Origin: an uncultured Actinomycetes bacterium
GTDB taxonomy: Bacteria > Actinomycetota > Thermoleophilia > RBG-16-64-13
Reading direction: 5' to 3'
Length of the DNA: 64,000 nt
Assembly (NCBI GenBank): GCA_947085635.1
Contig: CAMTXC010000005.1
Coordinates: forward strand, 16,749-80,748
The number at the start of each line of letters is the position of its first letter. Positions within the stretch are counted from its first letter, which is position 1. Below, piece after piece: positions 1 through 64,000 of this stretch. A program made the translations under genes and the position numbers. The notes under the pieces are model-generated. The model saw only the letters and a program-made list of their open reading frames with translations, did not search any database and had not been told where the DNA came from.

Positions 1-404
1 ATGTCCTCGCCCTGAACTGCAATCTTCAGTGTGGGAAGAGGGCGTGGCGGCGGGCCTCCGAGCACTTGGCCGGTGGGCGAGAAGATGCCTGCGTGGCACG
101 GGCAGAAGAATCGGGTGTTGTCGGACTCCCACGTGATGATGCAGCCGAGATGCGTGCAGACCCGAGAGACGCCGGCGTACGTCCCGTCCTGGAGTTGCAG
201 CAGGGTGCAGGGAGTGTCCTGGTACTCGAAGTCGACCGCGCTGCTCAAAGGAGTCAGCTGGCGGGCTGACGCGACACGCACGCGTGCTGCGGCCTCGGTT
301 CGGGCTCTTGGGAACGCGTAGCGTATGATCGGCGCAAGGAGGCCGGCTGCGGCGAACACGCCGGTGAGGCCGAGGCCGTACACCAGAAAATGGCGACGCG
401 TCAT
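1..404 (-). CDS. Rieske [2Fe-2S] domain protein; 3' end runs off the window
   Basis: Absent from the ORF track because there is no stop in the window. Reverse-strand ATG at 404 gives MTRRHFLVYGLGLTGVFAAAGLL..., then CTHLGC and CPCH, the two Rieske cluster-binding boxes. Confidence 0.75.
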   Translation of the reverse strand, partial: MTRRHFLVYGLGLTGVFAAAGLLAPIIRYAFPRARTEAAARVRVASARQLTPLSSAVDFEYQDTPCTLLQLQDGTYAGVSRVCTHLGCIITWESDNTRFFCPCHAGIFSPTGQVLGGPPPRPLPTLKIAVQGED

Positions 405-535
405 TGGGGAGGACCCCAGTTGGCCGGGTCTCATGACATGCACCCTTCACATGGATTTCGGGAAAGAATCCCTCTTTCAGAATAGTCCAGGGGGGTATTC
501 TCGGCAACCTCGCCGACGGCCTCGAGGGCTCATCC

Positions 536-893
536 TTACGCAAGCTTCACAGTGCGAGAGCGGCCGGCGCGATATGACCTTTCCAGCCGCCTACGCACTT
601 CCGGGCCGTATTCCGTCCCGTCCAGGAGGCAGCGGTCGGCAAGGGCGCCCGATTTCAGAACGTAGCGGAGCCTGAAACCTCGCACGGGGTCCTGCAGCCC
701 GGCCGCTTCACCCACGTACAAGCGCCCGGCTGCGTCCACCGGATGCGTGCGACCGAGCACATGGCCACGTCCCGAGAACGGCCTGGCGCGCCGCGGCGAG
801 ACCCGACGGGCCGGCGCCGACTAACACACTGTCGACGCCGCGCCCGCCTCGTTCGCTCACCGCTCGCGCCGTCCCCGGCGAGCCGAAGTCCAC
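536..893 (-). pseudogene. Remnant of an FAD-dependent oxidoreductase (geranylgeranyl-reductase-like)
   Basis: Two short overlapping reverse ORFs in different frames. One carries a dinucleotide-binding motif (VLVGAGPSGLAAA). The other carries the C-terminal GEAAGLQDP...SGALA motif. Together they are far too short for an intact enzyme. Confidence 0.35.
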
Positions 894-903
894 AGCGTCC
901 CGC

Positions 904-1278
904 CTACTCGACGATCAGACGTCCGCGGAACATCCCCATCTGGCACTGGAAGCCGAACTCGCCCACCTTCTCGGGCGTGAACTCGATCGGCACCACCGTG
1001 CCTTCCGGAAGCTTCGCCGAGCGGTCGAAGTCGGGGAAGAGCACCATCTCGCTGCACGAGGCGGACTCCTGGCGATTGAAGTTCAAGCGGACCGGTCGCC
1101 CCCGCTTCACCACGATCGTATCCGGTGTGTAGCCGCCCTTCACCACCACGGTGAGTTCCTGCATCCCGTCCACGCTCGCCGCCTTCACCCCTCCTGAGGA
1201 GCTCAGCCAGAAGTACCACACCACGAGGACCCCTAAGCCCAGCCCACCGGCGATCACAACCACATCCGTGAGACTCAT
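904..1278 (-). CDS. Cupredoxin-like domain membrane-anchored protein
   Basis: N-terminal TM helix, then a small beta-rich domain ending [17 protein letters not shown], typical of cupredoxin_1-type proteins. Overlaps the copA stop by 4 nt. Confidence 0.7.
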
Positions 1279-3917
1279 ACCGCCGCCCCTTCCACCCGGA
1301 CGTCGGTCACGGCGGGCGTGGCGACCATTCGGGGTTCGAACAGCCGCAGCCGGTTCGCATTCGTGACCACCGTCACCGAGCTGAAGGCCATCGCAGCCCC
1401 GGCGATCAGCGGTGAGAGCAGCGCTCCGAAGACCGGGTAGAGGATGCCCGCCGCCACCGGTATGCCGGCCGTGTTGTAGATGAACGCTCCGAACAGGTTC
1501 TGCTTGATGTTGCGCATGGTCGCCCGGGACACTTCCACGGCGGTCACAACGCCCCGAAGGCTCCCGGTGATGAGGGTGATGTCCGACGCTTCGATGGCGA
1601 CGTCCGTGCCGGTCCCGATGGCCATGCCCACATCGGCCTGGGCAAGCGCGGGGGCGTCGTTGATGCCGTCACCCACCATCGCCACTTTCTTGCCCTCCGC
1701 CTGAAGCAGGTGGATCTGGTGCGCCTTGTCCTTGGGCAGCACTTCGGCCAGGACCCGGGAGATGCCCACCTCGCGGGCGATGGCTTCAGCCGTTCGCCGG
1801 TTATCCCCGGTGATCATGATCACCTCGAGGCCCATCTCCTGGAGCCTCTTGATGGCCACGCGGGAGTCCTCCTTCACCGTGTCGGCCACGGCGATGACGC
1901 CCGCCGCGCGACCGTCGACGACGGCGAACATCGGCGTCTTGCCCTGGTCTGCCAGTGTGCTCGCCCTCTCCTCGAGGTTCCCGAGAGCGACGCCGAGTTG
2001 CCGCATGTAGGCCAGGTTGCCCAGCTGCACCGAGCGACCCTCCACCCGGGCGGTCACTCCGTGCCCGGGCACCGCTTCGAACTCATCCGGGTCGACCAAC
2101 TCGTGGCCGCGGTCGCGCGCGCCTTCCACGATCGCCTGAGCCAGGGGGTGTTCCGAGCTCCTCTCCACCGAGGCAGCGAGTCGCACGAGATCCGCCTCGG
2201 GGAAGTCGCCCCAGGTCACCACGTCCGTGAGCGACGGTTTTCCCAGCGTGATAGTGCCGGTCTTGTCGAGAACCACCGCGTCCAGACCCTGGGCCTGCTG
2301 CAGGGCTTCTCCGTTGCGGATGAGAATGCCTTTCTCGGCCGCCTTGCCCACCCCCACCATGAGCGACATGGGGGTGGCCAGGCCCAACGCGCAGGGGCAG
2401 GCGATGATCAGCACGGTGACCGCCACGACCAGGGCATACGTGATCGAGGGGTCGGGTCCGGCGACGAACCAGACCACGAAGGCGGCTATCGCGATAAGCA
2501 TGACCGCGGGTACGAAGTAGCCCGCCACCACATCCACCAAGCGCTGGATAGGCGCCTTCGACCCCTGGGCCTCCTGTACCATGCGCACGATCTGGGCGAG
2601 CGCGGTATCCTTGCCCACCTTGGTGGCGCGAAAGCGGAAAGAGCCCGTCTTGTTGATGGTGGCCCCGATGACCTGATCGCCCTCGACCTTCTCCACTGGG
2701 ATGGGCTCCCCGGTGATCATCGATTCGTCAACAGATGAATGGCCGCCCGCGACTACGCCGTCCACGGGGATCTTCTCGCCCGGCCGTACCACGACGAGGT
2801 CGTCTACCAGCACCTCTTCCACGGGGACGTCGACTTCGGTTCCGTCGCGGATCACCCGCGCCGTCTTTGCCTGGAGGCCCATGAGCTTCTTGATGGCCTC
2901 CGACGAGCGCCCCTTTGCCCGCAGCTCGAGTACCTGGCCGAGTACCACCAAGGCCACGACCACGCCCACGACGTCGAAGAAGGGCTCCGCGGTGCCTTCG
3001 GGGAAGAGCTGAGGCACCGCGACGGCCACCACGGAGTAGATCCAGGCAGCGCCTACACCCAGTGCGATCAAGGTGTTCATGTCGGCCGACCGGTGCCGGA
3101 ACGCGAACCATGCCCCGGTGAAGAAATGGCTGCCCGAGTAGAGGAGCACCGGCAGCACGGCCACTGCAGTAAGTGCCCAGATAATCCTGATGGTCTCGTC
3201 AGAGAGCGACTTCAGGCCGGGAACGTACCCGGGGTAGCTGAGCACCGTGACCGGCACGGCGATCACGGACGCCACCAGGAACTTGGAGCGAAGACGCCGG
3301 TACTCCCGGTCGCGCTCCCGCGCCGCCGCGTCTTCGGTTTCTTCGCCCTCTACGGGCTTTGCGGTAGCCGCGTGGTGCTCGTGCGGCATAGCCGCCGCCG
3401 CCCCGGCACCGCTCTCGCGCACCCTGTATCCGGCCGACTCCACGGCGATCCTGAGCTCCCCCGGAGCGACCTGCGCCGGACGGTAGTCCACGACCACCTC
3501 TTCGTTCGCCAGGCTCACCTCCGTCGATTGGACCCCCGGCAGAGCGCGTACGGCGCCCTCGATCTTGGTGACGCAGCTGGCGCAATGTAGCCCCTCGACG
3601 CTCAGATGCACCCGCGCCAAACCCACGTCGAACCCGGCCGCCCGAATCGATTCCACCAAGGTCGCCACGGGAGCCGTCTCCGGATCGTGCGTCACGAACG
3701 CCCGTTCGGAAACCGCGTTGACGCGCGCCTTCGCCACACCTGGTAGCTCACCAAGGGCCCGTTCGATCCGGGTTGCGCACTCGTCGCAGTGGATGCCGAT
3801 GATCGGCAGTTCCAGTTCTCGGGATTCCCCCAACAGATCCTCCTCTGGACGGCGTCGACAACTGTCGCGGCCACATGGCTTGAGCGCGGCCGCGGGGTGG
3901 CCAGCGTGAGGTACCAT
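1275..3917 (-). CDS. copA: Copper-translocating P1B-type ATPase
   Basis: Two N-terminal HMA domains with CxxC ([16 protein letters not shown]). Also has the CPC transmembrane motif ([13 protein letters not shown]), DKTGT phosphorylation site, TGDN and GDGINDAP. Confidence 0.95.
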
Positions 3918-3924
3918 GGTTCAC

Positions 3925-3984
3925 TATACCCCTGCCCCCTATCTGAATCAATCGGATTGGGACGCGGTAGGGGGTGGGGGTATA
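3925..3984. promoter_or_regulatory. Inverted pair of C-rich boxes in the copA / polyferredoxin divergent region (candidate metalloregulator operator)
   Basis: TATACCCCTGCCCCCTAT at 3925-3942. TAGGGGGTGGGGGTATA at 3968-3984, whose reverse complement TATACCCCCACCCCCTA matches the first box at 15 of 17 positions. The arms are 25 nt apart. The TATACCCC core resembles CsoR-type operators. Confidence 0.4.
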
Positions 3985-4062
3985 TCCGCGTTCACGTATA
4001 CTGACTGCATCCTCATGGCACAAGGGAGCAGGCGTGACGTTCCGAGACCCGGTTAGGTCGAC

Positions 4063-6162
4063 ATGACAGACGGCGGACGCCTGCGGCGCCGCGGGCTTCT
4101 CCTCGCGCTCATCGCCATTGCGGTGCTTGCTCTTCTTGGGCCTCGGGTCGGGTCGGCCGCCGCAGACGCTGACGCCGCGGGCCCGCCGCCGTCCGCGAAC
4201 ATCGCCACGTTCCCGGAACTTCCGCTGGCGCCGGAAGAGATCGGGCTCGTCGTAGACGGTGTCGCCTACCCACTCCTAGCGATCCAGGGCCACCTAGACT
4301 TCACGCGCAGGCAGGCGCTGGCGGCCGGTGACGCGAGGGGCTTCTACGAGTGGGGCGAGATCATCCATCTGTACGATACGGCGGCCGAGCGGGTCTTGGC
4401 TGCGCGGGCGGCCTGGGATGCAGGATTCCGGGTGACTCCGCAGGACCGCGCCGCCTTCGCCGCCTACACCGTGGACGGCGCTCCCGGATACCTCGAGGAG
4501 CTCTACGGCGGCTCGCGCAGCGTCTTCGACTGGGATGCCGATCTTCAGATCCTCATGAAGAAGTGGATGGTCTACGTCACCCACGGCGATCGGGACGTGA
4601 GTTGGACCCGGGCGGGCGCCTTGATGAGCGCCGACCGCGCGGAGTTCGAGGCGTGGGACGCCTGGTATCTGCCGGTGCGCCGGACCGCAGTGCTGGTCAC
4701 CTACCCCGAGCGCCTCGAGCGAGGGGGGGAGGCGGCCCCGCGCTTCGGCGTGATCCTCGTGGTGTTTGCCGGCGTCGCCATGCTGGGGGTCTGGCTGCGT
4801 TCCCTCGCCCGCGGCCCCGGCGAGGGCGATCTACTCGTGCGCTGGCCCTGGATCGACGGCCTCGTACGGCGGCGCATCTACCCTGAAGGCGTCCAGATCG
4901 GGGTGCTGGCCGTCTTCCTTCTGATGATGGGGGCGCTCGCGCTCGGTCCGTCCCTGTCGCACCGCAACCTCGGCTCGGTCTACCTTTGGATCCTGTGGTG
5001 GCCCCTCGTGCCCTTCCTGCTGTTCTTCAGCGCGCGCTCGTGGTGCGCGGTGTGCCCCATCGCGACCCTGGGCGACCTCGCGCAACGGGTACCCGGTTTC
5101 GGGAGGCGCCGGACGCCTCGCTGGTTGGCGGTCGGCGGCATCTGGGTGATCGAAGGCACGTTCCTGGCCATCACCTGGTTCGACCGTTCGGTGGGTCTGG
5201 TGGACTCGGTCCGCCTCACCTTCACCGCCCTCCTCCTCCTGACCGGGCTGGCGCTCACCGTGTCCGTCGTGTATCGCCGCCGCACGTTCTGCCGTCACCT
5301 GTGCTTCTTCGGCGCGTTGGCAGGCAACTACAGCATGGCCTCGGTCGTAGAGCTCCGTCCCGACGGTCCGACCTGTCGTGGGTGCGCGCGCGAAGCCTGC
5401 CTCCGTGACGAGGCCGCCTCCCTCCCCGACGCCTGTCCCATGTTGGAGCGACCTCGAGCCCTCGCCGAGAACAGGGAGTGCAACCTCTGTCTCAAGTGCC
5501 TGCGCACGTGCGAGCGGCGCTCACTCGCCCTCCGGGTGCGTCATCCGCTGCGGGAATTGGCCGCCGTCCGAAATCCCAAGATGGCCGTGGCCGGTCTCGC
5601 GGCGGTCTTGGTGGGGGTCGTGGCTGTGCAGAATCTCGGCATGCTGCAGGCGGCCGGCACCCTCGAGAGATGGCTGAGCGACACCACCGGTCTCGGCCGG
5701 CAGGCCCAGGCTTCAGTGATCTACCTGACGGCCCTCCTCCTCCCGCTCGCCCTGCTCCTGCTTGCTGCGCGGGGCGACATGACTCGTGCGGCCTTGTTCG
5801 GCTACGCGCTCATCCCGCTCGATCTCGGGGCCCACGCCGCTCACAACCTTCTCCACATGCTTGGTGAAGGCAAGTCGGTGTGGTGGGTGACGGCACGCCT
5901 TCTCGGGCTGAGCTCTCCCTTGGACATCCCCGGCGGGCACCCTGGAGGAAGCATGGGGGCGGCGCTGCTCGATGCCCCGACGATCAAGGTGTTGCAGATC
6001 TCTTTGCTGCTCCTGGCCGCCTGGGGGAGCTTCGCTGTGGCACGACGCATGCGCGGCCGCCTGGGCGATCTCGGCTCGACGCTGCCGCTCTACGGTCTCC
6101 TGCTGGTGCTGCTGGGCCTGAATCTGTGGCTGTTCTCCGTGCCGATGGCCTTGCGCCACTAG
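4063..6162 (+). CDS. Polytopic membrane protein with NapH/MauN/YccM-type 4Fe-4S binding motifs and a large N-terminal extracytoplasmic domain
   Basis: Signal/TM segment, about 200 aa soluble domain, then multiple TM helices. Cys clusters: CAVCPIATLGD, FCRHLCFFGA, CRGC...C...C and CNLCLKCLRTC. Confidence 0.6.
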   Translation: MTDGGRLRRRGLLLALIAIAVLALLGPRVGSAAADADAAGPPPSANIATFPELPLAPEEIGLVVDGVAYPLLAIQGHLDFTRRQALAAGDARGFYEWGEIIHLYDTAAERVLAARAAWDAGFRVTPQDRAAFAAYTVDGAPGYLEELYGGSRSVFDWDADLQILMKKWMVYVTHGDRDVSWTRAGALMSADRAEFEAWDAWYLPVRRTAVLVTYPERLERGGEAAPRFGVILVVFAGVAMLGVWLRSLARGPGEGDLLVRWPWIDGLVRRRIYPEGVQIGVLAVFLLMMGALALGPSLSHRNLGSVYLWILWWPLVPFLLFFSARSWCAVCPIATLGDLAQRVPGFGRRRTPRWLAVGGIWVIEGTFLAITWFDRSVGLVDSVRLTFTALLLLTGLALTVSVVYRRRTFCRHLCFFGALAGNYSMASVVELRPDGPTCRGCAREACLRDEAASLPDACPMLERPRALAENRECNLCLKCLRTCERRSLALRVRHPLRELAAVRNPKMAVAGLAAVLVGVVAVQNLGMLQAAGTLERWLSDTTGLGRQAQASVIYLTALLLPLALLLLAARGDMTRAALFGYALIPLDLGAHAAHNLLHMLGEGKSVWWVTARLLGLSSPLDIPGGHPGGSMGAALLDAPTIKVLQISLLLLAAWGSFAVARRMRGRLGDLGSTLPLYGLLLVLLGLNLWLFSVPMALRH

Positions 6163-6283
6163 CTCTCGCCGGGTCGCTCGCCCCCGGCGTATTCGCGCAC
6201 TCGCGCGTGCCTCGATCAAACCCCCCGGGAGGGCGATCGAGCGTTAAGGCTCTGTAAAGCCGGCCGTTCCGTGCTTCCAGAAT

Positions 6284-6300
6284 TACTACGTCGTGTAGTA
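6284..6300. promoter_or_regulatory. AT-rich inverted repeat TACTAC-N5-GTAGTA upstream of the YHS gene
   Basis: Perfect 6-bp arms in an otherwise GC-rich spacer. Overlaps a possible -10 (TAGTAT, 6299-6304). Confidence 0.3.
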
Positions 6301-6357
6301 GTATGGGCCACGCGTGTTTCACGCTTGACCTTGGAGAATCGTTCTCAAGGAGATGGC

Positions 6358-6897
6358 ATGGTGAGAGAAGACCACAACACCCTATGCTTGGACCGCGAGT
6401 CGCCCGGCGTGATCTGTGACAGCTACTTCAGGCAGCTCGTCTTGGTTGCTTCGCACGGAGACGACTGGGCACGCAGACTCTTCGTCCGGACGAACGGCCG
6501 GGTGCTCGGCGGATACACAGGATACATGCTCCACCTGTCGGCGGAGCACCTCCGGGTCGCTTTTTCCGACGCGCTGGTCGCTCAGCGGGGTTCGTGGCCC
6601 GAAACGCTGATGGGCTACCGCCTTGCCGTTCCAGTTCGCCTACCGTATCGACGCTCCGATGCCTGGGCCTTCTGGGAAGGGCTGGTGGACTATCGGCCCA
6701 CGGGTCTCGCCGTCGACCCCGTGTGCGACATGTTCGTCGACCCGGACACCGCGCCGTACCTGATGCGCGACGGCGCTCGGACGGTGTACTTCTGCTGCCC
6801 TCGGTGCTTGGCCGGCTACGTGCCGGCCGACCCGGATGCCGCCGAGGTCCGCAGGCTCCACTTCAATCAGGGCCGGGAGTTGCCGACGAGCGCGTGA
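6358..6897 (+). CDS. YHS (TRASH-like metal-binding) domain protein
   Basis: C-terminus DPVCDMFVDPDTAPYLMRDGARTVYFCCPRC matches the YHS pattern. Start placed at ATG 6358, preceded by AAGGAGA; the track ORF begins at 6271. Confidence 0.65.
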   Translation: MVREDHNTLCLDRESPGVICDSYFRQLVLVASHGDDWARRLFVRTNGRVLGGYTGYMLHLSAEHLRVAFSDALVAQRGSWPETLMGYRLAVPVRLPYRRSDAWAFWEGLVDYRPTGLAVDPVCDMFVDPDTAPYLMRDGARTVYFCCPRCLAGYVPADPDAAEVRRLHFNQGRELPTSA

Positions 6898-7729
6898 AGC
6901 GTTCCGGTTCCGCCAGGAACTCGTCGCGGCAGCCGCGCGCGCAGAAGTAGTTGGTGGCACCCTCGTACTCGGCCGAGACCGCGTCGGCCTGGTTCACCGA
7001 CATCCCGCAGACCGGGTCGAAAGCCCGTTCCGACATGCTCTTGAACATGCCGTCCTCGAGCCAGAGCACTCGGTCTGCTATGTCCTTGATCCGTTCGTCG
7101 TGGCTCACGATGATCACGCTGCGACCCTGCTCGCGGGCGATCTTTCGGAGGAGCCGCATGACTTCTTGGCCGATGTGGCTGTCGAGGTTGGCGGTGGGCT
7201 CGTCGGCCAAGACCACTGCCGGGTCGTTGGCCAGAGCGCGGGCGATGGCCACCCTCTGCTTCTCTCCGCCCGAAAGTTGCGAGGGCTGGAAATCGAGGCG
7301 TCCGCCCAGATCCAAGTCGGTCAGCAAGGCCTCGGCACGATCGCGGGCAGACCGTCCTTTCACTCCCGCCAGATTGAGCACCACCTCCACGTTCTCCCGC
7401 ACCGACAGCGCGGAGAGGAGGTTGAAGTCCTGGAAGATGAAGCCGAAGTGCTTGAGCCGGATCTCCGGGAGATCCTGTTCTTTGAGCGATGACGTCTCCG
7501 CGCCGTCCACCCAGATGCTGCCGCTCGACGGTCGAAGCAGGGCTCCCAGCATCAACAGGAGCGTCGTCTTGCCGCTCCCCGAGGGCCCCATGATCAGTAC
7601 GATCTCGCCCTTGTCTACCTTCAGCGAGACGTCCCGCACGGCCGTCACCTCGGTCCGCCCGACTCCGAACCTGCGACTCACGTTCTCGGCCACCAGGGCA
7701 TGTGCACTCATTTGACGCGCTCCGATCAT
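6863..7729 (-). CDS. ABC transporter ATP-binding protein (MacB/LolD type) fused to a C-terminal YHS domain
   Basis: Walker A GPSGSGKTT, signature LSGGEKQR and Walker B VVLADEPT, followed by FDPVCGMSVNQADAVSAEYEGATNYFCARGCRDEF. Alternative start at ATG 7711. Confidence 0.9.
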   Translation of the reverse strand: MIGARQMSAHALVAENVSRRFGVGRTEVTAVRDVSLKVDKGEIVLIMGPSGSGKTTLLLMLGALLRPSSGSIWVDGAETSSLKEQDLPEIRLKHFGFIFQDFNLLSALSVRENVEVVLNLAGVKGRSARDRAEALLTDLDLGGRLDFQPSQLSGGEKQRVAIARALANDPAVVLADEPTANLDSHIGQEVMRLLRKIAREQGRSVIIVSHDERIKDIADRVLWLEDGMFKSMSERAFDPVCGMSVNQADAVSAEYEGATNYFCARGCRDEFLAEPERFTRSSATPGPD

Positions 7730-7776
7730 TGTCTGAACGCTCCGATCATCGCGAACGCTCGGATCATCGTCTGAAC
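7717..7776. repeat. Short degenerate tandem repeat at the permease/ATPase gene junction
   Basis: GCGCTCCGATCAT, ACGCTCCGATCAT and ACGCTCGGATCAT interleaved with two GTCTGAAC copies. On the coding strand each copy reads ATGATCGGAGCG, i.e. ATG plus an SD-like GGAG. Confidence 0.6.
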
Positions 7777-8873
7777 ACCGTGGCCGGGTCCAATCGGCCC
7801 ACTTTCCGTACCGGCAGAGCCGCCGAGAGCACGGCGATCACTCCGCCGCCGATGGCCACCTTGGCGATCGAGGTCGGCGTGATGCGCAGGGGCACTTCGG
7901 GCAAGACCAGGCCGAAGATCGCCGAAAGAGCGTATGCCAGTGCGACCGCCGTCCCTGCCCCCAGCGTCACGGACACAAGTGCCTGCTCGAACACCAGGCG
8001 ATAGAGCCAGTCCGACCGTGCCCCAAGGGCCTTCAGGACCCCGTACTCCCCGATCTTCGCCAGCGTGGCCGTGTAGATGGTCAGCGCGACCGCGATCAGT
8101 CCGATGACGAACCCGGCGCCGTTCATGACCACCATGATCTGTGCCGTCATGTCGCGGACCACGCGGCCCTCCTCCGCCTCGAACTCCCCCCGGGTCATGG
8201 CTTCGATTTCCGGTACGCGCGCCTGGATGGCCCGTGCACCGACGGCCGGATCGATCCCGGGTTCGAGTGACACCAGCAGGTAGCTTGCGGTGCGGGGCAG
8301 ATCGCGGAGGCGCGCGAAGTCGTCGAACCGGATGAAGGCCACCGAGTTCGTGATGGTGAAGGTGCCGGATGAGAGCCCTCGGATCACGAAGGACCTCCCG
8401 AGCAGCGACACCTGATCGCCCACGCCCACCCCGAGTCTCCGAGCTGCCGTGGCGTCGAACACCACTTCCCCCGGGCTCAGGTCGGCCGAGCCCTCCACAA
8501 CGTCCCAGGGGCCCCCGATACCCAGCTCAGAGTGGAATCCGATGATGTATGCGAGCGACCGCCCCTCTTCACTCTCCACCGGGTTGGTGGTGTACAGGAT
8601 GGGAGTCACTGACTCGACCCCATCCACGGCGGACACCTCGTCGGCCGCCGTCAAGGGGAGCGCCGAGGCCGACATGTGCATGGTGCGCACGCCCGACTGG
8701 GCCACGTACACATCGGCCCCTGTGTTGGTGATGTACGCTGTGATCTGCGTCAGCGAGCCTTCCACCACGCCATCGAGGGCCAGGATCAGGAGGAGCGCGA
8801 ACGCCACCCCTCCGGTGCTGACAAGAAGGCGCACCTTGTCTTGGAACAGATTGCGTCGCGCGACTGAGACCAC
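7764..8873 (-). CDS. ABC transporter permease, FtsX/MacB family
   Basis: N-terminal ARRNLFQDKVRLL motif, large extracytoplasmic loop and a C-terminal FtsX-type 3-TM bundle ending DPATVFRR. Confidence 0.85.
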   Translation of the reverse strand: MVSVARRNLFQDKVRLLVSTGGVAFALLLILALDGVVEGSLTQITAYITNTGADVYVAQSGVRTMHMSASALPLTAADEVSAVDGVESVTPILYTTNPVESEEGRSLAYIIGFHSELGIGGPWDVVEGSADLSPGEVVFDATAARRLGVGVGDQVSLLGRSFVIRGLSSGTFTITNSVAFIRFDDFARLRDLPRTASYLLVSLEPGIDPAVGARAIQARVPEIEAMTRGEFEAEEGRVVRDMTAQIMVVMNGAGFVIGLIAVALTIYTATLAKIGEYGVLKALGARSDWLYRLVFEQALVSVTLGAGTAVALAYALSAIFGLVLPEVPLRITPTSIAKVAIGGGVIAVLSAALPVRKVGRLDPATVFRR

Positions 8874-8885
8874 CGACGCTCCTTC

Positions 8886-10070
8886 CTAACGACGAAACAC
8901 TTGAGCCGGATCGAGGGATCCGACGTATCGGGCGGGGAGCACTGCGGCGATGAGCGCCATCGCCAGCGCGCCGCCCGCCGCGGACAGGATCGAGCTCCAT
9001 CCGACCACGACCAGGAACTGGGGCCACTGTGTCTCGATGACCCGACCGGCCGTGACCACGAGGACGATACCTCCCAAGAAGCCGAGCGTCGTCGCTCCCA
9101 AGGCCTGCCGTATCACGATCGCGTAGAGGGCTCGGTTGCGCATCCCCATCGCCTTCAGGACGCCGTATTCGCGTACGCGCTCGACCGTGGCCGAATAGAT
9201 CGTGAGGCCCACCAGGAGGGCCCCAACCGCCAACGATATAAACACCATGACCTGCAAAGGAGCGGCGAATATTCCGCCCAGGTACGCTATGTCGTTAGCG
9301 GCCAACTCCTGTCGGGTCAGGACGTCGGCGTTGGGGAGTGCGCCGTGCAGCCTGTCGAGGACCCCTTCTGATCCTGGGTCGACGCCGATCAACACGAAAC
9401 TCGTGGCTTCAGGCGCCTGTCGAAGCGCCGCCGCTGTGTCGTGTCGCATGAAGACGAGGCTGAGCATCCAGGAGGTGGTCTCGTCGGAAAGGCCGACAAC
9501 CCGAAAGCTTCTCCCCATGATCTCGAGTTCGTCTCCGAGGTCGAGGCCGTGCCTGCGCGCGAGCACCCGGTCGAGGACCACGTCGTCCGCCGCTTCCACC
9601 CCGCGTCCGCGGCTGAGCTTCCACGGTCCTCCGCCCTCGGTCGGCTCGTAGCCGATCATGAAGGTGGGCACCTTCTCGCCGTCAAGCTCGATGACGGAGT
9701 GCTGAGCGAGAACGGGGGCTGCGGATATCACTCCCTCGACTTCGCGCGCCCGCTGCAGAGTGTCTTCGCGAGGGATGATGGAAGTGGATCCCTGAAGATT
9801 CTCGACGCCTACTTGCGCGACGTAGTAGTCGGCGGGGGTGTTGTCGAGATACGCGGTGATCTGGCGGAACATGCCCTTCTCGAAACCACCCAGCAGAAGC
9901 ACGAGGAAGACCGATAGGGCGACCCCGCTCACGCTGATGAGGAGCCTCGTGCGGTCTCGTAGTAGATTCCGGCGCGCCAGCGGGACGACGCCGGCGCCAT
10001 CTCTGCTCCCGGCCGCGTTTTTCACGAAGTCCCGTTCCTCCTTCTTGCACACCGCGAATAGGCTCCGCAT
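8886..10070 (-). CDS. ABC transporter permease, FtsX/MacB family (paralog of 7764..8873)
   Basis: LARRNLLRDRTRLL ... DPAQVFRR, same architecture as its neighbour. True start uncertain (ATG 10070 or GTG 10025). Confidence 0.85.
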   Translation of the reverse strand: MRSLFAVCKKEERDFVKNAAGSRDGAGVVPLARRNLLRDRTRLLISVSGVALSVFLVLLLGGFEKGMFRQITAYLDNTPADYYVAQVGVENLQGSTSIIPREDTLQRAREVEGVISAAPVLAQHSVIELDGEKVPTFMIGYEPTEGGGPWKLSRGRGVEAADDVVLDRVLARRHGLDLGDELEIMGRSFRVVGLSDETTSWMLSLVFMRHDTAAALRQAPEATSFVLIGVDPGSEGVLDRLHGALPNADVLTRQELAANDIAYLGGIFAAPLQVMVFISLAVGALLVGLTIYSATVERVREYGVLKAMGMRNRALYAIVIRQALGATTLGFLGGIVLVVTAGRVIETQWPQFLVVVGWSSILSAAGGALAMALIAAVLPARYVGSLDPAQVFRR

Positions 10071-10073
10071 AGG

Positions 10074-10085
10074 TATACCCCCTAC
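10074..10085. promoter_or_regulatory. Third TATACCCC box, upstream of the ABC exporter operon
   Basis: TATACCCCCTAC lies just upstream of ATG 10070. It shares the TATACCCC core with the two copA boxes. Confidence 0.3.
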
Positions 10086-10249
10086 TGGTACTGAGTGTAC
10101 AGGATAGGAGTACGGACCGCACGCCCGACGTCCCGGGTGAGGTCACGAGGTCGCGCGCCGGAAGGTGGGGCGGAGCAAACCGCCGCCTTCGCCGTGTCCC
10201 TCCCGGGGTATCATGAGCCGCGCGAACCGGTGGAGGAGAGTGGTGGGTC

Positions 10250-10750
10250 ATGAAGCGGAAGGTACGCGCCGCGCAGAACGTGAGCCGCATGTGCCTGGTG
10301 TGCGGGGTGGAGAACCCCTCGGGGCTGGGGGCGCGGTTCTTCGAACTCGAGGGCGGGGAACTCGCCGGAGTCTTCCGGCCTCGACCGGAGCATCAGGGCT
10401 ACCCCGGGCGACTCCACGGCGGCATAGCCTCGACCATCCTCGACGAGACCATCGGCCGGGCCATCAACATCGTCGAACCCGGCACCTGGGGAGTCACGGT
10501 GGAGCTGACCGTGCGCTACCGTGCACCGGTGCCGCTCGACGGTGAGGTGAGGGCCGTCGGCCGCATCACAGAGGGGTCGCGAAAGCTGTTCAGGGGGACG
10601 GGCGAGATCGTGCTCGACGACGGCACCGTGGCGGTGGAAGCGTCGGGCCGCTACCTCAAGATGCCCATAGAACGCATCGCCGGAGACGACTTCGACGGCT
10701 CGCAGTGGATTCGAGACGAAAGACCGCTGCCCGACATCCTCGACCTCTGA
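10250..10750 (+). CDS. PaaI-family (hotdog fold) thioesterase
   Basis: CLVCGVENPSGLG ... GYPGRLHGGIASTILDETIGRA is characteristic of PaaI/YbgC-like thioesterases. Confidence 0.8.
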   Translation: MKRKVRAAQNVSRMCLVCGVENPSGLGARFFELEGGELAGVFRPRPEHQGYPGRLHGGIASTILDETIGRAINIVEPGTWGVTVELTVRYRAPVPLDGEVRAVGRITEGSRKLFRGTGEIVLDDGTVAVEASGRYLKMPIERIAGDDFDGSQWIRDERPLPDILDL

Positions 10751-10777
10751 CGCGGCGTTCTCCGAGGGGTGTGTGCG

Positions 10778-11242
10778 TCAGAACAGGTTGAGCCCTCGAG
10801 CCACGGCCTCGGAGAGACCCCACACGACCCCGAAAGCGATGGTCACCCCGATTGCCACGGCCGCGAAGGCCCTGTGCCACTCCATGCCCAACAGCCACGC
10901 CGCCGCCGTGCCCGAATAGGCTCCGGTGCCGGGTAGCGGTATCGCTACGAACAACGCCAATCCCAGCAGCCCGTACTTCGCCACGAGCGGGTGCGCCTTT
11001 GCGCGTGCCTTCTCGAGCTTGCGATGGAGCCAGCTGTTCTCGGGAATGTGGCGATACACCCACGAGAGGATGAAGTATGTGGGGAAGAAGACCAGGACGT
11101 TCGCGATCAGGATGAGGGGCAGGTAGGCGCGGTCCGCCTGCTGGATGGCCCAAGGGATGGCCCCCCGCAACTCTATCCACGGAACCATCGCGACCACCAC
11201 GTACTTCACGTAGGGCGGCAATCCCGCGAGCAGCTCGAGCAT
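10778..11242 (-). CDS. Small multidrug-export-like membrane protein (COG2426 type)
   Basis: Has the VAMVPWIELRGAIPWAI motif and four predicted TM helices. Confidence 0.6.
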   Translation of the reverse strand: MLELLAGLPPYVKYVVVAMVPWIELRGAIPWAIQQADRAYLPLILIANVLVFFPTYFILSWVYRHIPENSWLHRKLEKARAKAHPLVAKYGLLGLALFVAIPLPGTGAYSGTAAAWLLGMEWHRAFAAVAIGVTIAFGVVWGLSEAVARGLNLF

Positions 11243-11312
11243 AGTGGTGGTTCTCCCGGTCGGATGTGGTCAGGAAGAGTCGCGCCCTCGCCGGTGAGGG
11301 CAGGCGCACATA

Positions 11313-12059
11313 CTACTGCACTTGGGTGCGATCGGCTCGTTCCGAGAGCGCGGGTTGTCCGGCGCCCTCGGGCAGCTCCTCGTCGGTGGAGCCGCCGGCG
11401 GGTGGGCCGGGGGCGCCGGAGGCGGCCTGGTCGGACGCCGCCGGTAAGAAGGGCTGGTACATCAGGAGGGCGTGGTTCTCGGCGACCATGGCGTCTGTCA
11501 CCAGGTTCCCCCACGTGTCGAACTCGCGGCGGCACAGTACGTTATGTCGCAGGTAGGCCCTGGGACCTCGCTGGGTGAAGCGGTGTTCCCCTTCGTACAC
11601 TTCGTAGCGTCCGGGGAAGGGCTCCGCGCATGTCCAACGGCCTTGCAGATGGGTGGGGGTGACGCACAACCCGAGGCGCCACGGGAACAGGGTGCGGTTC
11701 TCGATCTGTAGGTCCAAGGCGGGCCAGGCGCAGGTGGCGCCGCTGCCGAAGGGCTGCGTGCGATCGGCGTCGGGGGACACGTCGTAGCTGTGCCGCCACC
11801 GCTCGGTCACGGCGAGAGGGGTGTGCAAAGTCATCCAGTACAGGAGGTTGGTGAGCCGGCAGAGGCCACCACCCACCCCGGCCGCGATGCGCCCGTGGTC
11901 GAGCACCATTCCGTCCAGGAACCCGCGCCGTACTCGGCGGAAGGCGGGGCCGAGGAAGAAGCGGGCGATGGCGGTTGGAGACCGCCCGTCGGAGTAGCGG
12001 AGGCGAGCGACGCCACCCCCGTCCCGACCCTTCCGCTGTGCGCCCGCGCCGGCCCTCAT
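11313..12059 (-). CDS. VanW-like protein
   Basis: GGGLCRLTNLLYWMTLHTPL ... core typical of the VanW domain. 4-nt overlap with the upstream gene. Confidence 0.7.
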   Translation of the reverse strand: MRAGAGAQRKGRDGGGVARLRYSDGRSPTAIARFFLGPAFRRVRRGFLDGMVLDHGRIAAGVGGGLCRLTNLLYWMTLHTPLAVTERWRHSYDVSPDADRTQPFGSGATCAWPALDLQIENRTLFPWRLGLCVTPTHLQGRWTCAEPFPGRYEVYEGEHRFTQRGPRAYLRHNVLCRREFDTWGNLVTDAMVAENHALLMYQPFLPAASDQAASGAPGPPAGGSTDEELPEGAGQPALSERADRTQVQ

Positions 12060-13276
12060 GCACGCATGATAGCTCTTTTGGAGCGCGAAGCGATCACGCC
12101 AATCCCCAGGGGCGATTCAGCCGGTGGGTCGGGGAACGAACCGTCTCCGAAGAAGAGGTGACGGGCCGCCACACGGAAGGGTAGCACCCGCAGCGCGAGG
12201 CACATCGCCTCGATGAGTCGGGGGTCGTCGAGCGAGTCGTAGAGCTTCCGCATGGCCAACCGTGATGCGAAACGCGGCCGGAAGTTGCCGCCTCGGTACC
12301 CGTCGAGTGCCGACGTGCGTCCGGGGGCGAGGTGATCCACGATGACCTCGGCGGCTGTGGCTGTGAGCCGCAGGCAAGGGTCGAGTCCGCCGGCGGTAAG
12401 GGGGGAGGGAGCCCCGGCCGCGTCGCCCACGAGGAGCCCCCGGGTGGATGCCAGTCGCGCGAGTATGCCGCCGACCGGGATCGCCCCGGCCCGACGCTCC
12501 GGCGAGGAGGTACGAGTCAGAGCGTGCCGCGATGCGATCAGTCCCTCGCGGGCGAGCAGCTCTCCCGCCAACTCGCGCACCCCGCGGAGGGCGCGGTCCG
12601 GGTCGATTCGGGACGGGTGTCCGCCCGTGCCCACGTGCAGCTCGTGGCCGTCGTGAGCCGCCCAGGCGATGTAGCCGGGCGCCAGCTGCGGGTCGAGCAT
12701 GACGTGCAACCGGGGCGGGCCCTGCACTTCGACCTCCTGGAACACCTCCTCCACGCCCACGATCCAGTCACGGTTCCGGTCGAGCTCGAGGTGACGGGCC
12801 GTCGTCGAGAACGTACCGTCGGCCCCCACGACGAACCGGGTGCGAACGAGACGGTGGGCGCCCTCGGGGTCCGTCAACTTCACGAGCGTCGAGGTGCGGA
12901 GGAACTCGAGTCCTTCGAAGCGGCTCCCCGGCGCCCACTCAGCACCCGCCTGTAGCGCGCGGAGCAGCTCGTGCTCGTACAGAGCAGCCATGCGACCGAT
13001 CCTGAACTCGTCACGCGGGCTCTCGAGTCTCAGTGGTCTGCGGGCGGGCGAGTACAGGCTGACGTGGCGGACCGGCGGCCCCAGGCACTCCGGCGGCAGC
13101 CGGAAGCTACCGAGCGTGCGCCTCACGAATACGCCGGTGGTGTGCACCCCCTGTCCGAGATCGGTCTTGCGGTCCGTTAGCAGCACCGCCAGCCCCGACT
13201 CGGCCAGGAGCCTGGCCATCCGCAGACCCGACAAACCCGCGCCAATCACCACCACATCGTGTCGCTCCGTCATCAT
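12056..13276 (-). CDS. FAD-dependent oxidoreductase (geranylgeranyl-reductase family)
   Basis: HDVVVIGAGLSGLRMARLLAESG and GLLVGDAAG motifs. Start moved to ATG 13276, preceded by GGAAGGAGG. Confidence 0.8.
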   Translation of the reverse strand: MMTERHDVVVIGAGLSGLRMARLLAESGLAVLLTDRKTDLGQGVHTTGVFVRRTLGSFRLPPECLGPPVRHVSLYSPARRPLRLESPRDEFRIGRMAALYEHELLRALQAGAEWAPGSRFEGLEFLRTSTLVKLTDPEGAHRLVRTRFVVGADGTFSTTARHLELDRNRDWIVGVEEVFQEVEVQGPPRLHVMLDPQLAPGYIAWAAHDGHELHVGTGGHPSRIDPDRALRGVRELAGELLAREGLIASRHALTRTSSPERRAGAIPVGGILARLASTRGLLVGDAAGAPSPLTAGGLDPCLRLTATAAEVIVDHLAPGRTSALDGYRGGNFRPRFASRLAMRKLYDSLDDPRLIEAMCLALRVLPFRVAARHLFFGDGSFPDPPAESPLGIGVIASRSKRAIMRA

Positions 13277-13504
13277 CGCCTCCTTCCCGGGTGGTGCCGC
13301 AGGGTCGTTCGTTCGTGTAGCCTTGGAGTCATGCCGCTTCGATGTCGTAGTGTTTACCCTCCCCATCATTATGAAGGACTTTTCACTACAAAGTCTATGT
13401 GGTAGCCCTACCCCTCTCCGAGTTTGGGTGTCCGTTGTTCCGCGCCGCCGGGTTCAAGCGGCGCCGGAGGTCTCGGGCCGGGTCGCCGCGTCCGGCCCGG
13501 TGCC

Positions 13505-13912
13505 TCAGTCCCTGCGCACCGCGCCGATGATCGCTTCCATGTGGGCAAGGTATTTCTCGAGGGCGTCGCGGCCCGGGACGGTGAGACGGTATTCAGTCTT
13601 CGGCACACGCCCCTCGAACGATTTGTGGCAGGTTAGGTAGCCGCCTTCCTCGAGCTTCCGTGCGTGTACGCTCAGGTTGCCGTCGGTGGTGTCGAGGAGA
13701 CGACGGAGTTCCATGAAGGTGAGCGAGTCGCTCACCGCGAGTGCGCTGACTATTCCCAAGCGCACTCGCTCGTGGATGAGACGGTCGAGTTCCCGGGGTC
13801 CTCCCGCAGCCAGGCCGCCGAGGACGCGCTCCAGAGTTCGTCGAGGTGTGGGGGTGTCCGCCTGGGTGTCGGCAGACGTGCTCGATTTCGCTCCGACCCG
13901 CTGTCTAGCCAC
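13505..13912 (-). CDS. Winged-helix transcriptional regulator (HTH_34-like)
   Basis: IHERVRLGIVSAL...FMELRRLL..TDGNLSVHARKLEEGGYL...K.FEGRVPKTEYRLT. Confidence 0.7.
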   Translation of the reverse strand: MARQRVGAKSSTSADTQADTPTPRRTLERVLGGLAAGGPRELDRLIHERVRLGIVSALAVSDSLTFMELRRLLDTTDGNLSVHARKLEEGGYLTCHKSFEGRVPKTEYRLTVPGRDALEKYLAHMEAIIGAVRRD

Positions 13913-14540
13913 CGTACCGCCTCGCTATGACGAGCCCGAAGGCTATGTGTAGCCCACCGAATCCCACCGCGAGGATGACGTTGTGCCACCCGACGGGAGC
14001 GACCACCGCCACGGTGCCGAGAGCCATGAAGCCCGCTCCCATCACCGGCACCGGCGGTACCGAGAAGGCGCCTGCTGAAAGCACACCCGCTCCGTAGAGC
14101 AGAAGCCAGACCGGCGGTAACAACTCGAAGAGGTCGCCCTGCACCAGTACCAAGGATATGAGCAGGCCGGCAACGAGCGGAGGAGAGAGCGCGAGCACGA
14201 ACTTACGCCCAGGAGCAGAGTGCAGGGGCGATCCCGCTCTGCGCGCCTTGCGCAGCATCGCTCCGCCTCCGATCGCGGTCGCCGCGAAGGCGGCGCCCAC
14301 CCACACCACCAGCCACGCGCCCGCGCTGCTCTGTAGGGAGCCCACCGCTGCCGCGACCAAGCCGGCGGCGCCCATCCCCACGCCGCCCCAGCCCGGCACC
14401 GCCGTGAACGAGCCCGCCTGCGACATGGTGTGCCTGATGAAACGCAGGTTGTCCACGGCGTGATCGTGGAGGGCCGTGGGAGCGGGTAGTGAGTCCTGGA
14501 TTCCGGCGGACTGGGAGCGCGGTGTCGGTGGGGTGCTCAT
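13905..14540 (-). CDS. Integral membrane protein co-transcribed with the wHTH regulator
   Basis: About six hydrophobic helices. Start placed at ATG 14540 because a TTGACA-N18-TATGGT promoter ends 6 nt upstream, implying a leaderless transcript. The track ORF extends to 14777. Confidence 0.5.
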   Translation of the reverse strand: MSTPPTPRSQSAGIQDSLPAPTALHDHAVDNLRFIRHTMSQAGSFTAVPGWGGVGMGAAGLVAAAVGSLQSSAGAWLVVWVGAAFAATAIGGGAMLRKARRAGSPLHSAPGRKFVLALSPPLVAGLLISLVLVQGDLFELLPPVWLLLYGAGVLSAGAFSVPPVPVMGAGFMALGTVAVVAPVGWHNVILAVGFGGLHIAFGLVIARRYGG

Positions 14541-14546
14541 TGCCGC

Positions 14547-14576
14547 ACCATAGCCGGTACCGTCCTCATCTGTCAA
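14547..14576 (-). promoter_or_regulatory. Candidate promoter (leaderless type) for the membrane protein / regulator operon
   Basis: Reverse strand reads TTGACA (14576-14571), an 18-nt spacer, then TATGGT (14552-14547). The ATG is at 14540. Confidence 0.4.
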
Positions 14577-14697
14577 GTACTTTGCGATAGAGAGTTGAGA
14601 CGTCGATCCTGAGCGAGACTCCCGTTCCCGGGTATCATTCATACCATCTTGGCCGGATGGCGGCGTCTGACGGCCGGGAGCCGCGCCCGGCGGCCCA

Positions 14698-15069
14698 GTG
14701 GCGGCGCCAGAGGCCGGGTTTGCGCACCACTCGAGCACCGAGTGCGGGGAGAAGACGGCGTACGAGGTCGTCGACATCTACAAGGATCTACCGCGCACGA
14801 ACTGCGGCGAATGCGGAAAGGGCTCCTGCTTCGCCTTCGCGACGGCCGTCTATCTGGAGGCCTTCCCTCTGGAACAGTGTCTTCATTTGAGGGAGGCGCC
14901 ACGCAGGGAGATGGAGACGAAACTCGATATGAGCCGGGAGGAGGGGGTCGGCAGGCGTCCGAGTTCGAGCGAGCAGGCGCTCCGGAGCTTGCCGGCGGTC
15001 TTGGTCTTCGCGGCTGAGGCCCTGAGTGGTCGCCTGCTCGGGGAGGACCTGCGCGGGCTGGTGGGGTGA
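14698..15069 (+). CDS. Small protein with an RnfB/AcsC-type 4-Cys Fe-S domain
   Basis: YKDLPRTNCGECGKGSCFAFATAVYLEAFPLEQC matches the LP..NCG.CG...C.AFA pattern of the putative Fe-S cluster domain found at the N-termini of RnfB and corrinoid Fe-S proteins. GTG start. Confidence 0.45.
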   Translation: MAAPEAGFAHHSSTECGEKTAYEVVDIYKDLPRTNCGECGKGSCFAFATAVYLEAFPLEQCLHLREAPRREMETKLDMSREEGVGRRPSSSEQALRSLPAVLVFAAEALSGRLLGEDLRGLVG

Positions 15070-15314
15070 CTCATCCCCTCATCGTTGCCTCATGCAGGCT
15101 CTCGATCCTCTTCGACGCTTCTGAATTTCCCTCACCCCGGCCAACGAGGCCCGCTGCGCCGAGACTCGCCTACGCGTCGATGCGTACGGTCTCGCCCGGC
15201 GCTCGGACTTCCGCCGAGCATCGTCAGCGCGGGTAATCACCACGGCGGCCTCGCGGGCCTGTCGACCGCCGCGCCCACCTCCGGAAGTTCGCGCGGCCAT
15301 GGGGCTCTGCGCGC

Positions 15315-15344
15315 TTGACCGACTTGGTCGCGCGCTGTTATGTT
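15315..15344 (+). promoter_or_regulatory. Candidate promoter of the ADH operon
   Basis: TTGACC (15315-15320), 18-nt spacer, TATGTT (15339-15344). Confidence 0.4.
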
Positions 15345-15401
15345 CCTTAGGCTGCTCGGCCGGCCGTCGCTCCCTTCCCGGAGGGGTCGCGGGTCGAGCT
15401 C

Positions 15402-15452
15402 GGAAGTGAGGACGCTTCCCGCTACGCGCGTTGGCGAGGGGCGTCCTTCTTG
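15402..15452 (+). terminator. Leader C: conserved hairpin overlapping an intrinsic-terminator-like stem (candidate ANTAR target)
   Basis: Hairpin GGAAG-U-GAGGAC-G-CUUCC at 15402-15419. Its 3' arm is also the 5' arm of the stem GGACGCTTC (15410-15418) / GGGGCGTCC (15438-15446), which is followed by TTCTTG. Confidence 0.45.
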
Positions 15453-15510
15453 CCCATATGCCAAGGGAGGCGGAGGGCGGCGAAAACCCGGCACACAGGA
15501 GGGGGCACGT

Positions 15511-16620
15511 ATGAAGATCAAGGCGGCAGTACTGAGGGAAGTGAACAAAGGCTACAGTTTCGAAGAGCTGGAACTGGCGCCCCCGCAGGCGGGGGAGGTG
15601 CTCGTCAAGTACGCGTACACCGGCTTCTGCCACAGCGATCTGAGTGTGGCCACAGGCCGCATCGGTATCGCCCTGCCCCTCGTGGCGGGCCACGAGGCCG
15701 CGGGCGTCGTCGAGGCGGTGGGCCCCGGCGTCACCCGTGTGAAGGTGGGCGACCACGTGGCCAGCACATGGATGATCCCCTGCGGCGACTGCCCCGAATG
15801 CCGTGGCGGTCTGGGGAACGTCTGCACCGGCAACTTCCCTCACTTCCTGGCGGGCACGCTGCTCGACGGCACCACCCGTCTCAGCGACGCCAAGGGCAAC
15901 CCCGTGCTCCACGGCAATTTCGTTTCCGGGTTCTCCGACTACACGGTGGTGCCGGAGACGGGCGTGGTCGCTATCCGAAAAGACATGCCTCTGGACTGGG
16001 CCGCCCTCATGAGTTGCTGTATCCCCACCGGCTGGGGCTCGGTGACGAACCTTGCCAACGTGCAGCCGGGCCACAAAGTGGCCATATGGGGCATGGGCGG
16101 CGTGGGCCTCAACGTCCTGCGGGCGGCCAAGATGCGCCAGGCGAACCCTATCATCGCGGTCGACCTCGAGGAGTCGAGGCGTGAGTTGGCGATGGAACTT
16201 GGGGCGACTCATTTCATCTGCAGCGCCAAAGACGACCCGGTCCCGATCATCCAGGACCTCACGGGCGGCGGCGTCGATATCGCCTTCGAAGCCATCGGAG
16301 ACGCCGGAGCGATCGTGCAGGCATGGTGGTCCCTCGCCATGGCCGGACGCCTCATGGTCATCGGCGTCATGCCCCAGGATCAGGTGGCCGACATGCCGCT
16401 GACCTTCATGCCGCTTCAGCAGAAATCGATCATCGGCGGGTTGTACGGGTCGATCTCCACCCATGACGACATCCCCAAGCTCTGCGACCTCGCGATGATG
16501 GGGGAGATGAAGCTCGACAGGATAATCGAGGGCAAGTTCAAGCTGGAGCAGCTCAACGACATCGCCGAGAAGATGGAGAAGCGTCAGCTGGGCGGCCGTT
16601 GGGTCTGCGAGTGGGACTGA
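15511..16620 (+). CDS. Zinc-dependent alcohol dehydrogenase (class III-like MDR)
   Basis: CHSD catalytic Zn site, GHEAAG, structural Zn CGDCPECRGGLGNVC, and GMGGVG Rossmann motif. Start at ATG 15511 after AGGAGGGGG; the track ORF starts upstream at 15340. Confidence 0.9.
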   Translation: MKIKAAVLREVNKGYSFEELELAPPQAGEVLVKYAYTGFCHSDLSVATGRIGIALPLVAGHEAAGVVEAVGPGVTRVKVGDHVASTWMIPCGDCPECRGGLGNVCTGNFPHFLAGTLLDGTTRLSDAKGNPVLHGNFVSGFSDYTVVPETGVVAIRKDMPLDWAALMSCCIPTGWGSVTNLANVQPGHKVAIWGMGGVGLNVLRAAKMRQANPIIAVDLEESRRELAMELGATHFICSAKDDPVPIIQDLTGGGVDIAFEAIGDAGAIVQAWWSLAMAGRLMVIGVMPQDQVADMPLTFMPLQQKSIIGGLYGSISTHDDIPKLCDLAMMGEMKLDRIIEGKFKLEQLNDIAEKMEKRQLGGRWVCEWD

Positions 16621-16686
16621 GCTGACGAGAGAGAGGCGGAGACGGCGACGGAGGGCGGGCGTGCCGCGTCGCCGTTCCGACAGCAC

Positions 16687-17679
16687 ATGAGCCTACGGGT
16701 CTGCATCATCGGAGGCGGCGGCACGGTAGGGTCGGCCGCCGCCTTCCGGTTGGCGGCGCTCGGCCTGGCGGAAGAGGTCGTGCTGCTCGACGCGCGACCG
16801 CACATGGCCCAGAGCCATGCCTTGGACCTCGATCAGGCAGCGAGCGTCATGGCGGGCTCCGTGGTGCGGGCGGGCACGTGGGACGACCTGGCCGGTGCAG
16901 GGATTGTGATCCTCTGTGCGGGACTTCCGGAGCGCAACGTCGCGTCTCGTGATGAGTACCTCGCGGGGAACCTTTCTATCGTTCGTGAGGCGGCCGCGCA
17001 TCTGGCCGCCCTCTGTCCGGAAGCGGTCGTGATCGTGGCCACCAATCCGGTCGATGTCTTCACCGCCGCGCTCGCCAGACTGACGGGCATGGACGACCGG
17101 CGCTTCCTGGGGTACTCCTGGAACGACACACTCCGGCTTCGTTGGGCGGTCGCACGGGTCCTGGGTGAGCCCGCGCGTGACGTGGAGGCCCTCGTGATCG
17201 GAGAGCATGGAGAGATGCAGGTGCCGCTGTACGACCGCATCGCGGTGCGGGGAAGGCCCGTCCTTCTGACGGCGGAGCAGGAGCGAGAGGCGGACTCGTC
17301 CATCCGGAGCTGGTTCGCCACCTACCAGGGGCTGAACAGCGGCAGAACGTCCGGCTGGACCTCGGCCGTGGGCATCGCCACGGTCGTCGGAGCGATCGTC
17401 GGAGGAGGTTCGGAGATACTCCCCGGCTCGGCGGTCCTGCACGGCGAATACGGAGTCACCGGCGTGAGCCTGGGCGTACCCGTTCGTTTGGGGTCTCGGG
17501 GCGTGGAAGAGGTGGTCGAGCTTCCCTTGACTCCGGCCCAATCGAGCGCGTTCCGGGCCGCCGCAGGCAAGGTCGGGAGCCTTCTGGACGGGGTCATGGG
17601 CTCGGGCGACCGCGCCGACCAGGGCGACCGCGCCGACCGCGGCGATGTGCGGGACGCTGTCCGCAAGGGAAGGGAGTAG
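16687..17679 (+). CDS. L-lactate/malate dehydrogenase family oxidoreductase
   Basis: CIIGGGGTVGSAAAF Rossmann motif, VATNPVD and IGEHGE motifs. Confidence 0.9.
   Translation: MSLRVCIIGGGGTVGSAAAFRLAALGLAEEVVLLDARPHMAQSHALDLDQAASVMAGSVVRAGTWDDLAGAGIVILCAGLPERNVASRDEYLAGNLSIVREAAAHLAALCPEAVVIVATNPVDVFTAALARLTGMDDRRFLGYSWNDTLRLRWAVARVLGEPARDVEALVIGEHGEMQVPLYDRIAVRGRPVLLTAEQEREADSSIRSWFATYQGLNSGRTSGWTSAVGIATVVGAIVGGGSEILPGSAVLHGEYGVTGVSLGVPVRLGSRGVEEVVELPLTPAQSSAFRAAAGKVGSLLDGVMGSGDRADQGDRADRGDVRDAVRKGRE
17605..17646 (+). repeat. In-frame 18-nt tandem duplication in the C-terminal tail of the LDH/MDH-like gene
   Basis: GGCGACCGCGCCGACCAG, GGCGACCGCGCCGACCGC, then GGCGAT. Encodes GDRADQ-GDRADR-GD. 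Confidence 0.8.
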
Positions 17680-17683
17680 GCGC

Positions 17684-18631
17684 ATGCGCATCGTGGTTCT
17701 CGGAGCCGGGGCGATGGGGTGCCTCTTCGGCGGCCTGCTGCACCGGGCCGGGCGCGATGTCACGCTGATCGACGTGTCCGCCCGGCAGATCGCGGCCATC
17801 AATGAAGCGGGCCTCCACTTGGAACGGGACGGCGAGGTGCTCATCATCCCCGTAAGGGCCGCCTACGCGGCCCATGTCGGCGTCGCTCCCGAGCTCGTCG
17901 TCCTCTTCACCAAGACTATCCACTCGGAGGCCGCTCTAGAGTCGATCCGAAGCCTGATCGATGACGACACCGTCCTCCTGTCGCTCCAGAACGGGCTCGG
18001 CAACGAGGAGGTCATGGCCCGTTTCGTGCCGCGCGACCGCATCGTGCAAGGAGTCACCACGTTCCCGGCCGACCTCGTGGCGCCCGGGCACGTGCGTTCC
18101 TTGGGCTCGGGTCACTCCCAGATCATGGGTCTTGACGGCCTGGTCACCCTGCGACTGGAGCTCATCCGCGACGTCTTGGACGACGCCGGTCTCGAGTGTG
18201 AGATCTCGCCGGAGGTCACCACCGCCATCTGGGAGAAGGCTGCCTTCAACTGCGCGCTCAACGCGCTGACGGCGGTCACGGGACTCCGAATCGGCCCCAT
18301 CGCTGATTCCCCGGAGGCAACAGACTTGGCCCGCCGCGTCGCGGAGGAAGTGGTCGACGTGGCCAACCGCAAGGGCATCGGTGCGCGCAAGGAGGTCGTA
18401 CTGGCCACGATTGCGGGAGCACTGGCGGAGCATAGGGAGCACCAGCCCTCCATGCTCCAGGACGTGCTCGCCGGACGCCGCACCGAAGTCGGTTCGCTGA
18501 ACGGAGCCGTGGTGCGCGAGGCGGCGGCCCTCGGCCTCAGCGTCCCGTTCACGGAGGCCTTGTACCTTCTCGTCCGCACGCTGGAGTCGACCATCCCAGG
18601 GTATTCCGGGGCGCACGCCGACCGTTCGTGA
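17684..18631 (+). CDS. 2-dehydropantoate 2-reductase (ApbA/PanE) family protein
   Basis: MRIVVLGAGAMGCLFGGLL N-terminus and a typical C-terminal ApbA_C region (NGAVVREAAALG). Confidence 0.85.
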   Translation: MRIVVLGAGAMGCLFGGLLHRAGRDVTLIDVSARQIAAINEAGLHLERDGEVLIIPVRAAYAAHVGVAPELVVLFTKTIHSEAALESIRSLIDDDTVLLSLQNGLGNEEVMARFVPRDRIVQGVTTFPADLVAPGHVRSLGSGHSQIMGLDGLVTLRLELIRDVLDDAGLECEISPEVTTAIWEKAAFNCALNALTAVTGLRIGPIADSPEATDLARRVAEEVVDVANRKGIGARKEVVLATIAGALAEHREHQPSMLQDVLAGRRTEVGSLNGAVVREAAALGLSVPFTEALYLLVRTLESTIPGYSGAHADRS

Positions 18632-18643
18632 GGGGGCGGACTC

Positions 18644-18672
18644 TTGACTTCCATGGTGCCTCCTGCTAGGTT
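18644..18672 (+). promoter_or_regulatory. Candidate promoter of the VOC-to-methyltransferase operon
   Basis: TTGACT (18644-18649), 17-nt spacer, TAGGTT (18667-18672). Confidence 0.4.
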
Positions 18673-18677
18673 GCGCC

Positions 18678-18706
18678 CAGACGTTCTGTGCACGCAGACG
18701 TCTGAC
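18678..18706. promoter_or_regulatory. Tandem palindromic operator-like sites at the predicted transcription start
   Basis: CAGACGTTCTG at 18678-18688 (one extra T) and a perfect 10-bp palindrome CAGACGTCTG at 18695-18704, extended by GAC. Confidence 0.45.
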
Positions 18707-18734
18707 TTTGGTGGCCGGAGAATGGGCCGTGGGT

Positions 18735-18795
18735 GGGGGGTAATGGCGCTTCCCGATGCGAGTTTCGCATTGTGGGAAGGGCCATTTTTTGTTTT
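18735..18795 (+). terminator. Leader A: conserved hairpin overlapping an intrinsic terminator (candidate ANTAR target)
   Basis: Hairpin GGGGGG-U-AAUGGC-G-CUUCCC at 18735-18754. Terminator stem TGGCGCTTCCC (18744-18754) / GGGAAGGGCCA (18774-18784), 10 of 11 bp, followed by TTTTTTGTTTT. Confidence 0.5.
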
Positions 18796-18941
18796 CTTGG
18801 AGGGGGATCGCGCCTTGGGGCTGCGGAAAGGGCTCGACCGGCACCCTGTCCGGGTGCCGCCGCCCGACCTCGCATTCCCGTAACCCCCTGTGAAAGTGCT
18901 GCGCGCGCGGTGAAGCGCGCGCCCGGCGGAAGAAGGGAGCG

Positions 18942-19415
18942 GTGATGGACGGAGTGGATACTTCGGTATACGGGGCCCAGCCTCACCACGTTGGAGTAGT
19001 GGTGCGCGATATCGAGGCGGCAATCGCCCAGTTCGAGACCATGGGATTCGGTCCGTTCAAGTTCAGTGACGAGGCCCGTACCTTCACCATCGACTTCACC
19101 GGGGAGTTGCACGGCGAGCCCGCCGAGTGGAGCGTCACCATCAGCAACGCCAAGATGGGCGACGTGGAGCTCGAGCTGCTGCAGCCGAGCGGCGGCCCGT
19201 CGGCCCTACAGGAGAGCCTGGACGCAGACGGCGAAGGCCTCCATCACATCGGCTTCATCACCGAAGATATCCGTCGAGACATCGCCGAGCAGACCGCGCG
19301 AGGGGCTGCGATCTGGACCCAGTCACTACGCACCGACGCGCCGAGCTTCGTCTACTTCGAGCCGAGCGCCATTGGTGGCGTGGCCATCGAGCTGCGAACC
19401 GCGGGGGCCGACTGA
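18942..19415 (+). CDS. VOC (glyoxalase/dioxygenase) family protein
   Basis: Two beta-alpha-beta-beta-beta modules with HHVGVVVRDIEAAI and LHHIGFITEDI. Confidence 0.8.
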   Translation: MMDGVDTSVYGAQPHHVGVVVRDIEAAIAQFETMGFGPFKFSDEARTFTIDFTGELHGEPAEWSVTISNAKMGDVELELLQPSGGPSALQESLDADGEGLHHIGFITEDIRRDIAEQTARGAAIWTQSLRTDAPSFVYFEPSAIGGVAIELRTAGAD

Positions 19416-20443
19416 TGAAGGCCGCCGTCCAGTATGGTCCGCATGACGTGAGAGTTGAAGATGTCGCCGAACCGCGGTGCGGTCCCGGTCAGATCAAGGT
19501 GAAGATCGACTACTGCGGGGTCTGCGGCACCGATCTCGAGATCTACGAAGGCCGCTTCGGTCTCATGTATACGGAGGGGTGGCCCAAGGGCCCCAAGATC
19601 GAAGGGCACGAAGCCGCGGGCGCCATCGTCGAGGTAGGCTCGGGGACACGCCAGGGCTACGAAGTAGGGCAGAGGGTGGCCATGAACTTCCGCTCCTCAT
19701 GCGGGGCCTGCTACTACTGCCGCGACGGGCGGGAGCACTTCTGCGACCACGTGACCATGTCGGGCGGCTCCTTCGCCGAGTACGCCCTCTACGAGGAGAG
19801 CGCCGTCCATCCCCTGCCCGACGACGTGAGTACACGGAAGGGTGCGCTCCTCGAGCCGCTCACCGTGGCCATGCACGTCACCGATCAGGCTGCGATCAGG
19901 CCGGGGGCGACCGTGGCGGTCTCAGGGGCGGGCACCATCGGCCTGCTCTCGGTGATGCTCGCGGTGCGGTCCGGGGCCTCGACCGTGCTGGTCTCGGAGC
20001 CGGTGGCCTCGAAACGTCGGCTCGCTGAGAGCCTGGGAGCAACGGTGACGGTGGATCCCCTGAACGAGGACGTCGTCGCCGTCGGCCGGAGTGCGACTGA
20101 GGGGAGAGGCTTCGACTCCGTCATAGAGATCAGTGGGAACCTCGGGGCCGCACAGACCGCCCTCAAGCTGGTGGACAAGTGCGGCACCCTCGTGTGGGCG
20201 GGCGTGTATCCCCACGAGGAGTCCATCCCTGTGCGTCCGTTCGATCTCTACGCGGGCGAACTGACGATCCGCTCGGCTATGGTGTCCCCGTACCTGTTCC
20301 CCCGCTCCGTGAATCTGCTGTCCCGGCTCGACGTCGAGCCTCTGATCTCGGCAACCTACCCGCTCGAGCGCATCGTGGACGCGTTCGAGAACCACCGGAG
20401 TGGGGATGCCATCAAGACACTCATCCAGCCGGGGAGCGCCTGA
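19415..20443 (+). CDS. Zinc-dependent dehydrogenase (sorbitol/threonine dehydrogenase-like MDR)
   Basis: CGVCGTDLE, GHEAAG, structural Zn CGACYYCRDGREHFC, and GAGTIG. ATGA overlap with the VOC gene. Confidence 0.9.
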   Translation: MKAAVQYGPHDVRVEDVAEPRCGPGQIKVKIDYCGVCGTDLEIYEGRFGLMYTEGWPKGPKIEGHEAAGAIVEVGSGTRQGYEVGQRVAMNFRSSCGACYYCRDGREHFCDHVTMSGGSFAEYALYEESAVHPLPDDVSTRKGALLEPLTVAMHVTDQAAIRPGATVAVSGAGTIGLLSVMLAVRSGASTVLVSEPVASKRRLAESLGATVTVDPLNEDVVAVGRSATEGRGFDSVIEISGNLGAAQTALKLVDKCGTLVWAGVYPHEESIPVRPFDLYAGELTIRSAMVSPYLFPRSVNLLSRLDVEPLISATYPLERIVDAFENHRSGDAIKTLIQPGSA

Positions 20444-20482
20444 GATGGCGATCGGCCGGCGATCTCGAGGAAGGAGGTAGAG

Positions 20483-20686
20483 GTGACTGAGACCATCAAC
20501 TGTGGGCACTGCCAGATGCTCCTCTATTTCGGCGAGGAGTTGAAGCGGCGCCTGTACTTGCGGGCGATCCCGTCGGAGGAGACGGTGCTCGGGTTCTACG
20601 GCGACGCCTGTCCCCGATGCGGGGGCGACCTGTCCATGGAGACGGTCGAGGTGGGCATCGAGGGGAGGGCCACGCATGGCTCATAA
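20483..20686 (+). CDS. Small zinc-ribbon protein
   Basis: CGHC ... CPRCGG pair. GTG start preceded by AGGAGG. Wedged between the ADH and the transketolase. Confidence 0.55.
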   Translation: MTETINCGHCQMLLYFGEELKRRLYLRAIPSEETVLGFYGDACPRCGGDLSMETVEVGIEGRATHGS

Positions 20687-21578
20687 CGACGCTCTCGTAG
20701 CCGAGCTTGAGGCCAAGTCGAACAAGCTGCGGAATCACTGCTTCACCCAGTTCTGCACTTTCGAGCAGGGGCACGCCGGCGGCACCATGTCCATCGTGGA
20801 CGTGGTCACCGCCTTGTATCTGCACCACATCAAGTTCGACCCGAAGGACCCCGATTGGCCCGAGCGTGACCGCGTGGTCATGTCGAAGGCCCACTGCTGC
20901 GAGGCCATCTACGCCGCGCTCGTGGAGTTGGGGGTCTATCCCGAGGAGACGCTGGGCACGTACTACTGCTACGGCTCGCCGTTCCAGGGTCACGCCGACC
21001 GCTGGTCAACCGCGGGCATCGACTACTCGGGCGGCTCCCTCGGGCAAGGGCTCTCCTTCGCGGCCGGTATGGCCTACGCCGAGAAACTCAAGATGATCTT
21101 GAGGCCGCCCAGCGCGGAGGAGACCTTCCTCCCGCGTTACATCAAGCGATTCGATCCGGCCTACCGCTCCTACTGCATCCTCGGCGACGGCGAACTCCAC
21201 GAGGGCCAGGTGTGGGAGGCGGCGATGTTCGCCCACAAGTACAAGCTGGACAACCTCATCGCCATCGTCGACTACAACAAGTGGAGCCTCGACGGCCCCA
21301 CCAACGAAGTCATGCCCGTGGAGCCGCTGCTGGAGAAGTGGAAGGCCTTCGGTTGGTGGGTCACCGAGATCGACGGGCACGACATGGGGCAGATCCTCGA
21401 TGCGCTTGATCTCAGCAACCGCATGTACGGCGATAACCGGCCGAAGTGCATCATCGCCCACACGGTCAAGGGTTACGGGGTGTCGCACTGGGAGAGCCGG
21501 CGCATGCACCTGGGTCGCGGCGAAGAGATGATGAAGGGCGTGCGGGAAGGACGGGAGAAGTATGGCGACGTACGGTAG
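20676..21578 (+). CDS. Transketolase, N-terminal (TPP-binding) subunit
   Basis: GHAGG, ILGDGELHEGQVWEA and NLIAIVDYN motifs of split transketolases. Confidence 0.95.
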   Translation: MAHNDALVAELEAKSNKLRNHCFTQFCTFEQGHAGGTMSIVDVVTALYLHHIKFDPKDPDWPERDRVVMSKAHCCEAIYAALVELGVYPEETLGTYYCYGSPFQGHADRWSTAGIDYSGGSLGQGLSFAAGMAYAEKLKMILRPPSAEETFLPRYIKRFDPAYRSYCILGDGELHEGQVWEAAMFAHKYKLDNLIAIVDYNKWSLDGPTNEVMPVEPLLEKWKAFGWWVTEIDGHDMGQILDALDLSNRMYGDNRPKCIIAHTVKGYGVSHWESRRMHLGRGEEMMKGVREGREKYGDVR

Positions 21579-22554
21579 GCACATCCAGATCGGCGAGCCC
21601 ACCCTCCCCGCCAAGGGCATCGAGAAGGCGCTCAAGGCCGGGGCGCTCAAGGACCCCCGCATCATCGCGGTACTCGAGGACATGGGCTTCCCCGGCATCG
21701 ATTGGTGGACCGAGAACATGCCCGAGCGCATGGTGGAGGTGGGCATCGCCGAGCAGAATGGGGCGGTGGTGGCGGGAGCCCTGGCGGCGGAAGGCTTCGT
21801 CCCCGTCATCTACAGCTTCCTGTTCGCGAACGTTGGGCGCGCTCTGAACCAGGTGCGCCAGAGCATCCTCGTCGACCGCTTCAACGTGAAGTTCATCGGC
21901 CGGGAGGGCGCCTGGGGCGAGGTGGGCATCTCGCACAACACAGTCGAAGGAGTCGGTTTCAGCCGGGTGCTCCCTAATCTCGTGATCATGAACCCGTCGG
22001 ATGTAGTAGAGGCCGAGAAGGCCACCGAAGCTATGCTCCAGTACCACGGGCCGGTGCTGCTGCGGCAGGAGTCAAGCCCGACGCCGGTGCGGGTGTTCAC
22101 CGACGACTACCCCTTCAACATCGGCAAGGCCTACTGGGTCAAGGAAGGTGCAGACGCCACCATCATCGCCACCGGCTACATGTTGACCGAGGCCATCGCA
22201 GCGATCGACCTTCTCGAAGCCGAGGGACTCGACGTGGGCATCCTGAACATGTGTACTCTCAAGCCCCTCGACGTCGGCGCCATCGTGCAGGCCGCGGAGC
22301 GGTCGGGGGCGATCGTCACCGCCGAGAACGCCAGCATCATCGGCGGCCTGGGAGAGGGCGTGGCGGCGGTGCTCGCCGAGAACCTGCCCGCGCCCATGGT
22401 GCGGGTGGGCATAGAGGACGAGTTCAGCCAGTCGGGGCTCATCACTCCCGAGCGGGACGATCTCAAGATACACTTCGGTCTGCGGGCCGAGGACCTGGTG
22501 GTGTCGGTGAAGGAGTGCATCGCCAAGAAGGAGAGACTGCGGTGCCGCGACTAG
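21562..22554 (+). CDS. Transketolase, C-terminal (pyrimidine-binding) subunit
   Basis: VGIAEQN motif and C-terminal TK domain. Overlaps the N-terminal subunit gene. Confidence 0.95.
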   Translation: MATYGRHIQIGEPTLPAKGIEKALKAGALKDPRIIAVLEDMGFPGIDWWTENMPERMVEVGIAEQNGAVVAGALAAEGFVPVIYSFLFANVGRALNQVRQSILVDRFNVKFIGREGAWGEVGISHNTVEGVGFSRVLPNLVIMNPSDVVEAEKATEAMLQYHGPVLLRQESSPTPVRVFTDDYPFNIGKAYWVKEGADATIIATGYMLTEAIAAIDLLEAEGLDVGILNMCTLKPLDVGAIVQAAERSGAIVTAENASIIGGLGEGVAAVLAENLPAPMVRVGIEDEFSQSGLITPERDDLKIHFGLRAEDLVVSVKECIAKKERLRCRD

Positions 22555-22698
22555 ACAGCGGGGCCGATGCAACCACGAGGAGAACTATCTGTCTTATGAA
22601 GATGTCGGGTGCTATCAGGGGGTGGCTATGAGATGAATGAAGTACGGCTCTTCATGCGCGTTTCCACGTCTTTCGTCACATTCTCCAAGGGGGGTTTC

Positions 22699-24024
22699 GT
22701 GAAACACAGAAGACTTCTTCTCATCGGGGCGGCACTCGTGGTGCTCGCTCTCGTCACCGTGTCATTGGCGGCATGCGCTTCTACCACGACCACGACCGCG
22801 GCACCAACAGACACGACCGCGGCACCCGCAACGACCGACACCACCGCCGCAGGCGCCGAGATGGGCGAAGACATCGTCATCGGCGTGATCAACTCGCTGA
22901 CCGGCTCGAACGTCCTGACCGGCCAAGAGCAGAAATGGGCACAGGAGAAGGCCGTCGCCGACATCAACGCCAAGGGGGGCATCAAGCTCGCCGACGGCAA
23001 GATGCACAAGGTCGTGCTTAAGTACGTCGACGACAAGAGCCAGCCCACCGAAGGCGCCGCGGCCATGGAGAAGCTGATCAAGGTGGACGGTCTCAAGATC
23101 GTCATGAGCTCGAACATCACTCCAATCAACCAGGCGGCGGCGCAGGTGGCTGAGATAAACGAAGCTTACTACCACATCACCTCAAGCTGGACGGACGAGG
23201 CCAGCCCGGACGGATCGTTCCCGGGATTCATCGGTGGCATGGATTTGAAGTGGGCCACCGACATGTTCGAGTCGGCCGCCGATTCCGGCCTCGTGGCCAT
23301 TGGAGCGGTAAATGCGATGGATCCGGCTGATCGGCCCAAGAACTTCGCCGTAATGACGGAGAACACGCCGGACGGCGTAGGTTTCGGCGACGCCACCAAG
23401 GCGGGGCTCGAGGCGCAGGGCTGGAACGTCGTGTCGTACGAGAAGTTCGTCGAGGGCAACAAGGACTTCTCCTCGATCATCCTGAAGTTCAAGCAGGCGA
23501 ACGTCGACGGCGTGGTTACCCTGATCGCTCCCACCGACGGCATCACGTTTGTCAAGCAGATGAAGGAGCAGAACTGGTCGCCGAAGTACCTGTTCGGGTA
23601 TAAGGGCTTCTGGCCCGTCGACTTCTACGCGGGCCTCGGGGACGACGCGAACTACATCGGCTACGACGGCTTCTGGTCGGAAACCCTGCCGTTCCCGTAC
23701 GCCAAAGAACTGGGGCAGGCCTTCCAGGATGACCACGACGGCAACACGTCCGTCAGCATAGGCCTCTACTACGCCTCGGCGCAGATCCTCTTCGCGGCCA
23801 TCGAGAGAGCCGGATCGATGGACCCCGGCGCCGTGAGGGACGAGGTCTTCAACGGCTCCTTCCCTGGCACAACCATGGGCGATATCACGTACAACGACCA
23901 AGGCATCGCCGACATCCCGTTCCTCGCGTTCCAGTGGGCGGCAGGCGGGGAGCGCGTGGTCCTCTACCCGACGGAATTCGCCACCGGCGAGATGGTGACG
24001 TTCGTCCCCTGGGAAGAGAGGTAG
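22699..24024 (+). CDS. ABC transporter substrate-binding lipoprotein (LIV / type I periplasmic binding fold)
   Basis: Lipoprotein signal LVTVSLAAC and a Thr/Ala-rich linker, then a LivJ-like domain. GTG 22699 is preceded by AAGGGGGG; the track ORF starts at 22609. Confidence 0.9.
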   Translation: MKHRRLLLIGAALVVLALVTVSLAACASTTTTTAAPTDTTAAPATTDTTAAGAEMGEDIVIGVINSLTGSNVLTGQEQKWAQEKAVADINAKGGIKLADGKMHKVVLKYVDDKSQPTEGAAAMEKLIKVDGLKIVMSSNITPINQAAAQVAEINEAYYHITSSWTDEASPDGSFPGFIGGMDLKWATDMFESAADSGLVAIGAVNAMDPADRPKNFAVMTENTPDGVGFGDATKAGLEAQGWNVVSYEKFVEGNKDFSSIILKFKQANVDGVVTLIAPTDGITFVKQMKEQNWSPKYLFGYKGFWPVDFYAGLGDDANYIGYDGFWSETLPFPYAKELGQAFQDDHDGNTSVSIGLYYASAQILFAAIERAGSMDPGAVRDEVFNGSFPGTTMGDITYNDQGIADIPFLAFQWAAGGERVVLYPTEFATGEMVTFVPWEER

Positions 24025-24103
24025 GCAGCGTCCGGACGTCGCCGACCTCGAAGCTCGTGGTGCGGCTGACCGAGTCGACGCAGTAACAGGCTTACGGTAG
24101 ACC

Positions 24104-24130
24104 CACCCTCCTCGGTGATCGAGGAGGGTG
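24104..24130 (+). terminator. Intra-operon hairpin after the binding-protein gene
   Basis: CACCCTCCTCG / CGAGGAGGGTG, an 11-bp stem with a 5-nt loop, followed by AGGGTTTCC. May be a partial terminator or RNA-stability element. Confidence 0.4.
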
Positions 24131-24301
24131 AGGGTTTCCCATTGCCGCAGATATCAAGATGGAAGTCGGTTTCACGGGCAGCGCACATATGGGAGTCATC
24201 TTGTCCAGACAACTGCAGACAACGGAGCACGCACACGAGCGCTTCTTCTTGCGTCGCTCGGTCCCGGGGGGAAATCACTTGTTGGACGGTAGTTCGTCAT
24301 A

Positions 24302-25039
24302 GTGGCTGCCGGTGCGCCCCTCCTTACGCTGAGCGGAGTCTCCAAGCACTTCGGAGGTCTGCAGGTCATCAACGACCTGGATTTCGTCGTGCACGAGAGA
24401 GAGACAGTGGGGCTCATCGGCCCGAACGGTGCAGGGAAGACCACGGTGTTCAACCTCATCACTTCCATATATCAGCCGGATCGCGGAAGCATCACCTTCA
24501 AGAGCAACGAGATCACCGGCCTTGCCCCTCACAAGATCTGCCACCTGGGAATATCCCGCACCTATCAACTGGTGAGAGCCTTTCTGAAGATGACGGTCAT
24601 GGAGAATGTCATGACGGCGGCCGTCTATGGTGCCAAGCACCATGCCCAACGTCCCAAGCAACGCGCCACGGAGGCCCTCGAGCTGGTCGAGTTGTCCGGC
24701 AAGCGCGACATCAACGCGGCGCACTTGACCCTGTCAGACCGACGACTGCTCGAAATCGCGATGGGCTTGTCATCGATGCCGGGGCTGATCCTGCTTGATG
24801 AGCCGATGGCCGGCCTTACCGAAGTCGAGATCCAGCACCTTCTTGGGGTGATAGGGGCGACAAGAGATGAGCGGAGCTTCTCCATTCTATGGATCGAGCA
24901 CAAGGTCGACGCGGTTCTTGACTTCTGTGACCGCGTAGGCGTGCTCGACTACGGGGTCAAGATCGCCGACGGCTGCCCCGACGACGTGGCGTGCGACCCG
25001 AAAGTCATAGAGGCGTACCTCGGTGAACCAGTTGCTTGA
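24302..25039 (+). CDS. ABC transporter ATP-binding protein (LivG-like)
   Basis: GPNGAGKTT Walker A, LLDEPMAGL and C-terminal VIEAYLG. Confidence 0.9.
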   Translation: MAAGAPLLTLSGVSKHFGGLQVINDLDFVVHERETVGLIGPNGAGKTTVFNLITSIYQPDRGSITFKSNEITGLAPHKICHLGISRTYQLVRAFLKMTVMENVMTAAVYGAKHHAQRPKQRATEALELVELSGKRDINAAHLTLSDRRLLEIAMGLSSMPGLILLDEPMAGLTEVEIQHLLGVIGATRDERSFSILWIEHKVDAVLDFCDRVGVLDYGVKIADGCPDDVACDPKVIEAYLGEPVA

Positions 25040-25751
25040 GGTCAAAGAACTGAGCGTCGCCTACGGGGACGTACGGGCCTTATGGGACGTTTCCCTAGAG
25101 GTCGAGGAAGGGTCGATCGTGGCCCTGGTCGGGGCCAACGGCGCAGGGAAGACCACCTTACTGAAGGCGATCTCGGGCCTTCTCCGTCCTCTCGGCGGAC
25201 ACATCCTCTTCGAGGGCGAGGACCTGGTTCATTTGAATACGAAGCGCCGCGTCGAGAAAGGCATTGTCATGGTGCCGGAAGGACGGCGGCTCTTCCAGGC
25301 TCTCACCGTCCTCGAGAATCTGAGGCTGGGAGCGTATCTGCCAAAGGCTCGGGCCGACTACGATGACTCCCTCGAAAGAGTCTTCACGCTGTTCCCGGTG
25401 CTGAAAGACCGGATGAACGGTAAGGCCGGTCTGATGAGCGGCGGCGAGCAACAGATGCTGGCGATCGGGCGGGCCGTCATGGCCCGGCCAAGACTTGTCA
25501 TGATCGACGAAGCGTCTCTGGGCCTCAGTCCCATCTTGACGAGGACGATCTTCGAGCTGATCGTCGCGCTCAACGAGCAGGGCACCACCGTTCTCCTCGT
25601 GGAGCAGAACATCCACATGGCCTTGAAGGTCTGTGACAAGGCGTACGTGATGAAGACCGGACACATGGTGTTGAGCGGGACCGGGGACGAGTTGCTGGCC
25701 AACGACGACGTGCGCAAAGCCTATGTGGGCGAGCGGGGGAGCAGGCTGTAG
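25023..25751 (+). CDS. ABC transporter ATP-binding protein (LivF-like)
   Basis: GANGAGKTT, MSGGEQQMLAIGRA, IDEASLGL and VRKAYVG. Confidence 0.9.
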   Translation: MNQLLEVKELSVAYGDVRALWDVSLEVEEGSIVALVGANGAGKTTLLKAISGLLRPLGGHILFEGEDLVHLNTKRRVEKGIVMVPEGRRLFQALTVLENLRLGAYLPKARADYDDSLERVFTLFPVLKDRMNGKAGLMSGGEQQMLAIGRAVMARPRLVMIDEASLGLSPILTRTIFELIVALNEQGTTVLLVEQNIHMALKVCDKAYVMKTGHMVLSGTGDELLANDDVRKAYVGERGSRL

Positions 25752-26632
25752 TGGGCTCGCTGGCTCAAATCCTGGTCAACGGCATCCTCTTGGGGTCCAT
25801 GTATGGGATCGCCGCCATCGGTCTCAGCCTCATCTTCGGGACGATGAGGATCATCTTCCTTGCTCAAGGGACGATGATCGTCCTCTTCGCCTACTTGACC
25901 TACTGGTCGTTCGAAAAGGCCGGAATCGATCCGTACCTATCCTTGTTCACAGTGGTACCCCTCGCGTTCGTTATGGGATTGGGGCTGTTCTACCTCTTGT
26001 TCCGGAAGGCTGCCGCGCTCGAGGACAAGAACGTCTCGTTGCTGCTCGCCGTGGGTCTGATGTACCTGATCGACAACCTGATCTTGAAGATCTGGTCGGC
26101 CACTCCGCGTGGTTTGAACCTCTCGTATTCAGGGGCCGTGCTGGTGGTCGGGGACATCAGGGTGCCGTGGCTACGCCTTGCGCTTCTGGGGCTCGCGCTT
26201 GGGTCTGCTCTTGTCGTGTACCTTTTCCTCAAGAAGACGCGGGTGGGGACAGCGGTGAGAGCAGCCTCTGAGGACATGGAGGCGACCACGATCCAGGGGA
26301 TCAACTCCGTCTGGGTGTGCGCGGTCAGCTTCGCCATCGGGATCGCCCTGGCGGGGGTGGCCGGTGTTGGGATGGCCACGGTCTACTCCTTTGACTACCA
26401 GTTTGGATTCACCTTCGCCATCAAAGCCCTGGTCGCGCTTGCCCTCGGGGGCATGGGCAACGTCTTCGGCGCGCTCGCAGGGGGGCTTCTCCTGGGTATC
26501 ATCGAGAACCTCGCCGCCTACTACATAGGCATTGCCTGGATCGAGGTAGCCTCTTATGGAACCTTTATGTTGGTGCTGATCTTCTTGCCCCAGGGCCTGT
26601 TCGGCAGACGGGCGCTGGTAAAGAAAGTATGA
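25751..26632 (+). CDS. Branched-chain-type ABC permease (LivH-like)
   Basis: Polytopic membrane protein with the N-terminal LVNGILLGSMYGIAAIGLSLIFG motif. Confidence 0.9.
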   Translation: MGSLAQILVNGILLGSMYGIAAIGLSLIFGTMRIIFLAQGTMIVLFAYLTYWSFEKAGIDPYLSLFTVVPLAFVMGLGLFYLLFRKAAALEDKNVSLLLAVGLMYLIDNLILKIWSATPRGLNLSYSGAVLVVGDIRVPWLRLALLGLALGSALVVYLFLKKTRVGTAVRAASEDMEATTIQGINSVWVCAVSFAIGIALAGVAGVGMATVYSFDYQFGFTFAIKALVALALGGMGNVFGALAGGLLLGIIENLAAYYIGIAWIEVASYGTFMLVLIFLPQGLFGRRALVKKV

Positions 26633-26633
26633 C

Positions 26634-27680
26634 GTGGGGAGCGACCCTAGAATCGATGGCGTGGATATGAAGCTGCTGCCGGACACCAGCGGGCTGGACA
26701 AGAGGAAGCTGACCTGGACGAGCCTCGGGGCCTTGGCGGTCGTGTTCTTCGCGACCCTGCCGTTCTACTACGACGTCCACAACGGGCAGTTCGGGGTCTT
26801 CTTCTTCAACGTCTTCGTGTACGTCATCGTCGCCCAGGGGTGGAATCTGATAAGCGGGTACACGGGGCAGATCAGTCTTGGCCAGAACGCCTTCTTCGGT
26901 GTCGGTGCCTACACCATGGCGCTGTTGTGGTTCAACGACGTCACCAAGACCGGGTACTACTTCGACCCGGTCTTGATGATCCTCAGCGGAGTGACGCCGT
27001 TCATCCTCGCCGTCCTGGTCGGAATACCGCTCCTGTCCCGCCTGCGGGGCGACTACTTCGCCTTCGGCACCCTGGGGATGGGGATGATCGTCACTGTTCT
27101 GTTCATCAATGGGGGGATGTTCACTGGTGGCGCGGAGGGCAGGATGCTGGTCCCGAAGATGCCCGAAGGCGTCGTCTTCAACTTGCGCACTCACTATTGG
27201 GTAGCCTTCCTGATAGCCGTTCTGGCGACTCTGGTGGTCTACTTCCTGACTTCTTCCAGGGTCGGGCTTGCTCTTAAGGCCATCCGGGAAGACGAGGTCT
27301 CCGCGGCGTCGCACGGAATCAATGTACTCAAGTACAAGGTCATGGCCTTCGCCGTGGGAGCGTTCATGGCGGGGGTGGCCGGCAGCATATACGGCTACTA
27401 CCTCCTTCAGGTGACGCCGTCGAACGTCCTAACCTCGAACTGGCTGTTCTTGCCGATCCTCATGGTCGTGCTTGGGGGCACGGGAACGATCCTTGGCCCG
27501 TGGCTGGGTGCGTTCGTGATCTATCTCATATCCTGGTACGGGGACTCGTTCTTCGCCGGCTACCACCCGATAATCTCGGGGGTCGTCATCATATTGGTGA
27601 TGCTGTTCCTGCCGTCCGGCCTGATGGGGTTGGGCCAGAAGGTGCCGGGCTGTGGGAGAGGAGGTCGCGGATCCAGGTAG
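26634..27680 (+). CDS. Branched-chain-type ABC permease (LivM-like)
   Basis: Polytopic membrane protein with the GWNLISGYTGQISLGQNAFFGVGAY motif. Start uncertain (GTG 26634 or ATG 26667). Confidence 0.9.
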   Translation: MGSDPRIDGVDMKLLPDTSGLDKRKLTWTSLGALAVVFFATLPFYYDVHNGQFGVFFFNVFVYVIVAQGWNLISGYTGQISLGQNAFFGVGAYTMALLWFNDVTKTGYYFDPVLMILSGVTPFILAVLVGIPLLSRLRGDYFAFGTLGMGMIVTVLFINGGMFTGGAEGRMLVPKMPEGVVFNLRTHYWVAFLIAVLATLVVYFLTSSRVGLALKAIREDEVSAASHGINVLKYKVMAFAVGAFMAGVAGSIYGYYLLQVTPSNVLTSNWLFLPILMVVLGGTGTILGPWLGAFVIYLISWYGDSFFAGYHPIISGVVIILVMLFLPSGLMGLGQKVPGCGRGGRGSR

Positions 27681-27830
27681 GGCTATGGAGCAACGGCTCA
27701 CCCGCACCGGTCAACCCGGCGGGCGCGGGGTGACTCCTAGGCGGGCGACCCAGTGCAGCGCTCCCGGCTCCACTTCGATCTTCGAGGTGAGACGGGGATG
27801 TCTTGTCGAGTGACGAGGGAGGATGTACCC

Positions 27831-28460
27831 ATGGCACATGAGTTGGTCGATGCGTTGGTGGGTATGAGGCAGAAGGATACTCTTCGGATAGTCGAGGAGA
27901 TGCTTGAGCGTGGGGAGGATCCCCAGACCGTCCTCGACCTGGGACAGGAAGCCATGCGGATCGTGGGCGATCGGTTCGAGGAGGGGAGTTTCTTCCTTCC
28001 CGAGCTGATGATGTCGGGGGAGATGTTGAAGAACATCGCCGAGATCATCAAGCCGAGGTTGGCCTAGCAGGCAACCGAGACGGCCAAGATCGGCACGGTC
28101 GTCCTTGGCACGGTGCGCGGCGATATCCATGACATCGGCAAGGACATCGTCGGCTTCGTGCTCGACATGAACGGCTTCAAGGTCGTCGACCTGGGCATCA
28201 ACGTGTCTGAGGAGACGTTCGTCGAGGCCGTAAGAGAGCATCAGCCGCAGGTTCTCGCGCTGTCCGGCTTCCTCTCTCTTGCGTTCGACTCGATGAAGTC
28301 CACGGTCGACCAGGTGCGCACAGCCGGTTTCGATCCGAAAGTAATCATCGGAGGCGGGCAGATGGACGAGACTGTGCGCGTCTTCACCAGCGCGGACGCC
28401 TACGGTGACGATGCCATGGCCGCGGTGGTCTTCGCCAAGCAGACTGTGGGGGTGAGTTGA
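27831..28460 (+). pseudogene. Corrinoid (B12-binding) methyltransferase-partner protein interrupted by one in-frame TAG
   Basis: Helical cap domain (27831-28064), TAG at 28065-28067, then in the same frame KIGTVVLGTVRGDIHDIGKDIV, carrying the DxHxxG cobalamin-ligand motif, and the Rossmann domain. Total length is typical for corrinoid proteins. Confidence 0.75.
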
Positions 28461-28516
28461 CATGGCAGACAACGTGAAGGGCAGAGCGGAACGCTTGTCT
28501 CGACAGGAACTGGAGG

Positions 28517-29866
28517 ATGCGCATGAACGCTGACGAACAGTCGTGGTCCCAACTGTCGCCGGATGAGAAACTCGAACTACGCTGGAAGGCGTTCGTCGAG
28601 GCTCCCATCGATTTCGTCAGCCCGGAGGCCGAAGCGGCCTACCGTTCGAGGGCTACGCGTCTGAAGAAGGCCATTCTTCTCCAAGGCACGCCGGACCGAG
28701 TCCCTGTGACGCCGCTGACACACTACTATCCCGGACGGAGCCAGGGCCTGACGCCATACGACGCCATGCACGACTACCAGCGGGCGGCGGATGCCTGGCT
28801 CCAATCGAACCTCGACCTCCAGCCCGACGCCATGATGGGGCCACTCTTCTCAGCCATCCCGGCCCGGGCCTACGAAATCCTCGATGTCAAGATCATGAGT
28901 TGGCCGGGGCACGGGGCCCCCATGGAAGGGGGCTTCCAGTACAACGAGGCCGAGTGGATGCGCGCAGACGAATACGATCTGCTCATGGACGACCCGACGG
29001 ACTTCTTCCTTCACGTCTACATGCCCCGTGTCGCCACTGGGTTGGAAGGGCTGGCCGGTCTGGTCTCTCCGCAGGACATGATCGAGATAGTCACTGGGCC
29101 TGCCTATTGGATGCGCTGGGCCAGTCCCGAGGTGCTGGAGACTCTCGAGAAGCTCGCGGCGGCCGGGCGCGAGGCCCAAGCGTGGGGAGCCGCTATGTTC
29201 CCGATGCTCGGCCGTTTGGTAGCCGAAGGGTTCCCGGGCCCGACCGGGGCCATGTCCAAAGCCCCGTTCGACATCCTGAGCGACACCCTGCGCGGCACTC
29301 GCGGCCTCATAATGGACATGTTCAATCAGCCGGATACCGTGCTCGAAGCCTGCGACCGACTCGTTCCCTTCGCCGTCAAGTGGGTGACCAGAAGGGCGAC
29401 TCCCCAGAGTCCTCCGCTGGTCTTCATCCCTCTCCACAAGGGAGCCGACGGGTTCATGAGCGACGAGCAGTTCAAGACGTTCTACTGGCCGAGTCTGCGC
29501 AAGGTGATGCTGGGGCTCATCGAGGACGGCTTTGTGCCCTGTCCATTCGCCGAGGGCGGCTACAACGACCGGCTCGAGGCTATCCGCGACCTGCCGCCAG
29601 GCCGGACTGCCTGGCACTTCGACCGCACCGACATGCGTCGGGCCAAGGAGGCCATGGGCGGCATAGCCTGCATCGAAGGCAATGTGCCTCCTTCACTGCT
29701 CAACTTGGGCACCCCCGAGCAGGTGACGGCCTACTGTCGTGATCTGATCGAGGCGGTTGCCCCGGGAGGCGGCTTCATCCTCGATGGCGGCTCCGTGATC
29801 GACGAGGCCAAGGTCGAGAACATGCAGGCGATGGTTCAGGCGGCTCAGGACTACGGCGTCTACTAG
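28517..29866 (+). CDS. Uroporphyrinogen-decarboxylase (URO-D) family protein, probable corrinoid-dependent methyltransferase
   Basis: N-terminal KKAILLQGTPDRVPV and C-terminal GNVPPSLLNLGTPEQV...GGGFILDGGSVI...ENMQAMV are typical of MtaA/URO-D-like methyltransferases. Lies directly downstream of the corrinoid protein. Alternative ATG at 28523. Confidence 0.7.
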   Translation: MRMNADEQSWSQLSPDEKLELRWKAFVEAPIDFVSPEAEAAYRSRATRLKKAILLQGTPDRVPVTPLTHYYPGRSQGLTPYDAMHDYQRAADAWLQSNLDLQPDAMMGPLFSAIPARAYEILDVKIMSWPGHGAPMEGGFQYNEAEWMRADEYDLLMDDPTDFFLHVYMPRVATGLEGLAGLVSPQDMIEIVTGPAYWMRWASPEVLETLEKLAAAGREAQAWGAAMFPMLGRLVAEGFPGPTGAMSKAPFDILSDTLRGTRGLIMDMFNQPDTVLEACDRLVPFAVKWVTRRATPQSPPLVFIPLHKGADGFMSDEQFKTFYWPSLRKVMLGLIEDGFVPCPFAEGGYNDRLEAIRDLPPGRTAWHFDRTDMRRAKEAMGGIACIEGNVPPSLLNLGTPEQVTAYCRDLIEAVAPGGGFILDGGSVIDEAKVENMQAMVQAAQDYGVY

Positions 29867-29898
29867 CCGGCTCGAGCAGGTAGAGTAACCTGACGAGT

Positions 29899-29935
29899 GG
29901 GGCCGTGAGGTCGGAACATCCGCCCTCACGGCCCC
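29899..29935. terminator. GC-rich hairpin between convergent genes
   Basis: GGGGCCGTGAGG / CCTCACGGCCCC, a 12-bp stem with a 13-nt loop. No clear U-tract. Confidence 0.45.
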
Positions 29936-29989
29936 GACTGTGCGCGGAACTCTCTCCAGCGGACCGGAGGCACCGGCGGGGTCGCCGGG

Positions 29990-30756
29990 TCAAGCCAGCT
30001 GGAAACCGCCGTCCACGTAGAAGGAAGCACCGGTGCAGAAGCTGCTCTCGTCGCACGCGAGGAAGAGCACGAGGTCGGCGACCTCCTCCGGCGTACCGTA
30101 GCGCTTCATCAGCGACGAGGCCGCCAGGTCGGCGGCGCCCTTGGCGGGGTCGTCCGGCGAGAAGGTCCGCTCCAGCTGGTGGATCATGGGGGTCTCGATC
30201 ACACCCGGGAGCACGGCGTTCACGCGGATACCGGCGGGAGCGTACTCCACGGCGGCCGTGCGCATCATGCCCACCACCGCGTGTTTCGTCGCCGAGTACG
30301 CCACGTTCCCCGGCTTGCCGCCCGTGCCCCCTGCCGATGAGATCAGGATGACGCTCCCCCCACCGCGTTCCACCATCAACGGCAACCCGTACTTCAGGGT
30401 GTAGAACACCGCGGTGAGGTTGACGTCGATCACGCGCTTGAAGACGTCGATGGGGTATAGCCCGCGATGTCCGACACGGTTCCCCAGATACCGGCGTTCG
30501 GGAACAGCACGTCGATACCGCCGTACAGCTCCACGGCCGCCGCCAAGGCGGCCTGCACCTGTTCGGGGTCGGTGACGTCGGCCGCGAACCCGCTCACCCG
30601 GGGGCCGGCCGCGGCGGCGACCTCATCGAGCGCCGCTCGATGGAGGTCGACGGCGAGCACGCACGCCCCCTGCTCCGCGAATCGCGTGGTGGTCGCCAGG
30701 CCAAGGCCGGATGCCGCACCCGTTATGACGGCCACTTTATCTTTGAGGCGTCCCAT
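29990..30756 (-). pseudogene. Classical SDR oxidoreductase split by a 1-nt frameshift
   Basis: The N-terminal part (TGAASGLGLA, NAGI) ends ...DIAGYTPSTSSSA*. The next frame continues IDVFKRVIDVNLTAVF...SSAGG...YSATKHAV...PG. The shift maps to the G4 run at 30452-30455. Confidence 0.8.
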
Positions 30757-30785
30757 GCGTTACCCCCCTGTTCCGTTTGCCGGTG

Positions 30786-31148
30786 TTAACGCCGGAACCC
30801 GTTCTCCAACAGGAAATACCTGGGCGAGAGACCGGCCAGCGGCTCTTTCAACTTGGCCAGCTCCGCTTCGGGCCCGCAGATCTCGAAACGGACGATGTCG
30901 CAGTACTGCATGAGCTCGTCCAGCAGGGGCTTGAGGTGGCCGGCGTGGAACAGGAGCCCGTCGGCGTCGGCGTATCCCTCGCGGCAGTAGGCCTCGTCGC
31001 CGTCGAAGCTGAAGCCGTAGTACAGACATCCGGACTCGGAGCTGGTTTCGGCCACCATCCGTTCGCATACGGCCTTGAACTCGTCGAGCTTGCCCTCGCG
31101 GGCCTTGAAATAAGGTTGGATCGAACAGCACGTGTCTTCGGTCGCCAT
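30786..31148 (-). CDS. ABM (antibiotic-biosynthesis-monooxygenase-like, ferredoxin-fold) domain protein
   Basis: FKAREGKLDEF...ESGCLYYGFS...REGYADADGLLFH pattern. ATG 31148 is preceded by GAGGAGAGGG. Confidence 0.6.
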   Translation of the reverse strand: MATEDTCCSIQPYFKAREGKLDEFKAVCERMVAETSSESGCLYYGFSFDGDEAYCREGYADADGLLFHAGHLKPLLDELMQYCDIVRFEICGPEAELAKLKEPLAGLSPRYFLLENGFRR

Positions 31149-31234
31149 GTCCCTCTCCTCGATATAGATCCCCGTTGGCGAATCTTCTCGCACTTGTGCC
31201 TGTAACGGAAGTCTGCAGAGTCCCTTTTTGCAGG

Positions 31235-31244
31235 CAGACGTCTG
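31235..31244. promoter_or_regulatory. Perfect palindrome CAGACGTCTG between the ABM gene and mftA
   Basis: Same 10-mer as at 18695-18704. Lies 22 nt upstream of the putative mftA -35. Confidence 0.4.
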
Positions 31245-31265
31245 AAGTTAGGTCCGGGGCCGCGG

Positions 31266-31294
31266 TTGACGCCGTGGGGGCCGGTTGTTATGGT
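31266..31294 (+). promoter_or_regulatory. Candidate mftA promoter
   Basis: TTGACG (31266-31271), 17-nt spacer, TATGGT (31289-31294). Confidence 0.35.
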
Positions 31295-31453
31295 GCTGGA
31301 GCCGTCCGCGCCCCCCTGGGGGTGGCAGTCCCGGCGGGGGACCTCACGACGGCCGCGGCACACCGCCGCCCGGAGTAAAACACAGTCCGTCGAGGCCGGT
31401 CCGTGATCGGCTAGGGTACACTCTCCTTACGCGACCAATTGGGAGGACCTGCG

Positions 31454-31573
31454 ATGACACCGAATGAAGGCGAACTCCATTCAGACGACCTTGCGGCCGA
31501 CGTCGACCCCGAGGTCATCGACGAGATAGAAGTGGAGGACCTGGCGGTCGACGGCATCTGCGGCGTCTACTAG
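31454..31573 (+). CDS. mftA: Mycofactocin precursor peptide
   Basis: 39-aa ORF below the track cutoff: MTPNEGELHSDDLAADVDPEVIDEIEVEDLAVDGICGVY*. It has an acidic leader and the hallmark C-terminal (I/V)DG(M/I)CGVY. GGGAGGA lies 7 nt upstream and mftB follows immediately. Confidence 0.9.
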   Translation: MTPNEGELHSDDLAADVDPEVIDEIEVEDLAVDGICGVY

Positions 31574-31599
31574 CGGCGCGTGAGCGCCCGAGGTCGGGG

Positions 31600-31848
31600 A
31601 TGAAGACCTATCACCTGTCTCCCTGGGCCCGTGCGCGGCAGGAACAGTTCGGGCTCCTCTTCTACGATACCCGCAGCACCACCATGACGTTCGTGCGTTC
31701 GGGCGCGTGCCTCGTCGCCCCCCCGTTCGAAGATCGAGCCCGCCCGCTGCGGATCGTGTCGGGCTCGCGGGCCGAGGAGCTGCGCGTGACCCGCGTGCTC
31801 GAGCATCTCGAGGCCAAAGGACTCGTCGTTGCCACAGAGTCTCACTAG
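31600..31848 (+). CDS. mftB: Mycofactocin biosynthesis chaperone (PqqD-like RRE)
   Basis: 82 aa. HLSPWARARQEQFGLLFYDTRS pattern, positioned between mftA and the radical SAM gene. Confidence 0.85.
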   Translation: MKTYHLSPWARARQEQFGLLFYDTRSTTMTFVRSGACLVAPPFEDRARPLRIVSGSRAEELRVTRVLEHLEAKGLVVATESH

Positions 31849-32857
31849 CGCGCGCCTGCGGGCGCCCGTAAACGTCACCTGGGAGATCACGGATCGTTGC
31901 AACCTCGGGTGCCGGCACTGCCTGTCGGCCGACCTGCGCCGGGGGAGCCGGGGCGAGCTCGATCGGGCGCGGTGCGAAGCTCTGATCGACGAGCTGGCGG
32001 CGATGCAGGTGTTCCAGATCAACTTCGGTGGCGGTGAGCCCTTCCTCAGGCCGGACTTCTTGGATATCCTCCGCTACGCCCAGGCGAAGGGCATCGTCAC
32101 CTGCGTGAGCACCAACGGTACCCTGCTCACCCCGGCCCTGGCGGACGAGCTTGTGGGCCTGGAACTGCTCTTCCTGCAGGTGAGCCTGGACGGAGCCCGC
32201 CCGGAGACGAACGACGCCATCCGCGGCGCGGGTACCTTCGAGCGCATCATAGAGGGCGTCTCCCTGCTCGCGCGGCGATCTTTCCCCGACCTGAGCCTCA
32301 ACATGGTAGTGACCAGCACGAACTTCCATGAGATCGGGGATTTTCACCTCCTCGCCGGCCGGTACGGAGCGCGCACCCGGCTCTCCCGCTTCCGGCCTTC
32401 CGGCGACGGTTCGCGCATGTGGGAGCAGTACCGCCTGAGCCGCGAGCAACTGGCGTGGCTCTCTGAGTTCCTTGGCGAGCACGCGGAGATCCTCACCGGC
32501 GACTCCTTCTTCTCGCTCACGAACGCGGATCGCAGGAATCAGGGTCTGCGGAGCTGCGGTGCCGCCCGGATGACCTGTGCCGTAGGGCCCGACGGCAGCG
32601 TGTTCCCCTGTGCGTTCCTGTGCGAGCCCGCGTTCTTGGCCGGCAACGTGGCGGATGACTCATTGGCCTCTATCTTCGAGCACGCTCCGATCATGGAGGT
32701 GCTACGAGAGCTCGAGGTCGAGCCGTGCCAGACGTGTGACAGGTTCTCCCTCTGCAACGGCGGATGTCCCGCGGTGGCGTACTTCGTCACCGAGTCGCTG
32801 GGGCTCCCCGACCCCGAGTGTCTGCGCGTGGCGATCCCACGCACCGAGGTGGCGTGA
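31829..32857 (+). CDS. mftC: Mycofactocin radical SAM/SPASM maturase
   Basis: CNLGCRHC radical SAM cluster and a C-terminal SPASM Cys set (CGAARMTCAV...FPCAF...CQTC...CNGGC). TTG start is uncertain. Confidence 0.9.
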   Translation: MPQSLTSARLRAPVNVTWEITDRCNLGCRHCLSADLRRGSRGELDRARCEALIDELAAMQVFQINFGGGEPFLRPDFLDILRYAQAKGIVTCVSTNGTLLTPALADELVGLELLFLQVSLDGARPETNDAIRGAGTFERIIEGVSLLARRSFPDLSLNMVVTSTNFHEIGDFHLLAGRYGARTRLSRFRPSGDGSRMWEQYRLSREQLAWLSEFLGEHAEILTGDSFFSLTNADRRNQGLRSCGAARMTCAVGPDGSVFPCAFLCEPAFLAGNVADDSLASIFEHAPIMEVLRELEVEPCQTCDRFSLCNGGCPAVAYFVTESLGLPDPECLRVAIPRTEVA

Positions 32858-34806
32858 TGCAGTTCCCCCTTCTGTTCTCGCCGCTGCGGATCGGCCGGGC
32901 TGAGGTGCCCAACCGCATCTCGTTCTCGGCGCACCTCACCAACCTGGCGGAGCACGGACTACCCACCGAGCGGCTCACCCACTACCTCGCCGCCCGGGCG
33001 CGCGGCGGCGCGGGCCTCATCATCACCGAGGAGCAGTCGGTGCACCCCACCGACCGGGCCTACGAGCACCTCATAGAGGCCTTCCGCCCCGAGGTGGTGA
33101 CCGGGTACCGGCGGCTGACGCGCGCCGTCCACGAGTTCGACACACGCATCTTCGCCCAGCTGAACCACAACGGGCAGCAGTGCGCTGGCCATCTCTCCCG
33201 ACTGCCCGTGTGGGCGCCCTCACCCATCCCCGATGTCCTCTACCGGGAAGTTCCCAAGGCCATGGAGCTCGAGGACATCGCCGAGGTGATCGAGTACTTC
33301 CGTCGCTCGGCGGTACACGTCCGGGAGGGGGGGTTCGACGGCGTGGAGCTGCAGTTCGGGCACAGCTCCTTGGCGAGGCAGTTCATGTCGCCCCTCACGA
33401 ATTACCGTGGCGACGAGTACGGCGGCGACGCCGAGAAGCGGCTCCGCTTCCCGCTGGAGCTGGTTGCGGCCGTTCGTGAGGCTCTGGGCGCCGACTATAC
33501 CCTCGGGGTGCGTCTGTGCGCGGACGAGCTGATCCCGGGGGGGCTGACCTTGGACGACGCCAAGGACATCGCCCGGCGGATGGAAGCCACCGGGCACCTG
33601 GACTTCATCAACCTCACGCTCTCGACCTTCTACAACCTATACCTGGTGGGTGGGACCATGCACCTGCCTCTCGGGTACACGGTACCCCTGGCTGCCGGTG
33701 TCAAAGAGGCGGTCTCTCTTCCCGTGTTCGCCACGGGTCGCATCAACGACCCGGTATCGGCCGAGCGGGTACTGGCCGATGGGCAGGCCGACATGATCGG
33801 GGTGGTGCGGGGGCAGATCGCCGATCCCGACTTCGCCCGCAAGGCTCGGGACGGCCGCACGGACGACATCCGCTACTGCATCGCCTGTAACCAGAACTGC
33901 TACGGGCGGGTGGGGCTCAATCGTTCCATCGGCTGCGTGCAGAACCCGGCGGTCGGCGCCGAGGCGACCGAAGGTGAGCTGTGGCTCAAGCCCACCAGGA
34001 ACCGGAAGCGCGTGCTGGTGGTGGGGGGCGGGCCCGCGGGCATGTGGGCGGCGAAGACCGCCGCGCTGCGAGGCCACGACGTCACCCTGTACGACGAGGG
34101 CGACCAGCTGGGCGGTCAGGTGCTGATCGCGGCCAAGGGCGGCGGTCGCGACGAGTTCGGGGTGATCGTGCGCAATGAGCGCAAGCAGCTGGAGCGACTG
34201 GGCGTGCCCGTGGTCCTCGGCACCCAGGTGACCCCGAAGCTGGTGGTGGAGCTGAAGCCCGATGCCGTCATCGTGGCTACGGGGTCCCGGCCCAAAGCGT
34301 GCCCCGTCGCCGGCGGCGACGGACCCGACGTGGTGAACGTCTGGCAGGTGCTGAACGACGAGGCGGAGCTGGGAGAGCGGATCGTCCTGATCGACTACGA
34401 CGGCCACCACCAGGCGACGGCGACCGCGGAGACGCTCGCCGACCGTGGCAAGAAGGTGCACGTAGTGACCTCGAGTCTGTTCGTGGGCGCGGAGCTGGGG
34501 CCGTCGCAGGATCTGTACCTCTCACGCCAGCGTCTCCTGCAGAAGGGAGTGACGTTCACCCCCGACTTCGCCGTGATGGAGATCAAAGGCACCGAGATCC
34601 ACGGGTTCAACGTGTACTCGAACGAATGGGACGTTATCGGCCCCTTCGACACTGTGGTGACGGCCATGGGCAACGACGCCGACGACGCCCTGTATTTCGC
34701 CCTGAAAGGGTCGGTCGCGGAGCTCTACCGGGTGGGGGACTGCGTCGCGCCCCGTAAGGTAGACATGGCCATCCTCGAGGGGTACGCGGCCGGCAAGCGG
34801 GTATGA
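32857..34806 (+). CDS. OYE-like FMN / 4Fe-4S / FAD flavoprotein (2,4-dienoyl-CoA reductase / trimethylamine dehydrogenase family)
   Basis: N-terminal old-yellow-enzyme TIM barrel (NRISFSAH..., GGAGLIITEE, FDGVELQFGHS). Cluster motif CIACNQNCYGR...IGC. Then VLVVGGGPAGMWAA and a second nucleotide-binding domain. ATGA overlap with mftC. Confidence 0.85.
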   Translation: MQFPLLFSPLRIGRAEVPNRISFSAHLTNLAEHGLPTERLTHYLAARARGGAGLIITEEQSVHPTDRAYEHLIEAFRPEVVTGYRRLTRAVHEFDTRIFAQLNHNGQQCAGHLSRLPVWAPSPIPDVLYREVPKAMELEDIAEVIEYFRRSAVHVREGGFDGVELQFGHSSLARQFMSPLTNYRGDEYGGDAEKRLRFPLELVAAVREALGADYTLGVRLCADELIPGGLTLDDAKDIARRMEATGHLDFINLTLSTFYNLYLVGGTMHLPLGYTVPLAAGVKEAVSLPVFATGRINDPVSAERVLADGQADMIGVVRGQIADPDFARKARDGRTDDIRYCIACNQNCYGRVGLNRSIGCVQNPAVGAEATEGELWLKPTRNRKRVLVVGGGPAGMWAAKTAALRGHDVTLYDEGDQLGGQVLIAAKGGGRDEFGVIVRNERKQLERLGVPVVLGTQVTPKLVVELKPDAVIVATGSRPKACPVAGGDGPDVVNVWQVLNDEAELGERIVLIDYDGHHQATATAETLADRGKKVHVVTSSLFVGAELGPSQDLYLSRQRLLQKGVTFTPDFAVMEIKGTEIHGFNVYSNEWDVIGPFDTVVTAMGNDADDALYFALKGSVAELYRVGDCVAPRKVDMAILEGYAAGKRV

Positions 34807-35849
34807 GCCGAGGCGCGGATGTCCTGGTGGTGCTCGTGTCCGAAGTCGAGGGCCGAGACGGTGCCGTCGCGGCGCTCCAAGCCGAGGCCGGGCGCATCGC
34901 CCGGGCGCTCGGCGGCAGGCTGACGGCCGTGGAGATAGCGCGTGCCGCCGGCCCCGATGTCGAGGCGTCGGTGGAGGTCCTCGCTGCCCATGTGCGTGCG
35001 CTTCACCCGCGCGTGGTCCTCATGCTCGACGGCGACCTGAGCCGTGAGCTCGCTCCGCGTCTGGCTCTGGCATCCGGCAGCTCCGCCATAGTGGGCTGCA
35101 CCGGCGTCGCCGCCGGGGGTGGCACTACCGTTTACTCCAAGCCGGTTTACGGCGGATGGCTCGAGCAGGAGCTCTCCTACGCAGATGGCTCGCTGGAGGT
35201 CGCCACCCTGGTCGGGGGCGCCCTCTCCCCGGCGCCGGCCGTGCTCCAGGCCACGGCGCCCGCCGGGGTGCCGGACGCGGCGCCGGCCGTGCTCCAGGCC
35301 ACGGCGCCCGCCGGGGTGACGGACGCGGCGCCCGCCGGGGTGACGGACGAGCCTGCCGTTCGCCGCCTTGAGCTCGTGCCCCCCGACTACCGGACCGTCG
35401 ACATAGTGCACGCCAGGCGGATAGTGGCGGCCGGCATGGGCGTCTCCGCCGTCGCACCCGCGCCTGCCGGCCCCGCGCCCGTCGCCGGGGCTGTCGTGGA
35501 GCCGGTCGCCGACGACGAGCTGATGGACTACGTGCAGGAGCTCGCCGAGCTCCTGGAGGGTTCGGTCGCCGCCACCCGCCCCGTGGTGGACGAGGGGCGT
35601 CTGCCCAAGGAGCGGCTTGTCGGGCAGACAGGCAAGACGGTGGCGCCGGAGCTGTATCTGGCACTGGGGATCTCTGGGTCTCCGCACCACCTGGCTGGGA
35701 TCCAGGGAGCCGGGACCATCATCGCCGTCGACCGGGACCCGGCGGCCCCTATCTTCCAGTTCGCGGACGCCGGCTACGTTGCCGATCTCAGCGAGATCCT
35801 GCCCGCGCTCATCCGGAGGATCAAGGAGTGGCGAGATGGCAGGGGCTGA
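34803..35849 (+). CDS. fixB: Electron transfer flavoprotein alpha-subunit-like (FixB)
   Basis: C-terminal FAD domain VGQTGKTVAPELYLALGISGSPHHLAGI...IIAVDRDPAAPIF. Confidence 0.85.
   Translation: MSRGADVLVVLVSEVEGRDGAVAALQAEAGRIARALGGRLTAVEIARAAGPDVEASVEVLAAHVRALHPRVVLMLDGDLSRELAPRLALASGSSAIVGCTGVAAGGGTTVYSKPVYGGWLEQELSYADGSLEVATLVGGALSPAPAVLQATAPAGVPDAAPAVLQATAPAGVTDAAPAGVTDEPAVRRLELVPPDYRTVDIVHARRIVAAGMGVSAVAPAPAGPAPVAGAVVEPVADDELMDYVQELAELLEGSVAATRPVVDEGRLPKERLVGQTGKTVAPELYLALGISGSPHHLAGIQGAGTIIAVDRDPAAPIFQFADAGYVADLSEILPALIRRIKEWRDGRG
35232..35351 (+). repeat. In-frame 48-nt tandem duplication (2.5 copies) in the FixB interdomain linker
   Basis: Units at 35232-35279 and 35280-35327 differ at one position. 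A 24-nt partial third copy follows. Encodes APAVLQATAPAGV(P/T)D twice, then AAPAGVTDE. Confidence 0.85.
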
Positions 35850-37137
35850 GTTCGACGCCATCGTCGTCGGCGCCGGCCCGGCCGGTTCGACGGCCGCCCT
35901 GACGCTGGCGCAGCAGGGCGTCAGGACATTGCTCCTGGAGCGGGGAGAGCAGCCTGGCTCCAAGAACATGTTCGGTGGCACCCTCGCTTGGTGTCCCGCG
36001 CCGGAGGAGCTTATCCCAGAATTCTGGGAGCAGGCTCCCTGGGAGCGGGAGGTGGTCAAGCGGGTGTTGACGGTGGTGGCCGAGAGTTCGGCCACATCCG
36101 TGGTGTTCCGGTCCGACGACGTCGGCAGGCCGTTCCGGGGCCGCGTCACTCTCTTCCGTCCCATCTTTGATCGCTGGCTGGCCGAGCAGGCCGAGTCCGC
36201 TGGAGCCACCCTGGTGTGCGGCTGTATGGTCGACGGCTTGGTCGTCCGGGGTGGCGTGGTGCGCGGAGTCCGGGTGGCCCGACCGGAAGGCGTTCTGGAG
36301 GCGCCTCTGGTGGTGGCGGGCGATGGGGCGCTCTCCTTCCTTGCCAGAGAGGCGGGTCTGCACGGGGGCGTGCGCGCCGAGCAGATGGCGGTGGGTGTAC
36401 GGGCCCTCTACTCGCTGGACGAAGAGGACATCGACAAGCGCTTCGGCCTCGTGCGTGGGCAAGGGGCGACGAACGAGTTCCTGGGCGGGACGGAAGGCGT
36501 GCGCGGTGGGGGCTTCATCTACACGCAGACGGACAGCCTCTCGGTGGGGCTGGTGCTCCATCTCGACTCGCTCAAGGCCCGCGGGCTCGCCCCCTACGAC
36601 CTCCTGGAGAGGTTCGTGAGCTCGGCGCACGTGGCTCCGCTTCTGCGAGGAGCCCGGTTGGTGGAGTACTCCGCCCATCTTGTGCCCGAAGCGGGTCTCT
36701 CCATAGTGCCGCGTCTCTCCGCGGGAGGGTTCATGGTGACCGGAGACGCCGGTGGTCTCTGCTACACGAACGGCCTGACCATGGAAGGCATGAACCTGGC
36801 GATCACCTCGGGTCACACGGCCGGCCTCGTCGGCGCCGAGGCGCTCGCGGCCGGGGACGTGTCGGCGCATCGCCTTCGGGCCTACGACGACCGCCTGCGG
36901 GAAAGCTTCGTGTTCCGGGACATGAAGACCTACGACCGGGCGATCAAGCTCCTGCGGCGTGACCGCCTGTTCTCCGACTATCCCGAAGTCGTGAGCGCGG
37001 TGATGGAGCGGCTCTACGCGTCCGACGGGAGACCCAAACGGAAGATCAGCGCGATCGCGCGCGAGGCCCTCCGTGGCCGTGTTCCGCTGCGCGACGTGGC
37101 GGCCGATCTGATCAGCATAGGGAGGTCGTACCTGTGA
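35836..37137 (+). CDS. fixC: FAD-dependent ETF:quinone-oxidoreductase-like protein
   Basis: FDAIVVGAGPAGSTAALTLAQQGVRTLLLERGEQPGSKNMFGG closely parallels the FixC N-terminus. Track ORF trimmed to ATG 35836. Confidence 0.85.
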   Translation: MAGAEFDAIVVGAGPAGSTAALTLAQQGVRTLLLERGEQPGSKNMFGGTLAWCPAPEELIPEFWEQAPWEREVVKRVLTVVAESSATSVVFRSDDVGRPFRGRVTLFRPIFDRWLAEQAESAGATLVCGCMVDGLVVRGGVVRGVRVARPEGVLEAPLVVAGDGALSFLAREAGLHGGVRAEQMAVGVRALYSLDEEDIDKRFGLVRGQGATNEFLGGTEGVRGGGFIYTQTDSLSVGLVLHLDSLKARGLAPYDLLERFVSSAHVAPLLRGARLVEYSAHLVPEAGLSIVPRLSAGGFMVTGDAGGLCYTNGLTMEGMNLAITSGHTAGLVGAEALAAGDVSAHRLRAYDDRLRESFVFRDMKTYDRAIKLLRRDRLFSDYPEVVSAVMERLYASDGRPKRKISAIAREALRGRVPLRDVAADLISIGRSYL

Positions 37138-37409
37138 ATCTCGACGACATCTTCGATCTCGTGAGCTATCGGATCCACCCCGATGCCCACATCGTCGTGG
37201 ACCATACCACCTGCTTATCCTGTCTCCATCGCGCGTGCACGTTCGCGTGCCCGGCACGCTGCTATGAATGGAACGAGGGACGCGGACGGGTGGATTTTGC
37301 GTATGAGTCGTGCCTGGAGTGCGGCACCTGTCTTCTGGTGTGCGATCGGGGAGCCCTTGAGTGGAGCTACCCGGTGGGAGGCTACGGTGTGCGGTTCCGG
37401 GCGACGTGA
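37134..37409 (+). CDS. fixX: Ferredoxin-like protein FixX
   Basis: HIVVD...C..ACPARCYEW...FAYESCLECGTC...EWSYPVGGYGVRFR is the FixX signature. GTG overlaps the fixC stop. Confidence 0.85.
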   Translation: MNLDDIFDLVSYRIHPDAHIVVDHTTCLSCLHRACTFACPARCYEWNEGRGRVDFAYESCLECGTCLLVCDRGALEWSYPVGGYGVRFRAT

Positions 37410-37416
37410 GTGGATC

Positions 37417-38436
37417 ATGAGCCACGTGCGTCACTCGTGGATGGGGCCGACGGCGGAGAACGATGACGGGCGGGGCCGCCTAGTGAGACTCTTGGTGCTC
37501 CTGGAGCCGTCGGACGACGTGCGCATCCCGCCTCAGCGAGATCGGCGTTCGGGCGGGATGCGCACCGAGCGGCAGGTGCGCCGGCCGGATCCGGCCGGCG
37601 CCCGCGCTCTCGACATCGCGCTCGCGCTGAGGGCGGCTCGGCCCGGTACGGAGGTCGTCTCAATGCTTCTCGGCTCCGAGAACGACGACACCTTCCTCCG
37701 AGAGACCCTCGCTCGGGGCTGCGATGAGGCCATCCGCATATGGGACGAGGAGTGTCTCCGCCTGCACGCCCCCGGCAAGGCCGTGATACTGGCGGCGGCC
37801 GCCCGGGCCGCCCGCTGTGGCCTGGTGCTGACAGGGGCGGCGAGCGAGACTACGGCGTCGGCCCAGGTGGGCGTCCTGGTGGCCGCCCACCTGGGCGTGC
37901 CTTGTGTCACACAGGCCGTGGATCTCGAGGTGCCGGCCGGGGGGCTCGAGGGATCGCCGGTGCGCGCCACCGGCGTGGGCCCGGCAGTCGCGCCCGGCCC
38001 GGTGCGCGCCACCCGCGGACTGGCCGGCGGCTTCCGAGAGATCGTGGAGGTGTCGCCGCCGGCGGTGATCACATTCGTGCCCGCGGAGCCTGACGTCTCG
38101 GTCGCCCCGCTCATCGCGATTCTCGATGCGCACTCTCGTCAGATCCCGGTATGGGACCTGGCCGAGCTCGGCGTCCCGCGCGAGGACGTCCGCCGCGCCG
38201 ATGGATCGCTGCGCTATGGGCGCCTGCGCACTCCGCGGCCGACCGTGCGAGGTGTGCCCGCTCCCGATTCCGCAGCCCCGGCGTTCGAGCGCATCGGGGA
38301 ACTCGTGCGCGGGACTGTGCGACGGAGGGATGGGCGGGTGTCCAGCCGACCGGTGGAGGAGTTGGCGGACGAGCTGTTCCAGGCGCTGCGCGACGGAGGG
38401 TGGCTGGACCACCTGCGTCAGGGGGAGATGGAGTGA
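37417..38436 (+). CDS. fixA: Electron transfer flavoprotein beta-subunit-like (FixA) with a C-terminal extension
   Basis: PDPAGARALDIALAL...GCDEAIRIWD...LVLTGAASETTASAQVGVLVAAHLGVPCVTQA...PPAVITF matches the ETF-beta fold pattern. It is about 80 aa longer than typical, and the start is uncertain. Confidence 0.75.
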   Translation: MSHVRHSWMGPTAENDDGRGRLVRLLVLLEPSDDVRIPPQRDRRSGGMRTERQVRRPDPAGARALDIALALRAARPGTEVVSMLLGSENDDTFLRETLARGCDEAIRIWDEECLRLHAPGKAVILAAAARAARCGLVLTGAASETTASAQVGVLVAAHLGVPCVTQAVDLEVPAGGLEGSPVRATGVGPAVAPGPVRATRGLAGGFREIVEVSPPAVITFVPAEPDVSVAPLIAILDAHSRQIPVWDLAELGVPREDVRRADGSLRYGRLRTPRPTVRGVPAPDSAAPAFERIGELVRGTVRRRDGRVSSRPVEELADELFQALRDGGWLDHLRQGEME

Positions 38437-39968
38437 TCCCGCTCTCTTACCGGCTCCGCGAAGGCGTTCGGATTGAGACGGCCGGCACCGGGTGGACGGC
38501 GGTGTCCGAGCTGCCCCTGGCCGTGGTCCGGGTGAACGCGGCGGCCGCCAGGTTGCTCGAACTCACGCGGGGAGGGAGCCGAGTGGCCGACCTGGCGGCC
38601 GCCCTCTCCACCGACCAGGAACGCATCCTCCATCTGTGCGAGTACTTCCGGCGCCGGGGCATGCTCGATGTCGACCTTTCGCCTGCCGCGGACGCGGGCA
38701 GCGCAGCCGGGCCGTCGATCTCTGTGATCGTGCCCACCAAGGACCGTGCGGACGAGCTCGAGGACTGCCTGGTCGCGCTGTTCGCGATGGACTACCCGCG
38801 CGAGAGGTTCGAGGCGATCGTGGTGGACGACGGTTCGCGCGACGACACTGCGGACGTCGCGCGCAGACATCCGTGCCGGTACCTCGCCAATGATCGGAAC
38901 CGCGGGCAGTCGTACTCGCGCAATGTGGGGGCCCGGGCGGCGTCGGGGGAGATCCTGGCCTTCATCGATAGCGATTGCGTCGCCTCCCCCGAGTGGTTGC
39001 GTGAGCTCGTCCCGTTCTTCTCGTGGCCTGCGCTCGCCGCCGTCGGCGGTTTCGTGGCCGGATACCACGACGAGTCCCGGCTCGATCGCTACGAGCAGGC
39101 GGCCTCTTCCCTCAATATGGGGGACCGTCTGATCCTGATGGCAGACGACCGCTCGATGTCCTACGTGCCCACATGCAACCTGCTCGTGCGCAGGGAGGCC
39201 TACCTCGCTCTTGGCGGGCTCAGGGAGGACCTGCGTGTGGGCGAAGATGTCGATCTGTGCTGGCGACTGCGGGCGGCGGGGTGGCGCCTGGTCTACTCGC
39301 CTACCGGCACAGTCAGGCATCGCCACCGCAACCGCCTGCGTGAGATGCTCAAGCGCCGCGCTGCGTACGGCACCTCGGAAGCGACACTCCACGCCCTCCA
39401 CCCCGACAAGCGCAAGACGATGCCCGTGCGCTTCCTGCCGGCGCTGACCGCGGTGATCGTCGCCGCGGCGGCGGTGGGGCTCGAACCGCGGTTGCTTCCG
39501 CTCTGTCTGGTGCCCCTGGCGGGCGACGGCGTGCGCAGCAGTGTCCGCCTGGCGCGCGAGGGCGTCCAGGTCCGCTCGAGCCGGGTGTGGTTCGCCGCGA
39601 TCCGGGGCCACCTGTCGTTCCTGTATTCGGTGTCGTTCCACCTGGTCCGCTACTACCTTGTGGTGCTCGTGGCGGCGGGGCTCGCGGCACCGGGCCTCTG
39701 GCTTCTGGCGCTCGCCGCACTCGTCTACGTGGCGGCCGTGGACTACGTGGTGAAGCGGCCGCGGCTGGCCTTCCCTGTCTTCCTGTGGTTCTCACTGGCG
39801 GAGCACGCGGCGTATCAGGTTGGCGTCCTCGCCGGGTGCGTGCGCCGGGGTACCTTCCGCTCCTACGTGGTCAGGTTCGGCCGGGCCGAGGGGCCCGGCC
39901 GCGTCGGTCGCGCTTCCGGGGTGCTCCGTTCCTCCGTTCGCTTCGGGCGGGCCCCCTCCGGCTTGTAG
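38433..39968 (+). CDS. mftF: Mycofactocin-system glycosyltransferase
   Basis: PqqD-like N-terminal segment, then a GT2 core (ISVIVPTKDRADEL, VVDDGSRDDT, AFIDSDC, GEDVDLCWR) and C-terminal TM helices. GTG 38433 overlaps the fixA stop. Confidence 0.8.
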   Translation: MIPLSYRLREGVRIETAGTGWTAVSELPLAVVRVNAAAARLLELTRGGSRVADLAAALSTDQERILHLCEYFRRRGMLDVDLSPAADAGSAAGPSISVIVPTKDRADELEDCLVALFAMDYPRERFEAIVVDDGSRDDTADVARRHPCRYLANDRNRGQSYSRNVGARAASGEILAFIDSDCVASPEWLRELVPFFSWPALAAVGGFVAGYHDESRLDRYEQAASSLNMGDRLILMADDRSMSYVPTCNLLVRREAYLALGGLREDLRVGEDVDLCWRLRAAGWRLVYSPTGTVRHRHRNRLREMLKRRAAYGTSEATLHALHPDKRKTMPVRFLPALTAVIVAAAAVGLEPRLLPLCLVPLAGDGVRSSVRLAREGVQVRSSRVWFAAIRGHLSFLYSVSFHLVRYYLVVLVAAGLAAPGLWLLALAALVYVAAVDYVVKRPRLAFPVFLWFSLAEHAAYQVGVLAGCVRRGTFRSYVVRFGRAEGPGRVGRASGVLRSSVRFGRAPSGL

Positions 39969-39994
39969 CAGCCGCCCCTCGGGTCCGAGTGACG

Positions 39995-40711
39995 CTACTC
40001 CTTCGACTCGAGACGAACCTGGGCCATCCGGTTCTCCATATTCTGCAGATGTCGGGCCATCCCTTGGGCCGCTCCCGCTGGGTCGCGCCCGGCGATGCGG
40101 TCGCATATCTCCTCGTGATCCTCGAGAATCTCCTTCAGGGCGCCCTCCTGAGCGATGAGCTCGTTGGTCTCCTTTTTTAGAGCGATGCGCACGGAGGTGA
40201 TGATGCTGAAGTACACCTCGTTCTTGGAGGCTTCCGCTATGTGCAGGTGGAAGACCACGTCCTCCTCGATGAAGCGGGCGGGTTTGTCGACCACGCTCCG
40301 CATCCGTTCCAGGTCCTCCTTCAGCGTCGCTATCTCCCCTTCCTCGGCGCGGACGGAGGCCAGTTCGGCGGTTCTTACCTCGATGAGCTTCCGCGCCTCC
40401 ATCAGCTGCGCCCACCCGGTAGTGGCCGTCCCGAAAGGCGTGGTGGCGGCGAACGAATCGGCAGGGTCGGGCGGCTTTACGAAGGTGCCGCCGTTGTAGC
40501 CCCGCTTCACGTACAGGAAGCCGGTGAGCTCGAGTACCTTCAACGCCTCCCGGATGGCGGAGCGCCCCACGTTGAATTGCCTTGCGAGGTCGGTCTCACT
40601 GGGCAGCTTCTGTCCCGGCTCCAGGTTGCCCAGGAGGATCTCACGCTGGATGCTGCGGGCCACCTTCTCGAAGAAGCGCTCGTTCTTGAGCGGCTTGAAC
40701 ATCTTGGCCAT
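39995..40711 (-). CDS. GntR-family transcriptional regulator (FadR/FCD subfamily)
   Basis: LPSETDLARQFNVGRSAIREALKVLE wHTH and an all-helical FCD-like C-terminal domain. Confidence 0.9.
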   Translation of the reverse strand: MAKMFKPLKNERFFEKVARSIQREILLGNLEPGQKLPSETDLARQFNVGRSAIREALKVLELTGFLYVKRGYNGGTFVKPPDPADSFAATTPFGTATTGWAQLMEARKLIEVRTAELASVRAEEGEIATLKEDLERMRSVVDKPARFIEEDVVFHLHIAEASKNEVYFSIITSVRIALKKETNELIAQEGALKEILEDHEEICDRIAGRDPAGAAQGMARHLQNMENRMAQVRLESKE

Positions 40712-40805
40712 CGGCTGTCACCTGCGCCTTTCGCGCGGTCGCGAGCGTTGCGTTGGACCCCTCACACGTCGCACGGGGTCGCTGCTGCTCTCCCTCCGAG
40801 AGTCG

Positions 40806-40835
40806 TTGACAGTGACCGCCCAGTCCGCACATTAT
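40806..40835 (+). promoter_or_regulatory. Candidate promoter of the kinase / ANTAR regulator operon
   Basis: TTGACA (40806-40811), 18-nt spacer, CATTAT (40830-40835). Confidence 0.35.
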
Positions 40836-40843
40836 CCTATCGT

Positions 40844-40853
40844 CAGACGTCAG
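40844..40853. promoter_or_regulatory. Operator-like site CAGACGTCAG in the GntR / kinase divergent region
   Basis: GTCAGACGTCAGAT, 9 of 10 match to CAGACGTCTG. Sits at the predicted +1 of the plus-strand promoter. Confidence 0.4.
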
Positions 40854-40914
40854 ATTCAGTCAACGTGGCACCGCGCGTGGTTCTGGGGGCGGCGACTGCC
40901 TGGACGCGGAGGTC

Positions 40915-43128
40915 GTGTGGTATTCGGAGGCGGTAGGGTTGACACTCGAGGGTCCCACGGCCGACGCCGTCACCGGGTGCCAGGGCGCAACCCGCGATCG
41001 TGTTCCCAGGTTGACACACGAGGTAGTCGCCGCTTATCATCCCTGTTGTCAGACGTTAGACTCCGTCGTGCTGGCCGTGGTGGAGTCAGACCTCCTGTTC
41101 GGCGTGGGAGTGGCGCATGGGTTCAGGCCTACGAAGCGGCGCGCGGTGGTCACCCGGGTGGAAGGCCACGTGGTGCACGAGATCGACGACCGTCCCGCGG
41201 CCGACGCCTGCGCGGATCTCATGGGTGTGGATGCTATCGGCGTCTATGACCAGACCGCCCAGTTCTCGCGGACCCCCTTCGGCGCCGCCGACGTGTACGG
41301 CGAGCACCACCTCCTCGTACTCGAGCGCGCCCTCGGCGACGGTTCGGTGCAGTTCGCGCCGAACATGGAGGGGATGCAGGCCATCACCGTGATGGAGACG
41401 GATCCGGAGAAACAGGCGACGGCGGCCCGGGAGGCCGTCGCCAAGGCGATCGACATCGGTCATGTGCAGGATCCGGCGGCCGTGTTCCTGTTCGTTTGCT
41501 CCATACTGTTCAGTGGGGACGCTCACGGGCCGCTGATGAACGAGCGGTCCCTGGAGCGGGTCGCGGGAGACGCCACGGTCGCCGGCTTCCACACGTTCGG
41601 AGAGTACGGTCTGAGCGACGAAGGCCTGCCCATCTACTGCAACCAATCGGTCGTCGCTCTCGTCATCGGCGACAAACTCGATCGCCTGGCGGCGGCCACG
41701 CGTCGCAACGCGAACGCGCTCAAGGAGATCGAAACCGAGTTGGAAGGCCGGACTAGGGAGCTGGCGGCCGTGAGAGCGGCGAACTCGATCGTGCTCGACA
41801 GTGAGAACTGGCCGAATTCGCTCGGTCGATACGAACGCATCATCAGCGATCTGACGGGCGCGCGGCACGCACGCTTCCAAGTGGATGTCGTTGGAGCGGC
41901 CGGAGCGGAGCTGACTGTCCCGCCCCGCCCGCTGCATGTGAACCAAGCGATCTTGCCGCTCACCAGCATGGGTCGGTCTCTGGGGTTCCTGGAGCTCGAC
42001 GGTGAGAAGGGGCTGCTCAGCTTGGAGGTGGCCGGCAGCATCTGCGACCTCGTGGCCCGCGCCGTTCACCGGCTTGTGATGGAGCGCACCATCGAAGAGC
42101 AGGCGCGGGAGATAGAGACGGTGAACGTGATCGCCCGCGAGATCGTGAACGCGGACAACAACCGCTCGGCGCTCATCAACATCGCCAGAGTGATCGAAGA
42201 GCATCAGGGGGCGCGCGGGTTCTCCTTGTGGTTGAATGGCGATGCACCCGAGCTCCTAGGGTGGGATGGTCCGTCGGAGGATCTCGAGGTCGAGTGTGCC
42301 CTTGTATCTCGTGTGCTCGAGTCGCGAACCATCGAGCGGAGCATGAGCGGGGGCATCGTTCGGATCGTCTCTCCCCTTCTCCTCAAAGACCGGGCCAACG
42401 GCGCGCTCGTGCTGAGGTTCGCGGCCGACAGCGTCCCGCTGGGTCTGGCCTTCCTCAACTACCTCTCCATGCCGCTGGCGGTCATGGCCGAGATGTACGT
42501 GAGGTACCGCGAGTCGAACGTGGCCCGGGAGATGCACCATCGGGTGAAGAACAACCTGCAGATCATCGCCAGCCTGCTGAATCTGCAATTGCGCCGCCTG
42601 CAGGATCCATCGGCCAAGGAAGCTCTCGAGAGCAGCATCCGGCGCATCATGAGCATCGCCGTCGTACACGAGGTTCTGTCGGAACGGTACACCGGGCTCG
42701 TCGATCCGGTGTCCATCGTACAGAACGTATCCGATTCCGTGCTGCGTGCGATGTCGGGCCCGAACCAGGCGATCTCGGTGTCGGTGAAGGGTCAACCGGG
42801 TCTGACGTTGAACTCGCAGCAGGCGACGAGCGTGGCGGTGGTTGTGAACGAGCTTCTTGGGAACGCCCTCAAGCACGGATTTCGGGAACGTGCGGAGGGT
42901 CGGATCTCGGTCGATCTCGGTCAGGAGAACGGGTCGTTCACGCTCGTCGTGAGGGACGATGGCGACGGCCCTCCCGAGGGATTCGATCTCTCGCGCGACC
43001 AGGGTCTTGGGCTGCAACTCATCGGGACGATCGTGGCGGGCGAGCTTCGCGGGGACTTCACGGTGGGCGGGGGAGGGTCGGGGATGGAGGCCAGCGTCAC
43101 CTTCCCGCGTGATCCGGTGCATGGATAG
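40915..43128 (+). CDS. Sensor histidine kinase: partial FIST domain, GAF-like region, HisKA_2, HATPase
   Basis: FIST_C-like GFHTFGEYG, a coiled linker, HHRVKNNLQIIASLLNLQ (HisKA_2) and NELLGNALKHGF...GLGLQLI. The N-terminal FIST part looks short and the start is uncertain. Confidence 0.8.
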   Translation: MWYSEAVGLTLEGPTADAVTGCQGATRDRVPRLTHEVVAAYHPCCQTLDSVVLAVVESDLLFGVGVAHGFRPTKRRAVVTRVEGHVVHEIDDRPAADACADLMGVDAIGVYDQTAQFSRTPFGAADVYGEHHLLVLERALGDGSVQFAPNMEGMQAITVMETDPEKQATAAREAVAKAIDIGHVQDPAAVFLFVCSILFSGDAHGPLMNERSLERVAGDATVAGFHTFGEYGLSDEGLPIYCNQSVVALVIGDKLDRLAAATRRNANALKEIETELEGRTRELAAVRAANSIVLDSENWPNSLGRYERIISDLTGARHARFQVDVVGAAGAELTVPPRPLHVNQAILPLTSMGRSLGFLELDGEKGLLSLEVAGSICDLVARAVHRLVMERTIEEQAREIETVNVIAREIVNADNNRSALINIARVIEEHQGARGFSLWLNGDAPELLGWDGPSEDLEVECALVSRVLESRTIERSMSGGIVRIVSPLLLKDRANGALVLRFAADSVPLGLAFLNYLSMPLAVMAEMYVRYRESNVAREMHHRVKNNLQIIASLLNLQLRRLQDPSAKEALESSIRRIMSIAVVHEVLSERYTGLVDPVSIVQNVSDSVLRAMSGPNQAISVSVKGQPGLTLNSQQATSVAVVVNELLGNALKHGFRERAEGRISVDLGQENGSFTLVVRDDGDGPPEGFDLSRDQGLGLQLIGTIVAGELRGDFTVGGGGSGMEASVTFPRDPVHG
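41050..41061. promoter_or_regulatory. Operator-like site CAGACGTTAGAC inside the annotated 5' end of the kinase ORF
   Basis: GTCAGACGTTAGAC has the same one-T-insertion variant as 18678-18688. Confidence 0.3.
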
Positions 43129-43756
43129 CGGGAGAGGCCGGGTGGAGGGGCTGCGAATACTGATAGTCGACGACGAGTCCATCATCCGCATGGATCTGCG
43201 GGAGATGCTCACCGAGATGGGACACGACGTCGTGGGTGAAGCCGATGACGGAGATAAGGCCGTGAGTCTGGCCCGGAGCCTCGATCCCGATCTCATGTTC
43301 CTTGACATCAAGATGCCGCGGATGGACGGTCTCGAGGCGCTCCGCCTGATGAACCGTGAAGACGCGCGGCCCGTGGTCGTGCTGACGGCGTTCAGTGAGC
43401 GGTCGGTGATCGAACAGGCTGTCGAGCTCGGGGCGAGGGCGTATCTGGTGAAGCCCTTCGAGTCGGCCAACCTGCTGCCCGCCATACATCTGGCGATGGC
43501 TCACTCCTCGGAGCTGCGCGCTCTGCGCGACGAGAACGAGTCGCTCAAGGAGGCGATACGCGCGAGCAGGCTGGTGAATCGCGCGAAAGCCCTCCTCGCG
43601 GAGCAGGAGGGGATCAACGAGCACGAAGCATTCAGGCGGATCCAGAAACTCAGCATGGACAAGAACAGGAAGATGGCGGACATCGCTGAGGCGATCATCA
43701 CGCTTTTTGCCAAGGACCGGGCGGCGCAGGGGGCCGGAGCCACTCGGACTTCTTGA
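43121..43756 (+). CDS. Response regulator with ANTAR RNA-binding output domain
   Basis: Receiver domain (ILIVDDE...DLMFLDIKMPRMDG) plus ANTAR helices (RLVNRAKALLAEQEGINEHEAFRRIQKLSMDKNRKMADIAEAI). Overlaps the kinase stop. Confidence 0.9.
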   Translation: MDSGRGRVEGLRILIVDDESIIRMDLREMLTEMGHDVVGEADDGDKAVSLARSLDPDLMFLDIKMPRMDGLEALRLMNREDARPVVVLTAFSERSVIEQAVELGARAYLVKPFESANLLPAIHLAMAHSSELRALRDENESLKEAIRASRLVNRAKALLAEQEGINEHEAFRRIQKLSMDKNRKMADIAEAIITLFAKDRAAQGAGATRTS

Positions 43757-43781
43757 CACTCCCCAGAGCGAGTTGTATCTT
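43753..43781 (+). promoter_or_regulatory. Candidate promoter of the AOR operon
   Basis: TTGACA (43753-43758), 17-nt spacer, TATCTT (43776-43781). Confidence 0.4.
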
Positions 43782-43832
43782 CTGACTGTGGTCCTGGCTG
43801 ACGGCAGCGAGTCGTGCAACTGGGGTCAGTGT

Positions 43833-43886
43833 GGAAGTGATGGCGCTTCCCGGCGCGGTGATGGGTCCGTGTGGGGGGCGCTTTTT
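43833..43886 (+). terminator. Leader B: conserved hairpin overlapping an intrinsic terminator (candidate ANTAR target)
   Basis: Hairpin GGAAG-U-GAUGGC-G-CUUCC at 43833-43850. Terminator stem GCGCTTCCC (43843-43851) / GGGGGGCGC (43873-43881), 9 bp including 2 G-U pairs, followed by TTTTT. Confidence 0.5.
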
Positions 43887-43942
43887 GTGTTGGTCGGGGC
43901 TGCGTGGCGGCGCTCGGCAAGGGTACCGGCGGAAGGAGTGGC

Positions 43943-45817
43943 ATGTTGCAGGGGGGTTACACGGGGAAGATCCTGCGGGTCGATCTCTCCCAAAGGGAGG
44001 CACGCACCGAAGAGGTCTCTGTCGAGCTCGCCAAGAACTACATCGGCGGCGCGGGGTTCGGGATCAAGACGCTTTATGACGAAGTGCCGGCCGGAACGGA
44101 TGCACTGGGACCGGACAACAAGCTCATCTTCGCCTGCGGGCCGCTGTCGGGGAGCGACACCCCCTGCGCCAGCCGGATGGCTGTGACCTCGAAGAGCCCC
44201 TTGACGGGGGCGGTGGGCATGGCTCTCACCGGAGGCTTCTTCCCCGCGGAGCTGAAGTTCGCCGGGTATGACGCGCTGATCGTGGAGGGCACGGCGGAAG
44301 CGCCCACGTACGTCACCATCGATGGTGACACCGTCCAGTTCCGTGACGCGCAGGGATTGTGGGGCACGAATACTTCCGACTGCCAGCAGATGATCAAGGA
44401 TGCCCTGAAGGACCAGGGGTACAGGATCGCCTGTATCGGCCCGGCCGGCGAGAACCTGAGCCGCCTCGCGTGCATCATCAACGAGCGCCGAGCTGCGGGA
44501 CGCAAGGGCCTGGGAGCCGTGATGGGCTCCAAGAACTTGAAGGCCATCGCGGTGCGGGGGCATGGCGAGGTGGCGGTCGCCGATCCGGAAGCCTACAAGG
44601 CCGCACGCTCCTCGTTTCGCGAGCACATGCGGGAGAGCCCTGTTCTCTACTCTCAGTTCGCGAAGCTTGGCACGCCCATGGTGGTAGATGTGGTGGGCGC
44701 CATGGGGATGCTCGCCGCCAAGAACTGGCGGGCCACCGGCGAGTTCCTCCCGGTGGACGAGCTGGGCATGGAGGCCGGGAAGGCCGTCACCGTCGGCCGG
44801 AACCCGTGCCAGGGGTGTCCGGTGGCGTGTAGTCAGCTGAAGCTGGCGCGCAGCGCCCCGTACGCCGGCATCATGGCGGAGGGCCCCGAGTTCGAAAGCA
44901 TCTACTCCCTGGGCACGCAATGCGGAGTGGACAACATGGACGCCGTCATCGCCGCGGATCGCCTGTGCGACGAACTCGGCTTGGATACGATGTCGGCGGG
45001 TGTCACGGTCGGCTTCGCGATGGAGCTCTACGAGCGGGGCGCTCTCTCCGCCGTGGACAGCGGCGACCTCGATCTCTCCTTCGGTAACGACCGCGCGATG
45101 ATCGCGCTCCTCGAGAAGATGGCGTACCGGGAAGGCATCGGCGACCTGCTGGCTGATGGAGTCAAAGAGGCGGCCGACCGTATCGGCGGCGACGCGTCCC
45201 GCTACGCGATGCACGTGAAGGGCCTCGAGCTGCCCGCGTACGACGTGCGGGGAGCGAAAGCGCACGGGTTGAACTACGCCACTTCATATACCGGAGCCGA
45301 TCACAATCGCGGATACGCATTCCAGGAGATATTCGGTATCCCCATCCCCAAAGAGGTGGATCGCTTCGCCGTGGAGGGCAAGGGCGAGCTCTGCAAGTGG
45401 AACCAGGACATCCGGACCGCCACGTGCGACTGTCCCACGATGTGCGCCTTCCTGCTCGACATGGCCGTCCCGGCAATCGCCGCCGAGAACGCTGCGGCTC
45501 TGCTGACCTCGCTCACCGGCGTCGCTTTTACCGCCGAAGAGGTGTTCCAGGTGGGCGAGCGCGTCAACAACCTTGCGCGGGCTTTTAGCGTCCGTGAGGG
45601 CTTCTCGCGCAAAGATGACACACTCCCCGATCGCGTCATGAACGAGCCGCTCGCCGCCGGCGGGTCCAAGGGGCACCACATCCCCCAGGAAGATCTCGAT
45701 CTCATGCTCGACGAGTACTACACTGCCAGGGGTTGGGACGTGGCAACAGGTACGCCCACCCGGCAGAAGCTCGAAGAGCTCGGTCTGGCTTCGGTCGCCG
45801 ACGACCTGGGCCTGTAG
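43943..45817 (+). CDS. Aldehyde:ferredoxin oxidoreductase (tungsto/molybdopterin AOR family)
   Basis: GGYTGKILRVDLS... N-terminal domain, GPDNKLIFACGPLSG, and the full-length AOR C-terminal domains. ATG 43943 after GGAAGGAG. Confidence 0.9.
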   Translation: MLQGGYTGKILRVDLSQREARTEEVSVELAKNYIGGAGFGIKTLYDEVPAGTDALGPDNKLIFACGPLSGSDTPCASRMAVTSKSPLTGAVGMALTGGFFPAELKFAGYDALIVEGTAEAPTYVTIDGDTVQFRDAQGLWGTNTSDCQQMIKDALKDQGYRIACIGPAGENLSRLACIINERRAAGRKGLGAVMGSKNLKAIAVRGHGEVAVADPEAYKAARSSFREHMRESPVLYSQFAKLGTPMVVDVVGAMGMLAAKNWRATGEFLPVDELGMEAGKAVTVGRNPCQGCPVACSQLKLARSAPYAGIMAEGPEFESIYSLGTQCGVDNMDAVIAADRLCDELGLDTMSAGVTVGFAMELYERGALSAVDSGDLDLSFGNDRAMIALLEKMAYREGIGDLLADGVKEAADRIGGDASRYAMHVKGLELPAYDVRGAKAHGLNYATSYTGADHNRGYAFQEIFGIPIPKEVDRFAVEGKGELCKWNQDIRTATCDCPTMCAFLLDMAVPAIAAENAAALLTSLTGVAFTAEEVFQVGERVNNLARAFSVREGFSRKDDTLPDRVMNEPLAAGGSKGHHIPQEDLDLMLDEYYTARGWDVATGTPTRQKLEELGLASVADDLGL

Positions 45818-45834
45818 GCGTTCGGAGCGGTGCC

Positions 45835-46125
45835 GTGATCCGGGTCACGGCTCGCACCGCCCTCCACCTCGCGACGCTCCTCCGAAGTCGTGAGGTGGAG
45901 TTGGAGGTGCCCGCGGGCGCTTCCGTCATGGATGTCCTAGTCCGGTTGGCCGATCGGATGGGGGAGCAGTCCGTTCCGGCGCTTCTCGAGCCGCAGAGTG
46001 GGAGACCGCAGCGTCATCTGAGAATAATGCTGAACGGGCGGGATATTGGGATCCTCGGTGGGCTCGACGCCGTTGTCAAGGAGGGTGACGACGTCTTGGT
46101 CATACCGCCCGCCGGGGGAGGCTGA
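45835..46125 (+). CDS. MoaD/ThiS-family ubiquitin-like protein
   Basis: About 96 aa ending ...DVLVIPPAGGG*. The C-terminal Gly-Gly and position after AOR fit the family. GTG start. Confidence 0.75.
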   Translation: MIRVTARTALHLATLLRSREVELEVPAGASVMDVLVRLADRMGEQSVPALLEPQSGRPQRHLRIMLNGRDIGILGGLDAVVKEGDDVLVIPPAGGG

Positions 46126-46138
46126 GAGAGGAGCTGTC

Positions 46139-46618
46139 ATGAAGACCGTCGCCGCCGTCGTACACGAGCAGGGTGGGCCGTTCTTGCTCGAAGAGGTGTC
46201 CCTGGATGAGCCCCGCGCGGACGAGGTGCTCGTTCGCATGGTGGCTACCGGCCTCTGCCACACCGATCTCTCGGTTCGAGCCGGCTATATCCCGTTCCCG
46301 CTTCCGGGCGTGATGGGGCACGAGGGTGCAGGAATTGTCGAGGCGGTCGGTTCCGCGGTGAAGCGCGTCGCCCCCGGCGATCGCGTGCTGGCCACCTTCA
46401 CCTCATGCGGGCATTGCGCCAACTGCACGGGTGGCGAGCCTGCCTACTGCCACACGTTCATACCGTCGAATCTCGTCGGTGGCACGCGCTCTGACGGCAG
46501 CTACACCAAACTGCCGCTCGAGCGCATGATCCGCTGTTACCCGTTCGAAGACATCGAGCTGGCCGCCGCCGACGCCGCTGCGGGCGCGACCATCAAGCCG
46601 GTCTTGGTATTCGACTGA
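46139..46618 (+). pseudogene. Zinc-ADH derivative lacking the Rossmann domain (in-frame internal deletion)
   Basis: Intact N-terminal catalytic domain (CHTDL, GHEGAG, CGHCANCTGGEPAYC) runs directly into a typical ADH C-terminal tail (YPFEDIELAAADAAAGATIKPVLVFD). It is 159 aa, against about 370 aa expected. Confidence 0.6.
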
Positions 46619-46721
46619 AGGCAGCCGCCGGGGCACCTACGGCGGAGCCGCGGGCACCCCGGCGGGCACCCCGGCGGGTGGCCTCAGCGCGGCGCCCGGA
46701 GCGGCGCCGCAGGCAGAGACC

Positions 46722-47705
46722 TCAGCCGGGGCGCGGGTCCTTGGGCTGGAGAAGCGGCAGCCCCGCCTCCCGGCGCGCGTCGTCGATGTGGATCAGCACG
46801 GCCTCCTCGATCGGCAAGACCGAATAGCCGAAGTCCTCCTTCGCCCGGGCGCAACTCACCTTCCACGGCAGTTCCTCCCGGCCGCGCTCGTCGCCGAACG
46901 TGATCTGAGCGTCGGGTAGATAGCCACGCACGACGTCCGCCAGGTCGCGGAGGGTCATGGGCGGGCCGCCGAGGTTGTAGACGGGGTGAGGCGACGACTC
47001 GGCGTGCAGCAGGATACGGGTGAACTCGCCGATGTCGTCCGGACACAACAGCGACCAGAGGCTCTTGCCGTCGATATCGTAGTGCAGCGGCTCGCCGACG
47101 GCCGGCACCGAGACCATATCTGAGAACCACTTGACCACGAACGGCGCGCAGGCTCCGTGGCCGAACACTATGCAGGGGCGCAGGCCGGTGCACTCAAGGC
47201 CGTAGACTTCCGAGTACTCGGCGGCCATGATCTCCGCGAGCCGCTTCGCGTAGGCGTAGAAGTGGCCCGGGCCCATGTAGAGGCGGTCGTCTTCGACCAC
47301 CTCTCTGTCACCGTAGTCGTCCTGGCTGCCGTACACGGTCTCGGAACTTGCGTACACGACGCGCTTGATCCCGGTGAGTCGAGCCGCTTCGAACACGTTG
47401 CACATGCCCAGGATGCCGACCTTGGTGTTGAGTCGCGGCAGCGGGTCGAGCGACATGACCATCGCCCAGTTCACCAGCCGGTCGATGTCGTAACGGCGGA
47501 TGATGTCGAGGATGTCCTCGAGCTGCGAGATGTCGCCCTTGGCGTAGCGGAACTTGTCCTGGGGGTCTTCGAAGGACCTCATGAACCACTCGGCAGGCGG
47601 ATTGACGTCCATGGAGACTACCCGATCGACTTCCGGATCCCCCACCAGCCGGGCGATGGTCTTACGCCCGAACTGCCCACTGCCTCCGATCACCAAGACG
47701 TTCAC
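46722..47705 (-). CDS. NAD-dependent epimerase/dehydratase (extended SDR)
   Basis: VLVIGGSGQFG Rossmann motif and YAYAK catalytic motif. GTG 47705 is preceded by GGGGAGGA. Confidence 0.85.
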   Translation of the reverse strand: MNVLVIGGSGQFGRKTIARLVGDPEVDRVVSMDVNPPAEWFMRSFEDPQDKFRYAKGDISQLEDILDIIRRYDIDRLVNWAMVMSLDPLPRLNTKVGILGMCNVFEAARLTGIKRVVYASSETVYGSQDDYGDREVVEDDRLYMGPGHFYAYAKRLAEIMAAEYSEVYGLECTGLRPCIVFGHGACAPFVVKWFSDMVSVPAVGEPLHYDIDGKSLWSLLCPDDIGEFTRILLHAESSPHPVYNLGGPPMTLRDLADVVRGYLPDAQITFGDERGREELPWKVSCARAKEDFGYSVLPIEEAVLIHIDDARREAGLPLLQPKDPRPG

Positions 47706-47823
47706 GTGAGTCCTCCCCTTGCCTGTAGGCGCCACCGGTCATGCCATCCGAAGCCTCGACCGTGAAACAGGATTTCGGCCGATCGAGCGGCACGGAATGC
47801 CCATGGTCCCCCAAGGTCGAGGT

Positions 47824-47833
47824 CTGACGTCTG
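47824..47833. promoter_or_regulatory. Operator-like site CTGACGTCTG upstream of the epimerase gene
   Basis: Reverse complement of the 40844 variant. Extended context: GTCTGACGTCTGTCAG. Confidence 0.35.
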
Positions 47834-47855
47834 TCAGTAGGTCAGCCTACCACGC

Positions 47856-48804
47856 CTAGCGGCTTCTTCGCTCGTAGATGTGCGGCCGTCCTTCGTCGTC
47901 GACGTACGCCACGTGGCGCTGAGCGACGGATATGACGCTACCGAACCACGGTGGCGTGGTCTGTTGACCCACCACCTGTTCGGAACCGTCGGCCAACCCG
48001 AGGGTGACGCGATGTCCCAGGCGGAAGTGTCCGTGCGCGTCGAGGGCCGCAGGTAAGTCACGTACGACTCGGCCAGTGCGGGCCAGTCGCCCTCGGCATC
48101 GAGGAGGCGCACCTCGTCGGTCTCGAGGTTGCGCAGATACAGGCCGTCGCCGGCCCAATAGGCGACGTGCGCGCCGGCCACCGAGGGTCGCCAGGAATCC
48201 GGGCCCAAGTTCCTTGCCGACGAGTTCCACGCGTGGGCCCGAGGGGAGGCGGTATGCGAAGATGCCCTGCTCCGCCCACTCCTCGACCGTGGTGCTATAC
48301 GTGCCCTCCCACCAAACCAGCCGGTCTCCGTCGATATCGGCCAAGCCGGCGCTCTCCAGCTGGGTGGGGATCTCCTGCAGGCGACCGCTCGCGAGGTCCA
48401 GTACGACTTCCGCCGGGGCGGTGATCTCGGTAGCCGTGGGTCCGTCGCCCCCACTGTCGCGTAACGTCATCAGTCCCAGCATCAGCACAGCTACCGCGGC
48501 TGAGGCGAGCAAGAATAGTACGACCAGCCCGGCGATCACACCGATGAGCAGGCCTCGGCCACCGCCGCGGGGAGGGAGGGGGAGGCGAAGGCGTGTCCGG
48601 GGGCGCAAGCGAATATGGAGGCGCGTATGGCGGCTGCTCCGGTTGCGGTTGCGGCTGCGGCGACTGCGCGGCGGCCGAAGGCGACTGGGCCTCGGTGGGC
48701 CACGTGCCTGCGCTCCCGGCTTCGGCGGGCGCGAACCGCCATCCGCAATGCCGGCAGAACGAAGCACTGTCTGAGACTTCGCGACTACAACTCGGGCATT
48801 GCAT
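47856..48804 (-). pseudogene. Zinc-ribbon / Pro-rich / TM / repeat-domain protein broken by at least three frameshifts
   Basis: MQCPSCSREVSDSASFCRHCG and the Pro-rich linker are in one frame. The TM helix (LLIGVIAGLVVLFLLASAAV) and DRLVWWEG are in a second frame. HVAYWAGDGLYLRNLETDEVRLL is in a third. The reading then returns to the second frame for HVAYVDDEGRPHIYE. Confidence 0.5.
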
Positions 48805-48991
48805 CGCTCGCACCTCCCTGATGTGCAGCCGTTCCGGCTCGGCCGCCTTCCCGGGCGGACCCGGTGCGACGTCCGTAGATTGGCAATTGGCCCCCATGTA
48901 CCCGGGCGCGAGGACGGCCATGCGCGGAGCGCCCCACCGGGGGCGTGGCACAACCACGCCGTCCGAACTCGCCGCGGCCCATGGCTCCCGC

Positions 48992-50578
48992 CTACGTCGC
49001 CCGCCTGATCTCGCGGAGAAAGCGACCCACGGTTGTGACCGCCGTCGCTCCCCGAGCATCGCCCATGTGCTTAAGGAGAGCCGTGCCGACGATGATCCCG
49101 TCCGCCACTGCTACCATCTCCCGTGCCGCTTTCGGCCCGGTGATGCCGAAGCCCACGAGGACGGGGATGTCGCTGTGGCGCCGGACGCTCTCGACCATCG
49201 TTCTCGCCACCGCCGCCGAGGCGGTGGCTCCGCCGGTACCGCCCTCGACAGACACGCAGTAGACGAAGCCTCGCGCCGCTTCGATCAGCGCCCCATATCT
49301 GCTCGGGAAAGTGGTGGGGACCAGCAAGGCAACGTTCTCAAGTGGGCATCCGTCCAATCCAGGCGGAAGTCTGTTCGCGTCCGGCCGAGCGGGGTCGACG
49401 ATCAGAAGGCCGTCGACCCCGTTCCGGTGGGCCTCGGCTGCCAGTCTCGCTCCGCCGGCCTGCAGGAAGTGGTCTCGGTAGGCCATGAGCACGACGGGGG
49501 CGGTCAGCCCGCGGCCTCGGGCCCGGGCCACGTCCGCGAGCACTTCGTGGGGGGTGGTCCCTCGGGCGAGGGTCTCGCGGATCGCCTGCCGGATGACCGG
49601 GCCGTCCAAGACCGGGTCGGGGGAGGGCAGCCCGATCTCGATCGCGTCGACGCCGGCTCGTTCGGCGCCGAGAAGCAGGGCGAGGAATGTCTCCCGGTCG
49701 GGGTGTCCGCCCACGAAGAAGGGGACGACGCTCTTCCCGCCCGCCGCGCGGCGGGCGCGCAGGGCCGCCTCGAGGGGGCCGACCACTCCGCCGCCGGCTC
49801 CGTCGACGTGCGCGTCGCCGGCCTCGTGGTCTTTCACCGAGGTCGTGGCTCCGAAGATGTGGCCCCATCCCGCGACGGCGCCCGCAGTCGCGGCAGTCTC
49901 AGCCTCGAGCGGGACTCCCTGCCTCTGCGACTCGGCTTCGCCCCCCTTCGCCTGCCCGATGAACGACCGCAGCCTGTCGGGGTCCTTGCGACCAGGCCGG
50001 CTTTCGGTGCCCGATGCCACGTCGACCGCCCAGGGGCGGGCCACCCGCACCGCTTCGGCGACGTTGTCGGGAGTCAGTCCGCCGCTCAAGACGATTCGTG
50101 CGACCCCGCGCGCAGAGGCGACCCAGGTCCAGTCGAACGACGCGCCGGTGCCGCCCGTCACGACGCGCCGGTGGCCGTCCTCCGCCTGCTCGACGCGGGC
50201 CGAATCGAGGAGGATGACGCCGAGCGAGCGGTATCCCACAAGCGAACGGAGGTCGCCGGGACAAATCAGCCCGATCGCCTTCAGAGCGGGGAGGGCCAGG
50301 CTCTCCATGTAGGAGGCGTCCTCCTCCCCGTGGAGTTGTGCAACGTCGAGGCCGCAGTGGAGCATGGTGGCGCGGACCACCTCGAGAGGCTGGTCCTGGA
50401 AGACCCCCACTGTGGTCACCGTGGAGGGGAGTTCCGCGACGATGCGCGCGACGGCGGCGGGGTCGGCCTTCCTTCGACTGCGCGGGGCGAACACGAAACC
50501 CAGCGCGTCCGCTCCGGCCTCCACCGCCCTCAGGGCGTCGTCTCGCCGGGTCAGGCCGCAGATCTTGACCCGGGTCAC
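48992..50578 (-). CDS. Fused phosphoribosylanthranilate isomerase / tryptophan synthase alpha chain
   Basis: N-terminal TrpF (VKICGLT...DALGFVF...LSGGL...VDVASG). About 55-aa linker. Then TrpA (VVPFFVGGHPD...GVDAIEIGLPSPDPVLDGPVI...VLVGFGI). No trpB lies between or nearby. Confidence 0.85.
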   Translation of the reverse strand: MTRVKICGLTRRDDALRAVEAGADALGFVFAPRSRRKADPAAVARIVAELPSTVTTVGVFQDQPLEVVRATMLHCGLDVAQLHGEEDASYMESLALPALKAIGLICPGDLRSLVGYRSLGVILLDSARVEQAEDGHRRVVTGGTGASFDWTWVASARGVARIVLSGGLTPDNVAEAVRVARPWAVDVASGTESRPGRKDPDRLRSFIGQAKGGEAESQRQGVPLEAETAATAGAVAGWGHIFGATTSVKDHEAGDAHVDGAGGGVVGPLEAALRARRAAGGKSVVPFFVGGHPDRETFLALLLGAERAGVDAIEIGLPSPDPVLDGPVIRQAIRETLARGTTPHEVLADVARARGRGLTAPVVLMAYRDHFLQAGGARLAAEAHRNGVDGLLIVDPARPDANRLPPGLDGCPLENVALLVPTTFPSRYGALIEAARGFVYCVSVEGGTGGATASAAVARTMVESVRRHSDIPVLVGFGITGPKAAREMVAVADGIIVGTALLKHMGDARGATAVTTVGRFLREIRRAT

Positions 50579-51456
50579 GTGGCGCTCCTGCCGGACACTG
50601 CTCGATACGGTGATGGTGGGGCGGTCCGTCCACGGTTCGGGGCATCAACGTGAACGAGCCCGCGCAGGGCGTCTTCCGGATCGGATGCGGTCACCAGCGC
50701 CTCGCCGACGAGGAAGGCGCGGGCGCCGTGCCGGGCGAGATCGTCAAGATCCGCCGCGCTCTTGAGGCCGCTCTCCGCCACCGAGAGGACCTCGGCGGGG
50801 ATGCGAGGCAGCAGACTCCTGCAGACATCGAGATCGACGCGCAGCGTGTGCAGATCTCTGTTGTTGACGCCTACGAGCCTGGACCCGGCGGCGAGCGCGA
50901 TGTCGAGTTCGGCGCCTGTGTGCACCTCGACCAGGGGTTCCAAGCCGGCGCGACGCGCCAGCGTGACAAAGCGTTCGGTCTCCCGACCGAGCACCGCGAC
51001 CATGAGCAGCACCAGATCGGCGCCGGCGGCGCGGGCTCGGAGTATCTGATACGGGTCCACCACGAAGTCCTTGCAGAGGACCGGTAGGTGCACCGCCCGG
51101 CTGACGGCAGCCAGGTCTTCGAACGATCCGCCGAAGTAGTCGGGTTCGGTAAGCACCGAGATGGCGCAGGCTCCGGTCCGCTCGTATGCGAGTGCCAGCG
51201 ACACCGGATCGAGATCGGGGCGCAGATCGCCCCGCGAAGGGCTGCGCCGCTTGATCTCGGCGATCAGCGCCCGGCCTCGGAGAGGTCGCGACGGGTCGAT
51301 CGTGTCGACGGGAGCATCTGGGTCGAGCCTACCGAGGAAGTGCGCGGCCCGCCCTTCGGCGCGAGGCGCGGGCTGCGTCGCCGCGCGGGGGTCTTGGGCC
51401 TTGTCGAGATCCACCCGCCTGCGGCGGTCTCGCACGATCTCCTGAAGCGTGCTCAT
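50575..51456 (-). CDS. trpC: Indole-3-glycerol-phosphate synthase
   Basis: IAEIKRRSPS, ISVLTEPDYFGGS, PVLCKDF, LVEVH and VGVNNRDL motifs. Confidence 0.9.
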   Translation of the reverse strand: MSTLQEIVRDRRRRVDLDKAQDPRAATQPAPRAEGRAAHFLGRLDPDAPVDTIDPSRPLRGRALIAEIKRRSPSRGDLRPDLDPVSLALAYERTGACAISVLTEPDYFGGSFEDLAAVSRAVHLPVLCKDFVVDPYQILRARAAGADLVLLMVAVLGRETERFVTLARRAGLEPLVEVHTGAELDIALAAGSRLVGVNNRDLHTLRVDLDVCRSLLPRIPAEVLSVAESGLKSAADLDDLARHGARAFLVGEALVTASDPEDALRGLVHVDAPNRGRTAPPSPYRAVSGRSAT

Positions 51457-52487
51457 AGCGCGGCATCCACGAGTCGTGCGCGCTCCGTCGCCTCCACGAG
51501 ACCTGTCAAGGCAGAGAGGGCGCGACCCGAGTCGATAGAATCGGCCGCCATCCCGGCGCCCTCCCGCAGGTCGCGGGCCGCGCCGGACAAGCGGAGAGCG
51601 GCCGCCGCGTTCAGCAGGACCACGTCCCGCGGCGGGCCGTGCTCCCCCGTTAGGATGCGCCTTACGATGGCGGCGTTGGCAGGCGCGTCGCCACCGCGGA
51701 TGGACTCGAGCGGAGCGCGCGCGATGCCCGCCTCCTCGGGTGTGATCATGTACTCTGTGACCGCTCCGTCCCTCACCTCCGCGACGAGAGTCGGCCCAGC
51801 CAGGCTGACCTCATCGAGGCTCTCGCACCCGTGCACGACCATCGCCCGGGGGGTCCCCAACCGAAGTAGTGCCTCGGCCAGCAATCGGGTGTGTTCGGGG
51901 CGGGAGACTCCCACTACTTGGTGGACCACATCGGCCGGGTTCGTAAGCGGCCCGAGCAGGTTGAACACGGTGCGGATGCCCAGGTCGCGGCGGATGGGCG
52001 CGACGTGGCGCATGGCCGAATGCACGAGCGGCGCGTACAGGAACCCCACTCCGATCTCCTCGACGCAGGCGCACACCGTGTCGGGGTGCACGTCGATGCG
52101 CACGCCGAGCGCCTCCAACACGTCCGCGCTGCCACAACTGCTGGACACGGCTCGGTTGCCGTGTTTCGCCACGTGCCTGCCCGCCCCGGCCAGCACGAAG
52201 GCGCTTGCCGTGGAGATGTTGAAGGTGTGGGAGGCATCTCCACCTGTTCCGCAGGTGTCCACCAGATCGGCCACCCGGGGGCGGATCGCGGTGGCGTGGC
52301 GGCGCAGGATCCGCGCCGCGCCCACGATCTCGTCGGCGGTCTCTCCCTTGAGTCGCATGGCGGCGAGGAAGGCCCCCACCTGCCCATCTGACGCACGCCC
52401 GCACATGATGTGCTCCATGGCTTCCATGACGTCGACCTCGGTGAGATCGATGCCGTCGGCCAACTTGGCGATCAACGGCTTGAGCAT
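51453..52487 (-). CDS. trpD: Anthranilate phosphoribosyltransferase
   Basis: VDTCGTGGDASHTFNISTA, KHGNRAVSS and NLLGPLTNP motifs. Confidence 0.95.
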   Translation of the reverse strand: MLKPLIAKLADGIDLTEVDVMEAMEHIMCGRASDGQVGAFLAAMRLKGETADEIVGAARILRRHATAIRPRVADLVDTCGTGGDASHTFNISTASAFVLAGAGRHVAKHGNRAVSSSCGSADVLEALGVRIDVHPDTVCACVEEIGVGFLYAPLVHSAMRHVAPIRRDLGIRTVFNLLGPLTNPADVVHQVVGVSRPEHTRLLAEALLRLGTPRAMVVHGCESLDEVSLAGPTLVAEVRDGAVTEYMITPEEAGIARAPLESIRGGDAPANAAIVRRILTGEHGPPRDVVLLNAAAALRLSGAARDLREGAGMAADSIDSGRALSALTGLVEATERARLVDAAL

Positions 52488-53140
52488 GACGCCTCCTCTT
52501 CGTGCGTTCGGTCCAGGTGGGGCGAGTGGGTGGTCGTGTCCAGGTGGGGCGAGTGGGTGGTGATGTCCAGGAAGTTCCGCAGTATGTCCATGCCTGCGAG
52601 CGTCAGGATAGATTCAGGGTGGTACTGGAGCCCGTAGAGACCTCGGCGGTCGTCTGCGATGGCCATGACCGCGCCGTCGTCGCGGGCGCGGGCCGTGACT
52701 CGGAAGCCCGCTGGAAGGGTCTCCTCGTGCACCACGAGCGAGTGGTAGCGGGTGGCTGCGAAACCTTGCGGTATCCCGGAGTGGAGTCCCGCACCGTCGT
52801 GCTGCACCGACGAGGTCTTCCCGTGCATGATGCGGCCCGCCCTGACCACGTCGCCGCCGAAGGCGTGGGCCAGACACTGGTGCCCAAGGCAGACGCCGAG
52901 CACCGGGATCCGTCTTGAGAGGCGGCGGACGAGGTCGGCGCAGATGCCTGCACCGGAGGGATGGCCGGGACCGGGCGAGATGACCACCCTTCGCGGACGC
53001 ATCGTCTCCACTTCTTCGACGGTGATCCGATCGTTCCTGACCACGCTCACGTCCTGCCCCAGCATCCAGAAGCACTGGGCCAGATTGTGTGTGAACGAGT
53101 CGTAGTTGTCGATGAGCAGGAGCGGCGGGGCGGTGCTCAT
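52472..53140 (-). CDS. trpG: Anthranilate synthase component II (glutamine amidotransferase)
   Basis: LLIDNYDSFTHNL, GVCLGHQ and YHS motifs. Has an unusual C-terminal tail containing a tandem duplication. Confidence 0.9.
   Translation of the reverse strand: MSTAPPLLLIDNYDSFTHNLAQCFWMLGQDVSVVRNDRITVEEVETMRPRRVVISPGPGHPSGAGICADLVRRLSRRIPVLGVCLGHQCLAHAFGGDVVRAGRIMHGKTSSVQHDGAGLHSGIPQGFAATRYHSLVVHEETLPAGFRVTARARDDGAVMAIADDRRGLYGLQYHPESILTLAGMDILRNFLDITTHSPHLDTTTHSPHLDRTHEEEASCSSR
52511..52571 (-). repeat. In-frame 27-nt tandem duplication in the trpG tail
   Basis: GTCCAGGTGGGGCGAGTGGGTGGT at 52511-52534 and again at 52538-52561, followed by a 7-nt start of a third copy. Encodes THSPHLD-T-T-THSPHLD. 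Confidence 0.85.
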
Positions 53141-54681
53141 GGTGCGACCTTTCTTGTCGGTCGGGGGTGAAGCGGCCGGCTGGTGTCATACGCGCGCCCC
53201 GAGCGCTCCGAGCTGAGGCCGGAGCCTCCGGCGGCCAGGATGAGGGCTTGGCGTAGCGCCTCTCCCTTGTGGAGCGTCTCCTCGTACTCGCGGGCGGCGA
53301 CGGAGTCGGCCACGATTCCGGCCCCCGCCTGGTAGGTGACCACGCCTTCGGCGAACACCAGGGTGCGTATGGCGAGGCAGGTATCGAGCGACCCGTCGAA
53401 ACCCAGGTAGCCCACCGCGCCGGCGTAGGGCCCGCGTTCGTGCGGTTCGAGGGAGGCGATGAGTTCGAGCGCGCGTACTTTCGGGGCTCCGGAGACGGTG
53501 CCGGCGGGAAAGGTCGCCGCCAGGACGTCCAGGGCGTCGGTGTGGGCGCGCAGCTTTGCGGAGACCGTGGAGGTCAAGTGCATGACGTGGGAGTAGCGCT
53601 CGACCTCGAACGATCGCTCGACGCTCACGCCGCCGGGCTCCGCGACCCTCCCCAGGTCGTTGCGTCCCAGATCGAGCAGCATGACGTGCTCCGCCAGCTC
53701 CTTCTCGTCGCAGACGAGTTCTTCCTCCAGGGCGAGGTCCTGTGCCGGTGTGGCGCCTCTCGGGCGCGTCCCGGCGATCGGCCTGACGAGCGCCCGCCCA
53801 TCCTCCACCCGCACCATCACCTCGGGGCTGGCTCCGACCAAGGTCGCGTCGCCCAGGGCGAGATGGAACAGGTAGGGGCTGGGGTTGAGCACCCTCAAGG
53901 CGCGGTAGACGGCGAAGGGATCGAGGTCGGTGTGCCCGGAGAAAGATTGCGAGAGCACCACCTGCACGACCTCACCGGAGTGCACCGCTTCCTTGGCCGT
54001 CTCGACCATCGCTTCGAAGCGTGCGCGTGGGATGGTGGGGCGGATCACAGGGGGCCGGCCGGGCCGTGGGTCGCGGACGGATGGAGGCAGAGGACGGGCC
54101 AGGCGTTCGAGTACGCGCTCGATCTGCTCCTGAGCGTCGTCGTAGCCACCGGGCCCGTCGCCGGCGTGCGCCGGCACTATCACGGTGAGCGAAGAGTCGA
54201 GGTTGTCGAAGGCGAGGATGGTCCGCGGAGCGAACATCCGGATGTCGGGGAGGGCCGAGACATCCGGCTGAGGCTCCGGCAGTCGTTCGAACAGCCGGGC
54301 GCAACCAAACCCGAGGTATCCGACCAGGCCCCCGTTCAAGCGGGGGAGACCGGGCAACGCGGGCATCTGGTGTTCGGCCGCGATGCGGCGCAACGCCGCC
54401 ACGGGGTCGTCGTATCGGCGGGCCGCACCGCCCTCCGTGACAGTCAGTTCGCGACCCCGCGCCTCCACTGTCAGGAAGGGATCGCACCCCACGAGGGAGT
54501 AGCGGGCCCAACGAGCGCCGCCTTCGACGCTCTCGAGCAGGAACGACCACGGACCACCGGCCACCTTGAGGTAGGCGCTCACCGGTGTCTCCGTGTCGGC
54601 CGACACTGTGCGGGTCACCGGCACCAGAGGGTAGTGGCGGGCGAGCCGGGCGAACCCCGGTCTGTCTGTGTGGTGAAACAT
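53137..54681 (-). CDS. trpE: Anthranilate synthase component I
   Basis: Full-length chorismate-binding enzyme (LESVEGG, GAVGYLGFDG, IRT...GAGIVADS). AGGAGGA RBS. Confidence 0.95.
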   Translation of the reverse strand: MFHHTDRPGFARLARHYPLVPVTRTVSADTETPVSAYLKVAGGPWSFLLESVEGGARWARYSLVGCDPFLTVEARGRELTVTEGGAARRYDDPVAALRRIAAEHQMPALPGLPRLNGGLVGYLGFGCARLFERLPEPQPDVSALPDIRMFAPRTILAFDNLDSSLTVIVPAHAGDGPGGYDDAQEQIERVLERLARPLPPSVRDPRPGRPPVIRPTIPRARFEAMVETAKEAVHSGEVVQVVLSQSFSGHTDLDPFAVYRALRVLNPSPYLFHLALGDATLVGASPEVMVRVEDGRALVRPIAGTRPRGATPAQDLALEEELVCDEKELAEHVMLLDLGRNDLGRVAEPGGVSVERSFEVERYSHVMHLTSTVSAKLRAHTDALDVLAATFPAGTVSGAPKVRALELIASLEPHERGPYAGAVGYLGFDGSLDTCLAIRTLVFAEGVVTYQAGAGIVADSVAAREYEETLHKGEALRQALILAAGGSGLSSERSGRAYDTSRPLHPRPTRKVAP

Positions 54682-54715
54682 GTGCGTCCTCCTATTGGCG
54701 CGGCGGCAGAATGCG

Positions 54716-54800
54716 GAAGAGCCGCGGAGTACTCCGCGGCTCTTCTCTGGTCGTACAACTAGAAACGCCGCGGACGGTCCCTGAGGGCCGTCCGCGGCGT
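54716..54800 (-). promoter_or_regulatory. trp leader structures: two strong hairpins between trpL and trpE (candidate attenuator)
   Basis: Hairpin 54765-54800: ACGCCGCGGACGG / CCGTCCGCGGCGT, 13 bp plus an inner CCC/GGG. On the transcribed strand it is followed by TTTCTAGTT. Hairpin 54716-54745: GAAGAGCCGCGGAG / CTCCGCGGCTCTTC. Both share a CCGCGG core that allows alternative pairing. Confidence 0.5.
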
Positions 54801-54832
54801 CTAAGTTCCTATGTCAAGAAACGTGCCGGCGC

Positions 54833-54919
54833 TCAGCCCCGTGTATCAGGCCGGCGCCACCACGAGCCCAGCGAGTTATCGCTGGTGTGGGCGACGAGTG
54901 TTCGATCGACGGCAGTCAT
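54833..54919 (-). CDS. trpL: Candidate trp operon leader peptide with tandem Trp codons
   Basis: MTAVDRTLVAHTSDNSLGSWWRRPDTRG*. The TGG TGG codons lie at 54857-54862. A -10-like TAGAGT lies 7 nt upstream of the ATG, so the transcript may be leaderless. The hairpins follow downstream. Confidence 0.6.
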   Translation of the reverse strand: MTAVDRTLVAHTSDNSLGSWWRRPDTRG

Positions 54920-55110
54920 GGTGGGCACTCTACCACGGCCCGGTCGCCCGTGCCAGGTATTGACCGGCGGCGATGCTCTGTTGGTCGGTGGGTCGATGCG
55001 GGGTCCGGGGCGGCGCGTACGGCGCACGGGGGCGCATCGTGGCGCTCCGCCTCGCGCGGCGTTCTTCTTCGCGCGGCGTTCGGCCCCAGTGCCTGCGTCC
55101 TGAACGGCTC

Positions 55111-56388
55111 CTACCGTCTGCGCCCGGAGCGCCCCGCTCCGCCCTGCCGACTTCGATGACGGCCGCCACTACCGCTGCCGCCGCCACTACCAGCACCATT
55201 GCCACCGCCGTAACCAGCAGCACTGCCTTTGGGCCCGCGCACCTGCCGCCCGGGGTCGGGCACCACGCGCGCGCCGTAGGCGAAGCCTTCCAGGTCGTGG
55301 CAGGGGATGGTCATGCCCAGAGCCTGCTCGATCTCGGCGAGCCGCTCGAGTTCTTCGATCGCCAAGAAGCTTACGGCGCTGCCTTCGGCGCCCGCGCGCG
55401 CGGTACGGCCGATGCGGTGCACGTAGTCCTCTGGGGTGTTCGGCATGTCGTAGTTCACCACATGGCTGATGTTGTCCACGTCGATGCCGCGGGAGACCAC
55501 GTCGGTGGCCACCAGGATGTGCGACTGACCCGCGCGGAATGCGCCGAGCGCCCGTTGGCGCTGTGCCTGCGAGCGCCCGCCGTGGATGGCCGCGCTGCCT
55601 AGGCCGTGCTTCTCGAGCTGTCGGCTCAACTTGTCGGCCCCGTGCTTGGTGCGGGTGAACACCAGGGTGCGCCGGTGACCGCCGCCCTGGAGCAGTCGAA
55701 CGAGGAGCTCGGTCTTCTGATGCCGCCCCACCGGATAGACGGTCTGATCGACCTGCTCCACCGGCGTGGTGACGGGCGATGTCTCTACGCGCACCGGATC
55801 GTGCAGGGTGGACTGCACCACTCTCAGCACTTCAGCCGACATGGTGGCGGAGAACAGCAGGTTCTGGCGCTTCGGGGGCAGCAGGCCGAGGATGCGACTG
55901 ACGTCGGGCCAGAAGCCCATGTCGAGCATGCGGTCGGCTTCGTCGAGCACGAGGGTCTCGACACGCGAGAGGTCCAGGATGCGTCGCGAATGGATATCGA
56001 GGAGTCTGCCGGGGCACGCCACCACGATGTCCACGCCGCGTCGCACGCGGTCGATCTGAGGGTACATGCCCACTCCGCCGATGATGACGGCCGTGCGGTG
56101 CCGCGTGTGCTTCGCAGCGTTGCGAATCACCTCGTCGATTTGGAGCGCCAGTTCGCGGGTGGGGGTGACGATCAAGGCGCGCACGCCCTGCTTGATCGGG
56201 GTGCGCTGTAGCATGGGCAGCACGAATGCGGCGGTCTTGCCGGTACCGGTCTGGGCGGCTCCCACTACGTCGGACCCGCGGAGGATGTGGGGGATGGCCT
56301 CTCGTTGGATGGCCGTTGGCTCGGTGTATCCCATGGCGGCCACGCCCTGGAGCAGGCGCGGCTCGAGGCCGAGTGTTTCGAATGACAT
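55111..56388 (-). CDS. DEAD-box ATP-dependent RNA helicase with a Gly/Arg-rich tail
   Basis: Q-motif region, AQTGTGKT, DEAD, SAT, HGG..Q..R and HRIGRTAR motifs. ATG 56388 after AGGAGA; the track ORF is over-extended to 56703. Confidence 0.95.
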   Translation of the reverse strand: MSFETLGLEPRLLQGVAAMGYTEPTAIQREAIPHILRGSDVVGAAQTGTGKTAAFVLPMLQRTPIKQGVRALIVTPTRELALQIDEVIRNAAKHTRHRTAVIIGGVGMYPQIDRVRRGVDIVVACPGRLLDIHSRRILDLSRVETLVLDEADRMLDMGFWPDVSRILGLLPPKRQNLLFSATMSAEVLRVVQSTLHDPVRVETSPVTTPVEQVDQTVYPVGRHQKTELLVRLLQGGGHRRTLVFTRTKHGADKLSRQLEKHGLGSAAIHGGRSQAQRQRALGAFRAGQSHILVATDVVSRGIDVDNISHVVNYDMPNTPEDYVHRIGRTARAGAEGSAVSFLAIEELERLAEIEQALGMTIPCHDLEGFAYGARVVPDPGRQVRGPKGSAAGYGGGNGAGSGGGSGSGGRHRSRQGGAGRSGRRR

Positions 56389-56622
56389 GTCTCTCCTGTA
56401 CTGTGCGCCGCTGGTGGGTCGCACTGCGTTGTAGACGCAGTGGTCCGGGATGGCGGCATAAGGGCAGCACAGGACAACCGAGTCTTGAATGGGTACCGAA
56501 GGAGTGTAGCACAGGGCCGCCGAGTCCATCGTCGGAGCCGCGCGTCCCTCGAGACGTAGTAATCTGCACCGCGCGCCCGAAGCCGCCTCGACGCCACCGG
56601 CTGGGACCCGCCGAAGGAACGG

Positions 56623-57486
56623 GTGTTCGCCTGGGGGCAGATGGCCTCCGGGGGTGGCATGCCGACGGGTTCGATGTTGGGGGGCGCGCCGGCGCAGGCG
56701 CACCTGTCGTTGCCCTATGTCGTCAGGGCGGCCCTGCTGACCGTGGCGTTCGGCGCAGCGGCGGTGCTCATGCGCGATCTCGGCTTCCAGGCGCGTCCGC
56801 TGCGACTCGCCACGTTCGGGGCTGAGGCGCGTCGCATCTTCGACGCCGGGGTCACCTTTGGCTGGCGCAGCCCGGTGGTGCGTCCGCTACTCTGGAGTTC
56901 CACGGCGGGCGGGATGTTCTTCATGTTCGCCTGGTATGCCTGGCAGCCGTATATCCTCGAGTTACTCGCCCGTGACTACGGGTGGTTGCTGGGAGTGGTG
57001 ATGGCCGCCTTTTCGCTCGCAGGGATAGCGGGCAACTCGCTGGTGGGGCGCATCATGGAGAGCGGCGCCGGGCGGCGCGACTCCTGGAGCGTCTTGGCGT
57101 TCTGCGGATGGATGTATCTGGCGCTTTCTGTGGGTATCGCCGCCGTGGGGTTGTTGGGGGTCGCGCCCGGGCCGGCGCCGGCGGGTATCGCCATCGCTCT
57201 CTGGTTGACCTTCGGGTTGGTGTTCGGCGTATCGGGGCCGGTGCGCATGGCCTACATCAACACCCACATCCCGTCCGCACAACGCGCGACCGTCCTGTCG
57301 CTCGACGCCTTCTTCGCCGATGGAGGCGGGGCCGCGGGGCAGCCCGCGCTCGGCTGGCTGTCAGAGCGGGCGTCCATACCCATCGCATGGCTCACCGGAG
57401 CGCTGTTCCTCGTGGCCCCTCCGCTGCTCTACCGGGCGTCGGGCAAAGCGGCCGAGCGTGTGGAGAAGGGCTCACTCACCTCTTGA
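56623..57486 (+). pseudogene. C-terminal half of an MFS transporter (N-terminal six-helix bundle missing)
   Basis: Only about six TM helices plus the central-loop region are present. No upstream coding sequence for TM1-6 exists, because the helicase promoter region lies there. Confidence 0.5.
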
Positions 57487-58280
57487 GCCGTCTCCGTGGC
57501 GGGCGAAGGTGCCGTCGCGATAGTCGCGGAAGGTCTTACGCAACTCTTCGTCGGTATTCATGACGATCGGACCTTGCCACGCGACCGGTTCACGCAGCGG
57601 CCTGCCCGACACCAACAGGAACCGGGCTTGAGTGCCCGCCGCGGCCCGTCCGCCGGCATCGGTCGCGCTGCGGGCAACGACCGTGTCGCCATCGGTGAAC
57701 AACGCCGTGGAGAGAGCGGGCACCCGCGTGCCGCCGTCTTCCTCTGCGAAGAGCACGTCGCCCGCCACGACGTAGGCGAACACCGTGTGGCCCGGGGTCG
57801 TGGGGTGCCTCCACACGGCGTCGCCTGTGAGGGTCACGTCGAGGTACTCGGGCTCGATCACCACCTCGCGCACCGGACCCTCGACGTCTCCCACCCGGCC
57901 GGCCACGATGCGCACCTTGGCCGGACCGTCTTCGATCACGGGCATGTCGCAGGCCTGCACCTCACGATAGCGGGCATCCATCATCTTGCTGACGGCGGGG
58001 AGGTTCGCCCAGAGCTGGAAACCGCCCATGCGGCCGCTCTGCTCTCCCGCGGGCATCTCTTGGTGTATCACGCCGCTCCCGGCGGTCATCCATTGGACGT
58101 CGCCCGCGCCGATGACGCCCCGGTTGCCCATGGAGTCCCCGTGCTCGCACGAGCCCTCGATCATGTAGGTGATGGTCTCTATGCCTCGGTGCGCCCGAAC
58201 GCCCGCCGCAGCCGCACTCCGGCGCCTTCCAGCGTGGGCCTACTCTGGAACACTTCTTCGATGTGTCGGGTAGCGGACAT
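57472..58280 (-). pseudogene. Pirin-family cupin with an internal deletion plus frameshift
   Basis: MSATRHIEEVFQSRPTLEGAGVRLRRAFG... (from ATG 58280) stops at TAG 58179-58181. The cupin core HRGIETITYMIEGSCEHGDSMGN...VQWMTAGSGVIHQE continues in another frame. About 30 residues, including part of the HxH metal site, are missing. Confidence 0.7.
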
Positions 58281-58305
58281 GTCGTATTCTCCAATCGCCG
58301 GGGCC

Positions 58306-58413
58306 GGCTCAGAAGATCGGGGCCGGCTCAGAAGATCGGGGGTGGCTCAGAAGATCGGGGCCGGCTCAGAAGATCGGGGGTGGCTCAGAAGATCGGGGCC
58401 GGCTCAGAAGATC
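58306..58413. repeat. Intergenic 19-nt tandem repeat, six copies (alternating variants give a 38-nt higher-order unit, three times)
   Basis: GGCTCAGAAGATCGGGGCC alternates with GGCTCAGAAGATCGGGGGT, starting at 58306, 58325, 58344, 58363, 58382 and 58401. Lies between the pirin remnant and the hemolysin-III gene. Confidence 0.9.
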
Positions 58414-58606
58414 AGCCTGGGCCCCGGTACGGTGGTTCGCTTTTCGAGTGAATAATACCCGCTGCAGCACATTCGGAAGCGCCCGCGGCGTAGCGTGACG
58501 TGCTAGCATCTGCCCAGCCCGGCGCGGGGCGCGTCGACGACTCGGGGGCGCCGCGCTTCCACACTCGGCGCTGAGGGAATCGCGGCGATCAAATTCGGGA
58601 GGACCG

Positions 58607-59263
58607 GTGACCGTTTCGGCGGACAAGATCTCGAGCAGACGCCCGTACAGCCTGGGTGAGGAGATCGCCCACAGCGTGACCCACGGGGTCGGGCTCGGCT
58701 TGAGTGCCGCGGCGCTCGCGCTCTTGATCGTGTTCGCGGTCGACGGCGGCGGCGGTTGGAAGCTCGCGAGCGCCATCGTCTATGGCACGACTCTCGTGCT
58801 CTGTTTCATGGCCTCCACCTTGTACCACAGCTTCCCCCAACCCAAGGTGAAGCACGTCTTCAAGGTGCTCGATCACGCCGGCATCTATCTGCTGATCGCG
58901 GGCACATACACGCCGTTCATGTTGGTGGCGCTGCGCGGGCAGGGGTGGTGGATGTTCGTGCTCGTGTGGAGCCTGGCCGTCATCGGCATCGCGACCGAGG
59001 CCTTCTGGGTCTACCGGCCCAGGTGGGTGTCCGCGGCGGCGTACCTCGGGATGGGATGGATCGCGGTCGCTGCCATCGGTCCGCTGCGGGACGCGCTCGC
59101 TCCGGCCGGCGTCTGGCTCCTGGCCGCGGGCGGCCTCGCGTACACGTTCGGTACGATCTTCTACGTGCTGAAGCGAGTGCCTTACATGCACGCCGTGTGG
59201 CATCTGTTCGTGCTGGGCGGTGCGGCGTGCCACTTCCTCGCTGTCGCGGTCTTCGTGTTCTAG
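58607..59263 (+). CDS. Hemolysin-III / PAQR family membrane protein
   Basis: EEIAHSVTHGVG, STLYHS, DHAGIYLLIAGTYTP and HLFVLGG motifs with seven TM helices. GTG start after GGGAGGA. Confidence 0.9.
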   Translation: MTVSADKISSRRPYSLGEEIAHSVTHGVGLGLSAAALALLIVFAVDGGGGWKLASAIVYGTTLVLCFMASTLYHSFPQPKVKHVFKVLDHAGIYLLIAGTYTPFMLVALRGQGWWMFVLVWSLAVIGIATEAFWVYRPRWVSAAAYLGMGWIAVAAIGPLRDALAPAGVWLLAAGGLAYTFGTIFYVLKRVPYMHAVWHLFVLGGAACHFLAVAVFVF

Positions 59264-59271
59264 GGCGAAGT

Positions 59272-60732
59272 CTAGCCGAGGAACCTCCGCCTGAGCGCCG
59301 CCCGCAGGATCAGATCGGTGAGCTGGGTCTGCTCTCCGCGATCCAGCGCCTCACGTATGCGGCGCACGATCTCGAGGTGCTCAGCATCCGGTTCCCAGGA
59401 GTAGCCGGCGTTCAGGATGGCCGCGCGCAGTTTGGGCGTCAACAGCGGGCTCTGCGGGTCGGTGTAGGTGAGGGCGTCGGCGATCTTCGCGTCGAAGGAG
59501 GAGTGCACTTCTCGCACGAAAGCCAGGTCGCCCGCCTCGAGCGCCTCGAGCGCCAGAAGCTCGGGGGGTAGTCCTGCCGAGTACATCGCGCAGGTGAACG
59601 AGATGGCACGGGGGAGGGTGACCCCTTCGATCTGGCGGGCGTAGCCGAAGAGCCCCACGTGAAGTTTGCGGGCGCGTCGCGAGGGCACGAACCGGGCGAG
59701 AAAATTCACGGTGTCTGTGAGATCGAGGAGTTGACGTCGATAGAGCTCGCTGTAGCGCTCCATGATCGGGGTGGCGCGTTCGACGTCGATGGGCACGGCC
59801 GGACCGATCTCCCTCCGCTCTAGATAGTCGATGGCCGGGCGCACCTCATGGGCCGGGTAGTCGTACTTGAAGGCCGACTGGATGGTGAACGTGACGCAGC
59901 TCGGGTACTCGGCGCCCACGCGCTCGACCGTGCGGGGAGTGAGCCCGCCGCGGAAGGGAGCCGAGCCCATCCCCAGTATGGGGTGCAACCGCACGCCGCG
60001 TCTCTCGGCGAGCCTGTCCAGATTCCACAAGGCGATCTTGTTCGACAGTGCCGCGGTCACCAGGCCGTAGTTCATGGCGGTGTCCGAGCGGGCGAGGAAC
60101 ACCCGCTGGTCGGTGACGTCCTTGTCGGCCAGATACTCCTCGACCACGTCGGCGGCGGCCAACATACTCTCCAGATCTTCGAACAGGGGAATCACCTGGA
60201 TGCGCTCGGGGTGGAACTCGCCGATCCATTCGGCGATTGTGAGGTCGTCGTCGCGGAAGCGCAGGTTCTGGCGCCCGACGATGAAGTCGGCGTAGTACCG
60301 ATAGATGCGGTCGATGCAACGGGCCGAGGTCGTCATGGGGAGGATGACCTCGAAGATGGGGCTCACGTCGTCTTCGTAGAAGAGGCGTGCCGCGTCGTAG
60401 GAGCGCGGAATCGACTCCAGCGTCTCGAGCAGGATCTTGGCCTCGGCCGTCTCGACGGTGGGGTTGGGCACGCGGAGCGTCAGGCGGACGTCTTCACCCA
60501 GCCTGTTGTCGCGGAAGTACTGCTCGTAGTAGCTGAGCAACTTCTTGACGACGAAGGTGTCGATCTCTTTGCCCTCGCAGTCCCACATCTGCTCGTCGCA
60601 CCCAAGGTGCGAGTAGGCGTAGTAGGCCTCGCGGATCTCGTCCTCCCCGGCGAGCACGGGCGAGGACGCGAAAAAGGGCACCGTGGCGTTGTCGGGGTGC
60701 TGGGTGCTCATGCACCGGGGGACGCTGTTCAA
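59272..60732 (-). CDS. Archaeal-type phosphoenolpyruvate carboxylase
   Basis: N-terminal VPRCMSTQHPDN hallmark. At about 486 aa it is much shorter than bacterial Ppc. Confidence 0.9.
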   Translation of the reverse strand: MNSVPRCMSTQHPDNATVPFFASSPVLAGEDEIREAYYAYSHLGCDEQMWDCEGKEIDTFVVKKLLSYYEQYFRDNRLGEDVRLTLRVPNPTVETAEAKILLETLESIPRSYDAARLFYEDDVSPIFEVILPMTTSARCIDRIYRYYADFIVGRQNLRFRDDDLTIAEWIGEFHPERIQVIPLFEDLESMLAAADVVEEYLADKDVTDQRVFLARSDTAMNYGLVTAALSNKIALWNLDRLAERRGVRLHPILGMGSAPFRGGLTPRTVERVGAEYPSCVTFTIQSAFKYDYPAHEVRPAIDYLERREIGPAVPIDVERATPIMERYSELYRRQLLDLTDTVNFLARFVPSRRARKLHVGLFGYARQIEGVTLPRAISFTCAMYSAGLPPELLALEALEAGDLAFVREVHSSFDAKIADALTYTDPQSPLLTPKLRAAILNAGYSWEPDAEHLEIVRRIREALDRGEQTQLTDLILRAALRRRFLG

Positions 60733-60957
60733 GTGACTACCTCCATGGGGTGCTCGGGGCCCGCGAGCGGATCGGAGGACAACCGCGGGCTTCGAGGGCT
60801 ACGCGATGCGAGCCTGGCCGGACGCTGTCGCCCGTGACCTTCGGCGTTACAGGGACAATAGAGCTACCGGGGTGGCGTGTCAAAGCGCGTGCTGTGCGTG
60901 TCGGGGGCGGTGCTACACTTGCGGCCGCATGTGGACTTCCGGACGCACGTATCCGTC

Positions 60958-61833
60958 ATGACTGTTCTCCGCACGTATGTCTCCCGGCTATGCGATCTCG
61001 TGTCCGCCGGTAAGCCTCGAGTCGTCCTGCTCTTCCTGCTCACCGCGTGGACGGGGTCGGTGCTGTCTTCGGGGCGCCTGTGGTCTGAGCAGACTCCGGC
61101 GACATTGGTGGGCCTCGGCCTAGCGGTGGGTGGCGCCGGCGCGCTCAACCAGTACCTCGAGCGCGACCGCGACCGGCTGATGGCCCGCACCCGGCTCCGT
61201 GCTCTCCCGCAGGGGCGTCTACCCGCGTGGTCTGTGTTGGGTTCGGGTGCGGTCGCGTGCATCTCCGGCGTTGTGCTTCTTGGGGTGGCGGTGCGCCCCC
61301 TGTGCGCCGTCCTTGCCGCTGCGGGCGCCGCCTACTACCTGCTGGTGTACACGATCCTGCTCAAGCCCCGCTCCCCGTGGAGCGCTGTGTCCGGCGGGCC
61401 GGCCGGTGTGTTCCCACTCCTGGTAGGCTGGGCTGCTGCGGGGCCCCCCTTCACGCTGATTACACTCTACGTGTGCGCGCTGGTGTTCCTCTGGTCGCCC
61501 GCGCACTTCTGGGCACTCGCCGTCGCCCACGGAGACGAGTATGCGGTGGCCGGCATTCCGACCCCGGTTTCTGCATGGGGAGGGGGGCACGCGGGGCTCC
61601 TGGTGCTCCTGTACACGGTTGCTACGGTCGCCGTGTCCTTGCTCCCGGCGGTGGGCGGAGACTTCGGTGGCCTCTATCTGGGTGTTGCGGTCGCCGCAGG
61701 GGTCGCTCTCGGCGTGGCGGCCGTCCGAATGTGGCGCACGCCCGTCGCTCCGCGTGCTCGGCTCCTCCACAGAGCGAGCGGGGCGTACCTCGCTGTGATC
61801 CTCGCGGCCATGGTCGTTGACCGCGTGGCTTGA
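60958..61833 (+). CDS. ctaB: Protoheme IX farnesyltransferase (heme O synthase)
   Basis: UbiA-family NQYLERDRDRLMARTRLRALP motif and about nine TM helices. Start moved to ATG 60958. Confidence 0.85.
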   Translation: MTVLRTYVSRLCDLVSAGKPRVVLLFLLTAWTGSVLSSGRLWSEQTPATLVGLGLAVGGAGALNQYLERDRDRLMARTRLRALPQGRLPAWSVLGSGAVACISGVVLLGVAVRPLCAVLAAAGAAYYLLVYTILLKPRSPWSAVSGGPAGVFPLLVGWAAAGPPFTLITLYVCALVFLWSPAHFWALAVAHGDEYAVAGIPTPVSAWGGGHAGLLVLLYTVATVAVSLLPAVGGDFGGLYLGVAVAAGVALGVAAVRMWRTPVAPRARLLHRASGAYLAVILAAMVVDRVA

Positions 61834-61985
61834 GTCCGTGTACGGCTGTTGGTCGAGGTGCACGCGCGACTGCCCCCAGTGCGGCACCTGCGTGGACGTG
61901 TGCGCCCGCGACGCCCTTCGCTTCAGCTTCAGCCGGGGCACGGGAGGCGCGCTCCCGTGCCTGAGGCGGCGCCCCGCTTCGGCGC

Positions 61986-62747
61986 CTACGTCGTCGGTAT
62001 CAGCACGTTCGCGAACACCAGCCACGCCAGCAGTGATTTCGCGGCCAAGCTAAGGAACACGTAGGTGATCTCGCCGAACACGTAGTCGCGCCACGGTCCG
62101 ACCTTCTTGTACTGCAGCACCATGTTGACGGCGAAGCTGTTGAAGAACACGAACATGGCGAAGAAGATCACATACACGAATGACGGAGGCTCGCCCGGCG
62201 ACCCCGGGCCCCACAGATAGACTCCCATCGCCAACCACGGGATCGCGCCGGCGAAGCAGCCGAAGAGGTACGACATCCAGTTCGGTCGACCGGGTGTCTC
62301 GTAGTGCTCCATCAGCAGCCCGAAGAGGATCATCGAGACGTTGGCTCCGGCGATACCGATGACCGCGGCCACGTCGGACGCTCCCGGCAGGAGTCCGATG
62401 AGCACCACCATCAGAGTCGAGGAGAAGGCGTATTCGATCCAGCGGGCGTAGTTGCGTTCGCGCTTGAGGTTCTTCACATACCAGTCGAACGCGACCGGCG
62501 AAGCGACGATGAAGTGTGCCAGTGCCGACATGAACACGAACGCGGCCACCGCCGGGCCCAGGGGAACCTCGAAGAGTGCTTCGGTCGGGCCGGAGGGTGT
62601 TCCGGGCGGGCCCTGCATGAAGCTCGCCGTCACCGGCAGGCTGAAGTCGTTCGAGAGCGCCACGAGCGCGGCACCCTGCACGAAGTGGAAGAGGCCCATC
62701 ACTAGGTTGTAGAGCCTCAGTCGCTTGAAGCGAGTCTCGTCGATCAT
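61986..62747 (-). CDS. Heliorhodopsin
   Basis: Collinear with heliorhodopsin 48C12 as I recall it: LFHFVQ, NDFSLPVTASFMQGPPGT, ALAHFIV, RWIEYAFSST (counterion Glu), GANVSMILFG, FGCFAGAIPW, FFNSFAV and YVFLSLAAKSLLAW (Schiff-base Lys). Confidence 0.9.
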   Translation of the reverse strand: MIDETRFKRLRLYNLVMGLFHFVQGAALVALSNDFSLPVTASFMQGPPGTPSGPTEALFEVPLGPAVAAFVFMSALAHFIVASPVAFDWYVKNLKRERNYARWIEYAFSSTLMVVLIGLLPGASDVAAVIGIAGANVSMILFGLLMEHYETPGRPNWMSYLFGCFAGAIPWLAMGVYLWGPGSPGEPPSFVYVIFFAMFVFFNSFAVNMVLQYKKVGPWRDYVFGEITYVFLSLAAKSLLAWLVFANVLIPTT

Positions 62748-63002
62748 CGGTCCTCCAGTATCGTCGGATGAGCGTGGTGCGGCGATGTCAGGATGTCGCG
62801 CCGTTGCCGGACCGCCCTCCGGTTGCGTTCACATGCTGAGAGATACCCGCTCGGAAGGCTTCGTAGACGACGCGCTCGGTCCGTCTGCAGACACGTTGAC
62901 CGAGCGTGGCCGGCATCTGGTTGAAGGAGTGGCGCTAGGAGGTACGCTTCCAGAAGCGTATTGTGACCGAAGGCCGGTCGCGACGCCGGAAAGGAGCACG
63001 GA

Positions 63003-64000
63003 TTGACTGAGGCGGTCACGTTGATGGTCGGGGGGCGGGAGGTCCATCTCGGTCACCCCGACAAGGTGCTCTTCCCCGAGCAGGGGTGGACCAAGCTCGA
63101 CGTGGCCGAGCACTACGTCGCTTGCGCAGAGGGCGCCTTGCGGGGGGTCATCGGCCGCCCGACGGTGCTGAAGCGGTGGCCGAAAGGCGTCTCCGCGAAG
63201 CCCTTTTTCCAGAAGCGGGCGCCCAAACCGAAGGACGGCCCCCTGCACGAGTACGCCACGGTGCGGTTCCCGTCGGGACGTTTCGCCGATCTTCTCGTGC
63301 CTCGCCATGCGGCCGACATCATCTGGATGGCCCATCTCGACTGCCTCGACTTGAACCCCTGGCCCGTTCGCGCAAATGACGTCGATCGACCTGACGAGCT
63401 GCGGCTCGACCTCGACCCCGAGCCCGATATACCGTTCTCGGCGGTGCAGACGGTGGCGCTCCGCTGCCGTGAGGTGCTCGAGGAGCATGGTCTCGTGGGT
63501 TGGCCGAAGACCTCGGGCTCGCGGGGCATCCACGTGTCGGTGCGCATCGCTCCCGAGTGGCCGTTCACCGAGGTGCGCCGCGCCGCGCTGGCGCTTGCGC
63601 GGGAGGTGGGGCGACGGGAACCGAAGCTCGCCACCAGCTCGTGGTGGAAGGAAGAACGTCGCGGCGTTTTCATCGACTACAACCAGAACGCGCGTGACCG
63701 CACGGTGGCGAGTGCCTACAGCGTGCGGCCTACGGGGTTCGTCTCCGCTCCACTGCGTTGGGGCGAGGTTCCCGACGCGGAGATCGCCGACTTCCCACTC
63801 GACACCTTTGCCCGGGATCGCTACGCGCGGGTCGGCGACCTCACGGCAGGCATCGACGATGCGGTGGGCGATCTGGGGAGTCTGCTCGAACTCGCAAGGC
63901 GAGACGCCGAGGAGGGCCTGGGTGACGCTCCCTGGCCGCCCCACTTCCCCAAGCAGCCGGACGAACCCCCGCGCGTGCAGCCCTCGCGCCGTCGCGCCAA
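63003..64000 (+). CDS. LigD-type NHEJ polymerase/primase domain protein; 3' end runs off the window
   Basis: Absent from the ORF track because there is no stop in the window. GGREVHLGHPDKVLFPE..., LDLDP and WPKTSGSRGIHV motifs. TTG 63003 lies 6 nt after AAGGAG; alternative ATG at 63024. Confidence 0.85.
   Translation, partial: MTEAVTLMVGGREVHLGHPDKVLFPEQGWTKLDVAEHYVACAEGALRGVIGRPTVLKRWPKGVSAKPFFQKRAPKPKDGPLHEYATVRFPSGRFADLLVPRHAADIIWMAHLDCLDLNPWPVRANDVDRPDELRLDLDPEPDIPFSAVQTVALRCREVLEEHGLVGWPKTSGSRGIHVSVRIAPEWPFTEVRRAALALAREVGRREPKLATSSWWKEERRGVFIDYNQNARDRTVASAYSVRPTGFVSAPLRWGEVPDAEIADFPLDTFARDRYARVGDLTAGIDDAVGDLGSLLELARRDAEEGLGDAPWPPHFPKQPDEPPRVQPSRRRA

Follow-up and report, generated by a model that had tools for sequence, protein, structure and literature searches.

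A mycofactocin operon carrying a flavoprotein–ETF–FixCX electron chain at the usual place of MftD

Gene content of the operon

A nine-gene mycofactocin operon lies at positions 31454-39968 of the plus strand of the window, i.e., of the whole 64-kb stretch of DNA that was analysed. All nine reading frames are intact and third-position GC is high in each of them. Genes were assigned by comparing NCBIfam model scores with curated cutoffs and by Pfam domains and PDB matches, which agree with the identities, strand and coordinates proposed earlier from the sequence alone (referred to below as the sequence-only reading). The genes, in operon order, are:

31454-31573, plus strand: mftA, 39-aa precursor peptide of the variant type, ending in EVEDLAVDGICGVY (VDGICGVY)
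31600-31848, plus strand: mftB, precursor-binding chaperone (TIGR03967, 36.1 bits, cutoff 33)
31829-32857, plus strand: mftC, radical SAM/SPASM maturase (TIGR03962, 334.9 bits, cutoff 265)
32857-34806, plus strand: OYE2, OYE/FadH-type flavoprotein of 649 aa (TIGR03997, 945.5 bits, cutoff 793)
34803-35849, plus strand: etfA, ETF alpha subunit, FixB-like (PF00766, 88.5 bits, and PF01012)
35836-37137, plus strand: fixC, FAD subunit of ETF:quinone oxidoreductase (FixC subfamily models, 308-314 bits, under their cutoffs)
37134-37409, plus strand: fixX, ferredoxin-like subunit with two Cys motifs (NF011993 FixX, 46.8 bits, under its cutoff)
37417 (or 37483)-38436, plus strand: etfB, ETF beta subunit, FixA-like (PF01012, 75.3 bits)
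38433-39968, plus strand: mftF, glycosyltransferase of family 2 acting on the cofactor (TIGR03965, 377.8 bits, cutoff 280)

The operon thus places a flavoprotein–ETF–FixCX electron chain where MftD is usually encoded. Read from the sequence, the successive gene junctions are +26, -20, -1 (TGATG), -4, -14, -4, +7 (or +73) and -4 nt, so that the earlier description of overlaps of mostly 4-20 nt is approximately correct. The mftC stop codon and the ATG of OYE2 overlap by a single base, and OYE2 is translationally coupled to mftC; the GTG start of mftF overlaps the etfB stop (GTGA).

The mftA gene is preceded by a GGGAGGA ribosome-binding site. Its product passes the NF040489 model of the variant-type mycofactocin precursor (34.1 bits, cutoff 30) and falls below the canonical model TIGR03969 (23.3 bits, cutoff 25); the C-terminus DG[IMV]CGVY is invariant in all cluster types. 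MftC contains the Radical_SAM and SPASM Pfam domains and the motif CNLGCRHC.

The flavoprotein–ETF–FixCX module

OYE2 combines an FMN TIM-barrel, a [4Fe-4S] cluster and a Rossmann-domain flavoprotein part, and the model it passes is named "mycofactocin system FadH/OYE family oxidoreductase 2". OYE2 retains the C-x2-C-x3-C-x11-C motif of the cluster and the first loop, GGGPAG; the second dinucleotide (Rossmann) glycine loop is missing from every OYE2-family member examined. The enzyme is predicted to be an FMN/[4Fe-4S] dehydrogenase lacking a recognisable NAD(P)H site. Its closest solved relatives are reductases, namely 2-naphthoyl-CoA reductase (NCR, 6qkg) and FadH (1ps9). Amine dehydrogenases score lower. 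Trimethylamine dehydrogenase oxidises a C-N bond, the product of which is then hydrolysed, and donates electrons to ETF. The enzyme from Methylophilus methylotrophus (PDB 1o94) resembles OYE2 in its OYE-type FMN barrel, [4Fe-4S] cluster, ETF partner and vestigial dinucleotide domain, which has no NAD(P)H loop; however, the match is only 198 bits, below those of NCR and FadH, and the Cys that carries the 6-S-cysteinyl FMN is replaced by Leu in OYE2.

The etfA product retains the FAD-binding C-terminal domain, and its PDB matches are ETF alpha chains. A 48-bp tandem repeat lies within etfA at the interdomain linker. FixC matches its counterpart in Thermotoga maritima EtfABCX (7koe_C) over the full length (E=6.8e-66), and FixX matches Fer4 families and Fer4_ETF_QO. 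The start of etfB is uncertain (ATG at 37417 or in-frame GTG at 37483); PDB matches of the product are CarD (6fah_B) and Methylophilus ETF beta (1o94_C), and its nucleotide-binding "zipper" motif is degenerate. Curated NCBIfam models exist for mycofactocin-associated ETF alpha (NF038209) and beta (TIGR04503) subunits; the present proteins reach 112 bits (cutoff 240) and 71.5 bits (cutoff 200), respectively. The FixABCX/EtfABCX systems of Azotobacter and T. maritima (7koe) likewise consist of EtfAB, FixC and FixX. The present module differs from them in its gene order (etfA-fixC-fixX-etfB), in an ETF beta without the bifurcating-type DGDTAQ motif and in the dedicated OYE-type dehydrogenase attached to it.

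Conservation of the module with mycofactocin genes

The OYE-etfA-fixC-fixX-etfB block accompanies mft genes in 45 species-level genomes (GTDB species loci with ETF alpha of at least 35% identity), which belong to three phyla; the taxa are Thermoleophilia/Gaiellales, Dehalococcoidia and Desulfobacterota. In 45 of 45 loci the order is the same, mftB/C preceding the block and mftF following it except where the contig is cut. Six metagenome contigs with differing flanks carry the same block with mft genes. The genes of more distant ETFs (<35% identity) form ordinary etfB-etfA pairs with no mft genes beside them. The arrangement goes far beyond what chance would produce, and the five inserted genes are one conserved unit dedicated to mycofactocin. 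The sequence-only reading had named a block found mainly without mft genes, next to acyl-CoA genes, or beside mft in one strain only as evidence against such a link; the co-occurrence data point the opposite way. That a single strain by accident acquired an unrelated acyl-CoA or ETF operon inside its mft cluster is thus hardly credible: we found nothing in its favour, the same order also accompanies mft genes in haloarchaea and Streptomyces, and ETF relatives outside the module clade never sit with mft genes.

Streptomyces plasmids (for example NZ_CP108009.1, NZ_CP107787.1 and NZ_CP102515.1; PGAP/RefSeq) show the same order, mftABC, OYE2-etfA-fixC-fixX-etfB and mftF, and likewise lack mftD and mftG. 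Their OYE2 passes TIGR03997 and is 49% identical to the present one, whereas the ETF alpha subunits are only about 30% identical. Unlike the present 64 kb, these clusters add OYE1 (TIGR03996), mftE and, usually, an in-operon SDR gene, and their MftA ends in the canonical IDGMCGVY. On haloarchaeal plasmids (Haloterrigena turkmenica pHTUR01 and Halolamina sp. CBA1230), mftA, B, C and F adjoin OYE-etfA-fixC-fixX-etfB, with an OYE 40% identical to ours and no mftD; here the module is a separate convergent operon on the opposite strand with unchanged internal order, mftE and the chaperone MftB2 are present, and several mycofactocin-coupled SDR genes lie nearby.

This ETF/OYE-linked cluster type, which the sequence-only reading believed undescribed, is already named in databases (NCBIfam TIGR03997, NF038209, TIGR04503 and NF040489, and PGAP labels in Streptomyces). 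A literature search found no paper on it. The module flanks the Haloterrigena cluster named by Haft in 2011, a report that goes no further than placing all components on pHTUR01 and noting that MftD is not universal.

Mutual exclusion of MftD and the module

Canonical clusters (Mycobacterium, Tsukamurella and Streptomyces sp. NBC_00080) share with the present operon the MftA core ending in CGVY and the MftB, MftC and MftF families. They differ in having the genes for MftD, an FMN enzyme resembling LldD, and for MftE immediately behind mftC, and in encoding the GMC dehydrogenase MftG and the TetR-type MftR. As the sequence-only reading had stated, the window lacks all four: tblastn at E<=1e-3 with three MftD references, MftE, MftG, MftR and MftM gave zero matches. 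There were also none to MftD, MftE or MftG in any of 88 ETF-seeded loci. Both MftD and MftE had been taken as required. This holds for MftD and is overstated for MftE, since in M. smegmatis deletion of mftD abolishes all mycofactocins, with accumulation of AHDP, and deletion of mftE only reduces their level (PMC7491314). A system lacking MftD therefore requires something in its place, and one lacking MftE can manage without it.

Among 80 metagenome loci seeded with MftC, MftD occurs in 18, OYE1/OYE2 in 22 and both in none. Restricting the sample to loci of at least 15 kb leaves 7 with MftD, 8 with the module, 0 with both and 5 with neither (Fisher P=0.015, the loci not being phylogenetically independent). 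Moreover, a Streptomyces plasmid with canonical mftR, mftG and mftA-F lacks the module. MftD and the OYE/ETF module are therefore mutually exclusive beside mftC, which is the result added by the present analysis. Since they exclude each other, the evidence favours a substitute for MftD chemistry over a role purely analogous to MftG, the two alternatives raised by the sequence-only reading; in that sample a linked MftG is rare in both cluster types.

It is nevertheless conceivable, if unlikely, that the module only recycles the cofactor as a mycofactocinol:quinone oxidoreductase chain, with mftD and mftE elsewhere in the genome. MftG, a single FAD enzyme of a family unrelated to the module, is postulated to pass mycofactocinol electrons to the respiratory chain, a role the module may share; about 25% of genomes with MftC lack MftG, and its replacement is an open question (PMC11778925). 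ETF and ETF-QO chains normally serve high-flux catabolic dehydrogenases, and MftG was found in no module-type locus. In some long loci (L132, L135 and L146), mftC-mftE-mftF stands without mftD or the module in its vicinity, so unlinked mftD genes are plausible. However, almost none of the MftD-type loci in the MftC-seeded sample has a linked MftG either, and its absence is thus not module-specific. Eight module-type plasmids, including pHTUR01, have no MftD match at E<=1e-40. Recycling alone also leaves unexplained why mftD is never beside the module, yet mftE is kept in Streptomyces and haloarchaeal clusters.

Proposed function

We tentatively favour, at somewhat short of an even chance, an ETF-linked mycofactocin system in which the module would carry out the MftD-type oxidation and probably also cofactor re-oxidation, with electrons passing via ETF and FixCX to quinone. 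The cyclic AHDP core would, as in the canonical pathway, be made by MftB and MftC from the C-terminal Val-Tyr of MftA and glycosylated by MftF. The redox chain in MftD's place would have three parts, OYE2, a dedicated EtfAB pair and FixCX (ETF:quinone oxidoreductase); its substrate, direction of electron flow and quinone end point are what we infer here. OYE2 would oxidise carbon 3 of the pyrrolidinone ring, converting the amine AHDP to the keto-amide premycofactocin, and would probably also perform the MftG reaction, re-oxidation of mycofactocinol. Electrons would move from FMN to the Fe-S cluster, ETF FAD, FixCX and menaquinone, with neither O2 nor NAD(P) needed. Since the midpoint potential of premycofactocin is -255 mV (quoted in PMC11778925 and PMC7491314), flow to menaquinone would be downhill.

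The glycine loop that OYE2 lacks is also missing in trimethylamine dehydrogenase when the two are aligned, which counts in favour of the proposed system. Several observations count against the proposed system: a five-gene chain seems oversized for a purely biosynthetic step, the solved relatives of OYE2 and its Leu at the flavin-linking position do not favour an amine dehydrogenase, the ETF subunits score under the mycofactocin-ETF cutoffs with a degenerate beta "zipper", loci with neither mftD nor module make unlinked mftD plausible, and Streptomyces-type clusters have two OYE paralogues, between which the work may be divided.

The best structural relatives of OYE2 being reductases (NCR, FadH and BaiCD), one can also imagine a reversed chain, in which ETF/FixCX would supply OYE2 for reduction of mycofactocin or of an enoate-like or aromatic metabolite, or OYE2 feeding a substrate oxidation into the mycofactocin pool. 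Electron bifurcation is known from FixABCX and EtfABCX complexes (PMC10734219, PMC8958531), and many host lineages are anaerobes. We consider these schemes rather improbable: ETF beta lacks the bifurcating-type motif, OYE2 is coupled to mftC, the exclusion with mftD stays unexplained, and the only genes that recur around the module in different phyla are mycofactocin-type ADH or SDR genes, with no conserved substrate-specific catabolic genes among them.

Neighbourhood and regulation

The following features flank the operon:

29990-30756, minus strand: split SDR gene, resembling mycofactocin-coupled SDRs
31235-31244, plus strand: perfect palindrome CAGACGTCTG, candidate operator
31266-31294, plus strand: sigma-70-like promoter (TTGACG, 17 nt, TATGGT, extended TG), about 160 nt upstream of mftA
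39995-40711, minus strand: GntR/FCD-family regulator, convergent with mftF (NCBIfam GntR-family matches)

Independent promoters and terminators between mftC, the module and mftF, which the sequence-only reading would have held against a dedicated link, did not appear in scans of the operon: the one promoter-like site, a consensus match partly conserved in relatives, precedes mftA, and nothing inside the operon is convincing as a terminator. The palindrome is invariant upstream of mftA in L001, L003, L010 and L040, and a copy with one mismatch, at 40844, precedes the GntR gene. The GntR/FCD gene, kept at the same position in L001-L004, is a candidate regulator that may act in MftR's stead. The SDR gene, whose half-ORFs match SDR models including TIGR03971, is split by a 2-nt insertion (an extra CT) relative to intact 254-aa homologues and is either a pseudogene or an assembly error.

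Gene content and organization of the operon

In this DNA of ~66% GC, nine open reading frames, all of them intact and with the GC bias at third codon positions that real genes show, follow one another on the + strand between positions 31454 and 39968. In order, and with bit scores set against the cutoffs of the respective models, they are:

mftA, +: 39-aa peptide with C-terminus VDGICGVY; NF040489 (“variant-type mycofactocin precursor”), 34.1 bits against 30
mftB, +: chaperone gene adjoining mftA; TIGR03967, 36.1 against 33
mftC, +: radical SAM/SPASM maturase; TIGR03962, 334.9 against 265
OYE2, 32857-34806, +: 649-aa flavoprotein; TIGR03997 (“mycofactocin system FadH/OYE family oxidoreductase 2”), 945.5 against 793.15
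etfA, +: ETF alpha; PF00766, 88.5 bits, and PF01012, 34.1 bits
fixC, +: full-length match to Thermotoga maritima FixC (7koe_C, E=6.8e-66); NCBIfam FixC model, 308 against 610
fixX, +: FixX-like ferredoxin; NCBIfam FixX model, 46.8 against 166
etfB, +: ETF beta; PF01012, 75.3 bits
mftF, +: glycosyltransferase; TIGR03965, 377.8 against 280

MftA scored 23.3 with the canonical precursor model TIGR03969, narrowly short of its cutoff of 25. OYE2, whose gene lies beside mft genes, aligned to positions 2-644 of the 645-position TIGR03997 model. The ETF superfamily domain PF01012 is found in both ETF subunits, and the ETF_alpha FAD domain PF00766 is also present. The best NCBIfam models for the two subunits are those of the “mycofactocin-associated ETF” alpha (NF038209) and beta (TIGR04503) families, even though the scores of 112.2 and 71.5 are under the curated cutoffs of 240 and 200. 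Since their genes lie at the same places in the operon as those of the Streptomyces members of these families, the subunits are positional equivalents of the Streptomyces mycofactocin ETFs and are not members by score.

The eight junctions between the genes measure, in order, +26, -20, -1, -4, -14, -4, +7 or +73, and -4 nt; at the -1 nt mftC/OYE2 junction, which reads TGATG, the OYE2 gene is coupled to the mftC stop codon. The sequence-only reading had described the same nine genes as a mycofactocin cluster with an OYE/FixBCXA insert at the usual place of mftD and mftE, and the NCBIfam and Pfam matches, intact frames and junctions bear it out in all material points. A match to a σ70-like promoter is located ~160 nt upstream of mftA. 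A terminator scan inside the nine-gene block yielded no convincing site and one weak match, within fixX, against 3.6 expected by chance; an Rfam scan of the 29.5-41.5 kb region matched no family.

The palindrome CAGACGTCTG, located at 31235-31244, is invariant 5′ of mftA in four comparison loci (L001, L003, L010 and L040), and further copies are found at 18695-18704 and, with one mismatch each, at 40844-40853 and 47824-47833. It recurs in the intergenic region 5′ of a GntR-type regulator gene, and may be the operator of this regulator, with within-window statistics that are weak (six matches found against 3.5 expected).

The window was also searched by tblastn (E<=1e-3) with MftD queries from Tsukamurella, Thermomicrobium and Mycolicibacterium and with MftE, MftG, MftR and MftM. 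MftD (TIGR03966, LldD-like premycofactocin synthase) had no match in the 64-kb window or in 88 related loci, and neither did MftE (TIGR03964, creatininase-family peptidase) in the window or in related loci. The MftE search was sensitive enough, since the same query finds the 38%-identical MftE of the haloarchaeon Haloterrigena. MftG, MftR and MftM likewise had no match in the window at this threshold, so that the lack of mftD, mftE, mftG and mftR noticed on first inspection was confirmed.

Conservation of the operon in other genomes

The closest relatives of the window ETF alpha come from Thermoleophilia metagenome-assembled genomes (MAGs). Six distinct metagenome contigs (ETF alpha 45-67% identical) share all nine genes and their order and have varying flanks, mftA usually being preceded by a Zn-dependent alcohol dehydrogenase (Zn-ADH) or SDR gene. 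When an ETF-alpha alignment was run against GTDB genomes, one for each species, 80 loci were returned, each taken with 10 kb on either side. In all 45 loci whose ETF alpha was at least 35% identical, the order OYE-etfA-fixC-fixX-etfB was kept, with mftB/C upstream and mftF downstream except where the contig ended first. Their hosts belong to Thermoleophilia, Gaiellales, Dehalococcoidia and Syntrophorhabdaceae, and one is a deltaproteobacterium. No mft gene was present in the remaining 35 loci (<35% identity), which carried ordinary etfB-etfA pairs. Beyond the nine genes, a single neighbor recurred: a protein family of ~369 aa (probably a Zn-ADH), encoded in 35 of the 45 loci. Thus, the block is not one that occurs mainly without mft genes, an outcome that would have spoken against a dedicated link to mycofactocin. 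Chance juxtaposition is excluded for practical purposes by these comparative data.

The linkage had been thought not to be described; as it turned out, NCBIfam models and RefSeq annotation already name parts of such clusters. On Streptomyces plasmids, the RefSeq order is mftA, mftB, mftC, “FadH/OYE family oxidoreductase 1”, “oxidoreductase 2” and an ETF block consisting of a [quoted passage not shown], an FAD-dependent oxidoreductase, a 4Fe-4S protein and a “mycofactocin-associated ETF beta subunit”; the clusters finish with (sometimes) an SDR gene, followed by mftF and mftE. A cluster on plasmid pHTUR01 of Haloterrigena turkmenica, named in Haft 2011, has mftE-A-B2-C-F with the five-gene module next to it in a convergent operon, and Halolamina has the same arrangement. 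Compared to these annotated examples, the window version is leaner, with a single OYE gene, a variant MftA, divergent ETF subunits, no mftE nearby and a regulator of the GntR instead of the TetR type. In the literature searched, no paper connects mycofactocin to electron transfer flavoprotein, and none mentions the product names that PGAP gives to the ETF subunits. The window operon is therefore no new system, its parts being already named by curated models; it is a genuine, conserved operon of a type named in curated databases.

The operon type is widespread, being found in Thermoleophilia, Dehalococcoidia, Desulfobacterota, haloarchaea and on Streptomyces plasmids. In a neighbor-joining tree of ETF alpha, the module ETFs of Thermoleophilia, Desulfobacterota and Dehalococcoidia group together and the Streptomyces mycofactocin ETFs lie on long branches among generic ETFs; the tree is weak on whether the module had one origin or several. 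In a deltaproteobacterial MAG (L044, 6716-8071), mftB and mftC are apparently fused into one 451-aa frame, and no mftF is present within 7 kb after etfB.

Distribution of MftD and the module among mycofactocin clusters

Twelve plasmids in PLSDB carry mftC. Four of them (from Tsukamurella, M. chubuense, Streptomyces sp. NBC_00080 and T. roseum) encode MftD, and none of these four has the module near the cluster. The other eight, six from Streptomyces and two from haloarchaea, have an OYE gene near mftC and lack any MftD match along the plasmid; inspection of five of them showed all five module genes in each. The mftE gene is present on the module-type Streptomyces plasmids and on pHTUR01, and the Halolamina gene at the mftE position is annotated as “creatininase family” only. 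On the M. chubuense plasmid (Mycolicibacterium chubuense pMYCCH.01, locus L090, 11308-18441), tyrosine recombinase genes and an IS21 element interrupt the canonical cluster behind mftD; no mftE is listed there, and mftF lies 7 kb off on the opposite strand.

To guard against seeding bias, a second sample was drawn from metagenome contigs, the query being an MftC alignment headed by the T. roseum sequence. Among the 80 loci retrieved, which are not phylogenetically independent, MftD was found in 18, OYE1 (the paralogue known from Streptomyces clusters) or OYE2 in 22, and both in none; ETF or FixC genes were also visible in 12 of the 22. When only loci of at least 15 kb were considered (n=20), seven had MftD only, eight the module only, five neither and none both (Fisher P=0.015, kinship ignored). 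Mutual exclusion of mftD and the module beside mftC is what the present comparison adds. MftG was linked in only one of the 80 loci, so that the lack of it does not set module-type clusters apart.

The “neither” loci represent a third layout; their oxidation step is either encoded at another place or carried out in some other way. In L132, L135, L146, L136 and L173, all of them long loci with mftC and often with mftE and mftF, neither mftD nor the OYE/ETF module is found within ~10 kb. Since loci such as L132, L135 and L146 (mftC-mftE-mftF) indicate that an MftD-type function can be supplied from outside the cluster, one can suppose that the module serves recycling only and that mftD lies elsewhere in the genome. 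Mutual exclusion points the other way, to OYE2 taking the place of MftD, and we consider a recycling-only role unlikely.

Features of OYE2 and of the ETF subunits

The OYE2 family keeps the FMN-barrel motifs, the C-x2-C-x3-C-x11-C [4Fe-4S] motif and the first dinucleotide loop, GGGPAG. The second Rossmann glycine loop reads DYDGHHQA in OYE2 and is non-glycine in all members examined, including those from Streptomyces and haloarchaea. OYE2 thus differs from FadH (2,4-dienoyl-CoA reductase), which has the NADPH loop GCGGIG of the GxGxxG type in its third domain, and resembles trimethylamine dehydrogenase and 2-naphthoyl-CoA reductase, where the glycine loop is lost in the same way. This loss fits a redox partner of OYE2 that would be a protein, the co-encoded ETF, and not a pyridine nucleotide. 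Among solved structures, 2-naphthoyl-CoA reductase (295 bits) and FadH (277 bits) match OYE2 best, with trimethylamine and histamine dehydrogenases next (~197 bits). The [4Fe-4S] motif and loss of the NAD(P)H loop are common to OYE2 and the trimethylamine/histamine dehydrogenase family; in place of Cys30 of trimethylamine dehydrogenase, which carries 6-S-cysteinyl FMN, OYE2 has Leu, in the sequence SAHLTN.

The FAD domain of ETF alpha is well conserved, and PDB matches of the two subunits mix bifurcating and non-bifurcating kinds. The EtfB “zipper” reads DGDTAQ in bifurcating ETFs, where it holds the second FAD, and DDDSNQ in canonical ETFs (PMC8958531). The window ETF beta has TTASAQ, which matches neither, and throughout the family the motif is degenerate, so that nothing in it points to a second, bifurcating FAD. 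A 48-bp tandem repeat (35230-35337, +; 2.2 copies, 96% matching) encodes a duplicated APAVLQATAPAGV in the interdomain linker of ETF alpha. P0002, a 95%-identical relative, is 16 residues shorter.

Proposed role of the module

Since the MftA C-terminus, DG[IMV]CGVY, is invariant in all cluster types, MftC presumably makes the same core, AHDP. In M. smegmatis, mftD deletion leads to accumulation of AHDP and no mycofactocins at all, and upon mftE deletion mycofactocins are still made, at a reduced level, via other peptidases (PMC7491314). It follows from these deletion genetics that a cluster without MftD needs a substitute and that a cluster without MftE can function.

Our tentative proposal, the likeliest of the readings considered and one to which we give somewhat less than even credence, is that OYE2 is this substitute; it draws on mutual exclusion, on the place of the OYE2 gene right behind mftC and on what related C-N-oxidizing, ETF-dependent dehydrogenases do chemically. 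OYE2 would make premycofactocin from AHDP by oxidizing the pyrrolidinone ring at C3, and plausibly would also turn mycofactocinol back into mycofactocin. Electrons would pass from OYE2 to the dedicated ETF and then through FixCX, by putative quinone reduction, to menaquinone. With a premycofactocin potential of -255 mV (quoted in PMC11778925 and PMC7491314), such flow to menaquinone would be downhill. A reversed or substrate-specific role for the module appears improbable to us. MftD itself uses O2, and O2 independence of the OYE2 route would suit largely anaerobic hosts.

A bolder version, which we regard as a long shot, applies to the Thermoleophilia-type operon, where mftD and mftE are both missing from the vicinity: OYE2 would dehydrogenate the N-C-alpha bond of the cyclized residue while it is still part of the MftC-modified peptide, and hydrolysis of the acyl-imine would free premycofactocin and an amidated leader in one step. 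If so, one ETF-coupled flavoenzyme would replace both the peptidase and the deaminating oxidase, and the cofactor could be made without oxygen. Partial copies with mftA directly before the module and without mftB or mftC are a hint of this. In one such copy (L032, 6209-12316, from the same MAG as L025), an mftA-like peptide ending in LAVDGICGVY is followed by OYE-etfA-fixC-fixX-etfB; mftF is also lacking there, and the same genome has a complete operon as well.

Mycofactocin biology is known almost wholly from mycobacteria, where MftD makes the redox center and MftG drains electrons to respiration. Approximately 25% of MftC-encoding genomes are without MftG, with the question left open of whether another enzyme stands in for it (Graca et al. 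2025, PMC11778925); MftD and MftE are not universal, either (Haft 2011). The operon type described here is a concrete candidate for filling both gaps. If OYE2 does substitute for MftD, the operon would encode an ETF-coupled, probably oxygen-independent, route to make and recycle a RiPP-derived cofactor, and the OYE/FadH-family Fe-S flavoproteins would acquire a new physiological partner.

Genes flanking the operon

The following genes flank the operon in the window:

22609-29866, +: branched-chain-type ABC transporter, corrinoid protein and URO-D/MtaA-like methyltransferase, 5′ of the operon
27753-28460, +: the corrinoid-binding protein gene of this group
29990-30756, -: SDR gene beside the operon, resembling mycofactocin-coupled SDRs
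46139-46618, +: remnant of an NDMA-dependent-type Zn-ADH
elsewhere in the flanks: GntR regulator, two-component system, aldehyde:ferredoxin oxidoreductase, Zn-ADHs (best model, NDMA-dependent type) and trp genes

Three genes in the 20 kb around the intact mft operon are damaged. The SDR gene has a 2-nt insertion (CT, near 30433) relative to intact 254-aa homologues in comparison loci L001 and L003, so that two ORFs, of 108 and 147 aa, result; the gene is a pseudogene, unless the insertion is an assembly error. The corrinoid gene contains an in-frame TAG stop at 28065-28067. A pyrrolysine site was considered and rejected, since close homologues carry GAG (Glu) at this position; the TAG is a nonsense change or a sequencing error. 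In the Zn-ADH remnant, the N-terminal catalytic domain is fused straight to the extreme C-terminus, the Rossmann domain having been deleted. The ABC transporter, corrinoid protein and methyltransferase genes are kept 5′ of the operon in its closest relatives, L001-L004, and suggest a methyl-transfer pathway, for a methylated amine or a betaine-like compound, beside the mycofactocin genes.

Follow-up and report, generated by a model that had tools for sequence, protein, structure and literature searches.

A TIGR03997 flavoprotein encoded with EtfAB and FixCX in mycofactocin clusters as a candidate replacement for MftD

Described enzymes of the mycofactocin system and of the OYE fold

MftD (TIGR03966), the pre-mycofactocin synthase, is a single-domain FMN_dh protein (PF01070) of the alpha-hydroxy-acid oxidase fold, which has neither an Fe-S cluster nor an ETF. 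In M. smegmatis, all mycofactocins were lost after deletion of mftD, while the mftE deletion mutant still made them via background peptidases (PMC7491314). Since MftD is essential and MftE is not, a cluster lacking MftD needs a replacement oxidase and a cluster lacking MftE does not. MftG is a GMC flavoprotein which acts as a mycofactocinol dehydrogenase linked to respiration.

TMADH and histamine dehydrogenase (HADH) are three-domain flavoproteins with an FMN, a 4Fe-4S and an ADP/FAD domain. The natural acceptor of TMADH is ETF, and the PDB entry 1o94 is the TMADH-ETF complex. FadH (1ps9) likewise has an FMN barrel, a 4Fe-4S cluster and a FAD domain, together with Tyr166 and His252, which we take to be its catalytic residues. 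Classical OYE ene-reductases carry a His/His(Asn) pair and a Tyr donor (HxxH/NGY).

The mycofactocin operon and its OYE2 gene

In the 64-kb stretch of DNA analyzed here (the window), the genes mftA-B-C-OYE2-etfA-fixC-fixX-etfB-mftF formed a tightly packed operon with overlapping stops and starts. The features were as follows.

31266..31294, + strand: candidate sigma-70-like promoter upstream of mftA (TTGACG-17-TATGGT)
31454..31573, + strand: mftA, small ORF for a 39-aa mycofactocin precursor ending ...VDGICGVY
31600..31848, + strand: mftB, peptide chaperone (TIGR03967, 36 bits against a cutoff of 33)
31829..32857, + strand: mftC, radical SAM/SPASM maturase (TIGR03962, 335 bits against a cutoff of 265)
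32857..34806, + strand: OYE2, 649-aa Fe-S flavoprotein of family TIGR03997 (profile match)
34803..35849, + strand: etfA, ETF alpha, FixB-like (Pfam ETF_alpha and ETF)
35836..37137, + strand: fixC, ETF:quinone oxidoreductase-type flavoprotein (NF007450/NF007542 FixC, 308-314 bits)
37134..37409, + strand: fixX, ferredoxin-like (NF011993 FixX, E 2.5e-12; Fer4 dicluster Pfam)
37417..38436, + strand: etfB, divergent ETF beta, FixA-like (Pfam ETF)
38433..39968, + strand: mftF, mycofactocin glycosyltransferase (TIGR03965, 378 bits against a cutoff of 280)

The candidate promoter matched the consensus at 9 of 12 positions and had a TG extension, and it counts as weak evidence, with 2 such sites found against 0.6 expected. 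The precursor C-terminus, (I/V)DG(I/V)CGVY, was detected upstream of mftB/mftC in 65 of 80 related loci, and in the loci without a detected mftA the upstream region was mostly missing from the contig. Both Pfam Radical_SAM and SPASM matched the mftC product.

The open reading frame of OYE2 was as the earlier note had given it, and its ATG (32857-32859) overlapped the mftC stop TGA (32855-32857) by 1 nt within GTGATGC at 32854-32860. A Shine-Dalgarno-like GAGGTG was located 5-10 nt upstream of the ATG. The ORF listing also contained an upstream ATG at 32764, which would give 680 aa. As about three quarters of the 120 homologues listed were 649 aa long and aligned from residue 1, the true start, judged from these homologues, is 32857 and not 32764. 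The stop codon (34804-34806) overlapped the etfA ATG at 34803 (ATGA), and the GC content by codon position (0.71/0.45/0.88) was typical of a real gene in this DNA.

In the whole-protein HMM search, OYE2 matched TIGR03997 with 945.5 bits against a cutoff of 793.15 (E 1.4e-284), and the alignment covered aa 6-648 and profile positions 2-644 of 645. Homologues with 93% identity in Thermoleophilia MAGs already bear this family name. By profile score OYE2 is a member of an already curated family, so that the sequence family is not new, and judged from its sequence no feature sets the OYE2 of this DNA apart from the family. Neither a published function nor biochemical data for any TIGR03997 member were found in the literature searched, and the NCBI family name is non-committal on function.

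As the earlier note had stated, an ETF is encoded immediately downstream, with etfA directly following OYE2. The top NCBIfam matches of etfA and etfB were mft_etfA (NF038209, 112 bits) and mft_etfB (TIGR04503, 71.5 bits), both under their cutoffs of 240 and 200, respectively. The Pfam domain ETFQO_UQ-bd, the quinone-binding domain of ETF-QO, was present in FixC. The FixB-, FixC-, FixX- and FixA-like genes resembled those of FixABCX/EtfABCX, and the PDB matches included bifurcating ETFs, among them T. maritima EtfABCX (7koe). However, the gene order here was alpha-C-X-beta, and electrons would enter from a dedicated Fe-S flavoprotein, not from NADH. The nucleotide "zipper" of EtfB reads DGDTAQ in bifurcating ETFs, where it holds the second, bifurcating FAD, and DDDSNQ in canonical ones (PMC8958531). 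In the window it was degenerate (TTASAQ), and the motif varied among relatives, while the site for the electron-transfer (ET) FAD in EtfA, TRPVVDEG...GQTGKTVAPELYLALGISGS, was conserved. The conserved ET-FAD site and the degenerate zipper point to EtfAB as a simple one-FAD carrier. Electron bifurcation by this ETF is unlikely, because the zipper is neither DGDTAQ nor DDDSNQ and the proposed entry is not via NADH.

Distribution of the module and its mutual exclusion with MftD

The genes mftA-B-C, OYE2, etfA, fixC, fixX, etfB and mftF were found together again in over 90 loci, which represent six phyla or more. All 80 genome loci had the same gene block as far as their contigs reached, and they spanned Thermoleophilia/Gaiellales, Syntrophorhabdales, Geobacterales/Desulfuromonadales, Dehalococcoidales, Acidobacteriota and Goldiibacteriota. 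The coupling of OYE2 to mftC proposed earlier held true in the window. Of 74 relatives, 73 had OYE2 directly after mftC, and in 27 of these the two genes overlapped or lay no more than 20 nt apart. Practically all relatives, whatever their phylum, had etfA-fixC-fixX-etfB after OYE2, and so did those with a rearranged order; an identical gene set in rearranged order was found at locus L091.

MftD was found within 10-12 kb of the OYE2-ETF-FixCX module in none of about 96 loci, nor anywhere in the 64-kb window, where tblastn with three MftD proteins found nothing; taken together, the search for MftD covered 10-30 kb on either side and single replicons. Likewise, none of 84 MftD loci (80 metagenomic loci and 4 annotated canonical clusters) contained OYE, ETF or Fix genes, and in the per-replicon comparison MftD orthologues (at least 62% identical) occurred on the 4 canonical plasmids only. 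In most loci the module directly followed mftC, which is the slot of mftD in canonical mftABCDE(F) clusters (L004, L006, L100). OYE2 and MftD are mutually exclusive and in most loci share a slot, but they show no similarity and are not homologous: OYE2 has three domains and an Fe-S cluster, and is encoded with an ETF/FixCX chain of its own. From this exchange we infer a functional equivalence of the two, namely oxidation at C3 of AHDP. Among the substrates suggested earlier, AHDP (by oxidative deamination) and mycofactocinol (by oxidation) are favoured because the exclusion of MftD is strict. We consider it moderately probable that OYE2 is a dehydrogenase which works with ETF and oxidizes the mycofactocin lactam at C3, that it replaces MftD and perhaps MftG, and that its electrons reach quinone via EtfAB and FixCX; it probably does the job of MftD without oxygen.

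The fold of MftG is also unrelated to that of OYE2, but the two may have a common role, the transfer of mycofactocinol electrons to the quinone pool. The module might even serve recycling alone. As a counterpart to MftG it would then be a mycofactocinol:quinone oxidoreductase, which re-oxidizes the cofactor once an alcohol or aldehyde has been oxidized, while AHDP is deaminated by an enzyme encoded elsewhere. An ETF combined with an ETF-QO-like FixCX forms a catabolic electron chain of high flux, and a five-gene chain of respiratory type looks excessive for a step that occurs once per cofactor, which favours a role in turnover, instead of or besides the biosynthetic one. NDMA-type or Fe alcohol dehydrogenases and aldehyde:ferredoxin oxidoreductase genes flanked the clusters, and electron transfer from mycofactocin (-255 mV) to menaquinone (-74 mV, PMC10734219) would be exergonic. 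Among likely carriers, MftG is missing genome-wide while MftC is present in Geobacter pickeringii, Geotalea uraniireducens, Desulfofarcimen and Desulfonema (PMC11778925 supplement), which fits this reading and the preferred one alike. However, MftG was present in only 235 of 311 mftC genomes (MftG paper), so its absence alone is not a signal. Recycling alone would also leave the essential MftD step unexplained in more than 90 clusters and would not account for the fact that MftD in particular is excluded and its slot occupied by the module, and we regard it as unlikely.

It was also considered that OYE2 is a co-regulated catabolic enzyme for an external enoyl- or aryl-CoA, enone or amine, which exchanges electrons with the ETF or mycofactocin and leaves biosynthesis untouched. 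This would agree with the model of Haft, in which mycofactocin serves many client oxidoreductases (PMC3023750), with the non-committal family name and with the variable neighbours of the clusters (ADH, AOR and methyltransferase genes). But clients vary in copy number and position, whereas OYE2 was single-copy, fixed between mftC and mftF/mftE in at least six phyla, and strictly exclusive with MftD, which makes a catabolic role very improbable.

Many of the lineages in which the module would stand in for MftD or MftG are anaerobes.

Fold, active site and proposed reaction of OYE2

The domain features of OYE2 were as follows.

32872..33864, + strand: OYE-type FMN barrel, aa 6-336 (Pfam PF00724, E 1e-58)
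33877..33936, + strand: 4Fe-4S motif CIACNQNCYGRVGLNRSIGC, C341-x2-C344-x3-C348-x11-C360, aa 341-360 (translation)
34024..34041, + strand: GGGPAG fingerprint of the FAD/ADP domain, aa 390-395 (alignment)
34381..34419, + strand: beta1-loop of the third domain, IVLIDYDGHHQAT, aa 509-521, without GxGxxG (alignment)

The three-domain TMADH/FadH architecture recognized earlier was recovered by Pfam (Oxidored_FMN on aa 6-336, Pyr_redox_2 on aa 385-614), homologue search and structural superposition alike, and the C-x2-C-x3-C-x11-C motif was located as described. The AlphaFold model, built with a 137-sequence alignment (pLDDT 97.8, pTM 0.94), superposed along its entire chain on NCR, FadH, histamine dehydrogenase and TMADH with query-normalized TM-scores of 0.91-0.95 (0.91 for FadH, 0.94-0.95 for TMADH/HADH), and the 6-HPON amine oxidase 6l6j was also a full-length match. 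Of the two dinucleotide-binding domains claimed, the first stood: its GGGPAG aligned with the GAGPAG/GAGPSG motifs of FadH, NCR and TMADH, and G390, G392 and G395 were invariant in the 137-sequence alignment. The second (aa ~505-600) had VLIDYDGHHQ where GxGxxG was expected; going by the alignment it is Rossmann-shaped with no recognizable NAD(P)H site. The fingerprint was also missing in 130 of the 132 nearest 50%-cluster representatives, so its loss is not specific to the OYE2 clade.

The third domain of TMADH (ILNADTYF) and HADH (VYDDDHYY) likewise lacks this fingerprint. Together with the presence of etfA-fixC-fixX-etfB in essentially every relative, this supported the earlier reading of OYE2 as an ETF-linked dehydrogenase.

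The barrel signature of OYE2 (AHLTN, TEEQSVH, QLNHNG, ELQFGHSS) was kept as far as the Streptomyces OYE2 (49% identity). The OYE motif HxxH(N)GY read Q166-F-G-H169-S-S171, in which only the second His is retained and the Tyr proton donor is lost. Compared to FadH, Tyr166 was replaced by Ser171, His252 by Tyr259 and Glu164 by His169; the corresponding Tyr of NCR also aligned to Ser171, and Ser171 and Tyr259 were invariant within the OYE2 clade. The NADPH motif of FadH, VAIIGCGGIG, corresponded to IVLIDYDGHH. Compared to TMADH, Cys30, which bears the 6-S-cysteinyl FMN, was replaced by Leu27, a residue without variation in the clade. In place of the aromatic bowl of Tyr60, Trp264 and Trp355 there were Glu59, Leu261 and Val352 (positions counted by hand from the HMMER alignment), while His172 was kept as His169. 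These four replacements disfavour the small free amine proposed earlier as a substrate. The Fe-S spacing was that of FadH and NCR, unlike the C-x2-C-x2-C-x12-C of TMADH/HADH.

An ordinary FadH, or a TMADH/HADH-type small-amine dehydrogenase adjoining mftC by chance, would share the three-domain fold and the Fe-S motif, and ETF is the known acceptor of TMADH. FadH orthology, which according to the earlier note would have made a mycofactocin- or ETF-linked role unlikely, was ruled out by the missing catalytic Tyr/His and NADPH GxGxxG, and TMADH orthology by the missing flavinylation Cys and aromatic bowl, with the TMADH Fe-S spacing missing too. In the neighbour-joining tree OYE2 fell into a clade of mycofactocin-linked proteins, its paralogues included, apart from the FadH and NCR pair, and the cross-phylum synteny with mft genes excludes chance adjacency. 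This explanation is effectively refuted.

The closest solved structures were NCR 6qkg (295 bits) and FadH 1ps9 (277 bits), with TMADH/HADH at about 198 bits, and the HMMs of BaiCD and BilR scored 420 and 343 bits. By these scores OYE2 is nearer to the C=C reductases NCR, FadH, BaiCD and BilR than to TMADH and the amine dehydrogenases, which is a counterpoint to an amine-oxidizing role. OYE2 might thus be a tailoring enzyme which reduces or introduces a C=C bond, or makes another redox edit, on the MftC product, with ETF as electron donor or acceptor, to give a variant cofactor without the keto-amide. The retention of Gln166/His169 where OYEs have their carbonyl-binding pair and the two OYE paralogues of some clusters would fit such a role. 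Against it, the Tyr proton donor of OYE/FadH is Ser171 here. Moreover, the GVY core of MftA, MftB, MftC, MftF and the nicotinoprotein partner families were all kept in the module clusters, so the same kind of cofactor is expected; genes for NDMA-type Zn-ADH or mycofactocin-coupled SDR adjoined them, which argues for the same redox head group. Tailoring is therefore distinctly unlikely.

For the preferred reading, C-N bond oxidation has precedents on the same scaffold in TMADH, histamine dehydrogenase and the 6-HPON amine oxidase. OYE2 would be the substrate-oxidizing subunit of a five-protein, oxygen-independent module (OYE2, EtfA, EtfB, FixC and FixX) that is part of an alternative mycofactocin system. 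The FMN barrel would bind the lactam head group made by MftC, as AHDP or its glycosides and probably also as mycofactocinol. A hydride from C3 would pass to FMN, converting the C3 amine (or hydroxyl) to the imine or ketone of the redox-active alpha-keto-amide. Electrons would leave singly through the 4Fe-4S cluster, possibly also the FAD of domain 2, and proceed via the single FAD of the dedicated EtfAB and FixX/FixC to menaquinone. The module would cover the job of MftD, and plausibly that of MftG, in lineages without those enzymes. The domain architecture, the missing NAD(P)H fingerprint, the constant gene set and the exclusion of MftD are observed; which substrate is oxidized, which way the electrons flow and that quinone is their sink is what we infer.

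A second OYE paralogue, OYE1 or "OYEx" (our label for a paralogue under both family cutoffs), was present in the Streptomyces clusters and some others, and complicates the division of labour with OYE2. The clade of the window within TIGR03997, at least 64% identical over four phyla, had a single OYE gene and no nearby MftE, unlike the Streptomyces clusters with OYE1, OYE2 and MftE. The module gene set was also carried on the opposite strand by two haloarchaeal plasmids, and by five Streptomyces plasmids, on which RefSeq names "mycofactocin-associated ETF" subunits.

Operon and coding sequence of OYE2

The iron-sulfur flavoprotein OYE2 (649 aa, family TIGR03997) is encoded by the fourth gene of a nine-gene operon running from mftA to mftF, which is tightly packed, with stops and starts overlapping or almost touching throughout.

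Genes of the mycofactocin operon, in window coordinates
31454-31573: mftA, precursor with the C-terminus ...VDGICGVY
31600-31848: mftB
31829-32857: mftC
32857-34806 (forward strand): OYE2
34803-35849: etfA
35836-37137: fixC
37134-37409: fixX
37417-38436: etfB
38433-39968: mftF

The overlap of the OYE2 ATG with the mftC stop, claimed in the earlier note, was borne out by GTGATGC at 32854-32860, in which TGA (32855-32857) closes the upstream ORF and ATG (32857-32859) begins OYE2. The frame consisted of 650 codons with its stop at 34804-34806, and a GAGGTG site was located 5-10 nt 5' of the ATG. An alternative upstream ATG at 32764 was present in the mechanical ORF list; 32857 was taken as the true start because most OYE2 homologues are 649 aa long and their alignment begins at residue 1. 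The codon-position GC of 0.71/0.45/0.88 was like that of a real gene (window GC 66-70%).

Architecture and relatives of OYE2

The Pfam domains Oxidored_FMN (aa 6-336) and Pyr_redox_2 (aa 385-614) were detected in OYE2, and aa 341-360 between them, CIACNQNCYGRVGLNRSIGC, form the motif C-x2-C-x3-C-x11-C. The AlphaFold model based on an alignment of 137 sequences (pLDDT 97.8, pTM 0.94) was adopted, and that from a 12-sequence alignment (pLDDT 61.8) was set aside. The adopted model superposed over its full length on 2-naphthoyl-CoA reductase (NCR), FadH, histamine dehydrogenase (HADH), trimethylamine dehydrogenase (TMADH) and 6-HPON amine oxidase, with TM-scores all within 0.91-0.95, a range in which the fold search has no power to split reductase from amine-dehydrogenase subfamilies. 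The three-part architecture described in the earlier note, with an OYE barrel, a cysteine motif and Rossmann-type domains, was thus confirmed by Pfam, translation and superposition. Of its two dinucleotide-binding domains, the third domain of the protein kept the Rossmann shape but not the fingerprint, VLIDYDGHHQ replacing GxGxxG, and with this one correction the observation stood as a whole.

The NAD(P)H fingerprint was also missing in 130 of the 132 nearest 50%-identity cluster representatives, and its loss is a trait of a wider subfamily. Its absence was therefore rejected as a feature specific to the mycofactocin clade and is unusable as a clade-specific argument. The idea that D-Y-D-G-H-H is a conserved new binding site was dropped as well, distant OYE2 members keeping only D...G.

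The closest database proteins (93% identity, from Thermoleophilia and Actinobacteria MAGs) already carried the family name, and OYE2 itself is an unexceptional, previously named representative of a family that is curated but is a functional orphan; no characterised member was found in the literature searched. The window probably stems from an actinobacterium of the class Thermoleophilia. The signature AHLTN / TEEQSVH / QLNHNG / ELQxxHSS / GVRLC was kept out to the Streptomyces OYE2 at 49% identity, which argues for a single conserved reaction across the family. In several OYE2 homologues (Dehalococcoidales, Syntrophorhabdales and L095; loci L027, L038 and others), Asp replaces the second cluster Cys (CIADNQGC; window C344, nt 33886-33888), which suggests that some family members have a cluster of the Asp-ligated or 3Fe type.

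When OYE2 was compared with solved structures by phmmer, NCR (295 bits) and FadH (277 bits) scored best, followed by TMADH, HADH and 6l6j at about 195-198 bits. The HMM families ranked after TIGR03997 were BaiCD (420 bits), TIGR03996 (384) and bilirubin reductase (343), all far under their own cutoffs. In a rough neighbour-joining tree without bootstrap support and with TMADH/HADH as outgroup, OYE2, its distant members and the paralogues below both family cutoffs (OYEx) formed their own mycofactocin-linked clade inside a large uncharacterised radiation, with FadH and NCR as a sister pair. Placement among the enzymes named in the earlier note (TMADH, HADH, FadH) thus gave a separate clade, with scores nearer to NCR/FadH than to TMADH/HADH.

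Residue equivalences were read from HMMER alignments and a reference alignment. Cys30 of TMADH, which carries 6-S-cysteinyl FMN, corresponds to Leu27 of OYE2, and the aromatic bowl Tyr60, Trp264 and Trp355 to Glu59, Leu261 and Val352; the active-site His172 is kept, as His169. The OYE motif HxxH(N)GY, with the carbonyl pair and the Tyr donor, reads Q166-F-G-H169-S-S171. The catalytic Tyr166, His252 and Glu164 of FadH are replaced by Ser171, Tyr259 and His169, and its NADPH site IIGCGGIG by LIDYDGHH. The Fe-S spacing is the same as in FadH and NCR, unlike that of TMADH. Residues and spacing together thus exclude orthology of OYE2 with FadH as well as with TMADH/HADH. FadH orthology, which according to the earlier note would make a mycofactocin- or ETF-linked role unlikely, was rejected on the catalytic residues and NADPH motif, and a TMADH/HADH-type amine site on the lack of Cys30 and the bowl and on the spacing.

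Conserved loci and mutual exclusion with MftD

A scan of one genome per species yielded 443 relatives, of which the best 80 loci (64-91% identity) were studied. These came from Thermoleophilia/Gaiellales, Syntrophorhabdales, Geobacterales/Desulfuromonadales, Dehalococcoidales, Acidobacteriota and Goldiibacteriota, and the block mftB-mftC-OYE2-etfA-fixC-fixX-etfB-mftF was present among them wherever the contig permitted. The canonical mftA peptide lay upstream in 65/80 loci and was undetected in the other 15, many of which have no upstream sequence. OYE2 was directly 3' of mftC in 73 of 74 cases, with a median gap of 38 nt and an overlap or at most 20 nt in 27 loci.

More distant members retained the same gene set. 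The order was mftABC-OYEx-OYE2-etfA-fixC-fixX-etfB-mftF-SDR-MftE in L087, and ADH-mftA-OYEx-OYE2-etfA-fixC-fixX-etfB-mftB-mftC-mftF in the rearranged L091. Five annotated Streptomyces plasmids carried mftA-B-C-OYE1-OYE2-"mycofactocin-associated ETF alpha"-FAD oxidoreductase-4Fe-4S protein-"mycofactocin-associated ETF beta"-(SDR)-mftF-mftE, and two haloarchaeal plasmids mftE and mftA-B2-C-F, with etfB-fixX-fixC-etfA-OYE on the opposite strand. MftE accompanied the module in L087 and on the Streptomyces and haloarchaeal plasmids. All-against-all ORF clustering of 81 loci revealed no conserved peptidase that could substitute for MftE; the conserved families were only the nine operon genes, ADH, the aldehyde:ferredoxin oxidoreductase (AOR) and a few lineage-specific ORFs.

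A second Fe-S flavoprotein paralogue was located directly 5' of OYE2 in many clusters of this OYE/ETF type (L087 7968-10004; L091 7147-9054; L097 13194-15236). It is the TIGR03996 protein OYE1 in Streptomyces and OYEx in MAGs, with either the conserved His169 or the HSS signature no longer present; the clade of the window has OYE2 only.

No homologue of MftD, MftE, MftG, MftR or MftM was detected in the 64-kb window by tblastn and NCBIfam scans (20 further window genes). MftD, the pre-mycofactocin synthase, was found in none of the loci carrying the module (OYE2, EtfA, EtfB, FixC and FixX), including L087, L091 and the Streptomyces and haloarchaeal plasmids. Four annotated canonical clusters (M. 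chubuense, T. roseum, Tsukamurella and Streptomyces NBC_00080) contained MftD and no OYE, ETF or Fix genes. In the reverse test, module genes occurred in 0/80 metagenomic loci chosen for MftD (63-87% identity), among which MftC was detectable in 24 and the length was at least 8 kb in 34. MftD orthologues (at least 62% identity) in the whole plasmid collection lay only on the four canonical plasmids. MftD and OYE2-EtfAB-FixCX were thus mutually exclusive in about 180 loci at the level of cluster and replicon, and in most loci the module directly follows mftC, which is the mftD slot of canonical mftABCDEF clusters. This exclusion in every locus examined, across phyla, is what the analysis adds, together with a testable mechanism.

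Proposed reaction and electron path

Mycofactocin biology is known almost wholly from mycobacteria (MftA-F, MftG). In M. smegmatis, a cross-linked Val-Tyr lactam is made by MftC and released as AHDP by MftE; premycofactocin then arises from AHDP through oxidative deamination by MftD, its alpha-keto-amide serving as the redox centre (-255 mV), and MftF attaches glucose units (PMC7491314). The delta-mftD mutant loses all mycofactocins, while delta-mftE still produces them, background peptidases being sufficient (PMC7491314). A cluster can therefore dispense with MftE, as the clade of the window does, but not with MftD activity.

The OYE/ETF-type clusters retain the MftA core, MftB, MftC and MftF, as well as the nicotinoprotein client families, namely NDMA-type Zn-ADH (in many loci 5' of mftA) and mycofactocin-coupled SDRs, which implies that they make the same redox head group. 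OYE2 is the only conserved oxidoreductase available in them, and its scaffold is known for C-N bond oxidation in TMADH, HADH and 6-HPON amine oxidase. TMADH passes electrons to ETF. These results pointed to the module as a replacement for the missing MftD step; MftD itself is oxygen-dependent. With lower probability, OYE2 could instead be a tailoring enzyme acting on a variant cofactor, in line with C=C reductases as its nearest sequence relatives; the retained mft genes and client families imply an unchanged head group. No meaningful link of mycofactocin with ETF, FixABCX, OYE or FadH was found in the literature searched.

For the MftD replacement, the most economical electron path would run from the substrate through FMN and 4Fe-4S (and possibly FAD) to the FAD of EtfAB, then through FixX/FixC to menaquinone. 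In EtfA, the segment that binds the electron-transfer FAD is retained (TRPVVDEG...GQTGKTVAPELYLALGISGS); FixC carries the quinone-binding domain of ETF-QO, and FixX is a ferredoxin of the 2x[4Fe-4S] type. EtfB is divergent, and its "zipper" peptide is TTASAQ in the window and variable among relatives, compared with DGDTAQ in bifurcating and DDDSNQ in canonical ETFs (PMC8958531). Given this degenerate zipper, a second, bifurcating FAD is unlikely, and a bifurcating FixAB-type ETF was not supported. The dehydrogenase-to-ETF logic of the earlier note was supported by the missing NAD(P)H fingerprint and the ETF/Fix genes conserved beside OYE2, and its interpretation as a whole by gene context, MftD exclusion and ETF/FixCX conservation.

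The five-gene chain is heavy for a biosynthetic step that occurs once per molecule, and the oxidations of a C3 amine (AHDP) and a C3 hydroxyl (mycofactocinol) concern one carbon and are of one type. The module might therefore also re-oxidise mycofactocinol, the role of MftG in mycobacteria (PMC11778925); we regard this extension as plausible, though less likely than not. MftG is lacking from 77 of 311 mftC genomes, and Geobacter pickeringii, Geotalea uraniireducens, Desulfofarcimen acetoxidans and Desulfonema limicola have no MftG anywhere in their genomes (PMC11778925). Alcohol dehydrogenases and AORs flank the module clusters and fit an alcohol-oxidation unit needing an electron route to the quinone pool. 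With low confidence, the module could be an oxygen-independent, quinone-coupled premycofactocin synthase / mycofactocinol dehydrogenase, in which one Fe-S flavoprotein takes the roles of MftD and MftG; OYE2 would then both form the keto-amide redox centre and re-oxidise the reduced cofactor, and there would be a second type of mycofactocin system, common and mostly anaerobic, in which alcohol and aldehyde oxidation is wired to menaquinone.

Some mycofactocin species lack MftD and MftE (Haft 2011), and neither that study nor the MftG paper explains how the cofactor is produced or recycled in such organisms. The module is indicated as a specific replacement, widespread in Streptomyces plasmids, haloarchaea, Geobacter, Dehalococcoidia, Syntrophorhabdia and Thermoleophilia, and predicts ETF-coupled oxidation of AHDP or mycofactocinol. 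If true, a function would be gained for the orphan family TIGR03997 and the "mycofactocin-associated ETFs", and the chemistry of the TMADH/FadH scaffold would be widened. Mycofactocin would also be tied to anaerobic respiration and syntrophic alcohol oxidation. If the prediction fails, OYE2 stays an ordinary family member.

Other features of the window and its relatives

Further features, in window coordinates
15340-16620: fuller NDMA-type Zn-ADH copy (318 bits, below the cutoff of 440)
28517-29866 (forward): URO-D/MtaA-like methyltransferase, upstream of the cluster
29990-30756 (reverse): mycofactocin-coupled-type SDR split into ORFs of 108 and 147 aa with a 4-nt overlap
35230-35337: 48-bp tandem repeat in etfA (2.2 copies, 96% matches), encoding APAVLQATAPAGV(P/T)DA in the ETF alpha linker
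40915-45817 (forward): FIST-domain histidine kinase, ANTAR response regulator and tungsten-type AOR, 3' of the operon
46046-46618 (forward): 190-aa ORF whose match to NDMA-dependent (mycofactocin-type) Zn alcohol dehydrogenases (TIGR03989, 116 bits) is confined to their N-terminal ~120 residues
48992-50578 (reverse): 528-aa ORF in the trp operon, matching phosphoribosylanthranilate isomerase (aa 1-212) and tryptophan synthase alpha (aa 277-510)
61986-62747 (reverse): heliorhodopsin gene (NF038020, 311 bits against a cutoff of 100)

EtfA is 348 aa long in the window; in Logan contig L001, which matches otherwise, it has 332 aa. The two differ by precisely one 48-bp unit, and the copy number of the repeat therefore varies between assemblies or strains. 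TIGR03971 was among the top matches for the C-terminal half of the split SDR, and the same split was found in the independent Logan assemblies L001 and L002, whereas both halves lie in one reading frame in L007, resembling an intact gene; the SDR is likely a frameshift pseudogene in the strain of the window. The 190-aa ORF looks like a truncated gene remnant. AOR also directly follows mftF in most Geobacter-lineage loci, which suggests that a unit for alcohol/aldehyde oxidation is conserved in the surroundings of the cluster. The 528-aa ORF, with trpE, G, D and C upstream at 50575-54681, appears to fuse TrpF to TrpA without an intervening trpB. Two B12-binding domain proteins were encoded upstream of the cluster in L002 (103-2138), and a corrinoid methyltransferase system adjoins the mycofactocin operon; in L034 a UROD-like gene follows etfB.

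Follow-up and report, generated by a model that had tools for sequence, protein, structure and literature searches.

A conserved hexaloop hairpin overlapping an intrinsic terminator is a candidate ANTAR antitermination site in front of alcohol and aldehyde oxidoreductase operons of an uncultured Actinomycetota bacterium

The window, i.e., the whole 64,000-nucleotide stretch of DNA that was analysed, contains on its plus strand a sensor histidine kinase gene (40915-43128), a REC-ANTAR response regulator gene (43121-43756), an aldehyde:ferredoxin oxidoreductase (AOR) gene (43943-45817), a gene for a ThiS/MoaD-like small protein (45835-46125), and the remnant of a Zn-alcohol dehydrogenase (ADH) gene with an internal deletion (46139-46618). 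According to Pfam, the kinase is composed of a partial FIST_N, a FIST_C, a HisKA_2/HWE, and a HATPase domain. Its FIST_N matches profile positions 144-189 only, so the sensor is incomplete. In tblastn with the kinase of locus L169, residues 206-894 align to 41059-43125, and homology to the ~895-residue kinases of the relatives starts at 41059. The window kinase lacks about 205 N-terminal residues of the sensor domain, which is complete in the relatives, and signalling may therefore be impaired in this genome. The AOR is identified by AFOR_N (2.7e-78) and AFOR_C (2.3e-128), has the Shine-Dalgarno sequence GGAAGGAG at 43931-38, and is followed by the MoaD-like protein (Pfam ThiS, 6.7e-09). The ADH remnant retains ADH_N only, and just residues 1-123 and 329-367 of the 367-residue ADH of L161 align to it by tblastn. 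A GntR/FCD protein is also encoded nearby, at 39995-40711.

The regulator is PdtaR/EutV-like and contains full-length Response_reg (residues 13-122, 3.5e-30) and ANTAR (residues 140-193, 2.5e-19) domains. An N-terminal receiver domain with an acidic pocket, followed by a coiled coil and then the three-helix ANTAR domain at the C terminus, places it in this class. Its PDB matches are Rv1626 (1s8n, 6e-49) and EutV (6wsh/6ww6, 2e-37), and it can be aligned end to end to 1s8n and 6wsh. Among 32 homologues, D17/D18 are at least 90% conserved, while D62 and K111 are invariant. In our reading of the EutV alignment, the basic residues and the Met at the reported RNA-binding positions appear to be kept. 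The gene ends with TGA at 43754-43756, 77 nt upstream of the hairpin described below.

The leader between the regulator and AOR genes comprises a promoter, a variable 5' hairpin, a conserved hairpin, and a terminator. The sigma-70-like promoter (43753-43781) has TTGACA at 43753-43758, a 17-nt spacer, and TATCTT at 43776-43781; it overlaps the stop codon of the regulator gene, as read from the sequence, and is also found by a promoter scan (10/12; four sites against 0.8 expected in 8 kb). The 5' hairpin (43790-43827), recognized by folding and by an alignment gap, has a folding z of -0.46 versus a mean of -1.95 over 13 leaders. The conserved hairpin, GGAAG-U-[GAUGGC]-G-CUUCC (43833-43850), is a candidate ANTAR site by its sequence, its conservation, and the published P2 consensus. 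It consists of the arms GGAAG (43833-37) and CUUCC (43846-50), the closing pair U38·G45, and a terminal loop of six nucleotides, GAUGGC (43839-44), with G4 at 43842; the thermodynamic model allows G1-C6 pairing, which leaves a tetraloop. The intrinsic terminator (43843-43886), assigned from its fold and pair counts, has a lower stem of GCGCUUCCC (43843-51) and GGGGGGCGC (43873-81) with 9 bp, two of them G·U, an upper stem of GCGCGG (43853-58) and CCGUGU (43867-72), an apical loop UGAUGGGU, and a U5 tract (43882-86), making a 15-bp, two-tier, G+C-rich stem followed by U5. The earlier note on this DNA had read the end of the regulator gene, the promoter, the hairpin with G at loop position 4, and the overlapping terminator with its U tract from the letters, and each is found where it had placed them; the upper stem is an addition to that description.

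The terminator takes its 5' arm from the hairpin, reusing the final two bases of the loop, the closing G, and the hairpin 3' arm; bases 43843-43850 are common to both structures. Loop positions A2 and G4 are unpaired in the hairpin and in the terminator alike. The hairpin and the terminator are mutually exclusive, and termination is the predicted default. The segment 43830-43890 folds as the terminator at -27.8 kcal/mol with z = -3.5, and none of 200 shuffles is as stable. The AOR terminator is not reported by a simple terminator scanner because of its bulge and two-tier stem. A search for sequencing runs that contain this DNA turned up DNA metagenomes and no RNA-seq run.

Two further leaders of the same build are present on the plus strand of the window. 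The second leader (15315-15451) has the promoter TTGACC, 18-nt spacer, TATGTT (15315-15344), a variable 5' hairpin, the hairpin GGAAG-U-GAGGAC-G-CUUCC (15402-15419), and a terminator (15408-15448) with a weak, interrupted U tract, UUCUU. Downstream of it lie a Zn-ADH (15511-16620), an LDH/MDH-like protein (16687-17679), and an ApbA-like protein (17645-18631). The third leader (18644-18790) has the promoter TTGACT, 17-nt spacer, TAGGTT (18644-18672), 5' hairpins, the hairpin GGGGG-U-AAUGGC-G-CUUCC (18736-18753) with A at loop position 1, and a terminator (18742-18786; fold z -4.6) with a U6 tract. It precedes a glyoxalase-like protein (18942-19415), a Zn-ADH whose homology covers 19436-20425 by tblastn inside the ORF 19127-20443, and a split transketolase (20676-22554). 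With up to three mismatches allowed, the window contains three occurrences of the 18-nt motif where 0.36 would be expected, a number that none of 100 shuffles reaches. Both additional hairpins share their 3' parts with their terminators as in the AOR leader, and the terminator folds of the three leaders (-27.8, -24.7, and -28.5 kcal/mol) compare with -20.2, -19.3, and -17.1 kcal/mol when the hairpin is enforced.

The relatives keep kinase, regulator, leader, AOR, and MoaD in synteny, and each of the 16 close relatives with the FIST-kinase/ANTAR-regulator/AOR arrangement has the hairpin. In these 16 syntenic loci it is identical except at loop position 3, where all four bases occur. Around it the flanks and terminator loops diverge, and the -35 and -10 elements are kept in all relatives despite the diverged flanks. 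Across 12 distinct variants the stem is paired in every case, with the compensatory changes AGAAG/CUUCU and GAAAG/CUUUC in addition to G·U variants. No variant departs from G-CUU, the U·G closing pair, or the loop bases A2 and G4. Loop position 1 is G in the AOR leader and the 15402 leader, and A in the 18736 leader and at L175b, L178, and L182. In the terminator alignment 91% of cells are paired and four pairs show compensatory double changes; 3 of 500 shuffles are as good. Chance does not account for the hairpin.

R1, a covariance model of the hairpin, scores 50.1 bits at the 15402 leader and 54.1 bits at the 18736 leader. In more distant genomes it finds eight untrained copies with E values from 1e-8 to 1e-2 (L175 twice, L003, L178, L182 twice, and L183/L184), in which the hairpin likewise shares its bases with a terminator. 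All of them are sense-strand leaders within 5 kb of an orthologous FIST-kinase/ANTAR pair, and only the two distal leaders of the window lie farther than 5 kb from a regulator orthologue. Over 158 other ANTAR-regulator loci (1.2 Mb) R1 gives no credible match. In L179-L181, a tier with ~61% regulator identity, AOR adjoins the regulator on the opposite strand, and the motif is absent from the intergenic regions as read by eye.

ANTAR proteins antiterminate by means of paired small hexaloop hairpins, of which the second overlaps the terminator and in which G at loop position 4 is conserved. The published P2 consensus RRGY.AAHGDV.GCYY (PMC3369931, Fig. S2) is matched by AAGU-GAUGGC-GCUU at 13 of 14 positions. 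The P2 of E. faecalis eutG is GAAGC-AAAGAC-GCUUC, and G at loop position 1 is known from the Listeria eutA P2, with G1 loops such as GAUGAA published (PMC3369931). By itself the 14-nt P2-type consensus is not rare, with five matches in the window against 2.3 expected. One such match, at 9084, falls within an ORF. A generic RANGRN-loop hairpin scan of the window gives 35 matches, mostly in coding sequence, so this pattern alone is uninformative.

The earlier note had left the first hairpin, P1, unidentified, and the comparison of leaders gives the reason that no conserved P1 exists. In 16 leaders, every hexaloop hairpin with a stem of 3 bp or more was listed for the stretch from the promoter to the conserved hairpin, and no conserved P1 hexaloop is present there in any of them. 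Isolated P1-like candidates that are not conserved are gcu-GACGGC-agc in the window and ucg-CAAGAG-ugg in L003. The loci L001 and L002 have no 5' hairpin, and their conserved hairpin begins 7-8 nt after the -10 element. The scan with an ANTAR-target covariance model that the note had proposed was made with R2, built from 28 dual-hairpin matches of Fig. S2 (PMC3369931), and this Firmicutes/eut, A+U-rich model detects none of the three window leaders at E values up to 10. We also considered the conserved hairpin as P1 and the terminator apical hairpin (43853-72, with loop UGAUGGGU) as P2, and rejected this in general because the apical loop can be as short as 3 nt or as long as 14 nt, depending on the leader.

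A canonical two-site ANTAR target, whose second hairpin is either a degenerate 5' P1 or the terminator apical hairpin, is the strongest of the alternatives and an unlikely one. Both hairpins of the E. faecalis EutV targets are needed in vivo (PMC3369931), and 13 leaders do have a structured 5' hairpin, whose end is 2-5 nt short of the hexaloop hairpin and whose distance from the promoter is nearly constant. Its position is conserved, but its loops share neither length nor sequence, and the dual-hairpin model reaches only 3.5 bits as its best local score at the window leaders. As for the apical hairpin, GAUGR-type loops occur in three AOR leaders, including both that lack a 5' hairpin, with the look-alikes U-GAUGGG-U in the window, A-GAUGGA-G in L001, and A-GAUGAA-G in L002. 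In these three, the apical hairpin stands 2-3 nt past the conserved hairpin in the antiterminated fold, and its use as P2 there is a minor possibility, against which stands the same variation in apical loop length. On the structural side, one hexaloop is contacted per ANTAR dimer, and G4 is the sole base-specific contact (PMC8934654).

The leader could also be a regulated attenuator whose trans-acting reader is a metabolite, an sRNA, or some other RNA-binding protein; the ANTAR pair would then be a pathway neighbour. The match to the ANTAR consensus is after all a 14-nt pattern that is not rare alone, and Rfam holds nothing relevant to the whole window at gathering thresholds or to the leader at E values up to 10; a Moco/Tuco riboswitch, conceivable upstream of AOR/MoaD, is not found by that search. 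Nevertheless, the motif tracks the FIST-kinase/ANTAR pair across genomes while the genes beneath it differ: AOR, ADH, LDH-like, SDR, POR, and URO-D-family proteins and an ABC-transporter substrate-binding protein. Moreover, the invariant G4 and closing pairs are positions published as important to ANTAR recognition, the sole conserved part is too small for an aptamer, and no second RNA-binding regulator recurs in these loci. Another reader of the leader is accordingly improbable.

Still less probable is an unregulated 5'-UTR feature, either a leaky terminator or a stabilizing structure, that has been repeated as a duplicated promoter-leader cassette. The three window leaders do have promoter type, spacing, and stem sequence in common, and the whole-leader fold z-score is unremarkable on a window-wide scale. 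Against it, the flanks, the 5' hairpin, and the 3' arm and loop of the terminator have diverged, whereas the 18-nt hairpin keeps its invariants and its stem changes are only compensatory. The terminator 3' arms of the paralogous leaders have changed together with the hairpin (GAGGAC with GUCC, AAUGGC with GCCAU), so that pairing with the loop and the 3' arm is kept, and loop position 3 is free while A2 and G4 are never changed. Finally, an inverted repeat GGAAG-N8-CTTCC lying downstream of a promoter, with a GntR-family gene nearby, might suggest a DNA operator or roadblock, e.g., for the GntR/FCD protein, but this can practically be dismissed, because G·U pairs in the variants (GGGGG/CUUCC, GGGAG/CUUCC, GGAAG/CUUUC) break DNA symmetry, the invariant U·G closing pair would be a T/G mismatch, every copy lies on the sense strand and overlaps a terminator, and the relatives' loci have no GntR gene. 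The G·U pairs and the strict orientation argue for an RNA element and against a DNA one.

The preferred reading, to which we assign a probability of roughly 0.7, is that ANTAR-dependent antitermination through a single conserved hexaloop hairpin controls the AOR leader and an alcohol/aldehyde regulon. In this reading the AOR leader would be a transcription attenuator, transcribed from the promoter that overlaps the regulator stop codon. Its RNA would by default fold into the strong terminator, and transcription would stop about 60 nt before the AOR start codon. On a signal, the FIST-domain histidine kinase would phosphorylate the REC-ANTAR regulator, and the regulator dimer would bind the 18-nt hairpin, recognizing the hexaloop through G4 and A2 together with the invariant G-C and U·G closing pairs. 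The bound regulator would keep the hairpin from opening during transcription of the terminator 3' arm. Since the terminator 5' arm consists of hairpin bases (loop end, closing G, and 3' arm), the held hairpin would block the lower terminator stem, and RNA polymerase would continue into AOR-MoaD. We infer the binding partner, the phosphorylation dependence, and the sensed signal of this switch, and the scheme joins them to the observed elements, their conservation, mutual exclusivity, and energetics, and their genomic association. The earlier proposal that the FIST kinase/ANTAR pair controls readthrough into this operon by way of a competing hairpin gains support from the synteny, the conservation of the hairpin, and the covariation of the terminator, and further from the reuse of the module beside orthologous regulators and the 13/14 consensus match. 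As the same module precedes two other operons of the window, the regulator probably controls an alcohol/aldehyde/2-oxo-acid redox regulon with three or more leaders in the window.

Compared with the ANTAR dual-hexaloop antiterminators (EutV with eutP, eutG, eutS, and eutA of Enterococcus faecalis; NasR/nasF; AmiR/amiE; Ramesh et al. 2012, PMC3369931), the present leaders have the hexaloop hairpin with G4 in common. The stem and closing pair are P2-like (GGAAGU-GAUGGC-GCUUCC, next to the eutG hairpin given above), the 3' half of the hairpin doubles as the 5' arm of the terminator, the REC-ANTAR gene adjoins a histidine-kinase gene, and one genome has several leaders that would form one regulon. 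In contrast, instead of a conserved P1 there is a long hairpin of variable sequence at a distance of 2-5 nt or, in L001/L002, nothing at all. Moreover, U·G takes the place of C-G as the closing pair, and most copies have G at loop position 1. The genes concerned are alcohol, aldehyde, and oxo-acid oxidoreductases instead of genes of nitrogen metabolism, the sensor is a FIST-domain kinase, and the host belongs to a high-G+C uncultured Actinomycetota lineage. The actinobacterial ANTAR RNAs and PdtaR-type regulators (Mehta et al. 2021, PMC8164766) are also similar in that their hosts are high-G+C actinobacteria and Rv1626/PdtaR is the closest solved structure to the regulator. On the other hand, the published actinobacterial targets are dual stem-loops that lie mostly over ribosome-binding sites or start codons, with few on terminators (PMC8164766).

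From the EutV-RNA crystal structure the minimal ANTAR binding unit has been redefined as one hexaloop, and the same authors ask why two hairpins are needed for a dimer that contacts only one of them, and whether there are sites with a single hexaloop (Walshe et al. 2022, PMC8934654). The present leader family looks like such a site. Their expectation was that single hexaloops would be used mostly in settings where a transcribing polymerase imposes no kinetic limit, e.g., in EutX sequestration (PMC8934654), whereas the single hexaloop here competes with a terminator, where speed matters. The leaders may be natural co-transcriptional ANTAR antiterminators with a single sequence-specific hexaloop and no P1, wired to a FIST kinase and serving an alcohol/aldehyde/2-oxo-acid regulon in uncultured Actinomycetota; for this full combination, which stays tentative, we put the odds a little below even.

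The best reading of the leader, judged from comparative sequence evidence, is a known kind of switch, ANTAR antitermination, in a variant form in which the second conserved hairpin is missing. The hairpin is most likely the switch by which the neighbouring ANTAR regulator would turn on AOR and at least two other alcohol/aldehyde operons. Published ANTAR regulons are mostly nitrogen-related (PMC3369931), and our literature search found no paper linking ANTAR to FIST, AOR, or alcohol-dehydrogenase operons; ANTAR control of the present operons would be a carbon/redox regulon. If a single hexaloop does suffice, the rule from EutV that both hairpins are obligatory would not be general. The leaders provide natural test RNAs for this question, with the hairpin of L001/L002 placed at the very 5' end of the transcript. 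In addition, the motif with its overlapping terminator provides a model with which such leaders can be sought in genomes of high G+C content, for which models of Firmicutes targets fail.

To our knowledge, hardly any inputs or outputs have been assigned to FIST-domain kinases. If the switch works as proposed, the poorly understood FIST sensor domain would gain a concrete physiological output, and a defined regulon would narrow the search for the signal of the FIST kinase.

The leader of the aldehyde:ferredoxin oxidoreductase (AOR) gene lies directly 3' of the REC-ANTAR regulator gene, whose stop codon occupies 43754-43756. All the elements described in the earlier note (the regulator end, promoter, hairpin, overlapping terminator, and U tract) were recovered in place when the sequence was read out. 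The promoter comprises TTGACA (43753-43758), a 17-nt spacer, and TATCTT (43776-43781), and a consensus promoter scan agrees with it. The conserved hairpin pairs GGAAG (43833-43837) with CUUCC (43846-43850) and carries a U·G closing pair and the loop GAUGGC. The lower stem of the terminator is formed by GCGCUUCCC (43843-43851) with GGGGGGCGC (43873-43881) and is followed by U5 (43882-43886). An upper stem (43853-43858 with 43867-43872), absent from the earlier note, completes the terminator, and the full structure folds at -27.8 kcal/mol (z = -3.5). By Pfam, the flanking genes encode a FIST/HisKA_2/HATPase kinase, a REC+ANTAR regulator, AOR, and a ThiS/MoaD-like protein. An Rfam search of the window returned no match.

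The window has three copies of the 18-nt hairpin motif, where 0.36 are expected; they start at 15402, 18736, and 43833 (the AOR leader). Each copy has its own promoter 49-63 nt upstream, with TTGACx, a 17-18-nt spacer, and TAnnnT. In all three leaders the 5' arm of the terminator begins within the hexaloop and continues through the 3' arm of the hairpin, while the terminator 3' arms differ (GGGGGGCGC, GAGGGGCGUCC, and GGGAAGGGCCAU), each matching its own loop and arm. Folds in which the hairpin is enforced are 5-11 kcal/mol less stable than the terminator folds, so termination would be the default and some factor would have to keep the hairpin closed. The 15402 leader precedes Zn-ADH, LDH-like, and ApbA-like genes, and the 18736 leader precedes glyoxalase-like, Zn-ADH, and split transketolase genes. 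No copy beyond these three was found when the window was scanned with R1, a covariance model of the hairpin and terminator. The terminator of the 15402 leader ends in an interrupted U tract (UUCUU, 15447-15451), and pairing is possible between the terminator flanks and the hairpin 5' arm; this leader may attenuate less strongly than the other two, or be tuned differently. Another hexaloop hairpin with G4, gttcgt-GAGGGG-gcggac (18624-18641), extends across the ApbA-like stop codon, directly 5' of the -35 of the 18736 leader, and would be transcribed only upon readthrough from the upstream operon.

Many homologues of the regulator exist at 79-88% identity, and 16 loci were retrieved, all ordered kinase, regulator, AOR, MoaD. 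The -35, the -10, and the 18-nt hairpin are kept across these relatives, while the intervening and surrounding sequence diverges. The only variable site of the hairpin in the 16 relatives is loop position 3, where all four bases occur. One-sided as well as compensatory changes keep the terminator stems paired (91% of cells), with double changes in four pairs and an equally good result in 3 of 500 shuffles; the apical loop varies freely in length and sequence. The 12 distinct hairpin variants are 100% paired. Two of them carry compensatory stem changes (AGAAG/CUUCU and GAAAG/CUUUC), several have G·U substitutions, and the observed values were reached in only 8 of 500 shuffles. No variant departs from the G-C and U·G closing pairs, A2 and G4 of the loop, or the G-CUU that follows it. 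G·U pairing, strand bias, and terminator overlap all favour an element that acts as RNA over a DNA operator.

R1 matches copies on which it was not trained in genomes with a regulator of 64-67% identity (loci L003, L175, L178, L182, L183, and L184). These precede an LDH-like gene (L003), a glyoxalase/Zn-ADH operon and a Zn-ADH/SDR/POR operon (two copies in L175), a URO-D-family gene (L178), and, in L182-L184, an ABC-transporter substrate-binding protein gene and an SDR gene. Every such copy is a sense-strand leader at most 5 kb from an orthologous FIST-kinase/ANTAR pair. No credible match was found at 158 other ANTAR-regulator loci (mostly Chloroflexota, 1.2 Mb in total). L175, in a 3.56-Mb genome, also has, at 10714-10794, a weak and degenerate copy whose loop position 4 is A (GGAAG-U-AAGAAC-G-CUUCU; 12.7 bits) and, at 10957-10978, a partial one. 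Both lie just 3' of the regulator gene with no downstream gene on the same strand, and may be a decayed leader. In L179-L181, from a lower-G+C lineage (regulator ~61% identical), the FIST-kinase/ANTAR pair still adjoins an AOR gene in convergent orientation behind an SDR gene; the motif is in none of their intergenic regions. Since adjacency persists there without the motif, the regulator-AOR association may be older than the single-hexaloop design, or these loci may use another RNA.

The ANTAR target described by Ramesh et al. consists of two tandem hairpins, P1 and P2, whose hexaloops carry A1 and G4, with a 5-12-nt linker; both hairpins are required in vivo, and it matters which bases form the closing pairs (PMC3369931). 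The Fig. S2 consensus is SYAC.AAHGRH.GUDB for P1 and RRGY.AAHGDV.GCYY for P2 (PMC3369931). The AOR-leader hairpin (AAGU.GAUGGC.GCUU) agrees with the P2 consensus at 13 of 14 positions and closely resembles the Enterococcus faecalis eutG P2 (GAAGC-AAAGAC-GCUUC); its G at loop position 1 is shared with the Listeria eutA P2. P1 is missing. In most leaders the interval from promoter to hexaloop hairpin is occupied by a sequence-variable hairpin of ~45 nt, ending 2-5 nt before the hexaloop hairpin (mean z -1.95 over 13 leaders, only -0.46 in the AOR leader of the window). The relatives L001 and L002 lack this 5' hairpin, and their hexaloop hairpin starts 7-8 nt after the -10, leaving no space for P1. 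The ANTAR-target covariance scan proposed in the earlier note, run with a dual-hairpin model of 28 published matches, detected none of the three window leaders; forced onto the AOR leader, the model scored 3.5 bits, with its P2 on the conserved hairpin and P1 as a large insertion. Because P1 is missing and the model has no match at the three leaders, they fall outside the canonical dual-hexaloop family. The mechanistic analogy with ANTAR antitermination stands, and is consistent with a proposal, drawn from a crystal structure, of a single hexaloop as the minimal ANTAR site, G4 being the sole base-specific contact (PMC8934654). At its apex the AOR terminator has a loop (43859-43866, U-GAUGGG-U) that resembles the conserved U-GAUGGC-G, as do the apical loops of L001 (A-GAUGGA-G) and L002 (A-GAUGAA-G), while other relatives have unrelated loops. 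In some lineages this loop may be a second ANTAR contact beside the first hairpin in the antiterminated fold.

Full-length alignments of the regulator were obtained with Rv1626/PdtaR (6e-49) and EutV (2e-37). Judged from the latter alignment, the EutV positions reported to contact RNA, R142, K143, K147, and M172 (published numbering), would correspond to S149, R150, R154, and M179 here. All 32 homologues compared keep Ala-Lys 155-156 and M179.

The kinase ORF of the window matches relatives only from their residue 206, the homology starting at 41059, and thus ~205 N-terminal residues, most of FIST_N, are missing. A very good sigma-70-like site (TTGACA, 18-nt spacer, TATCAT; 11/12) lies at 41011-41040, within the nominal ORF and just upstream of the homology start. 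Relatives have an Fe-ADH gene upstream of the kinase; the window lacks it and has a divergent GntR/FCD regulator (39995-40711, minus strand) in its place, and the kinase 5' region (40712-41060) appears to have undergone a rearrangement by which the sensor was truncated. The Zn-ADH after MoaD (46139-46618) is a 159-aa remnant of the 367-aa enzyme of relatives, with residues 1-123 and 329-367 fused in frame and the entire Rossmann domain deleted. The RNA elements are intact, but this organism may have an altered sensory input.

Comparative evidence supports the proposal of the earlier note that the FIST-kinase/ANTAR pair would control terminator readthrough. The description that best fits the AOR leader is that of an ANTAR-type antiterminator in which one hexaloop is conserved, the predicted binding site of the regulator; no prior description of such a leader was found in the literature searched. 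At least three such leaders are best described as putative members of an alcohol/aldehyde regulon that a FIST-kinase/ANTAR two-component system would control in uncultured Actinomycetota.
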